The notes below the pieces were generated by a model. That model had not been told where the DNA came from and made no database searches. It saw only the letters and a list, made by a program, of their open reading frames with translations. From positions 99,954 through 123,953 of the forward strand of contig CAVZEP010000033.1 of the NCBI GenBank assembly GCA_963774275.1: 24,000 nucleotides of DNA. The letters are read 5' to 3'. Below, in pieces: positions 1-24,000 of this stretch. A program made the position numbers and the translations under genes. How positions within the stretch are numbered: position 1 is the first letter of the stretch; each line of letters starts with the position of its first letter. Origin of the DNA: an uncultured Chloroflexia bacterium (lineage in GTDB: Bacteria; Chloroflexota; Anaerolineae; Anaerolineales; UBA4823).

Positions 1-1115
1 CAGCCAAAGGAGATGTGGAATTGGGCAAGAAGATCATGCAGTGCTTCGACCCGGACAAAATCCCTGCCCTGACCACGCTTGCCCGAGAGTTTGTATTATG
101 CGACCATTGGCACTCCTCGGTTCCCGGTCCTACATGGTTGAACCGTTTTTTCGCCCACGCTGGTACGTCCGACGGTGTGAGCCGTGACGACCCGAAGCAT
201 CTGTACAAGATGAAAACCATCTTCGACACTCTCTACGAAAACGGTGTTACGTGGAATGTGTACTATGGGGATATTCCTCAATGCATCCTCTTGCAACATT
301 CGGGCGACAGGTTGGGTCATTTCAAGAGTTTCCACAAGTTCTATGATGATTTGGCGAATGGGGAGCTGGCTGCTTACACCTTCATCGAGCCGCGCTTCAT
401 CGACTTTCACCAGTGGAAAGCCACCGATCAGCACCCGCCTCACGATGTAAAGCTGGGCGAATACCTGATTGCCGAGGTATACGATTCACTGCGCCTCAGC
501 CAGTACTGGGAAAAGAGCTTGTTGGTGGTGCTGTACGACGAGCATGGTGGATTCTTCGACCGTGTGCCCCCACCCGATAATGTGCCCAATCCAGATGGGA
601 AAGTCGCAGTCGATCCGCCTTTCGATTTCACACGACTGGGAGTGCGCGTCCCAGCCGTTCTGGTTTCCCCCTGGGTGGAAAGAGGTCAGATCGATTCGAC
701 GCTTTATGAGCATGCCTCGCTGCCGGCTACCGTACGGACAATTTTTGGTCTTCCCGAACCCCTGACCGCCCGCGACCGGGTGGCGAACACGTTCGAAAAA
801 AACCTGATCCGGAGCACACCCCGCGCTGATGCACCCCTAACGCTACCAGTACCAGGCGATCCAGATGAGAGTCAACACCACCGCAAACTGCTGCATGCCA
901 ATGCCCTGGAACAGTGGCTCCGCGGGTTGGTAGACTATAGACAGAAGTCGCAGGCACCACTGACTTTGTACCAACAGTCGTTGGTGGAGCTGGCGGACAG
1001 GCTCAACGAACAAGCCAAGGCCGGTGTGGAGCCACGCGCAGGCAAGATCCTCCTCGAGCACGAAGCTGCTGTCCACGTCCATGAAAGTCTGCGGCGATTC
1101 CTGGCTGACAGATAA
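1..1115 (+). CDS. Phosphoesterase family protein (phospholipase C / AcpA-like acid phosphatase), 5'-truncated by the window edge
   Basis: The frame is open from base 3; the track 'M' at 15 is a GTG inside the open frame. Motifs typical of the PF04185 phosphoesterase family: CDHWHSSVPGPTWLNRFFAHAGTSDG, YTFIEPRF, DQHPPHDV, VVLYDEHGGFFDRVPPP, GVRVPAVLVSPW. Confidence 0.8.
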   Translation, partial: AKGDVELGKKIMQCFDPDKIPALTTLAREFVLCDHWHSSVPGPTWLNRFFAHAGTSDGVSRDDPKHLYKMKTIFDTLYENGVTWNVYYGDIPQCILLQHSGDRLGHFKSFHKFYDDLANGELAAYTFIEPRFIDFHQWKATDQHPPHDVKLGEYLIAEVYDSLRLSQYWEKSLLVVLYDEHGGFFDRVPPPDNVPNPDGKVAVDPPFDFTRLGVRVPAVLVSPWVERGQIDSTLYEHASLPATVRTIFGLPEPLTARDRVANTFEKNLIRSTPRADAPLTLPVPGDPDESQHHRKLLHANALEQWLRGLVDYRQKSQAPLTLYQQSLVELADRLNEQAKAGVEPRAGKILLEHEAAVHVHESLRRFLADR

Positions 1116-1263
1116 AGACGAACCTCACTGGTTTGCGAATCATGTGAGATCCGCCGGTCAATAGTCCTTGAGGAGACCAGTTTTGAAAGATAAATCCAGG
1201 GAGAGAATGGATACGTAGTCTAAATAAATACTATATATATCGACCGAAAAAAAAGGAGAGATT

Positions 1264-1746
1264 ATGACCGACATTCCTGAGCTTACCGTCGGATCGCTGG
1301 CACCCGCTTTCAGTCTCCCTGCCAGTAATGGGACAGAAATATTGCTGGCAGATTTCCGTTCTAAGAATAATGTATATTTGTTCTTCGTGCGTGAATACAT
1401 CTGAATGCAGTGTCGAAGCCATGCTGCCCAGTTGGGGCGGCTGTATAAAGATTTTCAGGCTGAGAACTGTGAGATCCTTCTCATCCTGGGAGAACCCGTC
1501 GAAAAAGCCAGGCATTATGCTGAGATTCTGCATTTACCATTTCCAGTCCTGGCGGACCCTGCGCGGGATGTCTATCACCAATATGGACTGGAGAAAGCCA
1601 TGCTTTTCATTCAGCGCACCGCCTCCATTGTTATTGATCGCTCCGGGGTGATCCGCTACATAAAAAGTGTTACCAATCCCATGGTCTGGTTGCAGGAAAG
1701 CCAGGAGCTGTTGAGTTTCGTCAAGTCCATGCCAAAGGATGGCTGA
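1264..1746 (+). CDS. Peroxiredoxin-like (AhpC/TSA / redoxin fold) thiol-disulfide oxidoreductase with an in-frame TGA read as selenocysteine (UxxC motif)
   Basis: ATG at 1264 lies 5 nt after GGAG (1255-1258). 46 sense codons (MTDIPELTVGSLAPAFSLPASNGTEILLADFRSKNNVYLFFVREYI) run into TGA 1402-1404. This is the same frame as track ORF 1405-1746 (MQCRSHAAQLGRLYKDF...). Joined, the sequence reads ...LFFVREYI-U-MQC-RSH, with the TGA where the first Cys of the F-x-R-x-x-x-C-x-x-C redoxin motif normally sits. A SECIS-like hairpin follows. Confidence 0.72.
1420..1443 (+). promoter_or_regulatory. Putative bacterial SECIS hairpin
   Basis: Stem GCUGCCC (1423-1429) pairs with GGGCGGC (1435-1441), 7 bp including one U-G pair. 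The apical loop is AGUUG (1430-1434) and contains GU. Extension is possible via C1420-G1443 and A1421-U1442 with U1422 bulged. The stem starts 18 nt after the UGA and the loop 25 nt after it, within the spacing usually quoted for bacterial SECIS elements. Confidence 0.55.
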
Positions 1747-2127
1747 TTAACCTGGTTTATTTCCTCCCCTGAATGCGGCGAAGGGTTGCCATGAATTGTT
1801 AGATTATCATCCCTGGTCTGCGAGTTATTCAGCCTGACGGAAGACAAATATCAAGCTTGTAGGATGCAAGGGGAGGGCATAATGCAACCTTCCTTGGTTG
1901 CGCGTGACCCGCCCACCGAACCGTCCTCTGTTCCTTTCATGTCACGGAAGGCGTAGGCCGACCTTGTGCTCTTCACCGGTTCGGTTTCAACCGCCTCGAT
2001 TAAAGTTCCTGTTAATAAGAATAGACACGCTCGTTGCCAATATTTACCTATGGGAATAATCCACTATGGCAATAAACCAACTATAATATAACGCCAGCCT
2101 GCGTAGTTTAGCTACTAACCACAACCC

Positions 2128-2907
2128 ATGACTTCAAAAAAAGGACAGAAAATGAACAAATCGACCATAGAAATTGGCAGATTGCTGAGTGCGATTTTAT
2201 TGATCATGATCTTCGCCACAGCCTGTGGCTCGAAATTGTCCTCTGCCCTTGTCCCTTCTCAAACGCCTATTCCCGCGACCATCACCCAAAATCTGCCAAC
2301 CACAACCCCAATTCTTCTTGCTTCAACCCCCACTCCCTCACCTGCTCTGCAACCCTATGATTACTTGCTAACCGAGGATGAGCTGCCGGTAGATTTATAT
2401 ATGTCCTTCATGCATGCGTTTCTACAAACAGATGGCAGCATCTTATACGGCTTTACGTTTTTTAACCCCGATGTTGGCAGGATGAATAACAGTATTACTG
2501 TCGCTGCCCAGCCTTATGATCAGCTGCCTGGTCAATATATCGTTGCGAGTACGGGGATGGAAGACCCATTGATAGGGGAAAATTCACTCGCCTATATTGA
2601 TAATGGGCAATTGACCTACTTATTCTTTAAAGGGAATGCCCTTATCCAGCTGAGCGGTTATTTGTCCGATTCTGAAATTGCAAAACGCGGTGATCTGACT
2701 TTGGAAGAGTTTATTAACCTTGGAAAAGTTATCGAAGCACGCCTTCCGGATGCGATTACGTTTTTGCCTATCACGTGTACTTCGGTGGGTCGTCTTTCTT
2801 CATTTCCACCTCCAACCCAAAAGGTATTTGTTGTGATTTGTTTTTTTCCACAAACGAACCTACTGGAAAACCTGGCGACACTCGCCCTTGTTCATCTCTC
2901 TCTGTAA
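2128..2907 (+). CDS. Hypothetical lipoprotein
   Basis: Signal peptide with a lipobox-like LIMIFATA-C-GS, then a Pro/Thr-rich linker. The more likely start is ATG 2152 (MNKSTIEIG...), preceded by AGGA. The C-terminal ~50 aa are low-complexity, so the 3' end is uncertain. I recognise no family. Confidence 0.5.
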   Translation: MTSKKGQKMNKSTIEIGRLLSAILLIMIFATACGSKLSSALVPSQTPIPATITQNLPTTTPILLASTPTPSPALQPYDYLLTEDELPVDLYMSFMHAFLQTDGSILYGFTFFNPDVGRMNNSITVAAQPYDQLPGQYIVASTGMEDPLIGENSLAYIDNGQLTYLFFKGNALIQLSGYLSDSEIAKRGDLTLEEFINLGKVIEARLPDAITFLPITCTSVGRLSSFPPPTQKVFVVICFFPQTNLLENLATLALVHLSL

Positions 2908-3072
2908 CCATGTTGGCTCTTCCCGCCTTCATCCGTACAAATCCCCAATCCTGCCTTCTTCTACCAACCACCATTGTGCCTCCGGAAATATCCAATCCAT
3001 TCATACAAACCCTTTCGCTAATCTGAGGCAATTTTGCCTCTTTGCTTCTCCTTCATTCTCTTCTAAAATACC

Positions 3073-3777
3073 ATGGTAGCGTATTCCCTGTTACCTTTTC
3101 GGGAGGTGCAACGACATATGATTGGTATCACAGCGCAACAGTTCATGTGTAGGATACGTATGCTCAAACTCACCACACTATCTCTGTTCTTGACCTTTTT
3201 TAGCGCTCATCTAAATGGCAAAGCTGCTGACAGCTCAGTCACGAACGATGTTGAGCTGGCACGCCAAGCCGCTGGTAGTCCAGATGCCTTCACCGAGTTA
3301 TATCATCGCTATCTCCCCGGTATCTATCGCTACCACCTGGCGCGCACGGGTCACGTTCAGGAAGCTGAAGATCTGACTGCCCAAACCTTCCTCACTGCTC
3401 TGGAATCTATCCGGAGTTTCCGTGGGCAAGGCAGCTTTTCTTCCTGGCTGTTTGGTATTGCCAGCCACAAGCTGGTAGACCACTACCGCCGTAGCCGCAT
3501 TGAGCTACCCTTGGAAGAGGCGGAAACTCTGCACAGCCCCATCCCACTGCCAGAGGAAGCCACCCTGCAGCACCTGGAATTGGCACGCGTGGCGCAGGTG
3601 CTGCGCCTGATCAGTCCTGATCGGGCGGAAGCATTGGTACTCTGTCTATTTGGTGGATTGAGCCTGGCTGAGGCAGCCAAATCGGTGGGTAAGAGCGAGG
3701 CAGCAGTGAAGATGTTGGTTCATCGAGGCTTAAGTGACCTGCAGGAACGGTTAGCTGCACATCTGGAGGTGGCGTGA
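3073..3777 (+). CDS. ECF-type RNA polymerase sigma-70 family factor
   Basis: Region 2: FTELYHRYLPGIYRYHLARTGHVQEAEDLTAQTFLTALESIRSFRG...SWLFGIASHKLVDHYRR. Region 4 HTH: PDRAEALVLCLFGGLSLAEAAKSVGKSEAAVKMLVHRGLSDLQERL. The start is uncertain: ATG 3118 follows GGAGG, and ATG 3160 is also possible. The stop overlaps the next gene (GTGATGA). Confidence 0.85.
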   Translation: MVAYSLLPFREVQRHMIGITAQQFMCRIRMLKLTTLSLFLTFFSAHLNGKAADSSVTNDVELARQAAGSPDAFTELYHRYLPGIYRYHLARTGHVQEAEDLTAQTFLTALESIRSFRGQGSFSSWLFGIASHKLVDHYRRSRIELPLEEAETLHSPIPLPEEATLQHLELARVAQVLRLISPDRAEALVLCLFGGLSLAEAAKSVGKSEAAVKMLVHRGLSDLQERLAAHLEVA

Positions 3778-5624
3778 TGAACGAAAACCAAAAGCTTCCT
3801 TCGGCCAAAGAGCTTGCTGAGCTGTCCGCCTACTTAGCCGCCCGCGAGCGTGGGGTGCAGCCCGCAACCGACGCTCCTGGTTTTCCAGGCGGTCTTGCGG
3901 GGGCACTGCTCAAGTTGGCTGAAAGCACCGAGCCTGATCCTGATTTTGTTGCTCGGCTGGAGCGAGAGCTTCGCCAGGCAGCCAGGACAGGTGTGCACGC
4001 CTCCCGCACGAGTTGGCTGTCTGCGCTGTGGCAATCATTCTCCCTACCCGAAAGGAAAATTGCCATGAAACGCTTACTTACATTTGCAGTCGTCGGTATT
4101 ATCTTGTTCGTCGTATTGTGGGTGTCGATCCCATCTCTCTTCCCATCCTCCACCCAAACACAGGTGGCACTGGTTACCCCACCCACTCATACCCCCGCAC
4201 CCACACCCCTGTCGCCTCTCACCCCTACCGTGGTTCCGCCCACCTTGCCTTCACCGGTAGCGATCAACTTTACCCCTCAACCCATCCCCGTACAACCACC
4301 TGCTTTACCAGACCTGGTGAGTGCCCTTGGAGCAGGTTATGGAGGGTCGGGTGGAGGTAACCTGCCAGAAGGGTTGCCTCTCAGCCTGGCCACCCAGCTG
4401 CCTGCTGGTCCATCAGAGGTCACCGCTTATTACCGCCTGGAGAATACCCCACTGACCCTCGAAGAAGCCAGCCAGATTGCTGCTAAGTGGGGCCTGGAGC
4501 CAAAGTTGTATATGCCTGGCTGGATGCAGTCTATTTCACCTGACGAGATGGAGCGTAGCTACATCGCCGTGGATGGGATGCAGGCTCTCTCCATATGGAA
4601 CGGTGAGCTGTCTTACACGGACCTATCGATTTTTCCCATCTATGCTGGTCACCAATACCCGCAAATGGGTCTGCCCCCTTCAGACCAGGCAGCTGTGACT
4701 GCCACTCAATACCTGACCGAGCGCGGCATCCTGGATTACCCCTATATAGTTGACCTGAGTGGTTACGATTATGGATTGGTTAATTTCTACCGTCAGTTGG
4801 ACGACCTGACCATCAGTTTTCACGCCGCTTCGGTTAAGATCAATCCGCAAGGGCAGGTAGGCTCAGCCTGGGTCAGTCGGGAGCAGTACCAATCCGTTGG
4901 AACCTACCCGGTTTTGAGCGCCGAAAAAGCCTGGGACTTACTCGTCGCTGGGCAACCCAGTGATCAGCTGTCCATCTCATACTACCCGACTCAAGACGGC
5001 AACCCCCAGTATTGGGGTCGGGTATACCCGGTAGGTCAATCTGTTCACTTGTTTGGCTCTCCTACCTACTGGCTGTCAGCGGATACTGGGGCAATGCCCC
5101 ATGTGCAGCTGAATAACCTGGTGCTGGCAGGAGATGTGTCTGGTCTTATGGAATACCTCCAGGCGAACCCGGGCTATATCCACGCCTGGGGGGAGGTGCA
5201 GGACGTGGATGGCACTCGCCAGCTGCAGCTGGCAGGCTGGGAGCCTTTTGATGAATTCAGTGGCTACTTTGATGGCACCGTAGGGCGTACCGCTGAAGGT
5301 GACTTTCTTGAGCTGGGTGATGGAAGGCGATTGAGCCTGCCCAACCTGCCTGCCGATGTTCCAGACGGCATCCCACTCTACGCTGAAGGGGGACTGGTAG
5401 GTGATAGCCTGGAATGGTTCATCTTGCAGGTTCACACGTCTGATGAAGGGCAGATGCCACCCGACCTGAGCCAGGCTCAAGCGGTAATTGATAAGGTCGA
5501 GCTGGTTTACCTCGCCCCCGGTCTGAGCAACGTGTCCCCCGCATATGGCACTCGACCCGGCTTTCCGCATGCTGTTGCCTGCCTGGAGCTTCTCCGGACT
5601 GATTACCAATGTGGATGGAACTGA
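3774..5624 (+). CDS. Putative membrane-anchored anti-sigma factor with a large extracytoplasmic domain
   Basis: 4-nt start/stop overlap with the ECF sigma gene. ~100-aa cytoplasmic N-terminus, a single TM helix (LLTFAVVGIILFVVLWVSIPSLF), a Pro-rich linker and a ~430-aa external domain with no family I recognise. No ZAS HxxxCxxC motif. The call is by position and topology only. Confidence 0.5.
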   Translation: MMNENQKLPSAKELAELSAYLAARERGVQPATDAPGFPGGLAGALLKLAESTEPDPDFVARLERELRQAARTGVHASRTSWLSALWQSFSLPERKIAMKRLLTFAVVGIILFVVLWVSIPSLFPSSTQTQVALVTPPTHTPAPTPLSPLTPTVVPPTLPSPVAINFTPQPIPVQPPALPDLVSALGAGYGGSGGGNLPEGLPLSLATQLPAGPSEVTAYYRLENTPLTLEEASQIAAKWGLEPKLYMPGWMQSISPDEMERSYIAVDGMQALSIWNGELSYTDLSIFPIYAGHQYPQMGLPPSDQAAVTATQYLTERGILDYPYIVDLSGYDYGLVNFYRQLDDLTISFHAASVKINPQGQVGSAWVSREQYQSVGTYPVLSAEKAWDLLVAGQPSDQLSISYYPTQDGNPQYWGRVYPVGQSVHLFGSPTYWLSADTGAMPHVQLNNLVLAGDVSGLMEYLQANPGYIHAWGEVQDVDGTRQLQLAGWEPFDEFSGYFDGTVGRTAEGDFLELGDGRRLSLPNLPADVPDGIPLYAEGGLVGDSLEWFILQVHTSDEGQMPPDLSQAQAVIDKVELVYLAPGLSNVSPAYGTRPGFPHAVACLELLRTDYQCGWN

Positions 5625-5678
5625 TCTGGTCTACCGGGCTTACGTCCAGGCGGTCAGTAAATCCTTGATGATTGCAGG

Positions 5679-5709
5679 AGGGGCTGCCCTTACGTTTTGG
5701 GCAGCCCCT
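5679..5709. terminator. Bidirectional intrinsic terminator hairpin between convergent genes
   Basis: Perfect 11-bp stem AGGGGCTGCCC (5679-5689) / GGGCAGCCCCT (5699-5709) with a 9-nt loop. T-rich on the plus side downstream (TTGATTAATG). It lies between the + gene ending at 5624 and the - gene ending at 5781. Confidence 0.55.
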
Positions 5710-5780
5710 TGATTAATGAATGTCTATTACTGATGAGGATATGAAGTTCAAAAAAGCTTCCTTACACTCCACCCTCCGAT

Positions 5781-6551
5781 TCATGAAAGGGATTTACCGG
5801 GTATGGTCTTAGGCAGGAAGACTGTCCACAATAACATCACTGTGATCAAGCCGAATGTGATCCAGGTGGGTGTCGTAACTGCCCGTACGTCAGCGTGCTT
5901 GATGGCAATTCCGGCCAACGCCCACAGCAGAACCAGCGCATAAGCTATATCTCGCCGGGTAAAATTCATCAAGGCTGCGATCACCAACACGGCGATCAAA
6001 ATAATAGCCATCCAAATTTCCGGGGTTATCCCGATGCCGTCCCATTTCAAGTAATCGAGCACCGAAGTGATATTTGCCACCGTCGCGACTGTAATCCAAC
6101 CCAGGTAGATGCTGAAGGGCACGCGCGCTGCCCATTTCTCAATTGTTGATACCGAACTCCGTCCAATTCCAAGCCCCAGGTAGGTTGCGATCAGTGAGCC
6201 GAGCAGGATCAGCATGGCTACCACGGTCAACGGGAATTGCTCATAATGCCACAGGAAGATCCAGGCGATGTTCGCCAGTCCGCCCAGGGTGATCCACCAA
6301 CCCGTAGCACGCAAGCGGGGATTCTCTCGCTGGGAAGGTAAAACCTGGAAAATAGCGAAGGCAATCAGCCCAAGGTAGATTAAACCCCAGATGGAAAAAA
6401 CATACCCCGCCGGTACAAAATATACCCGGAAACGGTCAGAGATTTCCCCGGTATTCTGGCCGTTAATGGGTAAGGCATTGGCCAGTGTGTTTACCACAAT
6501 GGTAGCCGCTATGGTAAGGATTACAGAGATTTGTCGCAGGATATCTTTCAT
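5781..6551 (-). CDS. Tryptophan-rich multi-pass membrane protein, TspO/MBR-related (long form)
   Basis: ~7-8 predicted TM helices and 12 Trp. The N-terminal block NTLANALPINGQNTGEISDRFRVYFVPAGYVFSIWGLIYLGL resembles the long 'tryptophan-rich sensory protein' family as I remember it. RBS GGGAG upstream. The family call is from memory, not a search. Confidence 0.5.
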   Translation of the reverse strand: MKDILRQISVILTIAATIVVNTLANALPINGQNTGEISDRFRVYFVPAGYVFSIWGLIYLGLIAFAIFQVLPSQRENPRLRATGWWITLGGLANIAWIFLWHYEQFPLTVVAMLILLGSLIATYLGLGIGRSSVSTIEKWAARVPFSIYLGWITVATVANITSVLDYLKWDGIGITPEIWMAIILIAVLVIAALMNFTRRDIAYALVLLWALAGIAIKHADVRAVTTPTWITFGLITVMLLWTVFLPKTIPGKSLS

Positions 6552-6872
6552 GTTATTTACTCCCTATACTTTCTAAAACAGTGGATTTTCGATCATTCAA
6601 ACTTCCAGCCAAAGATAACAACCTCTTCATCTCTACCAAAGGGTTTCGAGATGAAAGTATTTTTGGTGGGTAAATATGGTGTGAATAAGTTGCATTTTTC
6701 CTCTTCGATTAGCCGTTCGATGCCAGTTTTCAGGATGATACGACCAATGATACAGCATTGTCGGACATTAATGGCTAGACCAAGCTTAACCCTACTCAAT
6801 TGACAAAAAAATTCAGCTACAAGAATTTTTCATGGGTTTATCTATAATCCGTCATGCATCAACCCAAACCAG

Positions 6873-8174
6873 TCATTCAGAAAGCAAATGTTTTGTAAGC
6901 CAATCCTGGATCACCGCACCCTCCTGTCCAAGATAACGTTCTACAGACTGGCGGTAAGATGAAAAATACTGTTTCACCCATCCGGTTGGGAGCCCATGAT
7001 TCTTAAGTAAGCCAATCAGCCAGGTGACCGCTGGATCTAAAAAAGAAATATCACCCAGTCTCAATGCAGAAGCAATGTATTGGCTGAGATTCATGTTGGC
7101 GACTTCCAAATAATTAGGCTCGATACCCTCATCTTGCATAGCAGAAAAGATATGTGCAATTATGAGTGCCTGATTCTTATTGAACTGCGCCAATGTTCGA
7201 GAATATTCGGGCGAGATTGGCTGAGTTTCCGGTAGGGAAGGAGACGTTACAACCAAGCGCTCGATGATCTGAGGAACCAGCATCAAGTCAGATCCCAGGT
7301 AATAACCAGAAATACACTTGGTGGCGGCAGGAATTTTTGTGAATATTCCACCTCCGAAAGCCATTGGAACACCTTGAGAGGCGATGTTTTCAGACATTGA
7401 GCGCAGGGAGGCTGCACTATTGAGTGTTTGAGCAGAAGAGAGGATTAATATTGGCGAGGTAGCTTGGATGGTGACATCCAGAGCATCGAGAGGCACACTG
7501 GCTCCCAGATAGATCATATCCCAACCACGCCTTCTAAGCAGGTAAGTAATCAACAGAAGGATGAAGTCGTGCGCCTCACCGGGTGGGCATGCAGCAAGGA
7601 TTCGCCCAGGTCGCGCAGGAGGTGTGGAAGAGATGGCAGACAGCAGGGTGTTGATCCTGCGCATGGCGATTGCGGAGGCAAAATGCTCCTGTTGAACGCT
7701 GATAGACCCGGTGTACCAGCCCTCTCCAATCTGTACCAGGCCTTTCCGCAGCACTTCCGTACAGACCGTCTCCGGGGATGCAATCGAGAAAGCCTGATCC
7801 AGTGTTTGGTTGGCAGCCTGGTCGTCAAAAACCAGGCAGGCAGCCAGCCATGCATCACGATGCTCATCGAGCATGGTTCCACCTGAGCCTGAGACCAGAA
7901 GGGGAGCATAGGTTGATTGTGCAGATTTAATTTGGCTTTTTGGCTGGCCCTTCCACATCTCTACTGCACTGCTGATGCTCAAGCCCTCTTTTTGCCTCTC
8001 GATCAGCCATTTGAGCATTTCGATATCCTGCCTGGAGTAAAGGCGATGACCACCGGGAGTCCGCTGTGGCTTGAGGAGCCCATAACGACGCTCCCATGCC
8101 CGTAAAGTTGCCGGGCTTAAACCTACTTCGTTAATTACCGCTTTCAGGTTATAGATGGGAGTATTGTCTGCCAT
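6873..8174 (-). CDS. litR: CarH/LitR-family light-responsive transcriptional regulator (MerR HTH + adenosylcobalamin-binding domain) with an extra ~124-aa C-terminal domain
   Basis: MerR HTH: YNLKAVINEVGLSPATLRAWERRYGLLKPQRTPGGHRLYSRQDIEMLKWL. Four-helix-bundle W-x9-E-H signature: GEGW(153)YTGSISVQQE(163)H(164)FAS. B12 lower-ligand motif: ACPPGE-A-H(202)DF...YLGASVPLDAL, with the H202 codon at 7569-7571. I chose start ATG 8174 (MADNTPIY). The track start 8279 would overlap the upstream gene by 37 nt and adds non-conserved residues. Confidence 0.85.
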   Translation of the reverse strand: MADNTPIYNLKAVINEVGLSPATLRAWERRYGLLKPQRTPGGHRLYSRQDIEMLKWLIERQKEGLSISSAVEMWKGQPKSQIKSAQSTYAPLLVSGSGGTMLDEHRDAWLAACLVFDDQAANQTLDQAFSIASPETVCTEVLRKGLVQIGEGWYTGSISVQQEHFASAIAMRRINTLLSAISSTPPARPGRILAACPPGEAHDFILLLITYLLRRRGWDMIYLGASVPLDALDVTIQATSPILILSSAQTLNSAASLRSMSENIASQGVPMAFGGGIFTKIPAATKCISGYYLGSDLMLVPQIIERLVVTSPSLPETQPISPEYSRTLAQFNKNQALIIAHIFSAMQDEGIEPNYLEVANMNLSQYIASALRLGDISFLDPAVTWLIGLLKNHGLPTGWVKQYFSSYRQSVERYLGQEGAVIQDWLTKHLLSE

Positions 8175-8242
8175 ATGGATGCCTATTTTGATAAAAAAAG
8201 TCTTTCCACAGCCCAATTCCGATGGATTACATTCCCGTGAGT

Positions 8243-9013
8243 TTATACCGGTGCCAGGGTGCCTGCAAAGATGATCCATGCCAGGACGGTCTTGGCAGCC
8301 AGGCTCAGGATGATATACACACGCTCGCCAAATAGATAATCCTTCCAGGGACCGACCTTCTTATATTGCAGCACCATATTCACTGCGAAGATGTTGAAGA
8401 AGACAAACAAGGTGGGGATGATGGCGTACACAAAAGCGGGTGGTTTTCCACCTTCACCAGCCAATGAGCCGATGAAATAGGTCACGATCACAATCCAGGG
8501 GATGATGCCAGCGATGGACCCATAGATGAATGCGGTCCAATTCGTCTTTTGCGTGTTCTGGTTATGGAGCTCCATCATGATTCCGAACAGGTTCATCATG
8601 GCATTGATACCAAAGATGAGTATGATGGCACCCAGGTCATAAATGCCCACCAGCATGCCAATCAGAACGATCATCACAGAAGAGGAAAGCGCATATTCAT
8701 AAAACCGTACTGGGTTCATGCCCTTCTTCAAGTTCGATACGTAAAGCTTGTTCCCGATTGTAGCCAGGAAAAAGTGCGCTACAGCCGAGATTAGCAGAAA
8801 GACCGCCACCGCAGGTCCAAAGCGAAGTTCAGCAGCCAATTTAAGGTCGGGGACCAGGGCCATTTTGGTCAAATCGAATTTCAGGAAGCTGGTATAAATC
8901 GGATAGGCGGTATCATTGCTTAGTACAATCATCAGGATGCCCTGTACCAGGTGTAAAAAGCCCATCACCAGGTTGAAACGGCGTAATCCCTTGAATTTCT
9001 TGTCGTTGTCCAT
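8243..9013 (-). CDS. Heliorhodopsin (retinal-binding 7-TM photoreceptor, inverted topology)
   Basis: By-eye alignment to heliorhodopsin 48C12:
- RFNLVMGFLHLVQ..LSND vs NFNRIAGVFHLLQ..LAND
- VRFYEYALSSSVMIVLIG vs FRWVEYSLSSSVMIVLIA
- GIIPWIVIV vs GIVPWIGLL
- FVYAIIPTLFVFFNIFA vs FVYGIIISLFLFFNSFA
- GERVYIILSLAAKTVLAWIIFAGTLAPV vs GERAYIVLSLVAKSALAWQIFSGTLIPA
Schiff-base Lys is K241 (codon 8291-8293). The counterion Glu is E106, and H21 and H80 are conserved. RBS GGAG upstream. Confidence 0.9.
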   Translation of the reverse strand: MDNDKKFKGLRRFNLVMGFLHLVQGILMIVLSNDTAYPIYTSFLKFDLTKMALVPDLKLAAELRFGPAVAVFLLISAVAHFFLATIGNKLYVSNLKKGMNPVRFYEYALSSSVMIVLIGMLVGIYDLGAIILIFGINAMMNLFGIMMELHNQNTQKTNWTAFIYGSIAGIIPWIVIVTYFIGSLAGEGGKPPAFVYAIIPTLFVFFNIFAVNMVLQYKKVGPWKDYLFGERVYIILSLAAKTVLAWIIFAGTLAPV

Positions 9014-9098
9014 TTTTATTCTCCATTCTACTTATGATTTTTTCCCCAAAAATGTCCCTCGTTTGGTGAATGAGCATTTAGTGGGTATTTATGGTAAA

Positions 9099-9142
9099 TT
9101 GTACATATATTGTATAGTTAATAATAACATATTGTATATATA
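9099..9142 (-). promoter_or_regulatory. Putative CarH/LitR operator: four phased 11-bp direct repeats
   Basis: Read on the minus strand: tAtaTatACAa (9142-9132), tAtgTtaTTAt (9131-9121, degenerate), tAacTatACAa (9120-9110), tAtaTgtACAa (9109-9099). Three of the four fit nAnnTnnACAn exactly. On the plus strand, TTGTAYA recurs at 9099, 9110 and 9132, which is an exact 11-bp register. The array lies 86-129 nt upstream of the heliorhodopsin ATG. Confidence 0.5.
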
Positions 9143-9149
9143 TTGGCAA
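9121..9149 (-). promoter_or_regulatory. Putative sigma70-type promoter of the heliorhodopsin-litR unit
   Basis: Minus strand: TTGCCA (9149-9144), a 17-nt spacer, then TATTAT (9126-9121). The direct repeats occupy the spacer, the -10 and the predicted +1 region. The region is AT-rich, so a chance match is possible. Confidence 0.35.
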
Positions 9150-9302
9150 GGAAATTGGGATTAATAGTTGCTTAAAAAAGTAGAAAATTAATCACGATAA
9201 CCGGGAGCGTTAATACATGGATCTCCTGATTTAGAACTGGTTACCGCCGGATAATATAGTACCGTTGTGTAAAAAGAAATCCTGGGGGTGAGGCGCTTTA
9301 TT

Positions 9303-10793
9303 TCAATCCAGCTCAGTCAGCTCATCCATGATTCGTTTTGCCACCAGGCGGGCAGAGATCATGGAGGTCGGGATACCTGTGCCGGGATGAGTGCTTGCGC
9401 CTACGAAGTATAAATTGTGCAAGCGCGGGTGTCGGTTGGAAGGGCGAAAATATCCCAATTGGGTCAAGTTATGCGATAAGCCGTGTGTGGAACCGTTCAC
9501 CAGGTTATATCGTTTACGCCAGGAAAGGGGTGTGAAAGACGTCTCAAATTTGATATGGGCTTCAAGATCTGTTATGCCAAGAGTCCGCAGCCGGCGGAAC
9601 ACGTGTGCGCGTGCCAGGTCTGTCAGGTTATCCCAATCCTGTTCCCCATTCTCAGACAGGTGCCCCACGGGTACGATGGCGATCAGGGTATCTTCACCTG
9701 GGGGTGCCATGGAGGGGTCAAGCCGCGTCGGAGCGTGGACATACAGGCTGGGATTGGCAGGTAGATCAAGGTCACGAATGATGGAATCAAAATTAGCTCG
9801 ATAATCATCCGCCAGGAAAAGGGTGTGTGGACCCAGGGTCTCGTAGGGTTTATCCACGCCCCAAAAGAAACTGATTACTGAGCATGAATAGTTCTTGCGG
9901 GATAATTTTTCTGCCAGGCCATCCATCGGCAGCAGGCTCTGGTATACATACGGCAGGTCGGCATTTGCCAGGAACACGTCCGCCCCCATTTTTAGGTTAT
10001 GTTCAAGTGTCACATCCTTGACGTGACCACTATCGACATTGATCCCCTCCGCGGTAGTATCAAAAGCAAATTCCACTCCAGCCTCACGAGCCAGGGCCAT
10101 GAGCGCATCCACGATGCTGTACATTCCTCCTTTCGGATACCACACCCCATGCGCTAGCTCTGTATACTGCATCAAGGAAAAGGTTGCAGGACCTTCAAAA
10201 GGGCTTAACCCCATGTACACGTCCTGGAAAGTGAATGCCGCCTTTAACCGTGGATTGTCGAAATATGCCGACATGTTGGCATAGTGTTTTACCAATGGTT
10301 TTAGCTGAAAAAGCAGTGGGATATTACCCAGGGAAAAGAATTCGGAAAATCGGCGAAAATCACGGTTGACTAACTTTTCCATCCCCAAACGATAGTGCCG
10401 TTCGCCCTCCTCATGATAGCGCATGAAACCCTGATATGCGCCTGCTTCAATTGATTCCAGCTGATCCCTCATGGATTGCATGTCCGAGGTGAGTGCCAGC
10501 TGGCTGCCATCGTCGAAAACCAGGCGATACGTCGGGTCCAACTGCTGCAGATTGAGTAAATTACTCATCGAGGTACCTAATGCTGCGAATTCTGCTTCAT
10601 AGACTCGTGGCATCACCAGCAGGGTTGGACCGGTATCAAAATGGTGACCCTCACGCTCAATCCAATCACAGCGCCCACCCGGGTTGGGGTTCTTTTCCAC
10701 CACAGTGACATGCAAGCCATGAGATGCCAGGTGGGTCGCTGCGCAGATCCCACCTATCCCCGCGCCGATGATAACCACTGATTTAGATTTCAT
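9303..10793 (-). CDS. crtI: Phytoene desaturase (bacterial CrtI type)
   Basis: N-terminal FAD fold VVIIGAGIGGICAATHLASHGLHVTVVEKNPNPGGRC. FDTGPTLL motif. C-terminal bacterial phytoene dehydrogenase signature NLYFVGASTHPGTGIPTSMISARL. The ATG overlaps the crtB stop (ATGA at 10790-10793). Confidence 0.9.
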   Translation of the reverse strand: MKSKSVVIIGAGIGGICAATHLASHGLHVTVVEKNPNPGGRCDWIEREGHHFDTGPTLLVMPRVYEAEFAALGTSMSNLLNLQQLDPTYRLVFDDGSQLALTSDMQSMRDQLESIEAGAYQGFMRYHEEGERHYRLGMEKLVNRDFRRFSEFFSLGNIPLLFQLKPLVKHYANMSAYFDNPRLKAAFTFQDVYMGLSPFEGPATFSLMQYTELAHGVWYPKGGMYSIVDALMALAREAGVEFAFDTTAEGINVDSGHVKDVTLEHNLKMGADVFLANADLPYVYQSLLPMDGLAEKLSRKNYSCSVISFFWGVDKPYETLGPHTLFLADDYRANFDSIIRDLDLPANPSLYVHAPTRLDPSMAPPGEDTLIAIVPVGHLSENGEQDWDNLTDLARAHVFRRLRTLGITDLEAHIKFETSFTPLSWRKRYNLVNGSTHGLSHNLTQLGYFRPSNRHPRLHNLYFVGASTHPGTGIPTSMISARLVAKRIMDELTELD

Positions 10794-11760
10794 CTTTCCT
10801 CGATTCGGTCTGATAAAGCCACCTGTTCACCTGGCTCTAGTTTCATCCAGGGAAAGTTAGCTATCGAAGTAAAGACCCTCCAGGCTATCCATAAACCAGC
10901 CTTGACGCTTTTTCGTTCGGGATATTCCGGTCGAAGGTAGTATTGATCCTGCTCAATCCTTCTGAGCATCCACTCAAAACGGGCAAGATAAGCGTAAGCT
11001 GCCAGTCGACTGCGCAGGTTTTTAACCTGGGCCATGTACTTCCTGCCACCGCTGAAATAGTGGCGGGCTAACTCCACTCTCCCGAATACCCACTTCCGGA
11101 ACGACAGGCGTGTGCAATTCTGCTAACGAAATCTTCTCTGATTGGATATATTCGCCGGGAATATTGAAATATCCTGCGGATATATCTTCCACTGTATCGC
11201 GCAGCATATGCACCATATGCGCACCGCACACTGCATCGTAACGGGTTTCAGAAATGGGAGGGGGATCTTTGTGACCGATCAAGTAAAACAGCACCTCCGT
11301 CACAGCCGTGGAGAGTAAATGTGTATATTCGGTTAATTCGGCGTGGGAAATAACTCGACCACAGCGTTCCACGTCAAATGCCATCACCTTCATCATATTG
11401 CTTAGATAAAACTGCAGCCCACTGTGTTCTTCCTGATCGTTTCGGACCAAATCCACCAGCATCTGCTCCTCAGGGCTCACATCTCCCGGAAAATTCCCCT
11501 GATAACAAGCCTCCAGAAACGCTTGCTGATGTTGTATCAGGGTGATCTTTTCTTGTTTTGTACCTGAATTGCAGTCAAGAAGATCGTCCAACCATCGAAA
11601 ATAGGCATAAGCCCGAAAAGCATCGTCCACACGCTCTCGATCCGCTAAGAGACGGAATGTGTAATACGTCTGCTTGCTGCCTGCTCTGGTAATCCTGGCA
11701 GGTAAACCTGGCTCCCCCGATTGCGTAGAGTGCTTTGAGCGATATAACAGTTTTGAACAT
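10790..11760 (-). pseudogene. crtB: Phytoene/squalene synthase family gene (CrtB-like) interrupted by two apparent +1 frameshifts
   Basis: Three reading segments cover one family-typical protein:
- MFKTVISLKALYAIG... starts at ATG 11760.
- ...GLPARITRAGSKQTYYTFRLLADRERVDDAFRAYAYFRWLDDLLD...MVHMLRDTVEDISAGYFNIPGEYI is the frame of track ORF 11022-11630, open upstream to 11750 with no ATG/GTG/TTG.
- SFRKWVFGRVELARHYFSGGRKYM...AAYAYLARFEWMLRRIE is track ORF 10790-11077.
The shifts lie at the C5 run 11714-11718 and within about 11101-11120. Confidence 0.8.
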
Positions 11761-12026
11761 ATTTATCAACTTTCCGAATCCGGATTACAAGTATACTCCG
11801 TTAATTATTACGTAAAATGAGTGTGAACGCCTCAGATAAGATAGACATAATGATCGGGGTTACTTCCTGGAAAATAGAGGATTAATCAGCAGGGTTAATC
11901 GATTAGCTGTGGCAGGAATTAATACTCATCATAATTATCATAATAAAGGAAATGATCGTATGAGGCATATGTGGTGGTAAGATTATCTCACTCAACTAAA
12001 AAAACACATTACTACTGGAGGGATTT

Positions 12027-13148
12027 ATGGATGCAAAAATGCAAGCCACTGCATTGGCCAGCTTGAAAGATGAGCTCAATGGAGGCTACCTGTACGATGC
12101 CCTAGCCCAAGCGGAGAAAGATACCCGCCTGGCAGAAGTTTATCGGCGGATGGCAGTCGTGGAGCGCAAGCATGCTGCCGTATGGACGGAAAGGTTAAAA
12201 GCTGCCGGGGTGGCAATCCCTGAGTTTGTGCCTAATTGGCGTAGCCGAACCCTTGCCTGGGCAGCCAAACGCCTGGGTGTGGCAGCAGTTTTACCCACGG
12301 TCATTGGGAATGAACGGAAAGATAGCCGTAAATATGCTCACACACCCGGTGGTGCAGAGATGGCAGCGGATGAATCATCCCATAACCGCTTGCTGAGTCG
12401 CGTGGCTTCCACCATGAAGGGTGGGATGGAGGGTGGGGCGCTGGCTCAACTGGAGGGAAGGCATCGGGCGGGTGGTGGCAATGCATTGCGCGCCGCGGTA
12501 CTTGGTGCAAATGATGGCCTGGTATCAAATTTGAGCCTGGTTATGGGCGTTGCTGGGGCTGCGCTTAATAATTCAGCCATCCTGATCACCGGTTTTGCTG
12601 GGTTACTGGCTGGTGCAATCTCGATGGCCCTGGGGGAATGGCTCTCGGTACAAAGCTCAAGGGAATTGTACAAGCATCAGATTGGCATTGAAAAAGCTGA
12701 GCTGGCAGCCGCCCCAGAAGAAGAAGCGGAAGAGTTGGCATTGATCTATGAGGCACGTGGCGTACCCAAGGATGAGGCCCAACGCATGGCACAGCACATT
12801 ATCAGTGACCCGGCTTCAGCCCTCGAAACGTTGGCACGCGAAGAGCTTAATGTGAATCCATCCGAGTTGGGTGGTTCAGCCTGGGAGGCAGCCCTAACAT
12901 CCTTCTTTCTTTTCACCATTGGGGCGATCATCCCTGTGATTGCCTTTACTTTCCTCACCGGTTTTACTGCGGTGATTGTCAGCATGGTATTGAGCGGGGT
13001 CGGGCTATTTATCATCGGTGCGGGTATTACCCTGTTCACCGGGCGAAATTTGCTTTATTCTGGTGTGAGGCAGGTATTATTTGGCCTGATTGCAGCCATG
13101 GTCACCTATGGTATCGGCCGGTTGGTCGGAGGTAATCTGGGCGGATAG
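12027..13148 (+). CDS. mbfA: Erythrin-VIT1 fusion (MbfA-like membrane-bound ferritin / VIT-family iron exporter)
   Basis: N-terminal ferritin-like domain (LNGGYLYDALAQAEKDTRLAEVYRRMAVVERKHAAVW). C-terminal VIT1/CCC1 domain (ALRAAVLGANDGLVSNLSLVMGVAGA, GEWLSVQSSRE, TM helices at the C-terminus). RBS GGAGG at 12017-12021. Confidence 0.8.
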   Translation: MDAKMQATALASLKDELNGGYLYDALAQAEKDTRLAEVYRRMAVVERKHAAVWTERLKAAGVAIPEFVPNWRSRTLAWAAKRLGVAAVLPTVIGNERKDSRKYAHTPGGAEMAADESSHNRLLSRVASTMKGGMEGGALAQLEGRHRAGGGNALRAAVLGANDGLVSNLSLVMGVAGAALNNSAILITGFAGLLAGAISMALGEWLSVQSSRELYKHQIGIEKAELAAAPEEEAEELALIYEARGVPKDEAQRMAQHIISDPASALETLAREELNVNPSELGGSAWEAALTSFFLFTIGAIIPVIAFTFLTGFTAVIVSMVLSGVGLFIIGAGITLFTGRNLLYSGVRQVLFGLIAAMVTYGIGRLVGGNLGG

Positions 13149-13195
13149 GTGTCGCCCGATTTTCGATTGTCTACAGCGTGATAGCACCCCGTGCC

Positions 13196-13465
13196 TCAGG
13201 CTGGACACCGATCAGGGAGCGGTATGGCAATTTTCGAAGACCGCCGAGCGAGTTTTAGATAGAAACGTTCATAGCCTGGGCTTTCCATGAATGCCCACAG
13301 GCTGCCCATCTCTCCAGTCTGCCCGCATGAGGCGCATTCGATTGACCCCACTGTCATCTCTACATCGAACACTTCGTGCAGAATACCCGCCATCGCATTG
13401 CCATCCAGCATCAAGGATACGCTTTCCTCAAATAGGTTGGTTTCCATTCTATCTCCTGCCATCAT
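13196..13465 (-). CDS. DUF6510-like small protein
   Basis: LDGNAMAGILHEVFDVEMTVGSIECASCGQTGEMGSLWAF... and the C-terminal ...IAIPLPD resemble DUF6510 proteins that follow ferredoxin reductase genes. The usual second CxxC appears to be missing. 4-nt overlap with the upstream reductase gene. Family call from memory. Confidence 0.5.
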   Translation of the reverse strand: MMAGDRMETNLFEESVSLMLDGNAMAGILHEVFDVEMTVGSIECASCGQTGEMGSLWAFMESPGYERFYLKLARRSSKIAIPLPDRCPA

Positions 13466-14235
13466 GAACTTCCAGTTGGTCCAAAGCGTTCTGTACGGAT
13501 CTGGCTCGCAGGGATGTCAAGCGTCACCAGCCCATTGGCAACTCCTTCCACGAGCGTAGTTGGACCGCAGATATAAGCTTTGACTTCATTCCCGAGCGGT
13601 CTTGCAACCTCCTCCAGCATTTGCATATCGATCCGTCGCCTATAGCCGTCCCATCCCTGTGGTTGTTCACGCGTCAGGACATGGAATACCTCCAGGCCTG
13701 AGCCATTTGCCCTTAAATAATCAATTTCGTCTCGATAAATAATATCTTCATATGTACGGGAGCTGTAAAGCAATCGCACCGGCACTTTAGAGCCTGAAGC
13801 ACACCGGTGGCGGATCATCGCCATCAACGGGACGATGCCTGAACCTCCGGCGACCAGGAGCAGTGGTCCTCCCATGCTCGCTTCCCACACGAAATACCCG
13901 CCAATCGGACCGCGTAGTTCCACCTGGTCACCCACAATGAGGAGATCATGCAAATACGTGGAAACTTCCCCATCTTCCAGGCGTTCAATGGTGAGCTCTA
14001 TCTCGCCAATCTGCTCGGGGGTGGATGCGATTGAATAACTGCGCTGAGCCTGATATCCATCCGGGGCAGTCAACCGAACATCATAGTGCTGGCCTGCCCG
14101 ATGAGGTCTCCAATCTGGCAATGCCAGGGTAAAGGTCTTGACGCTTCGCGTCTCCTGCCTGACCTTGACCACAGTGGATATCCGCCATTCCAACACTCGT
14201 GGCAGCACACCATCTTTAATCAGTTCTGTCTCCAT
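13462..14235 (-). CDS. FNR-like ferredoxin reductase (FAD/NAD(P)-binding oxidoreductase)
   Basis: FAD motif RSYSIAS. GEVSTYLH. NAD(P) motif LLLVAGGSGIVPLMAMIRH. C-terminal ICGPTTLVE...ERFG. I chose start ATG 14235 (METELIKDG); the track start 14313 extends 26 poorly coding codons into the upstream gene. Confidence 0.8.
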   Translation of the reverse strand: METELIKDGVLPRVLEWRISTVVKVRQETRSVKTFTLALPDWRPHRAGQHYDVRLTAPDGYQAQRSYSIASTPEQIGEIELTIERLEDGEVSTYLHDLLIVGDQVELRGPIGGYFVWEASMGGPLLLVAGGSGIVPLMAMIRHRCASGSKVPVRLLYSSRTYEDIIYRDEIDYLRANGSGLEVFHVLTREQPQGWDGYRRRIDMQMLEEVARPLGNEVKAYICGPTTLVEGVANGLVTLDIPASQIRTERFGPTGSS

Positions 14236-14860
14236 AATAGCGTTCCTCTTTCCATGGATCACCGTGATTGTTGTAACCCAATGATTCCCAAAAGCCTGGC
14301 TTGTCAGTTTCAATTAGGGTCAATCCACGTACCCATTTTGCGCTTTTCCAAAAGTAGAGGGCCGGTACAACCAGGCGCGCCGGGCCTCCATGCTCTGGTG
14401 CCAGTGGAGCATTGTTGTATAGATATCCTATAAATGCCTTCCCACCCATGATTTCGTTCAATGGCATGTTAGTAGTGTATCCCCCGTCACAGAATGCGGT
14501 CACGAAATGTGCATTTGGATCGACCTCCACCAATTCCAACAAGATATCGACGCTGACTCCCTCCCATTGGGTATCCAGTTTCGACCATTTTGTAACACAG
14601 TGGATGTCTACCGTGAAATTGCGGGAAGGTAGGCGTTGAAATTCGGACCAAGACCAGCGTACAGGTTGCCTCACCAGACCATTGATCTCAAAGTTCCACC
14701 GGTCTAGATGTGTGCGTGGAGTAGGTCCGGCTGAAAGGACGGGGAAATCATTGGTGACATATTGCCCAGGTGGTACCCGGTCGGGAGGGTTGTCTAATCT
14801 GCGTTTTCCTAAAAATCCACGGGAATGAAATATTCTGCTCATTTTGCCCACCCAAATCAT
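14216..14860 (-). CDS. Sulfite-oxidase-like molybdopterin oxidoreductase (small, catalytic domain only)
   Basis: SUOX-fold Moco domain: FPVLSAGPTP...W.F.I.G, the Mo-ligand Cys context VDIHCVTKWSKLDTQWEGV, EHGGPARLVVPALYFWKSAKWVRGL and PGFWESLGYNNHGDPWKEERY. The start may be ATG 14842. Confidence 0.85.
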   Translation of the reverse strand: MIWVGKMSRIFHSRGFLGKRRLDNPPDRVPPGQYVTNDFPVLSAGPTPRTHLDRWNFEINGLVRQPVRWSWSEFQRLPSRNFTVDIHCVTKWSKLDTQWEGVSVDILLELVEVDPNAHFVTAFCDGGYTTNMPLNEIMGGKAFIGYLYNNAPLAPEHGGPARLVVPALYFWKSAKWVRGLTLIETDKPGFWESLGYNNHGDPWKEERYYGDRTD

Positions 14861-15106
14861 AATATTGCGATAATTATGATGGATTATATCATATTACTCT
14901 GCGATTCATTGAAGTAAACGAAGGGTAATACCTATCCCTGCATATCAGCCAATACATTCAGATAGTGCAGTCAGAGAACAATCATAAGCGAGGAATATAG
15001 ATAACTTTATCGGGGATACAAAGCGATTTGAGAGGAAGCTGTAAAGAAAATCAACTATGGTGTGTAAAATCAGATATGCGCACGCATATATTGTGAAGGA
15101 GCCAGT

Positions 15107-15457
15107 TCATTCTGACGCTCTTCCATAAAGTTGGTCAGTTTTCGCTGCCATAATAAAGTCGTTTTGGTGCAATCCTTTGATCTTGTGCGTCCACCAGGTG
15201 ACTGTCACTTTACCCCATTCTGTTTGGATGGCAGGGTGGTGGTCCTCTTCATTGGCCGCATTTGCCACCCGGTTGGTGAAGTCTAAAGCCTGATTAAAAT
15301 CCTTGAATTTGAATGTTTTTTCCAGGCGTAGTTCGCCATCTCTCTCAAATACTTGCCAGTCAGGAAGTTTGGTTGTGTATTGACTGATATCATGCTCATC
15401 AAACCGTGGAGTGTTAGCCGTAATCGAACTACAGTGTAGTAGCGCTAATTTGTCCAT
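15107..15457 (-). CDS. phhB: Pterin-4-alpha-carbinolamine dehydratase (PCD/DCoH family)
   Basis: LEKTFKFKDFNQALDFTNRVANAANEEDHHPAIQTEWGKVTVTWWTHKIKGLHQNDFIMAAKTD is the canonical PCD core with the [DE]-x3-HHP motif. RBS AAGGA. It lies 20 nt after the DinB gene. Confidence 0.9.
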   Translation of the reverse strand: MDKLALLHCSSITANTPRFDEHDISQYTTKLPDWQVFERDGELRLEKTFKFKDFNQALDFTNRVANAANEEDHHPAIQTEWGKVTVTWWTHKIKGLHQNDFIMAAKTDQLYGRASE

Positions 15458-15477
15458 ATAGAATCCTTTTCGTTCAA

Positions 15478-15993
15478 TTATTCTGGAGTGTAAGGAGCCT
15501 GGCGATCGATGTTGCCAACAAACTGCGGTAAATTAGTATGCCCCAGCATTTGCCGGATCGCTAGGTTTTCGCCAATATGGTACCAGTAATGATAAATCGT
15601 CCGCTGAAGCAAATCTCCAAATATCCGAGTCGATGGCTGGCCGTCTTTCAATACGGGATGTCCCTGCAGCTTCTCACTGGTTAAGCTTTCCAGCCAAGGG
15701 TCAGCTGCTTTTGTGATCTTATTCCAATACGCAAGCATATCACGCAGTGGGGGTGTGCTTGCAGGAGCGCCATAAGCGTAAGCATCCTGCACCTCCGGAT
15801 ATGGCATTAGTCCCTGCCCATAATATAGAAAATACCTCTGTTCCTGCCAGGCCAGATGACCCACATTCCAGCTGATGCAGTTCATCGGCAAGAGGCGCTT
15901 GCCAGCATCTTCCTGTGATAATCCTTTGAGTGCCCGCTTGAATTCTGTGCGGGTGAATTTCAATTGCAGGACGAGAGGGTGTATCGTTGTCAT
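15478..15993 (-). CDS. DinB-family (DinB_2) four-helix-bundle metalloprotein
   Basis: Size and motifs are DinB-like: SWNVGHLAWQEQRYFL, then HYWYHIGENLAIRQMLGH (a His triad spread over the helices). Confidence 0.7.
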   Translation of the reverse strand: MTTIHPLVLQLKFTRTEFKRALKGLSQEDAGKRLLPMNCISWNVGHLAWQEQRYFLYYGQGLMPYPEVQDAYAYGAPASTPPLRDMLAYWNKITKAADPWLESLTSEKLQGHPVLKDGQPSTRIFGDLLQRTIYHYWYHIGENLAIRQMLGHTNLPQFVGNIDRQAPYTPE

Positions 15994-16359
15994 TTTGTCC
16001 CTCCAATAAAAAATCGCTTACGAATTATTGAAGATTAATTTCAGCTAAAGCTGTCTCAACGTAATTATAACCATAATTGTCCAAATATCGGAAGATGTTC
16101 TTGAATTATTACGTGTGCACTTGTTGAAAACCTATTGTATCCCTGGAATTATGACTGGTTTTCGCTTTGCTTTCCATATATGATGAACCATGACGAGAGG
16201 GCATTAGCCCCCTACAACGTACGTCGACTCGCACATCAAATTTTGTCCCGCGCCCAAGACTGATCCATATACTCAACCTGATCTGGTGATTAACGCCATC
16301 CACACAATTGTTGAGCAGGTACGCGGTGAGTGTGACTCTTTACTCCTTGCAGTGAATCG

Positions 16360-17349
16360 CTATTCAGGTAAGGCTCTCTGCATGGCAGCGATTAGCTGGT
16401 CTTGAACCTCATCGTATTGCTGGTCCACCACCTGGCGTGACTTATCCTCGTCGTACCAGGCGATAATCTCCTGAGCCCCTTGCCAGAAGGGGATCACTGG
16501 GTGGAATTGTGGAACGAGCTGGCGAATCTTGCGGTTGTCGAATATCATGCTGTGGGCCTTATCGCCCAAAAGTGAATCACCCCAACGAGGGTCATAGTGG
16601 GCGATGAGCTCTGATGGAACGTGCACCAGCCGTGGTTCAACACCGGCAGCGTGAGCTACAATGGTATATATCTGGTTCCAGCTCAATGATTCATCTGAAG
16701 TGATGTGAAAGCTCTGCCCGATGGCATGTGGGTTTCCGAGCAATCCAACCAGACCGACCGCAAAATCGCGGTGGTGGGTCAGCGTCCACAGCGAAGTCCC
16801 ATCACCATGCACGATCACTTGTTTACCTGCCCGCATCCGAGCAACTGTTGTGTAACCCCCATGGAAGGGAAACAGGGTGCGATCGTACGTATGTGACGGG
16901 CGGACGACAGTGTAGGGAAAACCTTTTTCCCGTTCGTTTTGTTCCAGGATTGCTTCGCACGCCGCCTTGTCACGCGAATATTTCCAGATTGGATTATGCA
17001 AAGGCGTGCTCTCTGTGATAGGCAAACAACTTGGTGGTTTTTGGTATACCGAAGCCGAGCTGATAAATACATATTGCCGCGTGCGGTTGCGAAACAGCTC
17101 GATGTCGGATTGAATCTGGTCTGGGGTGAATGCCAGCCACTCCACCACGCTATCAAATGTCAAATCACCTATTGCCGCACTCGCATTATCCGGCTGGTGG
17201 ATATCTCCCTGCAGGTGAATTGCACCCCTGGTTTCCGGGCGCTTGCTCTGACCACGGTTCAGCAAGTAAAGCTCGATACCCATTTGGATTGCGAGCTCCG
17301 AACAGGCTGAGCTGATGACTCCGGTGCCTCCGATAAATAATACTTTCAT
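16360..17349 (-). CDS. NAD-dependent epimerase/dehydratase (extended SDR family)
   Basis: N-terminal Rossmann motif MKVLFIGGTGVISS. FISSASVY. A Y-x3-K catalytic pair in YSRDKAACE. 329 aa. Confidence 0.85.
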   Translation of the reverse strand: MKVLFIGGTGVISSACSELAIQMGIELYLLNRGQSKRPETRGAIHLQGDIHQPDNASAAIGDLTFDSVVEWLAFTPDQIQSDIELFRNRTRQYVFISSASVYQKPPSCLPITESTPLHNPIWKYSRDKAACEAILEQNEREKGFPYTVVRPSHTYDRTLFPFHGGYTTVARMRAGKQVIVHGDGTSLWTLTHHRDFAVGLVGLLGNPHAIGQSFHITSDESLSWNQIYTIVAHAAGVEPRLVHVPSELIAHYDPRWGDSLLGDKAHSMIFDNRKIRQLVPQFHPVIPFWQGAQEIIAWYDEDKSRQVVDQQYDEVQDQLIAAMQRALPE

Positions 17350-17518
17350 ATGCTATCCTTTCAGTAATTCTTCCACTTAAAACGTGGCAGGATAATTTTA
17401 CCTCGATGGGGGTGGAATGCGCATTCAATGCCCAGTTGTGGATAACCCATTCTGGCAGTTAACATTGAGCTTGAGGATTACTTCAAATCGAAGGCAGGCG
17501 GACAGTTTTTGGTTCGTT

Positions 17519-17965
17519 CTACTCAATCCAGGAATACGGATTCCAGGCTATTTCCCATAAATAACCATCCAGGTCTTGAAAATAGGCATCATATCCACCC
17601 CACTCGGTATCCTGGGGTTCTTTGGTGATGGATACACCTGCTTTCCTCAATTTCTCAATGATTTCATCGACTTCTTCCCTGGTCTTCACGTTATGTGCAA
17701 GTGTTATCCCTGAAAAACCAGTCCCGTCATTGGTAACTCTTGCATCTTCAGCAAGTTTATCTATGGGAAAAAGTGCCAGTAGCATATGCTGAAGGTTGAA
17801 AAACACGATATCACCTTCGATACCTTTATCTGAAGGAAATCCTACGATTTTTGAATAAAAGTCATAGGATTGTTGAATATTATTTACGCCAAGCGTCACA
17901 ATTGTTATTCTAGGTTCCATAATGAATGTATCTCCCTGATCTAAAACCGCCATCAGATTATGCAA
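17519..17965 (-). CDS. VOC / glyoxalase-bleomycin resistance family protein
   Basis: ITIVTLGVNNIQQSYDFYSKIVGF ... GITLAHNV ... YFQDLDGYLWEIAWNP. The likely true start is ATG 17920 (MEPRITIV). Confidence 0.8.
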   Translation of the reverse strand: MHNLMAVLDQGDTFIMEPRITIVTLGVNNIQQSYDFYSKIVGFPSDKGIEGDIVFFNLQHMLLALFPIDKLAEDARVTNDGTGFSGITLAHNVKTREEVDEIIEKLRKAGVSITKEPQDTEWGGYDAYFQDLDGYLWEIAWNPYSWIE

Positions 17966-18144
17966 TAGTAAGGTTATGCTCCAAGGCTAACCATGCTACG
18001 CGCCACCCATTGGTTATGCCGGTTGGCTGAGCGATGCACGCTTACCTCCACCCGCCCGGAACCACAACTCACGAACCTAAAAAGCCCACAATGGATATTT
18101 CTAACAATTTTACAACCAATCCAATCCCAAATAGATGCGACCTG

Positions 18145-19314
18145 TCAGGAAGTCATGCTCGTTTCGCGCTTTTTAGGCAACAGCAAAGCATTTAATAGGA
18201 TCGTAAGCGCTAGGGCAGCCAGGCTGATGGTATAAACTACCACAGGTCGGTAATTGTACAGGAATCCTGACGCAAGTGGAGCCAGGATGATCGCCAGTGC
18301 GTTCCCAGTCTCTACCAGGCCGTAGGCCAACCCAATATCACCGACTTTGACAAGCGGGCGCGCAAAGGCAAGCGTCATCGAACGGTACAGGCGAGTCCCA
18401 CCGATGAAAAGATATCCCGTAAAGAATGCCATCGTGCTTTGCCCCCGCCACATCAAAAGAGAAAAACCAGCTATCAACAGTTGCCCAACCATCATGCCGG
18501 TTGGTGGGCGTAGACCACCTAGCGAGAACATAATAACGGCAGTGCCTATGCCGGCAATCGTTCCGGTCGTTCCGATTTGCTGGAGAGAAAGGTGATGCAC
18601 TTCTTGGAGATAAATCGAGGTAAGTTGTGTCGGTAAATTTAGGGCAAATATGGTGAAGAAAACGATGACCAACAGCCCAAAGAACCGCGGATTTGCAAGT
18701 GGGCTGCTGAAGTGTATAGCGGTTTCCTTCCGATCCTGCACCGCTGAGCGCTTGGCGAGAAAGATCACCAGTGTCGAAGCCAGGAAAAGCCCGGTCGAAT
18801 ACCGAAAGACGACGGATAGACCGGCTGTTTCCGCAATCCAACCGCCCAGCATGGGTCCGGCAATCGCGCCCACCTGCAATGCGGCAGCGCTAAAGGTAAC
18901 TGCTCGTTGTACACTCCAGCTTCCCCGTATACTGGTAATGTAGCTGTTCAAAGGTGCGACGATGAATGAGGTGAAGCCAGAAACCAGCATACCGACGACA
19001 AAAACCTGCTGGGTCTGGGCAATCGCCATAATCAAAGCGGATGCGACCCCCAGGATCAAGCCGGCTCGAATCAACAGGCGCGTTCCAAATCTGTCGGAAA
19101 GATAACCGGCTGGCACCTGCACCACGGCCATGATGACTCCAATCATGCTGAGCACGACACCGATTTGCACTGTATCCATGTTCCAGCGCTGGAGCGCCAG
19201 CGGGTAAAAGTAGATAAATAATCCTTCACCCAAGCCCCAGATGAACATGGCAATCGCAATCACAGCCAGGTCACGCGGAATGCCGAAGGGTAATTGCGCC
19301 TCAGGCTTATTCAA
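18145..19314 (-). CDS. MFS transporter
   Basis: ~12 TM helices. MFS motif A between TM2 and TM3 (GYLSDRFGTRLLIRAG). 389 aa. Confidence 0.85.
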   Translation of the reverse strand: MNKPEAQLPFGIPRDLAVIAIAMFIWGLGEGLFIYFYPLALQRWNMDTVQIGVVLSMIGVIMAVVQVPAGYLSDRFGTRLLIRAGLILGVASALIMAIAQTQQVFVVGMLVSGFTSFIVAPLNSYITSIRGSWSVQRAVTFSAAALQVGAIAGPMLGGWIAETAGLSVVFRYSTGLFLASTLVIFLAKRSAVQDRKETAIHFSSPLANPRFFGLLVIVFFTIFALNLPTQLTSIYLQEVHHLSLQQIGTTGTIAGIGTAVIMFSLGGLRPPTGMMVGQLLIAGFSLLMWRGQSTMAFFTGYLFIGGTRLYRSMTLAFARPLVKVGDIGLAYGLVETGNALAIILAPLASGFLYNYRPVVVYTISLAALALTILLNALLLPKKRETSMTS

Positions 19315-19840
19315 GTGTTACCAATCTTACGGGGAAATTTAAAAGTGTTTGGTTTCATACTCGGTGATGACCTAATTTTCGTCAATGCGAACCTTGCTGC
19401 TGCGCATCTGGAAAATACCTCATTCGAAAGTAACAGCCCTCTCACTTTGGATTGTCAGGTGTAAGGATGGGATTCAACGCAGTCGCATCCAGGTGATACT
19501 AAGATACAGTTTGCTCCATTCCTTGAAATGTGTTCGCTTATTCCCATCTTCCCAGCGCGGTTTGACTTTCCGATTATATCAGTCCGATCTTTCCCCGTCT
19601 GTAAGTCTGAGGAGAAAGTGCTTTTGTAGAAATGTGTTTATCACGAAACTAACTTTGGAGCTACAAAAAGCCACATGGACATTCTAGACTTTTTACAACC
19701 AAAGGCACTCGTAACCACTGAGCATGGGGCAAACGGTACGCAGCATGGTGGAAAAAGCAGCCTGAAAGATTATTAGGAAGATCAAACAAGTTAAATTTGC
19801 CAAGCCAAAAAGCAATTGAGGGCGTATCAATGGCAGCAAG

Positions 19841-19869
19841 GGAGGGGGCGGTTTGCCTCCGCCCCCTCC
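19841..19869. terminator. GC-rich hairpin downstream of the surface-protein gene
   Basis: Perfect 11-bp stem GGAGGGGGCGG (19841-19851) / CCGCCCCCTCC (19859-19869) with a 7-nt loop. It lies 39-67 nt past the stop at 19908 on the minus strand. There is no clean U-tract, so intrinsic-terminator function is uncertain. Confidence 0.45.
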
Positions 19870-19907
19870 AGGATGATTAAGTGTGTTTAGTTACGCACTC
19901 ATGCCTA

Positions 19908-21950
19908 TCATTCCGTGCCGGTATTATTTTTCAACACCAATGGGAGGAAAATATACCAATCACCATGGATCACTGCGGTTATGACTGCTTCTCCCATAAC
20001 CACTGAAGGCAATTCAGCGCACTTCACACCATATACTTCGTTGACTATTTCATCCCCATCTGTCAACGTTTGGCTAACCGATACAACCAGTTTTACAGTC
20101 AGACTGCTGGTGGTAGCTACAGTCAGGTTATCCCATTGCACCAGGTCCCCTACCAGAGTGCCACCCGAATCGGCTGAGAAAAAAGTAGTGTTCTCGGGTA
20201 GGGTATCAGTAATGGAGACTGCGGTGGCATCGGCATCACCTGTGTTTTCCACGGTTATCGTGTAGGTTAACAACCCGCCGGCTTCTACCACCGCCACATT
20301 TGCAGTCTTGGTGATATTTAGATTCGGCACAGGCTTATGCACCACTGCGGTTGTGACCGCTTCTCCCATCACAGCTGAAGGCAGTTCAGCGCACTCCACA
20401 CTGTAGACTTCGTTGATAATTTCATCTCCATCTGTCAACGTTTGACTTACCAATACTACCCACGTGACGGTCTGACTGCTGTTGGGGGCTATTGTCAGGC
20501 TATCCCATTGCACCTGATCTCCTACCAGAACACCACCTGAGTCGGCTGAAACAAAGGCAGTGTTCTCAGGAAGGGTATCAGCGATGAAGACTTCGGTGGC
20601 GTCGGCATATCCCATGTTTTCCACGGTTATTGTGTAGGTTAGCAGACTCCCGGCTTCCACCACCTCCAGGTTTGCTGTCTTGGTAATACTCAAATCCGGT
20701 TCAGGCACGCTGCCGCTCGACGCACCCCACGAACTTGTTGAAAGATTTACTTCATTTTCCCGGAAGAGTATTGGCAACGCGAGTACTGAGCCACTATTTT
20801 CTACCACAGCATAATAGATCCCGTCATAACCCTGCCAGGTGAACACCGCGTTATCGTCAGCGTCTCGGGTCAACGAGATGTAATAGTTCTCATTAGATCG
20901 TGGGTTTGTGAAACCAGTTTGCCATACCAGCCTGGCCGAAGACCACCCCTCAAACTCGTGCATTTCCATGATGACCTGGTGAGGGCCAGCCGTGAGTGGT
21001 ACAGAAGCTATCCAGCTATTGCAGCACTCACCCCAATGATCCATGATGAGCACACCGTCAATAAACAAGCGGCTGCCATCATCACTCGACATGATGAATT
21101 GATAGGTATTTTCTGTCAGGGTGATGGTGCTTGTCCAGCGTGCTGAGAAATGGTCGTAGTTAACAGCTGGGTCGGGAGAGCCGCTAAACCATTCAAAATC
21201 AATTGTGCTGTCAGTGCGAGTCCAGGCGGCTGGTTCGGTCAGGGTTTCGTTGTTGTAGTACCGTGCTTCCCATCCCACCTCACCCTGGTTGTTCAGCGAG
21301 AAGAGAATATCATATGAGCTGTCCAGTACAGCATATTTGACCTGCCTGCCCCAATCGGGATAATAACCATACTCTCCCCAGGCGATGACCGTATTTCCAT
21401 TGCGCAGCCCGACCGCGTCGGAATAATCAACATCATAGCTGGACTGGCTCAATTGGGTGATCGGATAAATAATGTCCCCGGCGCTGTCCAGGACGGCATA
21501 GAAGATTTGGTTACCTGTGTCACCACTGCCCTCCCAGGTGATTAGTATGTTGCCATTCTCCAGGCGGTTGGCACGAGGAGCATAGTCGTAACCCCCAGGA
21601 TCATTATTTGTCAGGTTGGTCGGCCCGCTGAGCAGGCTGCCGCTGCTGTCCAGGATGGCATAATAAACATCTTCTATATTGTTTATTTCGACGTATTGGT
21701 ACCAGGTGATGAAAAAGCGCCCATCGCCAAAGGCTGCTGTCGAGGGCTGATAATCTCGGATCGTCCAATTGGTATTAGCTGTTAGTGGGGTAGGTGCAAG
21801 TACCTCCTCACCCGCTGGTCCACGCACAGCATAATAGATATTGTAGAACCAGTTGCCCGTATTATCAGCCTCATAACGATACCAGGCAAGGAGCACATTT
21901 CCATTCGTCTGGGCTACAGAGGGGGAGGGATTATAGTCATAGGTGTACAT
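19908..21950 (-). CDS. C-terminal portion of a giant secreted/surface protein: repeat blades, a PA14 domain and 2x DUF11 repeats
   Basis: ~55-aa blades with the pattern Y-x-P-x-[VA]-A-x4-G-N-x-[LI]-[LI]-x-W ... [IV]-[FY]-Y-A-[VI]-[LV]-D-x-x-G. PA14 (~20919-21275): WEARYYNN...IDFEWFSGSP...DHFSARWTSTITL..TYQF...SDDGSRLFIDG...GPHQVIMEMHEFEGWSSARLVW. Two DUF11 copies (ITKTAN..VVEAG..LTYTITVEN.G.ADAT...TDTLPENT). The track ORF extends to 22145, but residues upstream of M66 (21950) look like out-of-frame junk. Confidence 0.7.
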   Translation of the reverse strand: MYTYDYNPSPSVAQTNGNVLLAWYRYEADNTGNWFYNIYYAVRGPAGEEVLAPTPLTANTNWTIRDYQPSTAAFGDGRFFITWYQYVEINNIEDVYYAILDSSGSLLSGPTNLTNNDPGGYDYAPRANRLENGNILITWEGSGDTGNQIFYAVLDSAGDIIYPITQLSQSSYDVDYSDAVGLRNGNTVIAWGEYGYYPDWGRQVKYAVLDSSYDILFSLNNQGEVGWEARYYNNETLTEPAAWTRTDSTIDFEWFSGSPDPAVNYDHFSARWTSTITLTENTYQFIMSSDDGSRLFIDGVLIMDHWGECCNSWIASVPLTAGPHQVIMEMHEFEGWSSARLVWQTGFTNPRSNENYYISLTRDADDNAVFTWQGYDGIYYAVVENSGSVLALPILFRENEVNLSTSSWGASSGSVPEPDLSITKTANLEVVEAGSLLTYTITVENMGYADATEVFIADTLPENTAFVSADSGGVLVGDQVQWDSLTIAPNSSQTVTWVVLVSQTLTDGDEIINEVYSVECAELPSAVMGEAVTTAVVHKPVPNLNITKTANVAVVEAGGLLTYTITVENTGDADATAVSITDTLPENTTFFSADSGGTLVGDLVQWDNLTVATTSSLTVKLVVSVSQTLTDGDEIVNEVYGVKCAELPSVVMGEAVITAVIHGDWYIFLPLVLKNNTGTE
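19962..20705 (-). repeat. Tandem 2 x 372-bp direct repeat (duplicated DUF11 domain inside the CDS)
   Basis: Copy B (19962-20333) and copy A (20334-20705) align colinearly at the DNA level. Long identical runs include ttcatc.ccatctgtcaacgtttg and cactgcggtt.tgac.gcttctcccat. By eye, roughly four-fifths of bases are identical. Each encodes a 124-aa DUF11-type module. Confidence 0.8.
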
Positions 21951-24000
21951 GAGTGGCGCTGATATTATCAGAGACCTGGATGACCGGGATAACTTGATTG
22001 CCGTCAGCATCATGGGCAGCGTATTCGATATTGTAGTAATAATAACCATAGTCATTGTAGTTCCCGGCACCAGTCCAGGCAGAGATGATGTTTTCACGCG
22101 GGTAGGCAGCCACCGCTGGAGGACCATTCTGATAGGCGTCATCATCCGTCACATTGACTGGGATGATCCCCCCCGGACGAACAATGTCCAGGTATTCTTC
22201 AGGATCATAGAAATAGTTTGAAATCTCATAATCCATGTAAGACTGTACCCAGGGTGACGTCAGTATGGCTGTGCTTAGTGAGGCTGTGTCAAAGATTGTG
22301 GGTGAGGTGACTGAACGGGCATAGATAGTCGCTGCGTCGGAATCGCCAACCTCTACGTCGGCTGGTGGCTCCACCTTGACGGTGAAGATGAATGTCTCTA
22401 GATCTAACAGTAGACCGGTGCTATCGATCTGGGTATCACCGTCCCAGAATGTAGTATTCCATAAATTGCCTTCAACCGACAGGTCGAAAGAGTCTTCAGC
22501 CATCATATAATTGGTCACTGTCTGGGTATAGACGGTGGTTGCTCCGGAAGGGATTAATCTCTCCTGGTATGAGGGGTCGATGGCGAATCCTGGTTCACGG
22601 CAGACGATAAACTGATAATCATAGTAGATTAAATCGTTATTGTCCTGATCATTCAACTGCACATGCACCTGGGTGTAAGTCGGCGGGATGAAGACCTGGT
22701 CAACGAGCAAACCGCTACTGCCATACGATTGTTGGGCAATCATTTCCCATCCGGGGGCTATGGGGTTGTAGCCTAGAACGCTGGCGTCAAGCGTATCGTT
22801 GTCTTGGCTGTACGCATAAATTCTCGTATAAGCAAACTTTTGACCTCCATAGTCGTAGATGTCGTCCAGGTCGCCATAAGTCTCATCCGACCGCCCGCTG
22901 AAGGTGAGCGCAGGGCTGCAGACAGCTGTTGTGTTGATAGTAGCTGTGTCAGAATAAACTGTTGGGGATATGTCTGAAGTAGCCTCAATGATAGCATCAT
23001 CTGAGTCACCATTTGCAGCACCAGGTGGGATGTCCACTGTTACCACAACAGGCACCACCTGCCCATCGGCAAGTAGCCCAGTATTAGCAGGGTCGATGCT
23101 GGTTGGCCAATCGTTGTTTATCAGGGACAGGCTGAAGCTGTCTTCAGAACCTGTGTTGTTGTGCAGGTCGAAGGTGTAGACAGCCTGCTCACCCGCTGGT
23201 TTGATAACTTGTTGTTCGGGTGGCCAGAGCCAGGCGCCATCAGGATAATAGAATTGGACTGCAAAGTCATTGCGCGGGTTATCGGTATATTGGAGATAGC
23301 TATACCATGAAGAAAGGTACGGCATATAAGTATATCCACCATAATAATAATCCCACCAGCTGAAATCACTCGCATAGCGCACCAGGATATCACCGTTCTC
23401 ATAGAGAATGACCTGCGATGTCGTTGTGGTGCCATAGCTATAATTCAAGACATCCTGGTATTGAATGATAAAGCGCTCCGGGCTGCTGATGGTATCTGAG
23501 TAGACGTAGATACTGCCGCTGTCACGATCTATATAGTCCATCCAATAGATAGCGCCAGACGGGTACTGTTGACCAAAAGCGAGATGGGTATAATTGTAAT
23601 AACAGTATAGGCAGTCGCCATAGAGTACGGTTTGGCTGTAGGGGATGCCGTAATAGGGGAAGTTGAAGGGCATCGTGGCAGTATAGTAAGATGAGCCAGC
23701 AAAGTCAACCAGGGTGCCAATCCCACTGATGTCCTCAAATGTGGGGTCGGGACCATCCGGCTCATCAGAGTCAAGAAAGGTATAACCAAAAGCATCCGGA
23801 CCACCCCAGTCTTCCGGAGATACGGAATCGAGGTTTTCTTTCATCATGCTAGGGAGTTCTGCACCGGACGCCAGCATCTTTTGCCAGCCTGGTGGAATAT
23901 CCTCGCCAAAGATTGCTTTTAGTTCTGCCGCTGCTTCAGAACTTCCTGATTCCCTCTCCTGATCAGGTAGAGGGCGCTCACCGGGGTTCACCTCATCAAA
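21937..24000 (-). CDS. N-terminal/central portion of the same giant surface protein (5' end outside the window)
   Basis: The frame is open to base 24000; the track 'M' at 23991 is an internal GTG. Tyr/Trp-rich N-terminal domain. Two Ig-like modules resembling CARDB/NEW3 domains, each built around an acidic DSFxLS strand with a later GDSD motif (...EDSFSLSLINNDWPTSI...GDSDDAIIEATS and ...EDSFDLSVEGNLWNTTF...GDSDAATIYARS). It ends with the first copy of the blade repeat that continues in the next ORF. Confidence 0.7.
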   Translation of the reverse strand, partial: FDEVNPGERPLPDQERESGSSEAAAELKAIFGEDIPPGWQKMLASGAELPSMMKENLDSVSPEDWGGPDAFGYTFLDSDEPDGPDPTFEDISGIGTLVDFAGSSYYTATMPFNFPYYGIPYSQTVLYGDCLYCYYNYTHLAFGQQYPSGAIYWMDYIDRDSGSIYVYSDTISSPERFIIQYQDVLNYSYGTTTTSQVILYENGDILVRYASDFSWWDYYYGGYTYMPYLSSWYSYLQYTDNPRNDFAVQFYYPDGAWLWPPEQQVIKPAGEQAVYTFDLHNNTGSEDSFSLSLINNDWPTSIDPANTGLLADGQVVPVVVTVDIPPGAANGDSDDAIIEATSDISPTVYSDTATINTTAVCSPALTFSGRSDETYGDLDDIYDYGGQKFAYTRIYAYSQDNDTLDASVLGYNPIAPGWEMIAQQSYGSSGLLVDQVFIPPTYTQVHVQLNDQDNNDLIYYDYQFIVCREPGFAIDPSYQERLIPSGATTVYTQTVTNYMMAEDSFDLSVEGNLWNTTFWDGDTQIDSTGLLLDLETFIFTVKVEPPADVEVGDSDAATIYARSVTSPTIFDTASLSTAILTSPWVQSYMDYEISNYFYDPEEYLDIVRPGGIIPVNVTDDDAYQNGPPAVAAYPRENIISAWTGAGNYNDYGYYYYNIEYAAHDADGNQVIPVIQVSDNISATHVHL

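What the first reader, a model, noticed from the sequence alone, without database searches (positions are those of the whole stretch)
1264..1746. Hidden selenoprotein: peroxiredoxin-like gene with an in-frame UGA at a UxxC redox motif plus a SECIS hairpin
The ORF track shows only the part after the TGA (1405-1746). Upstream in the same frame are a good RBS, an ATG at 1264 and 46 codons with the typical AhpC/TSA N-terminus (G-x-x-AP-x-F-x-L ... VYLFF). TGA 1402-1404 falls exactly where redoxin-fold homologues carry the first Cys of CxxC, giving U-M-Q-C.

Eighteen nt downstream, a 7-9 bp GC-rich stem begins, with a GU-containing AGUUG apical loop and a possible bulged U. This matches the bacterial SECIS architecture. 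Prx-like UxxC selenoproteins are a known family, but this one would be mis-annotated as a truncated gene by standard pipelines. It also implies the host has Sec machinery.
Basis: partly seen in the sequence, partly recalled or inferred. Interest (0 to 1): 0.7.

Follow-up and report, generated by a model that had tools for sequence, protein, structure and literature searches.

The report
Selenocysteine peroxiredoxin-like redox gene, mis-annotated
This is a real but ordinary selenoprotein gene: a small peroxiredoxin-like redox enzyme of Chloroflexi whose active site is written with a UGA "stop" codon read as selenocysteine. Public databases therefore split it into two fragments.

Summary
Window 1264-1746 (+) is one 160-codon reading frame with a Shine-Dalgarno site, an in-frame TGA at 1402-1404 and a 7-bp G+C-rich hairpin (1423-1441, loop AGUUG) starting 18 nt after it.

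The joined protein matches Pfam AhpC/TSA across the TGA.

- **Conserved TGA.** In 89 of 90 related loci held at that stage (Anaerolineae/Chloroflexi MAGs and sediment or wetland metagenomes) the same column is TGA, never TAA or TAG. The one exception then, and two Cys-form loci fetched later, carry TGT/TGC. More distant homologues have Cys there in 18 of 21, giving CxxC.
- **Upstream part is translated.** The 36 upstream codons vary mainly at third positions and contain no in-frame stop in 80 loci.
- **Hairpin selected at the RNA level.** It shows compensatory changes, is more stable than synonymous recoding predicts, and keeps an invariant AGUU loop despite free codon choice.
- **UGA is still a stop.** TGA ends 12 of 21 ORFs examined in the window, so the code is not reassigned.

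[quoted passage not shown] It is not a true peroxiredoxin.

Databases hold it as 46-aa and 113-aa fragments, or with Trp at the site. I could not check the Sec machinery in the same genome. Interest is modest.

The parts
1253..1260 (+). Shine-Dalgarno-like AAGGAGAG, 3 nt upstream of the ATG
   Evidence: Read directly from the sequence.
1264..1746 (+). Complete selenoprotein coding sequence of 160 codons plus stop. It encodes a Prx-like, AhpC/TSA-fold UxxC oxidoreductase.
   Evidence: Translation. Pfam PF00578 E = 1.1e-23 over residues 9-133, and PF08534. Homologues are 58-93% identical over residues 1-160 across the TGA. The upstream part evolves as coding sequence.
1402..1404 (+). In-frame TGA, read as the Sec codon (U47), first position of U-M-Q-C
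   Evidence: TGA in 89 of 90 loci held, and never TAA or TAG. TGT/TGC in the three Cys-form loci. Cys in 18 of 21 more distant homologues.
1411..1413 (+). TGT, encoding Cys50, the proposed resolving Cys of UxxC. It aligns with the peroxidatic Cys position of Prx.
   Evidence: Invariant in alignment A1 and nearly invariant in A3.
1423..1441 (+). SECIS-type hairpin: 5' arm 1423-1429, apical loop AGUUG 1430-1434, 3' arm 1435-1441
   Evidence: Fold. 77 of 79 Sec loci have a hairpin of at least 5 bp with loop AGUU(G/A). Covariation. Synonymous-codon test. Loop codons CAG 80/80 and UUR 80/80, against 60% and 28% elsewhere in the genes.
1744..1746 (+). True stop codon (TGA) of the gene
   Evidence: It shows that UGA also terminates in this organism.

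Best explanation
Window 1264-1746 is one gene for a 160-residue cytoplasmic thioredoxin-fold (AhpC/TSA-type) redox protein. Its active site is Sec47-Met-Gln-Cys50.

**Decoding.** UGA 1402-1404 is decoded as selenocysteine. The hairpin 1423-1441, a 6-7 bp G+C-rich stem capped by an AGUU(G) loop whose first base lies 25 nt after the UGA, acts as the bacterial SECIS. It would recruit SelB-GTP-Sec-tRNA(Sec) to the ribosome in competition with RF2.

**Catalysis.** Sec47 sits at the N-cap of the first active-site helix. This is the position of the nucleophilic first Cys of thioredoxin-like CxxC and of Sec in glutathione peroxidases. It would attack an oxidised substrate, either a disulfide/sulfenate or a peroxide. 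Cys50 would resolve the intermediate as an intramolecular selenenylsulfide, and a thioredoxin-type reductant would recycle it.

**What is shown:**
- one reading frame under purifying selection on both sides of a conserved TGA
- Cys in the same column in homologues
- an RNA hairpin selected independently of the protein sequence
- normal use of TGA as a stop elsewhere in the window

**What is inferred:**
- actual Sec insertion and the presence of selA/selB/selD/tRNA-Sec in this genome
- the catalytic cycle, the substrate and the reductant
For: **The frame and fold**
- Sequence and translation.
- The Pfam AhpC/TSA match spans the TGA.

**Conservation of the TGA**
- TGA is present in 89 of 90 loci with the in-frame N-terminus conserved, and the column is never TAA or TAG.
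- The loci come from Anaerolineae/Chloroflexia MAGs and from 80 metagenome contigs 58-93% identical at protein level.
- Upstream codon-position diversity is 0.27/0.25/0.57, against 0.29/0.20/0.55 downstream. There are 0 in-frame stops, against 46 and 203 in the other two frames.

**Cys in homologues**
- Cys at the column in the Cys-form loci and in 18 of 21 more distant homologues.

**The hairpin**
- 82.9% of cells are paired. 28 cells have changes on both sides, against 8.9 +/- 2.4 in shuffles, and all slid registers score worse.
- A Val codon GUN pairs with Arg CGA, and a Gly codon GGC in the 5' arm pairs with Gly GGC in the 3' arm (Fisher 5e-8 and 4e-7).
- The synonymous-codon null gives mean z = -1.53, and 37% of loci reach p <= 0.05 against 4-6% in controls. 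The only Cys form in that test, L003, gives z = -0.27.
- The loop codons are CAG 80/80 and UUG/UUA 80/80, although Leu is UUR only 28% of the time elsewhere. Two of the three Cys forms use CUC/CUU at that Leu.

**Other points**
- TGA ends 12 of 21 ORFs examined in the window.
- In the AF2 model of Cys-form P0062 (pLDDT 87) the first Cys lies at the N-cap of helix 50-61.
- The fold is closest to BCP/PrxQ and ResA/TlpA.
- Prx-like UxxC selenoproteins are an established predicted family (PMC1088965, PMC2398784, PMC9312934, PMC13188914).
- SelB genes are reported in Anaerolineales single-cell genomes and in Anaerolinea thermophila (PMC4959059).
Against: - No selA, selB, selD or tRNA-Sec was found in the window or in about 257 kb of related loci. 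The rest of the genome could not be searched.
- The hairpin of the single window sequence is not more stable than dinucleotide shuffles.
- RNAalifold recovers only 2 consensus pairs, because the family uses two registers with 5-nt and 4-nt loops.
- Rfam returns no match.
- The covariation counts are not corrected for phylogeny.
- There is no experimental evidence for Se incorporation, and no assay distinguishes peroxidase from disulfide-reductase activity.
- Only three Cys-form loci were available as a contrast for the SECIS.
Confidence: 0.9

Rival explanations
1. The gene is a pseudogene, or the TGA is an error: a nonsense mutation or sequencing mistake in a TGC/TGT Cys codon. On this reading only the 113-aa remnant, or nothing, is made.
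For: A single base separates TGA from TGT/TGC. Gene callers report a 113-aa product.
Against: - The same TGA occurs in 89 of 90 independent loci down to 58% protein identity.
- The upstream 36 codons are under purifying selection and contain no in-frame stop.
- The 113-aa remnant would lack the strands preceding the active site and the first residue of the CxxC motif.
Confidence: 0.01
2. It is a split gene: two separate polypeptides of 46 and 113 aa, made by termination at UGA and re-initiation at the adjacent AUG (UGAAUG), which assemble non-covalently.
For: - In the window and in 66 of 80 loci the codon after TGA is ATG.
- Gene callers annotate exactly these two products.
Against: - In at least 7 loci the next codon cannot start translation: CAG, CTC, ATT, ATA, GTC, GCG, GCA.
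- The stop is always TGA, whereas a plain stop should drift to TAA or TAG.
- Met at this position is simply the 'x' of UxxC, and it is also Met in the Cys form YNCMQC.
- The split would remove the catalytic first residue of CxxC, which homologues conserve as Cys.
- It gives no reason for RNA-level selection on a hairpin 18 nt downstream.
Confidence: 0.02
3. The UGA is read through as a standard amino acid, either Trp, Cys or Gly by near-cognate or suppressor decoding, or under a reassigned code 4/25, without any selenium.
For: - JGI gene calls on short contigs translate the codon as Trp.
- Sec machinery was not demonstrated for this genome.
Against: - TGA is the commonest ordinary stop in the window (12 of 21), including this gene's own stop.
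- The JGI 'W' calls also read through the true stop and are an artefact of code choice.
- Homologues carry Cys at the column, never Trp or Gly.
- A conserved hairpin with a G-containing small loop at SECIS distance is what Sec decoding requires.
- Sec decoding is known in Chloroflexi, including Anaerolineales (PMC1794560, PMC4959059, PMC13326102).
Confidence: 0.04
4. The hairpin is only a by-product of the conserved peptide H-A-A-Q-L-G-R-L and has no RNA function. UGA recoding, if it occurs, depends on something else.
For: - The amino acids are also conserved in the Cys forms, and their codons favour G+C.
- The Cys form L003 can still form a weaker hairpin of -8.2 kcal/mol.
- The single-sequence z-score is 0.02.
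Against: - With the protein held fixed, real sequences are about 4 kcal/mol more stable than synonymous recodings. This holds only in this region and not in five control regions.
- Amino-acid changes in one arm (Ala to Val, Ala to Gly) are matched by synonymous changes in the other arm.
- Leu is UUR in 80 of 80 loci and Gln is CAG in 80 of 80, against 28% and 60% elsewhere. Two of the three Cys forms have lost UUR.
Confidence: 0.05

Closest known systems
Prx-like thiol:disulfide oxidoreductase selenoprotein family (pfam00578, UxxC/UxxU; 'Prx-like 1' of the GOS study). Described by Zhang & Gladyshev in PMC1088965, PMC1794560 and PMC2398784, and reviewed in PMC9312934 and PMC13188914.
   Same: - AhpC/TSA (PF00578) domain.
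- A thioredoxin-like UxxC motif in place of the Prx TxxC/TxxU motif.
- Cys-containing homologues.
- A bacterial SECIS hairpin directly after the UGA, with a small G-containing apical loop.
- Function known only by prediction.
   Different: - The reference members are from Deltaproteobacteria (Geobacter WP_010940744.1) and marine metagenomes.
- This is an Anaerolineae/Chloroflexi clade from sediments, wetlands and soils, and 89 of the 90 loci sampled by similarity to the window are Sec forms.
- It carries its own invariant residues (R43, E44, Q49, R51, H53, Q117-R118-T119-A120-S121).
- I could not compare it directly with the reference sequence.
BCP/PrxQ-type peroxiredoxins (for example S. solfataricus Bcp1, PDB 3drn) and the Sec-containing peroxiredoxin PrxU (TxxU)
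   Same: - Best structural matches: TM 0.80-0.85, and sequence E = 1e-10.
- Cys50 aligns with the peroxidatic Cys.
   Different: - The defining PxxxTxxC motif is absent. Arg43 replaces the Pro and Sec47 replaces the Thr.
- In PrxU the Sec is at the peroxidatic position (TxxU). Here it lies three residues earlier.
- NCBIfam PrxU scores 21.5 bits against a cut-off of 270, and BCP scores 44 against 140.
- The invariant Arg118 is one residue out of register with the catalytic Arg of Prx in the pairwise alignment, so equivalence is not shown.
ResA/TlpA/DsbE thiol:disulfide oxidoreductases (CxxC, AhpC/TSA-related thioredoxin fold)
   Same: - The CxxC-R motif aligns residue for residue (WCPYCR against IUMQCR).
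- Structural matches have TM 0.67-0.81.
   Different: - Those proteins are membrane-anchored or periplasmic. This one has no signal peptide or hydrophobic N-terminus.
- By counting from the conserved Asp, the position of their cis-Pro is occupied by the invariant Thr119.
- NCBIfam ResA scores 38 bits against a cut-off of 170.
SelL / SelL-related redox proteins (NCBIfam NF040769; PRX-like2, Pfam AhpC-TSA_2)
   Same: - Best NCBIfam hit (E = 8e-18), with a weak PF13911 hit.
- Prx-like fold with the redox motif at the same place.
   Different: - The score of 64.7 bits is well below the family cut-off of 120.
- Eukaryotic SelL carries UxxU (my own knowledge: Shchedrina et al. 2007).
E. coli fdhF-type bacterial SECIS
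   Same: - A hairpin inside the coding sequence just 3' of the UGA.
- A short G+C-rich upper stem.
- G and U in a small apical loop.
   Different: - The stem starts 18 nt after the UGA. In fdhF the spacer to the minimal upper stem is 11 nt (my own knowledge).
- The bulged U is not conserved here.
- Two loop registers, AGUUG/A and AGUU, coexist in the family.

Membership tests
Bacterial selenoprotein gene (Sec-UGA decoding) | In-frame UGA conserved among orthologues, with coding conservation on both sides | tested here: met
   89 of 90 loci have TGA. The codon-position pattern is the same on both sides, and there are 0 in-frame stops upstream.
Bacterial selenoprotein gene (Sec-UGA decoding) | Cys-containing homologues aligned at the UGA column | tested here: met
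   P0058, P0062 and P0096 carry TGT/TGC. 18 of 21 homologues at 30-58% identity have Cys.
Bacterial selenoprotein gene (Sec-UGA decoding) | SECIS hairpin immediately downstream of the UGA, with a small apical loop containing G | tested here: met
   Stem 1423-1441 with loop AGUUG. It is conserved in 77 of 79 Sec loci, covaries, and exceeds the synonymous-codon null.
Bacterial selenoprotein gene (Sec-UGA decoding) | selA, selB, selD and tRNA-Sec in the same genome | not testable with these tools
   None in the window or the held loci. The source contig could not be retrieved. The only support is at lineage level (PMC4959059, PMC1794560, PMC13326102).
Bacterial selenoprotein gene (Sec-UGA decoding) | Selenium actually incorporated at the UGA position | not testable with these tools
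   Needs 75Se labelling or mass spectrometry.
Prx-like thiol:disulfide oxidoreductase selenoprotein (pfam00578, UxxC/UxxU) | pfam00578 (AhpC-TSA) domain | tested here: met
   PF00578 E = 1.1e-23, 84 bits against a cut-off of 26, covering the full profile 1-124.
Prx-like thiol:disulfide oxidoreductase selenoprotein (pfam00578, UxxC/UxxU) | Sec in a thioredoxin-like UxxC motif rather than the TxxU motif of Prx | tested here: met
   U47-M-Q-C50. U aligns with the Thr of the Prx motif and with the first Cys of the ResA-like CPYC.
Prx-like thiol:disulfide oxidoreductase selenoprotein (pfam00578, UxxC/UxxU) | Direct homology to the family's reference member (WP_010940744.1) | not tested
Peroxiredoxin proper (BCP/PrxQ, AhpC; including Sec-Prx PrxU) | PxxxTxxC(U) active-site motif, with the peroxidatic residue at the last position | tested here: not met
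   The motif reads R43-E-Y-I-U47-M-Q-C50, so both the Pro and the Thr are replaced.
Peroxiredoxin proper (BCP/PrxQ, AhpC; including Sec-Prx PrxU) | Score above the NCBIfam equivalog cut-offs | tested here: not met
   BCP NF006960 scores 44.1 against 140, PrxU NF040737 21.5 against 270, and AhpC TIGR03137 20 against 272.
SelL-related redox protein (NF040769) | Score above the family cut-off | tested here: not met
   64.7 bits against a cut-off of 120, with only residues 13-114 matched.
ResA/TlpA thiol-disulfide oxidoreductase | CxxC motif on an AhpC/TSA-like thioredoxin fold | tested here: met
ResA/TlpA thiol-disulfide oxidoreductase | Extracytoplasmic location (signal or membrane anchor), and family score | tested here: not met
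   The N-terminus MTDIPELTVGSLAPAF is not hydrophobic and the Pfam domain starts at residue 9. NF002854 scores 38.3 bits against 170.

The most novel reading that the evidence does not exclude
The Anaerolineae clade may be a functionally distinct subfamily that depends on selenium and not merely another Prx-like UxxC protein. Three observations allow this reading:
- 89 of the 90 loci sampled by similarity to the window are Sec forms.
- The active site is a hybrid. It has neither the Prx Pro/Thr nor the Trx-type cis-Pro, and instead carries an invariant R43-E44 ... U-x-Q-C-R-x-H ... Q-R-T-A-S signature.
- The SECIS has a sequence-invariant AGUU loop that could define the recognition rule of Chloroflexi SelB.

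Such an enzyme might work as a GPx-like selenoperoxidase built on a Prx scaffold.
Probability: 0.2. Interest if true: 0.45.

Novelty: new member of a known kind. Interest (0 to 1): 0.3.

Why it matters
**Annotation.** This gene and hundreds of its relatives in Chloroflexi MAGs and metagenomes are stored as a 113-aa "peroxiredoxin" or "hypothetical protein" plus an orphan 46-aa ORF, or as a Trp-containing protein called under genetic code 4. Any redox or selenium inventory of Anaerolineae that relies on these records under-counts selenoproteins and mis-describes the active site.

**Biology.** The gene marks its hosts as Sec-decoding organisms. These are abundant sediment and wetland Anaerolineae.

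**A clean data set.** About 80 diverged sequences share one SECIS with an invariant AGUU loop. That could be used to define what a Chloroflexi SelB recognises.

The finding does not change the current picture of selenoproteins. UxxC Prx-like selenoproteins have been known from computational surveys since 2005.

Tried and rejected
- **Single-sequence folding against dinucleotide shuffles.** It gave z = 0.02 and was uninformative for a short G+C-rich coding segment. I replaced it with a synonymous-codon null.
- **RNAalifold on the 80-sequence alignment.** It found only 2 consensus pairs. The family uses two registers (5-nt loop AGUUG/A in 50 loci, 4-nt loop AGUU in 28), so one consensus structure under-describes it.
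Its outermost pair holds in only 28 of 80 sequences, so I rejected it as a family feature.
- **Rfam at gathering thresholds.** No match.
- **tRNA scans of the window and 33 loci.** No tRNA-Sec.
- **Retrieving the 141-kb source contig.** This failed, so the source genome and its Sec genes remain unseen.
- **Functional link through neighbouring genes.** The ECF sigma and anti-sigma-like pair downstream, and the phosphoesterase upstream, recur only in about 10 close relatives. That gives no basis for a functional inference.
- **Promoter and terminator scan of 1050-2200.** Nothing found.
- **Arg118 as the Prx catalytic Arg.** I therefore do not claim the equivalence.
Full report
**1. What is in the sequence**

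On the + strand an AAGGAGAG Shine-Dalgarno-like motif (1253-1260) precedes ATG 1264. Forty-six sense codons follow, then TGA at 1402-1404, and the same frame stays open to TGA 1744-1746. The mechanical ORF list shows only 1405-1746, 113 aa.

With the TGA bridged, the 160-residue product matches Pfam AhpC-TSA PF00578 over residues 9-133 (E = 1.1e-23, full profile length) and Redoxin PF08534. The domain therefore runs straight across the TGA. The local motif is V-R-E-Y-I-U-M-Q-C-R-S-H.

Eighteen nucleotides after the TGA a 7-bp stem forms: GCUGCCC 1423-1429 pairs with GGGCGGC 1435-1441, with one G.U pair, around the loop AGUUG 1430-1434.

**2. Is the TGA a conserved coding position?**

A search of 5.8 billion proteins returned more than 100 clusters of exactly 113 aa. 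These begin at the Met after the TGA and are 75-88% identical to the window. It also returned a few "full-length" proteins of about 160 aa.

The full-length JGI proteins show Trp at the critical column. Retrieving one contig shows that the codon is TGA and that the same gene call also reads through the true stop. The "W" is therefore an artefact of calling short contigs under genetic code 4.

I collected DNA for 7 species-representative MAGs, all labelled Chloroflexia, Anaerolineae or Anaerolineaceae, and for 80 metagenome contigs from sediments, wetlands and soils that are 58-93% identical at protein level.
- Of the 90 loci with the motif at that stage, 89 have TGA at the column and none has TAA or TAG.
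- The one exception (L003, TGT) and two loci fetched later (L091 and L093, both TGC) are natural Cys forms reading YNCMQC, YTCFQC and TSCIQC.
- An exhaustive HMMER search with a Cys form, followed by alignment, shows Cys at this column in 18 of 21 homologues at 30-58% identity. The family ancestor is therefore CxxC.

The 36 codons upstream of the TGA behave as coding sequence. Nucleotide diversity at codon positions 1/2/3 is 0.268/0.246/0.571, against 0.287/0.197/0.554 for the 100 codons downstream. There are no in-frame stops in 80 distinct loci, against 46 and 203 stops in the other two frames.

**3. Is the hairpin a SECIS or a by-product of the peptide?**

The stem lies in codons for the conserved peptide H-A-A-Q-L-G-R-L, so conservation alone proves nothing. 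The single-sequence dinucleotide-shuffle z-score is also nil (0.02). Three further tests address this.

(a) *Synonymous recoding.* I kept each protein sequence and resampled codons from the family's own usage.
- Real sequences fold at -11.3 kcal/mol on average, against -7.1 for recoded ones (mean z = -1.53).
- 37% of loci reach p <= 0.05, against 4-6% in five control regions of the same genes.
- The window itself has z = -2.33, p = 0.025, whereas the Cys form L003 has z = -0.27.

(b) *Covariation on a gap-free 80-sequence alignment.*
- 82.9% of cells are paired, and 28 cells changed on both sides against 8.9 +/- 2.4 in shuffles (0 of 500 reach it). All slid registers are worse.
- When the first Ala codon becomes Val (GCN to GUN), the Arg codon opposite is CGA in 11 of 15 loci, against 3 of 64 otherwise (Fisher 5e-8).
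- When the second Ala becomes Gly (GGC), the Gly codon opposite is GGC in 10 of 10 loci, against 12 of 69 otherwise (4e-7).
- These are amino-acid changes in one arm matched by synonymous changes in the other. The counts are not corrected for phylogeny.

(c) *Loop sequence.*
- Gln is CAG in 80 of 80 loci and Leu is UUG/UUA in 80 of 80. Elsewhere in these genes CAG is 60% of Gln codons and UUR is 28% of Leu codons.
- Two of the three Cys forms use CUC/CUU at that Leu.
- 77 of 79 Sec loci form a hairpin of at least 5 bp, capped by AGUUG/A (50 loci) or AGUU (28 loci).

The two registers explain why RNAalifold recovers almost no consensus. The lower 2-bp extension with a bulged U is not conserved.

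The first loop base lies 25 nt after the UGA. From my own knowledge of the bSECISearch consensus, the accepted range is 16-37 nt from the UGA to a 3-14 nt apical loop containing G. [quoted passage not shown]

**4. Alternatives**

- *Pseudogene or sequencing error.* Excluded by section 2.
- *Termination and re-initiation at UGA-AUG.* This is contradicted by loci where the next codon is CAG, CTC, ATT, ATA, GTC, GCG or GCA, by the exclusive use of TGA, and by the RNA-level selection on the hairpin.
- *Genome-wide UGA reassignment.* Excluded, because TGA ends 12 of the 21 ORFs examined in the window, including this gene.
- *Read-through with a standard amino acid.* This cannot be formally excluded without the genome or a protein, but it has nothing in its favour.

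**5. What I could not test**

The window holds no tRNA, no Rfam match and no Sec-machinery gene. Neither do the related loci.

Support at lineage level comes from the literature:
- Chloroflexi were scored as Sec-decoding as early as 2006 (PMC1794560).
- Dehalococcoidia MAGs are among the most selenoprotein-rich bacteria in BSepDB (PMC13326102).
- SelB genes are reported in Anaerolineales single-cell genomes and in Anaerolinea thermophila (PMC4959059).

**6. How it probably works**

*Decoding (inferred).* SelB-GTP-Sec-tRNA(Sec) binds the AGUU-capped hairpin as the ribosome reaches UGA 1402 and inserts Sec47.

*Position in the fold.*
- Pairwise alignments place U47 on the Thr, and C50 on the peroxidatic Cys, of the Prx PxxxTxxC motif (3drn).
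- They place U47 and C50 exactly on the two Cys of the ResA/TlpA-type W-C-P-Y-C-R motif (3hdc).
- An AlphaFold model of the natural Cys form P0062 (pLDDT 87, pTM 0.85) puts the first Cys at the N-cap of helix 50-61.
- The closest solved folds are BCP/PrxQ peroxiredoxins (TM 0.80-0.85), followed by ResA/DsbE.

*Catalysis (inferred).* Sec therefore occupies the nucleophile position of thioredoxin-like CxxC proteins. From my own knowledge (Copley et al. 2004), this is also the position of Sec in glutathione peroxidase.
- The likely cycle is attack by the selenolate on a disulfide, sulfenate or peroxide, resolution by Cys50 to a selenenylsulfide, and re-reduction by a thioredoxin-type partner.
- The protein has no signal peptide, so it should be cytoplasmic.
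- Whether it is a peroxidase or a disulfide reductase is open.
- The invariant R118 is one residue out of register with the Prx catalytic Arg, so I do not claim equivalence.

**7. Comparison with known families**

The published definition of the "Prx-like thiol:disulfide oxidoreductase" selenoprotein family is pfam00578 plus UxxC/UxxU. It is described as distantly homologous to Prx, with a thioredoxin-like UxxC instead of TxxU (PMC1088965, PMC9312934, PMC13188914). "Prx-like 1" was among the most abundant selenoprotein families in ocean metagenomes (PMC2398784). Both defining features are met here.

It is not a member of several neighbouring families:
- *Peroxiredoxin proper, or PrxU.* The motif is not met, and the NCBIfam scores are far below the cut-offs.
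- *SelL-related NF040769.* This is the best NCBIfam hit, but it scores 64.7 bits against a cut-off of 120.
- *ResA/TlpA.* There is no export signal, and the score is 38 bits against 170.

**8. Database status**

The exact full-length sequence is absent from the 15-billion-protein collection. The 113-aa and 46-aa pieces are both present, from the same 141-kb contig. NCBI records of relatives are named "hypothetical protein" at 113 aa, and the JGI records are named "peroxiredoxin".

**9. Verdict**

The object is a new member (an Anaerolineae clade) of a selenoprotein family that has been known computationally for two decades.
- Confidence that this is a Sec-decoded gene with a functional SECIS: about 0.9.
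- Confidence in the specific chemistry: lower.
- Interest is modest (0.3). Its value lies in correcting annotations and in a tidy comparative SECIS data set, not in new biology.

Noticed in passing
window 6873-11630 (- strand): A light-related gene cluster lies here. It holds a MerR plus B12-binding regulator (CarH/LitR-like, 6873-8279), a heliorhodopsin (8243-9013, PF18761 E = 2e-101), a CrtI-type phytoene desaturase (9303-10793) and a phytoene synthase. A B12-dependent light regulator next to a heliorhodopsin and carotenoid genes in an Anaerolineae genome could bear on the unknown function of heliorhodopsin.
   Followed up: partly
window 10790-11630 (- strand): The phytoene/squalene synthase (PF00494) appears split. 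ORF 11022-11630 matches profile positions 22-189 of 263, and the continuation 10790-11077 is in a different frame and overlaps it by 56 nt. This could be a frameshift (real, programmed or an assembly error) or a mis-called start.
   Followed up: no
L001 3229-3711 versus window 1264-1746: A second contig (ENA ERZ25039461) encodes an identical 113-aa C-terminal part (99% DNA identity after the TGA). Its 46-codon N-terminal part differs at 9 residues (82% DNA identity over window 1302-1401). Further upstream the DNA is unrelated, with an ABC transporter in place of the phosphoesterase. The window also carries an extra 259-aa ORF (2128-2907) before the shared ECF sigma gene. This suggests a recombination breakpoint inside the 5' part of the selenoprotein gene.
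   Followed up: partly
L002 377-868 and the other JGI short contigs behind P0001-P0006 and P0009: JGI gene calls on contigs of about 1 kb used a code in which TGA encodes Trp. This gives proteins with W at the Sec position, and the calls also read through the real TGA stop (C-terminal 'GWFA'). It is a systematic artefact that hides selenoproteins as Trp proteins.
   Followed up: yes
window 3073-5624 (+); L001, L004, L006, L012, L013, L024, L025, L029: An ECF sigma factor and an overlapping 616-aa protein with no Pfam match (anti-sigma-like, with a proline-rich linker) lie downstream of the selenoprotein gene in about 10 close relatives. Upstream, a PF04185 phosphoesterase recurs in another 10 or so. 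The synteny is limited to close relatives.
   Followed up: partly
L091/L092 and L093/L094 (Cys-form loci): The Cys-form orthologues sit in a different neighbourhood. An M42 peptidase lies directly upstream, and in L091 a luciferase-like monooxygenase and a HIT protein lie downstream. The Sec and Cys forms are therefore not simply allelic at one locus.
   Followed up: no
window 12027-13148 (+) and 13462-14860 (-): Other redox and metal genes lie nearby: a ferritin/rubrerythrin-like plus VIT1 iron-transporter fusion, a sulfite-oxidase-type molybdopterin oxidoreductase with an FAD/NAD reductase partner, a DinB/mycothiol-S-transferase-like protein and a glyoxalase. No link to the selenoprotein is shown.
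   Followed up: no

Follow-up and report, generated by a model that had tools for sequence, protein, structure and literature searches.

A heliorhodopsin gene behind a predicted CarH/LitR-type operator in an Anaerolineae carotenoid gene cluster

In a 24-kb stretch of an Anaerolineae (Chloroflexota) genome, hereafter the window, a heliorhodopsin (HeR) gene is followed on the same strand by a gene encoding a MerR-B12 regulator (LitR), and the HeR promoter overlaps a predicted operator of the CarH/LitR type. We consider it fairly likely, on the basis of sequence, that the locus is an operon of the CarH/LitR kind, derepressed by light and with heliorhodopsin as its first gene. HeR would probably be made only in the light, within a sun-protection gene cluster. 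We infer cofactor binding, repression, co-transcription and the role of HeR as follows. In the dark, LitR oligomers loaded with adenosylcobalamin (AdoCbl) would bind four tandem 11-bp repeats that span the HeR promoter from its spacer over the -10 box to the start region, and would thereby block RNA polymerase. UV, blue or green light would photolyse the cofactor and LitR would leave the DNA, after which HeR and litR, and probably the TspO-like gene downstream, would be transcribed. As litR lies inside the unit that it would repress, the circuit would be self-resetting.

The locus and the region upstream of heliorhodopsin

On the minus strand, the genes succeed each other in the order crtB-like, crtI, a 289-bp gap, HeR, a 68-bp gap, litR, a 321-bp gap and a TspO-like gene. 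This order had been proposed in a sequence-only reading and is real, except that the crtB-like gene is frame-broken, that the 321-bp gap is the remnant of a PPOX-class gene and that the link to TspO holds at the family level only. The assignments to the heliorhodopsin and MerR-B12 families were upheld by profile matches, with Pfam and NCBIfam for HeR and with Pfam for LitR. The HeR gene (8243..9013, minus strand; 256 aa) matches PF18761 (338.6 bits) and NF038020 (369.3 bits), both over the full length, and has a GGAG ribosome-binding site 9 nt upstream. In an alignment with a published HeR, the Schiff-base lysine of TM7 (K241) falls on the lysine of that protein, and many HeRs of Anaerolineales are 88-94% identical to the present one.

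The 289-bp gap (9014-9302), where a promoter/operator had been suspected, contains the best promoter-like site across 5500-12200. This sigma-70-type promoter (9121..9149, minus strand; 10/12 matches) consists of TTGCCA, a 17-nt spacer and a TG-extended TATTAT, and an alignment of the upstream regions of orthologues shows it to be conserved. The predicted operator (9099..9142, minus strand) is formed by four tandem 11-bp direct repeats, TATATATACAA TATGTTATTAT TAACTATACAA TATATGTACAA, which begin just past the -35 box and cover both the -10 box and the likely start site. Sites were scored against four copies of nAnnTnnACAn (maximum 20), a consensus taken from PMC8156234, which describes CarH operators with a three- or four-repeat architecture. 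The operator scores 18/20, three of its repeats being perfect and the one at the -10 box degenerate, and it is the only site scoring at least 16 in the 24 kb, both strands included. Five related loci (L002, L003, L005, L006 and L081) each have a single high-scoring site in 15-20 kb, the equivalent one just upstream of HeR.

As the operator region is 74% A+T, the repeat-like pattern might reflect the composition of an AT-rich promoter, the adjacency of HeR and litR being an accident of insertion and litR acting elsewhere, e.g. on crtBI or a photolyase. The narrow clade to which the adjacency is limited, the status of crtI as ancestral partner of long LitRs and the high variability of Anaerolineae HeR neighbourhoods, where even the commonest neighbour family is found in at most 9 of 80 loci, all agree with such an accident. 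We nevertheless regard it as unlikely, since none of 5000 shuffles of the AT-rich core reached the score of 18, and since the ACA triplets keep an 11-/22-bp phasing in most orthologues while the other positions vary. Moreover, neither the region upstream of crtB nor the rest of the loci yielded an alternative operator. A score of at least 15 was obtained for 9 out of 78 HeR upstream regions, compared with 5 out of 1445 random windows and 4 out of 123 AT-rich windows. These upstream sites include species without an adjacent LitR (L054, L035, L042, L001 and L032), which also argues against a mere accident, as does the recurrence of LitR-HeR linkage in two other layouts (L049 and L055). No site matching the operator consensus was found in more distant crtI-litR loci; the operator model is therefore validated only within the HeR-LitR clade. 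Within that clade, the idea that LitR makes HeR light-inducible, the first of two models in the sequence-only reading, is well supported by a conserved, promoter-overlapping operator of predicted CarH type.

The 68-bp spacer between HeR and litR (8175..8242, minus strand), in which no obvious terminator had been seen, indeed contains no promoter-like site, terminator-like site or stable fold (folding z-score +1.47). Its sequence varies among relatives and is not conserved. In L003 and L149 it includes GC-rich hairpins, which could uncouple HeR from litR in these two loci.

Domains of the LitR regulator

The litR gene runs downstream of HeR to position 6873 (minus strand) and encodes a protein of 433 residues plus a stop codon, whose closest solved relative is the CarH of Thermus (E 1.8e-32). 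Residues 6-76 (7947..8159, minus strand) form a MerR-type winged helix-turn-helix DNA-binding domain (PF13411, 55.8 bits), which aligns to those of Thermus CarH and Myxococcus CarA. They are followed by a B12-binding four-helix bundle and Rossmann domain (residues 98-296; 7287..7883, minus strand; PF02607 and PF02310). With the motif definitions of PMC8156234 and PMC11796333, we recognized the signatures GxxW (W153), Wx9EH (E163-H164), GxxH (H202) and GG (G274-G275), and none of the columns of W153, E163, H164, H202 and G274-G275 varies among 41 homologues. Two deviations were observed in the B12 motifs, Ile replacing the Gly of ExHxxG and SAQ standing at SxV/T. The protein scores 148.6 with the NCBIfam CarH equivalog, below the cut-off of 400.

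The C-terminal part (residues 297-433 plus stop; 6873..7286, minus strand) is a helical globin-like domain of the photoglobin/photocobilin type, as indicated by AF2, Foldseek and phmmer. The top Foldseek matches of the AF2 model (pLDDT 85.5) are the photocobilins 8j2w, 8j2x and 8j2y, photoreceptors that use both B12 and a bilin, with 332-347 columns and TM-scores of 0.78-0.83 normalised to the target. The phmmer alignment between LitR and 8j2w extends through the globin-like domain, where the conserved W385 of LitR aligns with Trp296 of SasPcob. This domain may add a bilin chromophore, or just stabilise the B12 domain.

Alternatively, HeR could be a membrane light sensor that contacts LitR or otherwise controls carotenogenesis, the two photoreceptors forming one signalling module. 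The extra C-terminal domain of LitR and the tight same-strand pairing of HeR and LitR in one clade would be in favour of this second model of the sequence-only reading. It would also agree with published HeRs that bind proteins from their own operon (glutamine synthetase, photolyase and an ABC transporter) and with the Pseudomonas short LOV protein that acts through an adjoining class II LitR (PMC9758184). Neither sequence, structure model nor neighbourhood analyses yielded evidence for HeR signalling to LitR, and the model found no support. We judge it very improbable: LitR has its own light-sensing site, retaining all AdoCbl signatures, whereas class II LitRs are without the B12 Rossmann domain, and a globin domain of photocobilin type, lying against the B12 domain, accounts for the extra part. 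In addition, most LitRs and HeRs are unpaired (about 70 of 80 long LitR loci are without HeR, and HeR lacks a LitR within 6-10 kb in 74 of 80 loci), and the operator in front of HeR marks HeR as a target.

Carotenoid genes, downstream genes and neighbourhoods in relatives

The crtB-like gene (10790..11759, minus strand; 970 nt) encodes a synthase of the SQS/PSY family and is frame-broken, the reading frame changing once at 11107-11109 and once more in the first 12 codons. Pfam SQS_PSY matches both fragments, and the intact 322-aa orthologues of L006 and L081 match the gene colinearly in two frames (tblastn); the second break was found by reading the N-terminus. The phytoene-synthase equivalog was not reached, so the assignment is at the level of the SQS_PSY family only. 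The crtI gene (9303..10793, minus strand; 496 aa) is intact and encodes a crtI-family phytoene desaturase (TIGR02734, 459 bits for a cut-off of 238) that is 77-81% identical to its orthologues in L002, L005, L006 and L081. The ATGA overlap between the crtB stop and the crtI start was located at 10790-10793. The locus had been said to place the pathway to the retinal precursor beside HeR. The early carotenoid steps are present, but one of the two genes is broken and a profile search found no lycopene cyclase or carotenoid-cleavage gene in the 24-kb window. The consensus scan detected no CarH-type operator at the carotenoid genes, including upstream of crtB; an operator-less crtB is unusual for a CarH regulon.

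Downstream of litR, what had passed for a plain spacer of about 320 bp (6552..6872, minus strand; 321 bp) holds both termini of a PPOX-class (F420-type) oxidoreductase gene whose interior has been deleted. When this remnant is aligned locally with the intact copies in L005 and L006, the 5' piece falls at about 6642-6738 and the 3' piece at about 6552-6630, the N- and C-terminal peptides matching those copies; the L006 copy reaches 108 bits with TIGR03666. The TspO-like gene (5781..6551, minus strand), which directly follows litR in L002 and L081, encodes a TspO/MBR-related membrane protein of 256 aa with eight helices, i.e. a five-helix core of about 165 aa and a C-terminal extension. Profile searches gave no Pfam or NCBIfam match for the protein itself, PF03073 included, but family links uphold the TspO/CrtK-like label: homologues at 75-79% identity reach 25-28 bits with PF03073 (cut-off 24) over residues 41-162, and this TspO_MBR profile matches 27 out of 44 diverse family members. 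A GC-rich 10-bp stem-loop (5680..5708; GGGGCTGCCC, a 9-nt loop, GGGCAGCCCC) was read directly from the sequence where the TspO-like and anti-sigma genes converge. It is likely the end of the HeR-litR-TspO-like unit; with its 9-nt loop and no T-run behind it, it was not listed by the terminator scan.

Among relatives, HeR and LitR form a same-strand pair in 4 out of 80 species-level Anaerolineae HeR loci (L002, L003, L005 and L006). In L049 LitR is divergent from HeR and in L055 it lies 2.6 kb upstream, and these are independent arrangements. In the long-LitR survey, LitR was found directly downstream of HeR in L081, L082, L083 and L149. The adjacency is absent from L001, the closest genome locus (94% HeR identity), and from L004 and L007-L009; it is confined to one Anaerolineae subclade and not general. 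HeR and LitR stay together where crtBI is detached from them (L002 and L005) or missing (L003). More distant long LitRs have crtI directly upstream in 15 loci and a photolyase nearby in 15. Since they directly follow crtI, HeR was probably inserted into an older crtBI-litR cluster. HeR, together with its operator-bearing promoter, would have entered between crtI and litR of this photoprotection cluster, and such an insertion would make HeR a cargo of the light-stress regulon rather than a sensor.

The idea of a 'light island' holds and is stronger in relatives. In L006, HeR, LitR, MFS, photolyase, PPOX, TspO-like and hydrolase genes form one string with short gaps or overlaps; its MFS and photolyase genes are absent from the present locus. 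The photolyase in the string fits the published role of another HeR as a photolyase helper. Light induction of HeR is not general, however, as HeR transcripts of the actinobacterium A. photophilum increase in darkness (PMC8591293).

These missing genes, the two frame breaks of the crtB-like gene beside the single ORFs of crtI, HeR, litR and the TspO-like gene, and the internal deletion of the PPOX-class gene might mean that the cluster is decaying and no longer a working unit, crtB being already a pseudogene and HeR and LitR perhaps the next to go. We find this improbable, given that HeR, LitR, crtI and the TspO-like protein are intact (62-94% identity to orthologues), that the operator and promoter are intact, and that misassembly could account for the frame breaks of crtB, a split photolyase being present in the related MAG L006 too. 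Decay would moreover bear on the state of the locus, and is compatible with light derepression as its mechanism.

Comparison with known systems

The absence of any described HeR-CarH/LitR module, as previously claimed, was overstated. The ten frequent operon neighbours of HeR in Cho et al. 2024 (PMC11109279) include 'MerR family transcriptional regulator', and a 'photolyase' group is also given there, so that a MerR-family gene in the predicted operon of HeR is common to their groups and the present locus. MerR-family neighbours were thus on record in 2024, without recognition as B12 photoreceptors: in its main text and the part of its supplement covered here, PMC11109279 contains no B12/cobalamin annotation and mentions neither an operator nor regulation of HeR transcription by light. 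In that part of the supplement, the gene after helR is labelled 'hypothetical protein' in the Anaerolineae examples, and Anaerolineales rows show crtI, helR, a 'hypothetical protein' 58-75 bp downstream, MFS and photolyase, one row continuing with a PPOX-class gene, a tryptophan-rich sensory protein and an alpha/beta hydrolase. We found that the 'hypothetical protein' of RBG_13_50_21 is a long LitR, HeR (A2Z71_06395) and LitR (A2Z71_06400) having consecutive locus tags. PMC11109279 proposes that HeR modulates its neighbours through protein contact.

In Pseudomonas, a short LOV protein and the adjoining class II LitR together control photolyase and other light-inducible genes (PMC9758184), and there too a separate photoreceptor gene adjoins a LitR-family gene. 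However, that class II LitR no longer binds B12 and relies on LOV, while the present LitR appears to keep its own chromophore site, and its neighbour is a membrane rhodopsin behind LitR's predicted operator.

The photocobilins (SasPcob 8J2W/8J2X and AbDPcob 8J2Y) match LitR over their whole chain of bundle, Rossmann and globin-like domains, and the equivalent of Trp296 is conserved as W385. The characterised ones stand alone or are fused to a diguanylate cyclase, whereas the LitR core is fused to a MerR domain, an architecture (MerR-HTH, B12 and photoglobin) included among those of PMC8717448. The key biliverdin-binding Asp270 appears to correspond to Asn360 of LitR in a low-confidence alignment. 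Unlike in photoglobins, the conserved Cys is missing from the globin-like domain as we read its sequence, and bilin binding is putative.

Rhodobacter TspO/CrtK is encoded beside carotenoid genes, and the present locus likewise has a tryptophan-rich TspO/MBR-family membrane protein near such genes. The latter differs in size (256 aa and about eight helices vs. about 150-170 aa and five helices), falls below PF03073 detection and is part of a large clade of its own, with 5526 cluster representatives at E ≤ 0.001.

Close parallels also exist with the class I CarH/LitR proteins, adenosylcobalamin photoreceptors that act as repressors (Thermus thermophilus, Bacillus megaterium and Myxococcus xanthus). 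Compared with these, the present LitR has an additional C-terminal globin-like domain of about 135 aa, Ile for the ExHxxG Gly, SAQ for SxV/T and a sub-cut-off equivalog score, and heliorhodopsin, not a carotenoid gene, stands directly behind the operator, with none at crtB. Both share the MerR domain, the four-helix bundle with Wx9EH, the Rossmann domain with its His lower ligand, and an embedding in carotenoid and photolyase clusters. Tandem 11-bp nAnnTnnACAn repeats over a sigma-70 promoter are also common to both, their number of four being that of B. megaterium. Finally, Myxococcus carH sits at the 3' end of the carB operon, and the present litR also lies towards the 3' end of the operon that it would repress.

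Heliorhodopsin, carotenoid genes and the region downstream of litR

The gene order proposed by the sequence-only reading for 5781-11760 of the minus strand (crtB-like, crtI, HeR, litR, TspO-like) was recovered with three corrections, which concern crtB, the 321-bp gap after litR and the TspO link. The heliorhodopsin gene (HeR; 8243-9013, minus strand) matches two profiles over their full length, PF18761 in Pfam (338.6 bits, cut-off 26.7, positions 1-242 of 242) and NF038020 in NCBIfam (369.3 bits, cut-off 100, positions 1-244 of 244). The retinal Schiff-base lysine of helix 7 is K241, with SLAAKTVLAW aligned to SLVAKSLLAW of a published heliorhodopsin, and the protein shares 88-94% identity with many HeRs of Anaerolineales/Chloroflexota. 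Judged from sequence and profile matches, its heliorhodopsin family identity is unambiguous.

Some MAGs carry two HeR paralogues, with about 90% and about 76% identity to the window HeR (L003 and L045; L004 and L048; handles up to L080 denote Anaerolineae HeR genome loci, L081 and higher denote metagenome LitR loci). Among these four copies, LitR adjoins only the 91% copy of L003. In the lineage at about 76% (L011, L012, L017, L036, L050, L056, L079 and others), the genes most often found beside HeR encode two membrane proteins, one of 132 aa (about 90 bp upstream) and one of about 290 aa (cluster 4, downstream); beyond these two genes the neighbourhoods are very variable.

The crtI gene (9303-10793, minus strand) matches TIGR02734 over its full length (459 bits, cut-off 238.1), and by this match its identity as a CrtI-family desaturase is solid. 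Its start codon and the stop codon of the crtB-like gene before it overlap as ATGA, and the overlap on which a crtB-crtI coupling had been proposed is therefore present. The crtI half of the proposed pair was retained, but crtB is not a single intact phytoene synthase gene. It consists of two ORFs (10790-11759, minus strand) with two frame changes, at 11107-11109 and within the first 12 codons, relative to intact 322-aa orthologues (L006, L081) that align to it colinearly with 64-75% identity. Its N-terminal fragment scores 45.3 bits against PF00494 (SQS_PSY), and the intact L006 orthologue 80.1 bits. The phytoene-synthase equivalog was not reached (NF045686, 24.9 bits for a cut-off of 550), and the best NCBIfam matches, HpnD (61 bits) and HpnC (45 bits), are far under their cut-offs; from these scores we assign the predicted protein to the SQS_PSY family level only. 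Because the remaining genes of the cluster are unbroken, the frame breaks represent either a recent pseudogene or a local assembly error. Such breaks are common in MAG assemblies of this kind, since the photolyase of L006 (13431-14832) and the P-type ATPase of L003 (13473-16137) are each split into two overlapping ORFs. Decay of the locus in the window genome seems improbable to us, and would concern the state of the locus, not the mechanism.

Elsewhere in the window, two ORFs of 745 and 684 aa with DUF11, PA14 and Ig-like repeats (19908-23991, minus strand) overlap by about 200 nt and may be one big surface-protein gene with a frame break. An apparent frameshifted fusion at 13462-14860 was rejected, its overlapping ORFs being judged an artefact of the extended start given by the ORF lister. 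A fusion gene of ferritin-like/rubrerythrin and VIT1 iron-transporter type (12027-13148, plus strand) is divergent from crtB, likewise in L006 (88% identity).

Profile searches found no gene for a lycopene cyclase or a carotenoid-cleavage oxygenase in the 24-kb window. The placement of HeR beside a retinal-precursor pathway therefore holds for the first steps only.

A gap does separate litR from the TspO-like gene (6552-6872, minus strand, 321 bp), but it is not a plain spacer. Both ends of a PPOX-class (F420-type) oxidoreductase gene remain in it, the interior having been deleted, and L005 and L006 have the gene in intact form; no MFS or photolyase remnant was found in the gap. As to the gene string that includes the PPOX-class gene, the relatives can be arranged in a graded series, with the full operon at one end and clean loss at the other. 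The TspO-like protein itself has no direct family match in Pfam (E up to 10) or NCBIfam, nor did either of two profile searches against solved structures reach a TspO entry. It belongs to a large clade with members of about 255 aa. Homologues at 75-79% identity match PF03073 with 25-28 bits (cut-off 24, residues 41-162), and 27 of 44 diverse relatives match this profile (best E 3.3e-9). The TspO/CrtK-like assignment was thus kept as an indirect link, suggested by the sequences of homologues, and not as a direct match to PF03073.

An ECF sigma factor gene and a 616-aa putative anti-sigma gene (3073-5624, plus strand, 4-nt overlap) are convergent with the TspO-like gene. L081 likewise has such a pair close to the cluster; at the pair in the window, no CarH-type operator was found. 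In Streptomyces, LitR acts by way of an ECF sigma factor, LitS. A GC-rich 10-bp stem-loop (5680-5708; 9-nt loop, no following T-run) lies between the TspO-like gene and the anti-sigma gene that converges on it; the terminator scan missed this stem-loop.

Domains and predicted fold of LitR

The litR gene (6873-8174, minus strand), whose start was set by the consensus N-terminus of its homologues, begins 68 bp past the HeR stop. Look-ups by exact sequence found no database record for the LitR or the HeR of the window. Residues 8-73 of its product are a MerR-type DNA-binding domain (PF13411, 55.8 bits), and the N-terminus aligns to the DNA-binding domains of CarH and CarA. The light-sensing signatures GxxW and Wx9EH (G150-E-G-W153, E163-H164), GxxH (H202) and GG (G274-G275) are present; W153, E163, H164, E200, H202 and the GG are invariant among 41 LitR homologues. 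In the B12-binding motif ExHx2G-x41-SxV/T-x22-27-GG, E200, H202, S244 and G274-G275 are in place and correctly spaced, and the two departures from the classical motif (Gly to Ile205, V/T to Gln246) are shared by the consensus of the 41 homologues. Compared with CarH, LitR has about 135 additional residues, and it scores 148.6 bits against the CarH equivalog of NCBIfam (NF052513), under its cut-off of 400. By sequence comparison, LitR is classed as a relative of CarH and not as its equivalog.

A single-sequence AlphaFold model of LitR was poor (pLDDT 46) and was discarded for an alignment-based model (AF2, overall pLDDT 85.5), which was used for the fold search. Ten-residue blocks of the C-terminal domain mostly have a pLDDT of 75-97 in this model, the last few residues being lower, and this helical globin-like domain is predicted to pack on the B12-binding domains. 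With Foldseek, the model matches 8J2W, 8J2X and 8J2Y over 332-347 columns (target-normalised TM-score 0.78-0.83, rmsd 3.4-4.4 A); photocobilins are the best fold match, CarH reaching a TM-score of only about 0.6. Because of this match, LitR is predicted to be a MerR domain fused to a B12 and globin-like core, an architecture already catalogued in the photoglobin paper (PMC8717448).

The photocobilin globin domain was reached from LitR only by the fold search and by a weak full-length phmmer alignment. In this weak alignment, the nearly invariant W385 aligns with Trp296 of SasPcob, and Asn360 with the position of SasPcob Asp270 (numbering offset from His108 and H202). The full-length LitR profile did not reach the globin domain, and the C-terminal domain alone had no sequence match to solved photocobilins. 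Four more distant metagenome loci (L148, L155, L156, L160) hold tandem pairs of short-form MerR-B12 regulators, whose match to LitR is limited to about its first 300 residues.

Operator-like repeats at the heliorhodopsin promoter

Among sigma-70-like sites between 5500 and 12200, TTGCCA-17-TATTAT (9149-9121, TG-extended) ranks highest. This HeR promoter is directly overlapped, at 9142-9099, by a tandem array of four 11-bp units, TATATATACAA, TATGTTATTAT, TAACTATACAA and TATATGTACAA. According to PMC8156234, the CarH operator consensus is nAnnTnnACAn, repeated three times in Thermus and four times in B. megaterium. The units match 5, 3, 5 and 5 of the 5 consensus positions, the weak unit (3 of 5) being the one that holds the -10 box. 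On both strands of the 24 kb, no other site has a score of 16 of 20 or more, and none of the shuffles of the gap and of its AT-rich core (5000 each) reached 18. For five relatives (L002, L003, L005, L006, L081), the sole high-scoring site in 15-20 kb again lies just upstream of HeR. An upstream score of at least 15 was found for 9 of 78 Anaerolineae HeR loci, vs. 5 of 1445 windows chosen at random and 4 of 123 AT-rich ones; several of these nine loci are from species without LitR nearby.

Upstream of crtB, litR and the TspO-like gene, the best scores (12, 9 and 14 of 20, respectively) are at background. Sharing of the HeR operator by crtBI was therefore rejected; the region upstream of crtB holds a different conserved motif. 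No CarH-type operator was found across 148 kb of distant crtI-litR loci, which indicates that the CarH consensus is not transferable to them. An Rfam scan of the window matched no RNA family and no cobalamin riboswitch.

At 16104-16145 (minus strand) there is a weaker CarH-like site of three repeats (13 of 15). It precedes a DinB_2-family gene (15478-15993) by about 120 bp, and this gene may be a second target of LitR. After the site comes the 11-mer ACGTAATAATT, whose only other copy in the window is 44 bp upstream of the crtB-like start (11803-11813, minus strand); this 11-mer may be an extended -10 element common to both positions, or the site of a second regulator.

In the 68-bp spacer between HeR and litR of the window, no terminator, promoter or stable fold was found, in line with the earlier remark that no obvious terminator separates the two genes. 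As this spacer is unconserved, with hairpins only in L003 and L149, we only infer that HeR and litR are co-transcribed.

Gene neighbourhoods and the proposed regulation of heliorhodopsin

From the HeR side, we surveyed 80 species-representative genome loci (73-94% identity). The long LitR lies directly downstream of HeR in four of them (L002, L003, L005, L006), is divergent from it in L049 and lies 2.6 kb upstream in L055. The adjacency had been expected to recur among related genomes: it does in these relatives, but LitR is absent within 6-10 kb of HeR in the remaining loci, including L001 (94%). Any one HeR neighbour family is shared by at most 9 of the 80 loci. From the LitR side (80 metagenome loci, 33-62% identity), HeR was found upstream of LitR only in the closest four (L081, L082, L083, L149), and crtI directly upstream in 15 more distant ones; a photolyase (15 loci), an MFS transporter (10) and a TspO-like gene (5) were also near LitR. 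The HeR-LitR pairing is confined to a narrow clade.

Across this HeR-bearing clade, HeR and LitR remain together. The crtBI genes are 1.8-2.6 kb away in L002 and L005, with an unrelated gene between, and are missing in L003, where the pair is kept. The fullest string is that of L006 (HeR-LitR-MFS-photolyase-PPOX-TspO-like-hydrolase); MFS and photolyase are missing from L005, and the TspO-like gene directly follows litR in L002 and L081. The photolyase in the L006 string fits the published role of another HeR as photolyase helper (PMC9769723). The simplest history is that HeR was inserted with its operator-bearing promoter into a crtB-crtI-litR photoprotection cluster. An insertion by chance, leaving HeR with no regulatory link to LitR, is unlikely in view of the operator statistics, the conservation of the operator in orthologous loci and the independent HeR-LitR arrangements.

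Light-inducible expression of HeR under LitR control, the first of two models put forward from the sequence, is well supported in silico by the operator statistics and conservation. We consider it probable that the HeR promoter is blocked by AdoCbl-LitR as long as it is dark, and that light releases LitR; the HeR-litR(-TspO-like) unit would thereby reset itself. The likely mechanism is ordinary CarH-type repression.

The second model, in which HeR modulates LitR or carotenogenesis, found no support. Signalling from HeR to LitR has a precedent in class II LitR with its short LOV protein, but the LitR studied here has a chromophore site of its own and the two genes are mostly found apart; we regard such signalling as very improbable. 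Also very improbable is a multi-chromophore unit (retinal, adenosylcobalamin and possibly bilin) of HeR and a MerR-fused photocobilin, with HeR feeding back on LitR: HeR, once switched on by LitR, would for instance hold photolysed or apo LitR at the membrane. If true, this feedback would adjust how long the light response lasts or how it depends on colour, HeR would gain a transcription-factor partner and LitR would be a rhodopsin effector, in parallel with class II LitR as effector of the short LOV protein.

Repression by LitR would give HeR, whose function is still debated, a testable input, i.e. a B12 photoreceptor-repressor with a recognisable predicted operator in the HeR promoter. The locus is worth testing because HeR obtains a defined upstream regulator and MerR-fused photocobilins obtain a natural target promoter; no biological output of this architecture was found described in the literature searched. 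If confirmed, HeR would join the classic light-stress regulon (carotenoids, photolyase) in Anaerolineae, which would argue for a photoprotective or repair-assisting role in this group.

MerR-family regulators are among the ten frequent neighbours in HeR operons (PMC11109279), and for the Anaerolineales arrangement the table of that paper terms the gene after helR a 'hypothetical protein'. In RBG_13_50_21, this gene is the long LitR, with consecutive tags for HeR (A2Z71_06395) and LitR (A2Z71_06400), and likewise in RBG_13_48_10 (A2Y88_00915 and A2Y88_00920). Where published surveys list a gene next to HeR as 'MerR' or 'hypothetical', we suggest reading it as a photoreceptor. None of the top-ranked full-text matches joined heliorhodopsin with LitR, CarH or B12-binding. 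On the control of HeR expression, the literature searched gave nothing beyond transcript profiles; expression data were found for one actinobacterium only, in which transcripts rise in the dark (PMC8591293).

In the known cases, HeR assists another protein (glutamine synthetase, photolyase or an ABC transporter). The HeR-LitR locus is a variant of the CarH/LitR regulon and no new type of system. Characterised photocobilins either stand alone or carry a fused diguanylate cyclase (PMC10979010); the predicted core of LitR is alike, but it is fused to a MerR DNA-binding domain.

Follow-up and report, generated by a model that had tools for sequence, protein, structure and literature searches.

The window analyzed here, a stretch of 24,000 nucleotides, comes from the genome of an uncultured Anaerolineales bacterium of the phylum Chloroflexota, which was assembled from a metagenome (4.37 Mb in 35 contigs, 97.5% complete, 5.6% contamination). 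It carries a cluster of genes on the minus strand in the order crtB, crtI, a gap of 289 nt, a heliorhodopsin gene, carH, which begins 68 nt after the heliorhodopsin stop codon, and a gene for a membrane protein (Table 1). The reading frames of crtB and crtI overlap in an ATGA. This gene order was found to be retained by most members of the genus, and many members have a gene for a secreted protein of 631 to 666 aa inserted between crtI and the heliorhodopsin gene. The membrane protein at the downstream end had no match in Pfam or NCBIfam, even at E ≤ 1, and a TspO/CrtK-like reading of it was rejected on that ground. A scan of the window with Rfam yielded no match to a riboswitch or another RNA.

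Table 1. Features of the heliorhodopsin-carH locus, with positions counted from the first letter of the window
Feature	Position	Strand	Remarks
crtB (phytoene synthase)	10790..11760	minus	the genome's sole SQS_PSY gene; spans two or three frames
crtI-family phytoene desaturase, 496 aa	9303..10793	minus	intact; Pfam, NCBIfam
Putative sigma-70-like promoter, TTGCCA-17-TATTAT with TG extension	9121..9149	minus	10/12; consensus match only
Putative CarH-type operator, four phased 11-bp repeats	9099..9142	minus	TATATATACAA / TATGTTATTAT / TAACTATACAA / TATATGTACAA; DR1-dr2-DR3-DR4
Ribosome-binding site GGAG, 7 nt 5′ of the heliorhodopsin ATG	9021..9024	minus	read from the sequence
Heliorhodopsin gene, 256 aa	8243..9013	minus	H21, H80, E106, S237, K241; fenestration F162, S166, G169, F206, N207, A210
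CarH/LitR-type regulator, 433 aa from the ATG at 8174	6873..8174	minus	MerR wHTH with RAWERRY; Wx9EH; B12-binding domain
Conserved membrane protein, 256 aa	5781..6551	minus	accompanies the cluster across the genus; without family match

A first-pass annotation had placed a 256-aa heliorhodopsin ORF at positions 8243 to 9013. These coordinates are correct, and the strand is minus, with the ATG at 9013-9011 and a TAA stop codon at 8245-8243; the plus-strand frame over the same positions contains many stops. The protein matched the Pfam heliorhodopsin family PF18761 over the entire profile (338.6 bits, E = 2e-101, positions 1 to 242 of 242), which was the single match on the ORF, and scored 369.3 bits against the NCBIfam heliorhodopsin equivalog NF038020, whose cut-off is 100. 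The type-1 rhodopsin family PF01036 gave no match to this protein in the Pfam search. Among proteins of solved structure, the best match was TaHeR (6IS6), with residues 5 to 255 aligned to its residues 13 to 258 (E = 4.2e-73). The same residues 5 to 255 were aligned to residues 7 to 255 of heliorhodopsin 48C12 (E = 5.5e-54), so that the full-length alignment with 48C12 made earlier by eye holds.

The motifs quoted from the first reading were exact, including their numbering: GFLHLVQ with H21, AVAHFF with H80, FYEYALSSS with E106, and SLAAKTVLAW with K241. In the alignments to the sequences of solved structures, H21, H80, E106, S237, and K241 correspond to H23, H80, E107, S237, and K241 of 48C12, and K241 is also aligned with the TaHeR lysine. 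The family search returned heliorhodopsins, not type-1 rhodopsins, as the best matches, and the lysine of the seventh helix is present. In every sequence-level test applied, the protein fits the heliorhodopsin family. The profile HMMs, the matches to solved-structure sequences, and a fold search agreed on the identity of the protein, including the Schiff-base lysine, the counterion glutamate, and both histidines, and we regard its assignment as a heliorhodopsin as practically certain from sequence. The protein itself is not new; it is an ordinary member of a well-known family.

An AlphaFold2 model was built from a shallow input alignment of 30 Anaerolineales sequences (74 to 93% identical) and had a mean pLDDT of 53, a low confidence that is adequate for the fold class and not for the geometry of the pocket. 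In this low-confidence model, DSSP assigned seven long helices, a β-hairpin in the AB loop (strands 40 to 47 and 52 to 59), and a helix in the BC loop (87 to 96), the last two being features of the family. When the model was compared with the PDB by Foldseek, the top eight matches were all heliorhodopsins (E from 6e-13 to 3e-07), whereas type-1 rhodopsins appeared in the same search only at E values of at least 0.18. The counts of Lys and Arg in the loops, 14 on the predicted cytoplasmic side versus 4 outside, point to an inverted topology with the N-terminus inside, as had been expected in the first-pass annotation. The protein is thus predicted to have seven helices and a cytoplasmic N-terminus.

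Orthologues of the heliorhodopsin were found in 17 of the 21 other genomes of the genus, with identities of 87 to 95%, and some of the genus genomes have a second copy at 75 to 77% identity. A large protein collection held more than 7,500 homologues, more than 100 of them at an identity of at least 88%, and an exact-sequence look-up gave no match. In its neighborhood, the heliorhodopsin is the protein most conserved across the genus (CarH, 55 to 64%; CrtI, 74 to 80%; CrtB, 52 to 76% identity), and its median pairwise dN/dS was 0.036, with dS saturated. Residues K241, E106, H21, H80, S237, G169, F206, and A210 were invariant across the 30 aligned Anaerolineales heliorhodopsins.

Of the characterized heliorhodopsins, TaHeR from the Thermoplasmatales archaeon SG8-52-1 (6IS6, 7CLJ, 7U55) is alike over its full length (about 47 to 49% identity) and has the Lys/Glu/His/His set, the AB-loop hairpin, and the fenestration in common with the present protein; its host likewise lacks retinal synthesis (PMC9385722). 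It differs in its archaeal host and in having five fewer residues in the loop between helices 5 and 6, and no CarH context has been reported for it. The founding heliorhodopsin, HeR-48C12 (6SU3, 6UH3), is about 43% identical over its full length, with K241, E107, H23, H80, S237, and the fenestration matched; however, it is placed in the actinobacterial group A, and the protein described here would fall, with TaHeR and BcHeR, into the more diverse group B (grouping according to 10.1101/2021.02.16.431466). BcHeR comes from Bellilinea caldifistulae (Anaerolineae), i.e., from the same class as the present host, and has already been characterized photochemically. Heliorhodopsins from Bellilinea-labelled metagenome-assembled genomes were 75 to 77% identical to this heliorhodopsin, but the Bellilinea-type loci that we examined had no adjacent carH.

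A Wx9EH motif in the four-helix bundle separates AdoCbl-dependent CarH from CarA-like proteins, and the regulator encoded downstream of the heliorhodopsin has this motif at residues 153 to 164 (WYTGSISVQQEH), together with a match to PF02607. It also matched PF13411 and PF00376, and the RAWERRY at residues 25 to 31 fits the RxWERRY recognition-helix motif, which marks the MerR-type winged helix in CarH (PMC9304148). The B12-binding domain was recognized by PF02310 at 35.3 bits. Compared with the classic motif D/ExHx2G/P ... SxT/V ... GG, the regulator has EAHDFI (ExHxxI, with Ile in the place of Gly/Pro), followed by SAQ 41 residues on and GG 24 residues further, the spacings being counted by hand. 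Its score against the NCBIfam CarH equivalog was 148 bits, below the cut-off of 400, and it ends in a genus-specific C-terminal extension of about 120 to 140 aa with no assigned domain. In three of four sequence-level tests, the regulator fits class I CarH, with an atypical B12 motif. It is the sole protein in the genome that combines MerR and B12-binding domains, and a PduO-type adenosyltransferase is also encoded in the genome. The 68-nt gap between the heliorhodopsin gene and carH showed neither a terminator nor a stable hairpin, its folding being less stable than that of shuffled sequence.

In the 289-nt gap upstream of the heliorhodopsin gene, the best match to a promoter, and the only good one, is overlapped by the CarH-type array, which ends 85 nt before the heliorhodopsin ATG. 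Three of its repeats fit nnnnTnnACAn, and the second is a pseudorepeat that holds the -10 box. This layout matches the published design of CarH operators, in which 11-bp nnnnTnnACAn repeats lie over the -35 and -10 boxes in the arrangement DR-dr-DR-DR, as in the tandem array of three DRs and one pseudorepeat in the B. megaterium CarH operator (PMC9304148). On either strand of the 4.37-Mb genome, the array was the only site where three or more of four phased nAnnTnnACAn repeats occur, against a chance expectation of about 0.02 such sites as estimated from the frequency of single repeats. Sites with two repeats numbered 12, versus about 6 expected, and were located next to unrelated genes. Equivalent arrays lying 40 to 100 nt 5′ of the start codon were found in 21 of the 24 upstream regions of orthologues (score of at least 15 out of 20), while the same score was reached in 1 of about 75 regions upstream of distant Anaerolineales heliorhodopsins. 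Upstream of crtB, no CarH operator was found either here or in the relatives and genus members (best scores, 9 to 11 out of 16), so that carotenogenesis, the classic target of CarH, seems to lie outside its control here. Judging from the operator context, the heliorhodopsin is probably induced by light.

The remark in the first-pass annotation that neither blh nor crtY is visible in the window was correct, and a search of the whole genome for crtY and blh/brp likewise found neither, with the blh profile lacking a positive control. Profile searches whose controls were positive detected no RPE65-type carotenoid oxygenase and no heterodimeric CrtYcd lycopene cyclase in this genome or across the genus (22 genomes). 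Neither PF15461 nor TIGR03753 gave a blh/Brp match in the genome, and PF15461 was likewise without a match across the order (201 genomes) and the phylum (351 genomes); this is weak evidence because PF15461 was silent in every control. The argument that a retinal route is absent rests more on the missing cyclases and RPE65 than on blh. A search of the genome for type-1 rhodopsins with PF01036 gave no match, its control also being silent. The only match to PF05834, at C9:362663, was considered as a lycopene cyclase and rejected, since it is confined to the Rossmann N-terminus of a geranylgeranyl-reductase-like protein. The carotenoids made by CrtB and CrtI may be modified by the products of a cluster at C9:359430-363163, where this geranylgeranyl-reductase-like protein is encoded along with a ferredoxin-fused amine-oxidase-type enzyme and a Caroten_synth/CruF-like membrane protein. 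By way of crtB and crtI, the host would make at most acyclic carotenoids.

The first-pass annotation had treated the supply of the chromophore as an open question. This stands insofar as the genome has no known retinal route, but it is the generic situation published for organisms with heliorhodopsin only and is not specific to this locus: a full retinal pathway was found in just 1 of 381 heliorhodopsin-only genomes (10.1101/2021.02.01.429150), and blh accompanies heliorhodopsin mostly where another rhodopsin exists (10.1101/2021.02.16.431466). For TaHeR, an uptake of exogenous retinal via a lateral fenestration has been postulated (PMC9385722), and the fenestration residues F162, S166, G169, F206, N207, and A210 are all present in the heliorhodopsin described here, with S166 replaced by Cys in 48C12. 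Since the organism has no recognizable retinal route, the retinal would most likely enter from outside via the fenestration or be supplied by an unrecognized route. The gene contents of two relatives argue that the heliorhodopsin is independent of the adjacent crt genes: genome G008 retains only fragments of crtB and crtI while its heliorhodopsin and carH are intact, and genome G005 has the heliorhodopsin without crtB or crtI.

We consider it likely that the locus encodes a sensor-type heliorhodopsin whose retinal is external or comes by an unrecognized route, and that this protein is co-transcribed with carH, repressed in the dark, and released in the light. Retinal would be bound to K241 with E106 as the counterion, in a protein that has conserved the H21/H80 pair and the lateral fenestration. 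The heliorhodopsin gene would be the first cistron of a heliorhodopsin-carH unit, with the four-repeat CarH operator lying over its promoter. Adenosylcobalamin-bound CarH, the product of the next gene, would repress the heliorhodopsin promoter in the dark; UV-to-green light would then release CarH, so that the retinal sensor, along with more CarH, would be made only in the light.

One may argue instead that the operator only autoregulates carH; the heliorhodopsin gene would then be a passenger on the way from the promoter to carH or would use a separate promoter. Autoregulation of carH is common, and two genus members (L040 and L052) have an operator-like array with no adjacent carH. We find this reading improbable, however, since the array is located upstream of the heliorhodopsin gene, at a short distance from its ATG and over the only good promoter match of the gap, the gap between the heliorhodopsin gene and carH measures about 70 to 80 nt in all relatives, without a terminator, and a transcript from this promoter necessarily covers the heliorhodopsin first. 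A different kind of doubt concerns crtB, which the first-pass annotation had described as broken. Its frame does change relative to intact orthologues: aligned with the 322-aa orthologue of the long-read relative G018, it occupies two frames meeting at 11109/11107, which amounts to one extra base at 11108, and its conserved N-terminus (LPARITRAGSKQTYY) is encoded in a frame that offers no ATG, GTG, or TTG start. Only the removal of one base from the G5 run at 11714-11718 would bring this N-terminus into one frame with the ATG at 11760, and a second frameshift is probably located there. In the relatives, crtB is intact, with 321 to 332 aa. Less likely is the reading of this break as a true loss, because frame changes occur throughout the assembly and the gene is under purifying selection. 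Among the 201 comparable genes, i.e., G018 ORFs of at least 150 aa having an orthologue in this genome, 26 (about 12%) change frame, several of them twice and many with 80 to 95% identity on both sides; the reciprocal test on G018 gave 16 of 172, and 3 of 28 genes do so on the contig of the window itself. The two halves of crtB contain no internal stop, their dN/dS versus G018 is 0.08, and crtI downstream, joined by the ATGA overlap, is intact. A long-read assembly indel is thus the most likely explanation of the break, and a true crtB pseudogene in a lineage that lost carotenoid synthesis is unlikely, despite two frame disruptions within one 970-nt gene, the lack of any other SQS_PSY gene in the genome, and the clear decay of the crt genes in G008. 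In an assembly that has a frame change in about every eighth gene, a broken crtB should not be read as a sign that the pathway was lost. A metagenome scan with the N-terminal half of CrtB for other assemblies of the species found only relatives that were 52 to 55% identical. A similar frame change was seen near the 3′ end of a 616-aa ORF at 3774-5624.

The retinal might also be made in the cell by an unrecognized pathway in which the lycopene from CrtB and CrtI is cyclized and cleaved, or is cleaved to an acyclic retinal analogue. The crtB-crtI pair lies directly upstream on the same strand and is syntenic in most genus members, there is a second carotenoid-type cluster at C9:359430-363163, and functional rhodopsins have been shown in a bacterium without known retinal genes (PMC7734400; cited for heliorhodopsin hosts in 10.1101/2021.02.16.431466). 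On the other hand, no cyclase or oxygenase of a known family was found in the 22 genus genomes, the heliorhodopsin persists in G008 and G005 beside fragmentary or missing crt genes, and crtB does not share the CarH-type operator. We therefore give this pathway a minor, though not negligible, chance. Somewhat less probable still is a heliorhodopsin with two chromophores, in which the fenestration would bind a carotenoid antenna supplied by the adjacent crt genes. All six residues of the proposed site (F162, S166, G169, F206, N207, and A210) are present, and crtB and crtI adjoin the heliorhodopsin gene; however, the proposal comes from a single preprint (10.1101/2025.11.27.691015), which relied on structure comparison and docking and favors exogenous xanthophylls bearing a ring, whereas this genome, having no cyclase, would yield acyclic carotenoids. 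Besides, 91% of heliorhodopsins are said to have the site (10.1101/2025.11.27.691015), so that its presence says nothing specific about this protein, and the crt genes have decayed in G008. An external or unrecognized source of retinal for a light-induced heliorhodopsin remains the reading that we prefer.

Little has been established so far, to our knowledge, about what heliorhodopsins do in nature, and few partners have been demonstrated. What this locus adds is the regulatory context, i.e., a conserved CarH-type operator, unique in the genome, on the promoter of a heliorhodopsin gene followed by carH; our literature search found no paper naming both "heliorhodopsin" and "CarH." If the circuit proposed here is true, light would have to reach a B12 sensor before the retinal sensor is made, which would place this heliorhodopsin in the light-stress response. 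A bolder version, which we consider a long shot, is a circuit of two photoreceptors in which B12 photolysis switches on the heliorhodopsin, and the heliorhodopsin acts back on CarH in the light; the membrane-bound heliorhodopsin could, for example, bind the C-terminal extension of CarH. If so, a transcription factor would be the long-sought signalling partner of a heliorhodopsin.

The regulator is like the class I CarH/LitR proteins of Thermus thermophilus, Bacillus megaterium, and Myxococcus xanthus in its MerR-type RxWERRY, its Wx9EH, and its B12-binding Rossmann module, and it differs from the known CarH proteins in its additional C-terminal residues, its ExHxxI motif, and its equivalog score below the cut-off. 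As in the Myxococcus operon, carH stands at the end of the putative regulated unit. The known CarH systems regulate carotenoid genes, whereas the predicted target here is a heliorhodopsin gene, with no operator before crtB. The locus can also be compared with the AbHeR-glutamine synthetase operon (PMC9529153), in which a role of the heliorhodopsin was likewise suggested by a co-transcribed neighbor; the neighbor here is, in contrast, a transcription factor with a predicted operator on the heliorhodopsin promoter. In published surveys, the neighbors of heliorhodopsin genes include carotenoid genes and "cobalamin-binding proteins" (PMC8612252; 10.1101/2021.02.16.431466).

We found the 256-aa multi-pass membrane protein of the window to be conserved and to accompany the cluster across the genus. 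It gave no Pfam or NCBIfam match, even at E ≤ 1, and a TspO/CrtK-like label for it was therefore left without HMM support. The CarH-like regulator carries approximately 120 to 140 further residues C-terminal to its B12-binding domain, and this extension is retained by the genus orthologues, with alignments reaching residue ~428 of 433; searches of Pfam and NCBIfam with it returned no match.

The composition of the cluster varied among the relatives. In many genus members, a secreted protein of 631 to 666 aa lies between crtI and the heliorhodopsin promoter; this insert is missing from the window's genome and from two relatives, G018 and G015. In the relative G008 (L035, 3500-4310), crtB and crtI are present only as fragments, and heliorhodopsin and carH are intact. 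Another relative, G005 (L040), retains an operator-like array at heliorhodopsin, with no adjoining carH or crt genes. Some genus and family members were also found to carry an additional heliorhodopsin paralogue (75 to 77% identical), which sits in another gene context, without carH and without an operator array.

Reading-frame shifts were common in the assembly containing the window (G000): counted over genes of at least 150 aa with an orthologue in G018, approximately 12% of the compared genes shift frame relative to G018, e.g., on contigs C30, C5, and C33. The reciprocal test on G018 gave approximately 9% of genes. Read support is required for any pseudogene call in this metagenome-assembled genome. 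Within the window, the 616-aa open reading frame (ORF) coupled to an ECF sigma factor shows a frame shift near its 3′ end relative to its G018 orthologue. Also in the window, two surface-protein ORFs of 745 aa and 684 aa, with DUF11, PA14, and Ig-like domains, lie on one strand and share 209 nt; they may be a single gene divided by a further frame change.

Several genus members share a conserved GGTATACTTG-like element 5′ of crtB. This element, which is no CarH repeat array, may act as the promoter of crtB or be a site at which a different regulator binds. Besides crtB-crtI, G000 has a further carotenoid-type cluster on contig C9, the three products of which are listed in the table.

Coordinates of the features (L, loci from relatives; G, genomes; C, contigs)
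Feature	Size	Location
256-aa membrane protein	256 aa	window 5781-6551
CarH-like protein, C-terminal part		window 6873-7290
GGTATACTTG-like element		window ~11795-11810; crtB upstream regions of L033, L034, L046
crtI-heliorhodopsin insert (secreted protein)	631-666 aa	L033:4738-6633; L034:4557-6557; also L036, L043, L046
Second heliorhodopsin paralogue		L050 (G009:C5:33736-34494); L051 (G016:C18); L048 (G024)
ORF coupled to ECF sigma factor	616 aa	window 3774-5624 (frame shift ~5527-5560)
Surface-protein ORF overlap	209 nt	window 21937-22145
4Fe-4S-fused amine-oxidase/CrtI-like enzyme	538 aa	in G000:C9:359430-363163
Caroten_synth (PF04240, CruF-like) membrane protein	290 aa	in G000:C9:359430-363163
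Geranylgeranyl-reductase-like protein	394 aa	in G000:C9:359430-363163

Follow-up and report, generated by a model that had tools for sequence, protein, structure and literature searches.

A phased array of 11-bp direct repeats was identified upstream of a heliorhodopsin (HeR) gene in DNA of an Anaerolineae bacterium. The array is quite probably the operator of a B12-dependent CarH-type photoreceptor-repressor, placed in the core promoter of a HeR-carH-(membrane protein) operon. This assignment is made because of the repeats themselves, their phasing and rarity, their overlap with a predicted promoter, their conservation, their association with carH genes and the CarH-like signatures of the encoded regulator. 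If the assignment is true, the bacterium makes a retinal light sensor only after a B12-based photoreceptor has seen light. The function of HeR has been debated since its discovery and few protein partners are known. An HeR gene under a B12-photoreceptor operator would place HeR in the light-induced response of non-phototrophic Anaerolineae.

Repeat array, predicted promoter and gene neighbourhood

Positions 9142–9099 of the window (the whole stretch of DNA analysed, 24 kb) read, on the minus strand, as four 11-bp units: TATATATACAA / TATGTTATTAT / TAACTATACAA / TATATGTACAA. Units 1, 3 and 4 are exact matches to nAnnTnnACAn, and unit 2 retains A2, T5 and A10 only. A first-pass annotation of this DNA had reported four units at these coordinates together with a TTGCCA-17-TATTAT promoter, and all of this was correct when the minus strand was re-read; the CarH consensus that it had named, nAnnTnnACAn, is the one given in PMC8156234. 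The strict 11-bp phasing is real and was confirmed independently by Tandem Repeats Finder (period 11, 4.4 copies at 9098–9145).

A promoter scan of positions 6700–12100 gave its top score to TTGCCA (9149–9144) and TATTAT (9126–9121) with a 17-nt spacer (10 of 12 matches), and TG precedes the −10 hexamer of this predicted sigma-70-like promoter. The promoter is predicted by consensus match only, and promoter use in the host may differ. Its overlap with the array is as first described: the spacer contains DR1, the −10 lies in unit 2 and DR3–DR4 surround the predicted start. The −35 hexamer occupies unit positions 5–10 of the preceding unit, dr0, the same positions as those of the TnnACA core; dr0 has T5, with CCA where ACA would be expected. 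As this −35 unit (ttccTtgCCAa) is itself a near-repeat, the array consists of five units. The fuller tract, 9153–9099 on the minus strand, reads ttccTTGCCAa TATATATACAA tatgtTATTAT TAACTATACAA TATATGTACAA and lies inside the 289-nt crtI-HeR gap (Table 1). The two further units upstream of the −35, in the same register, may be a UP-like element, a second regulator site or degenerate repeats.

Table 1. Features of the HeR locus, with coordinates in the window
Feature	Position	Strand	Basis
Multi-pass membrane protein, 256 aa, no family	5781..6551	−	No Pfam/NCBIfam match
Regulator, 433 aa: MerR winged-helix, CarH-type B12-binding and predicted C-terminal globin-like domains	6873..8174	−	Pfam, CarH alignment, AF2
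Heliorhodopsin (HeR), 256 aa, first gene past the putative operator	8243..9013	−	PF18761, NF038020
Remaining predicted 5' leader, with GGAG 9–12 nt before ATG; not conserved	9014..9098	−	Sequence, alignment, Rfam scan
DR4 TATATGTACAA, ~+6 to +16 of predicted start	9099..9109	−	Exact unit
DR3 TAACTATACAA, ~−6 to +5 of predicted start	9110..9120	−	Exact unit; +1 inferred from −10
dr2 pseudorepeat tatgtTATTAT; unit positions 6–11 are the −10 hexamer	9121..9131	−	Promoter scan
DR1 TATATATACAA, in promoter spacer	9132..9142	−	Exact consensus unit
dr0 near-repeat ttccTtgCCAa, holding the −35	9143..9153	−	Promoter scan
Two 11-bp units ttaagcaacta ttaatcccaat, upstream of −35, in array register	9154..9175	−	Upstream-region alignment, register table
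crtI	10793–9303	−	Annotation
crtB, one frameshift near 11108	~11759–10793	−	Annotation, CrtB alignment

Single nAnnTnnACAn matches numbered 59 on both strands of the 24 kb. Phased matches (11, 22 or 33 nt apart) were found only in the array upstream of HeR in the whole window. For a null distribution, the 289-nt intergenic region and the AT-rich cores within it (121 and 71 nt) were each shuffled 20,000 times. For the 289-nt region, at least three of four phased TnnACA units were present in 11 mononucleotide and six dinucleotide shuffles per 20,000, and the strict nAnnTnnACAn form appeared once per 20,000 in each shuffle type. Across all shuffled regions, cores included, the TnnACA form was seen 2–12 times and the strict form with A2 0–1 times per 20,000; the array rate in composition-matched shuffles was about 3–6 per 10,000. 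The TnnACA core overlaps the −35 consensus TTGACA, so single units are somewhat enriched in promoter-rich DNA.

The first gene past the array was identified as HeR with large margins (PF18761, E=2.3e-101, 338.6 bits against a cut-off of 26.7; NCBIfam HeR equivalog NF038020, 369.3 bits against a cut-off of 100). The regulator gene follows on the same strand after a gap of 68 nt in which no promoter-like or terminator-like site was predicted, in agreement with the earlier proposal that the regulator is encoded in the HeR operon. The membrane protein is probably the last gene of this operon. It is Trp-rich, and homologues stand beside carH-type genes in many loci (L002, L005, L006, L081, L107, L123, L142, L152, L159 and L164), often divergent from carH with a repeat array between them; this family is probably another regulon member. 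An Rfam scan of the whole 24-kb window gave zero matches, indicating that the HeR leader holds no cobalamin riboswitch or other known RNA. On inspection for a PpsR/CrtJ-type TGT-N12-ACA palindrome, the spacing did not fit.

The carotenoid genes crtB and crtI are outside direct control of the HeR operator and are without an array of their own. The best candidate in 11600–12030 has one full unit, which bears out the initial observation that no comparable array precedes crtB. No terminator was found between crtI and HeR by pattern scan, and the RNA fold of 9150–9310 was no more stable than that of shuffles (z=0.37); with no terminator detected, read-through from crtBI could allow HeR transcription that does not depend on the operator. 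Among the annotated ORFs of the window, none was recognised as a lycopene cyclase or as a carotenoid-cleaving (retinal-forming) gene, so the locus does not show where the HeR chromophore comes from. A related CrtB of 322 aa matches 11729–11109 in frame −2 and 11107–10793 in frame −3, and the crtB frameshift (~11100–11115) is either a pseudogene mutation or an assembly error. At 3073–5624 on the plus strand, a gene for an ECF-type sigma factor overlaps the start of a 616-aa gene whose product has one predicted membrane segment and may be an anti-sigma factor; the two genes run towards the end of the HeR-carH operon, convergent with it. A sigma factor is linked to light control in the LitR-LitS system of Streptomyces.

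Domain architecture of the regulator

An identical 433-aa database protein supports the start of the regulator at MADNT. Matches to PF13411 and PF00376 identified an N-terminal MerR-type winged-helix DNA-binding domain, and the best PDB sequence match was Thermus CarH, with an E value of about 1e-32 across both domains. The recognition-helix segment LRxWERRYG and the wing RTPGGHRLYS are identical in the two proteins. The Wx9EH motif (WYTGSISVQQEH, residues 153–164) aligned with that of Thermus CarH, as did the axial His, for which PPGEAHDF of the regulator aligns to PPGERHEI of Thermus (E200-x-H202). The W, E and H of Wx9EH and the axial His were invariant in 46 relatives. With respect to the B12 motif ExHx2G-x41-SxV/T-x22-27-GG, E200-x-H202, the spacing and the GG are present, G is replaced by I (EAHDFI) and SxV/T reads SAQ.

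The first-pass annotation had named the regulator LitR. The CarH-like domains were recovered, but the protein is not a plain two-domain LitR/CarH, as a conserved helical domain of ~130 aa, predicted to be globin-like, follows the Rossmann fold. The best family match was the NCBIfam CarH equivalog NF052513 at 148.6 bits, far below its cut-off of 400. A confident AlphaFold model of the regulator (pLDDT 85.9) matched the photocobilins 8J2W, 8J2X and 8J2Y over their full length at residues ~100–433, with TM scores of 0.80–0.83 (target-normalised) and 330–346 columns, and the B12 domains of Thermus CarH aligned to the model over only about 205 columns. Residues ~296–433 are accordingly modelled as a photocobilin-type globin-like domain, and this predicted fold match indicates that the regulator has a MerR-HTH + B12 + photoglobin architecture.

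By sequence, the C-terminal domain gave no significant PDB match either as a single sequence or as a 35-sequence profile, and a profile of the full-length regulator aligned to photocobilins through the globin domain. W385 of the regulator corresponds to Trp296 of SasPcob and appears conserved, whereas the alignment shows no conservation of the Asp270 equivalent. So far, the MerR-HTH + B12 + photoglobin architecture has been catalogued only computationally (PMC8717448). The literature examined described neither a DNA target nor a regulated gene for any MerR-fused photocobilin. The array would be the first DNA site predicted for this class of MerR + B12 + photoglobin proteins, together with a set of target genes.

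Repeat arrays in related loci

An HeR scan covered 80 loci from different Anaerolineae species, with HeR identities of 73–94 %. A carH gene directly follows HeR in 4 of the 80 (L002, L003, L005 and L006), and all four have at least three of four phased repeats on the gene strand, 51–77 nt before the ATG. Further HeR-carH loci were found via the regulator (L081, L161/L162, L163 and L164/L165); with the window, this made ten loci picked by gene order and not by motif. The scan of orthologous loci that had been suggested at the outset returned the same design upstream of HeR in 10 of 10 HeR-carH loci for which upstream DNA was available (eight different sequences), all sharing the skeleton 51–85 nt before the HeR ATG.

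The shared register consists of a −35 unit CTTGnnnA, DR1 as nAnnTATACAA, a −10 unit TATnnTATTAT, DR3 and DR4. Three full repeats are present in most HeR-carH loci and two are intact in L161/L162, and the −10 unit of every related locus contains TATTAT, TATAAT or TATATT. Other arrays include ones in which a TTGACA −35 forms a full repeat by itself. DR1 retained ACA in nine of nine and T5 in eight of nine synteny-selected loci, counts that are not fully independent since the related loci are phylogenetically linked. For nine loci selected by gene order, A2 was invariant in DR1, DR3 and DR4, and entropy was 0.33 bit at core positions vs 0.73 bit elsewhere, a modest difference (p=0.025). Position 2 was A in 32 of 42 units chosen only on T5 and ACA, which is an independent match to the Thermus consensus. 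The flanks of the array (5' leader and upstream DNA) were unalignable between HeR-carH loci.

Within 166 loci, an exact TTAATC-N5-TTAATC motif was found six times, in each case directly upstream of the −35. Positions of the TTAATC element are L006 5835–5851, L161 2819–2835, L163 23–39 and L164 3009–3025, and 9154–9175 (minus strand) in the window. A weak two-repeat candidate was seen upstream of crtB in L161. In L003, a near-perfect palindrome of ~58 bp with two TGTACA cores (CTGGTCTAATACTGTACAATAGTTGTACATTATTAGACCAG) was found at 12172–12229; it had a weak array score on both strands. On the same strand after HeR-carH, L164 (3143–9121), L165 and L166 contain genes for a DNA photolyase, a DUF2255 protein, a homologue of the membrane protein and an alpha/beta hydrolase. 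In some relatives the operon thus includes photolyase, and this gene order ties HeR to a wider set of light-damage genes.

Arrays were then scored as clusters, for which four phased units had to contain two or more full repeats and match the core at no fewer than 13 of 16 positions. With a profile of the regulator, 80 metagenome loci were detected, in which the commonest context was crtI followed by carH. Among these regulator loci, 12 of 13 clusters were at most 300 nt upstream of carH, or of a crtI or HeR gene preceding carH, a zone that makes up 4.9 % of the sequence (p=3e-15; p=9e-8 in AT-rich DNA only). Among the 80 HeR loci, 14 of 22 clusters were at most 350 nt upstream of HeR, in 3.4 % of the sequence (p=6e-16; p=8e-11 in AT-rich DNA only). 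The repeat of the enrichment test in AT-rich DNA served as a control for coding vs non-coding composition. This placement indicates that the motif behaves as an operator of the regulator family and that HeR is a recurrent target. Arrays also precede HeR without an adjacent carH (L001, L034 and L042), and L004 and L055 have them before an SDR gene with HeR next, which argues that HeR is itself a selected target. Distant relatives have arrays before crtI-carH, and thus the HeR clade appears to have put HeR behind a light-controlled promoter.

Strong arrays overlapping promoter-like sites were located in L004 (150–193 and 5348–5402), L055 (4528–4582), L042 (4313–4367), L043 (129–183) and L056 (1212–1266). 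The SDR-type gene before HeR encodes 515 aa and would be nearly leaderless in L004. Arrays also stand before the gene for an M50-like metallopeptidase (HExxH) in two species (L004 and L042) and before the genes for two secreted proteins (L043 and L056).

Predicted mechanism, alternatives and known systems

In the dark, the AdoCbl-loaded regulator would oligomerise, either as a tetramer, as in the CarH proteins of Thermus and Bacillus, or as two cooperating dimers. Characterised photocobilins bind AdoCbl and biliverdin and are dark-state dimers, and since the solved structures are dimeric in the dark, a tetramer is an assumption for this regulator. The winged-helix domains would bind DR1, DR3 and DR4 from one side of the helix and contact the −35 and −10 units more weakly, and cover from about −35 to about +16 would exclude RNA polymerase. 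Light from UV to green would photolyse the Co-C bond, the oligomer would dissociate and the promoter would be freed, after which HeR and more regulator, and probably the membrane protein too, would be made. In this scheme the regulator represses its own operon and would be subject to negative autoregulation. The globin-like domain of the model possibly binds a bilin, widening the spectral range.

MerR-type activators work at promoters with overlong spacers of about 19–20 nt. The spacer here is the optimal 17 nt and the sites cover −35, −10 and +1, which is repressor geometry, so that repression fits and MerR-type activation does not. It is very improbable that the regulator binds the array to activate in the manner of MerR, or to repress regardless of light like the B12-independent CarA, even though it is a MerR-family protein, its B12 motif departs from the classic form and its extra domain is without an established role in transcription factors. 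Absence of Wx9EH and the axial His explains the B12-independence of CarA, whereas both are present here and do not vary among the 46 relatives. Slightly less remote, but still improbable, is a different factor or a structural role for the tract, such as a bent AT-rich promoter, a UP-like element or a nucleoid-protein site, with a coincidental resemblance to CarH operators. The tract is 77–78 % A+T, AT-rich motifs phased at 11 bp could bend DNA, and a second phased and conserved motif (TTAATC twice) just upstream is unexplained; however, the conserved positions are A2, T5 and ACA rather than A-tracts, the pattern is rare in dinucleotide-preserving shuffles and arrays track carH-type genes where HeR is absent. 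Pure chance is the least probable explanation and is given almost no weight. The consensus fixes only 5 of 11 positions and low-complexity, TA-rich promoter DNA of this kind could match it loosely, but the shuffling check called for by the first-pass annotation showed that the pattern is not expected by chance (frequencies of 5e-5 to 6e-4), the array is unique in the window, and in-register conservation across species is accompanied by strong positional enrichment.

The array might instead be primarily an autoregulatory operator of carH, HeR having been inserted recently between this promoter and carH, so that light control of HeR would be a by-product and not something selected for. Most relatives of the regulator are encoded after crtI or alone, with arrays of two to three repeats just upstream of carH or crtI, and the HeR-carH order is limited to one clade. 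Against this, the arrangement has been kept in ten HeR-carH loci (eight distinct sequences) with regulator identity down to about 51–65 %, and arrays precede HeR, directly or with the SDR gene between, in the five loci without an adjacent carH noted above. This origin is considered unlikely, and HeR would still be light-regulated mechanistically under it.

Other HeRs are reported to modulate the products of genes in their own operons. A two-way, multi-chromophore circuit can be envisaged in which a MerR-photocobilin (binding B12 and possibly a bilin) gates HeR, and HeR binds and modulates that same regulator. We regard this as a speculative extension with a small chance of being right; if true, it would add a second colour channel or a memory to the switch and would supply the first DNA target and physiological output for photoglobin-containing transcription factors.

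A MerR-family regulator is among the ten frequent same-operon neighbours of HeR, and the classes of operon partner include glutamine synthetase, photolyase, an ABC transporter and the MerR regulator (PMC11109279). That study treats the neighbours as proteins that HeR may modulate, and gives neither a B12-photoreceptor identity for the regulator nor an operator upstream of HeR; B12 appears in it only within a reference. No link between CarH/LitR and heliorhodopsin was found in the literature searched, and no title or abstract among the matches listed tied CarH/LitR to a bacterial rhodopsin. The operator type is already known; within the literature searched, what is new is the HeR target and the fact that it is paired with a regulator bearing a photoglobin domain. 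Optogenetic control could make use of this compact natural promoter-operator design.

In CarH, every DNA-binding domain is in contact with one 11-bp direct repeat, nAnnTnnACAn, of which there are three in Thermus and four in Bacillus megaterium (PMC8156234). CarH operators may mix true repeats with pseudorepeats and overlap the −35 or −10, and that of Myxococcus has the order DR1-dr2-DR3-DR4-dr5, one repeat containing the −35 (PMC9304148). The arrangement dr0(−35)-DR1-dr2(−10)-DR3-DR4 fits this published design closely. As in Thermus thermophilus CarH (5C8E), nAnnTnnACAn repeats are paired with a very similar DNA-binding domain, Wx9EH and an axial His, and the −35 element lies inside a repeat unit, although that unit (dr0) is only a near-repeat here. 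The three Thermus repeats are contiguous, whereas here the −10 pseudorepeat splits DR1 from DR3–DR4; the spacing of DR1 and DR3 by one unit with DR4 adjacent fits the Thermus structure. The regulator here is also longer, at 433 aa compared with about 285–305 aa for Thermus CarH. Its predicted fold over residues ~100–433 resembles that of the photocobilins SasPcob (8J2W/8J2X) and AbDPcob (8J2Y), but those photocobilins that have been characterised either stand alone or are fusions with a diguanylate cyclase.

The operators of Bacillus megaterium CarH consist of four tandem 11-bp repeats, or of three and one pseudorepeat. Common to both are four phased units built on a TnnACA core, of which one is degenerate, an overlap with the −35 or −10, and a cognate MerR + B12 regulator that is autoregulated there and would be so here. 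The array differs in having HeR rather than carotenoid genes as its target, in the C-terminal globin-like domain carried by the regulator and in that binding is predicted here. Similarity is also evident to Pcrt (carB) of Myxococcus xanthus, where five units include true and degenerate repeats, a promoter hexamer lies in a unit and carH is in the regulated operon. The −35 is in DR4 in Myxococcus xanthus and in the first unit here, and the HeR locus is without the CarA/CarS layer.
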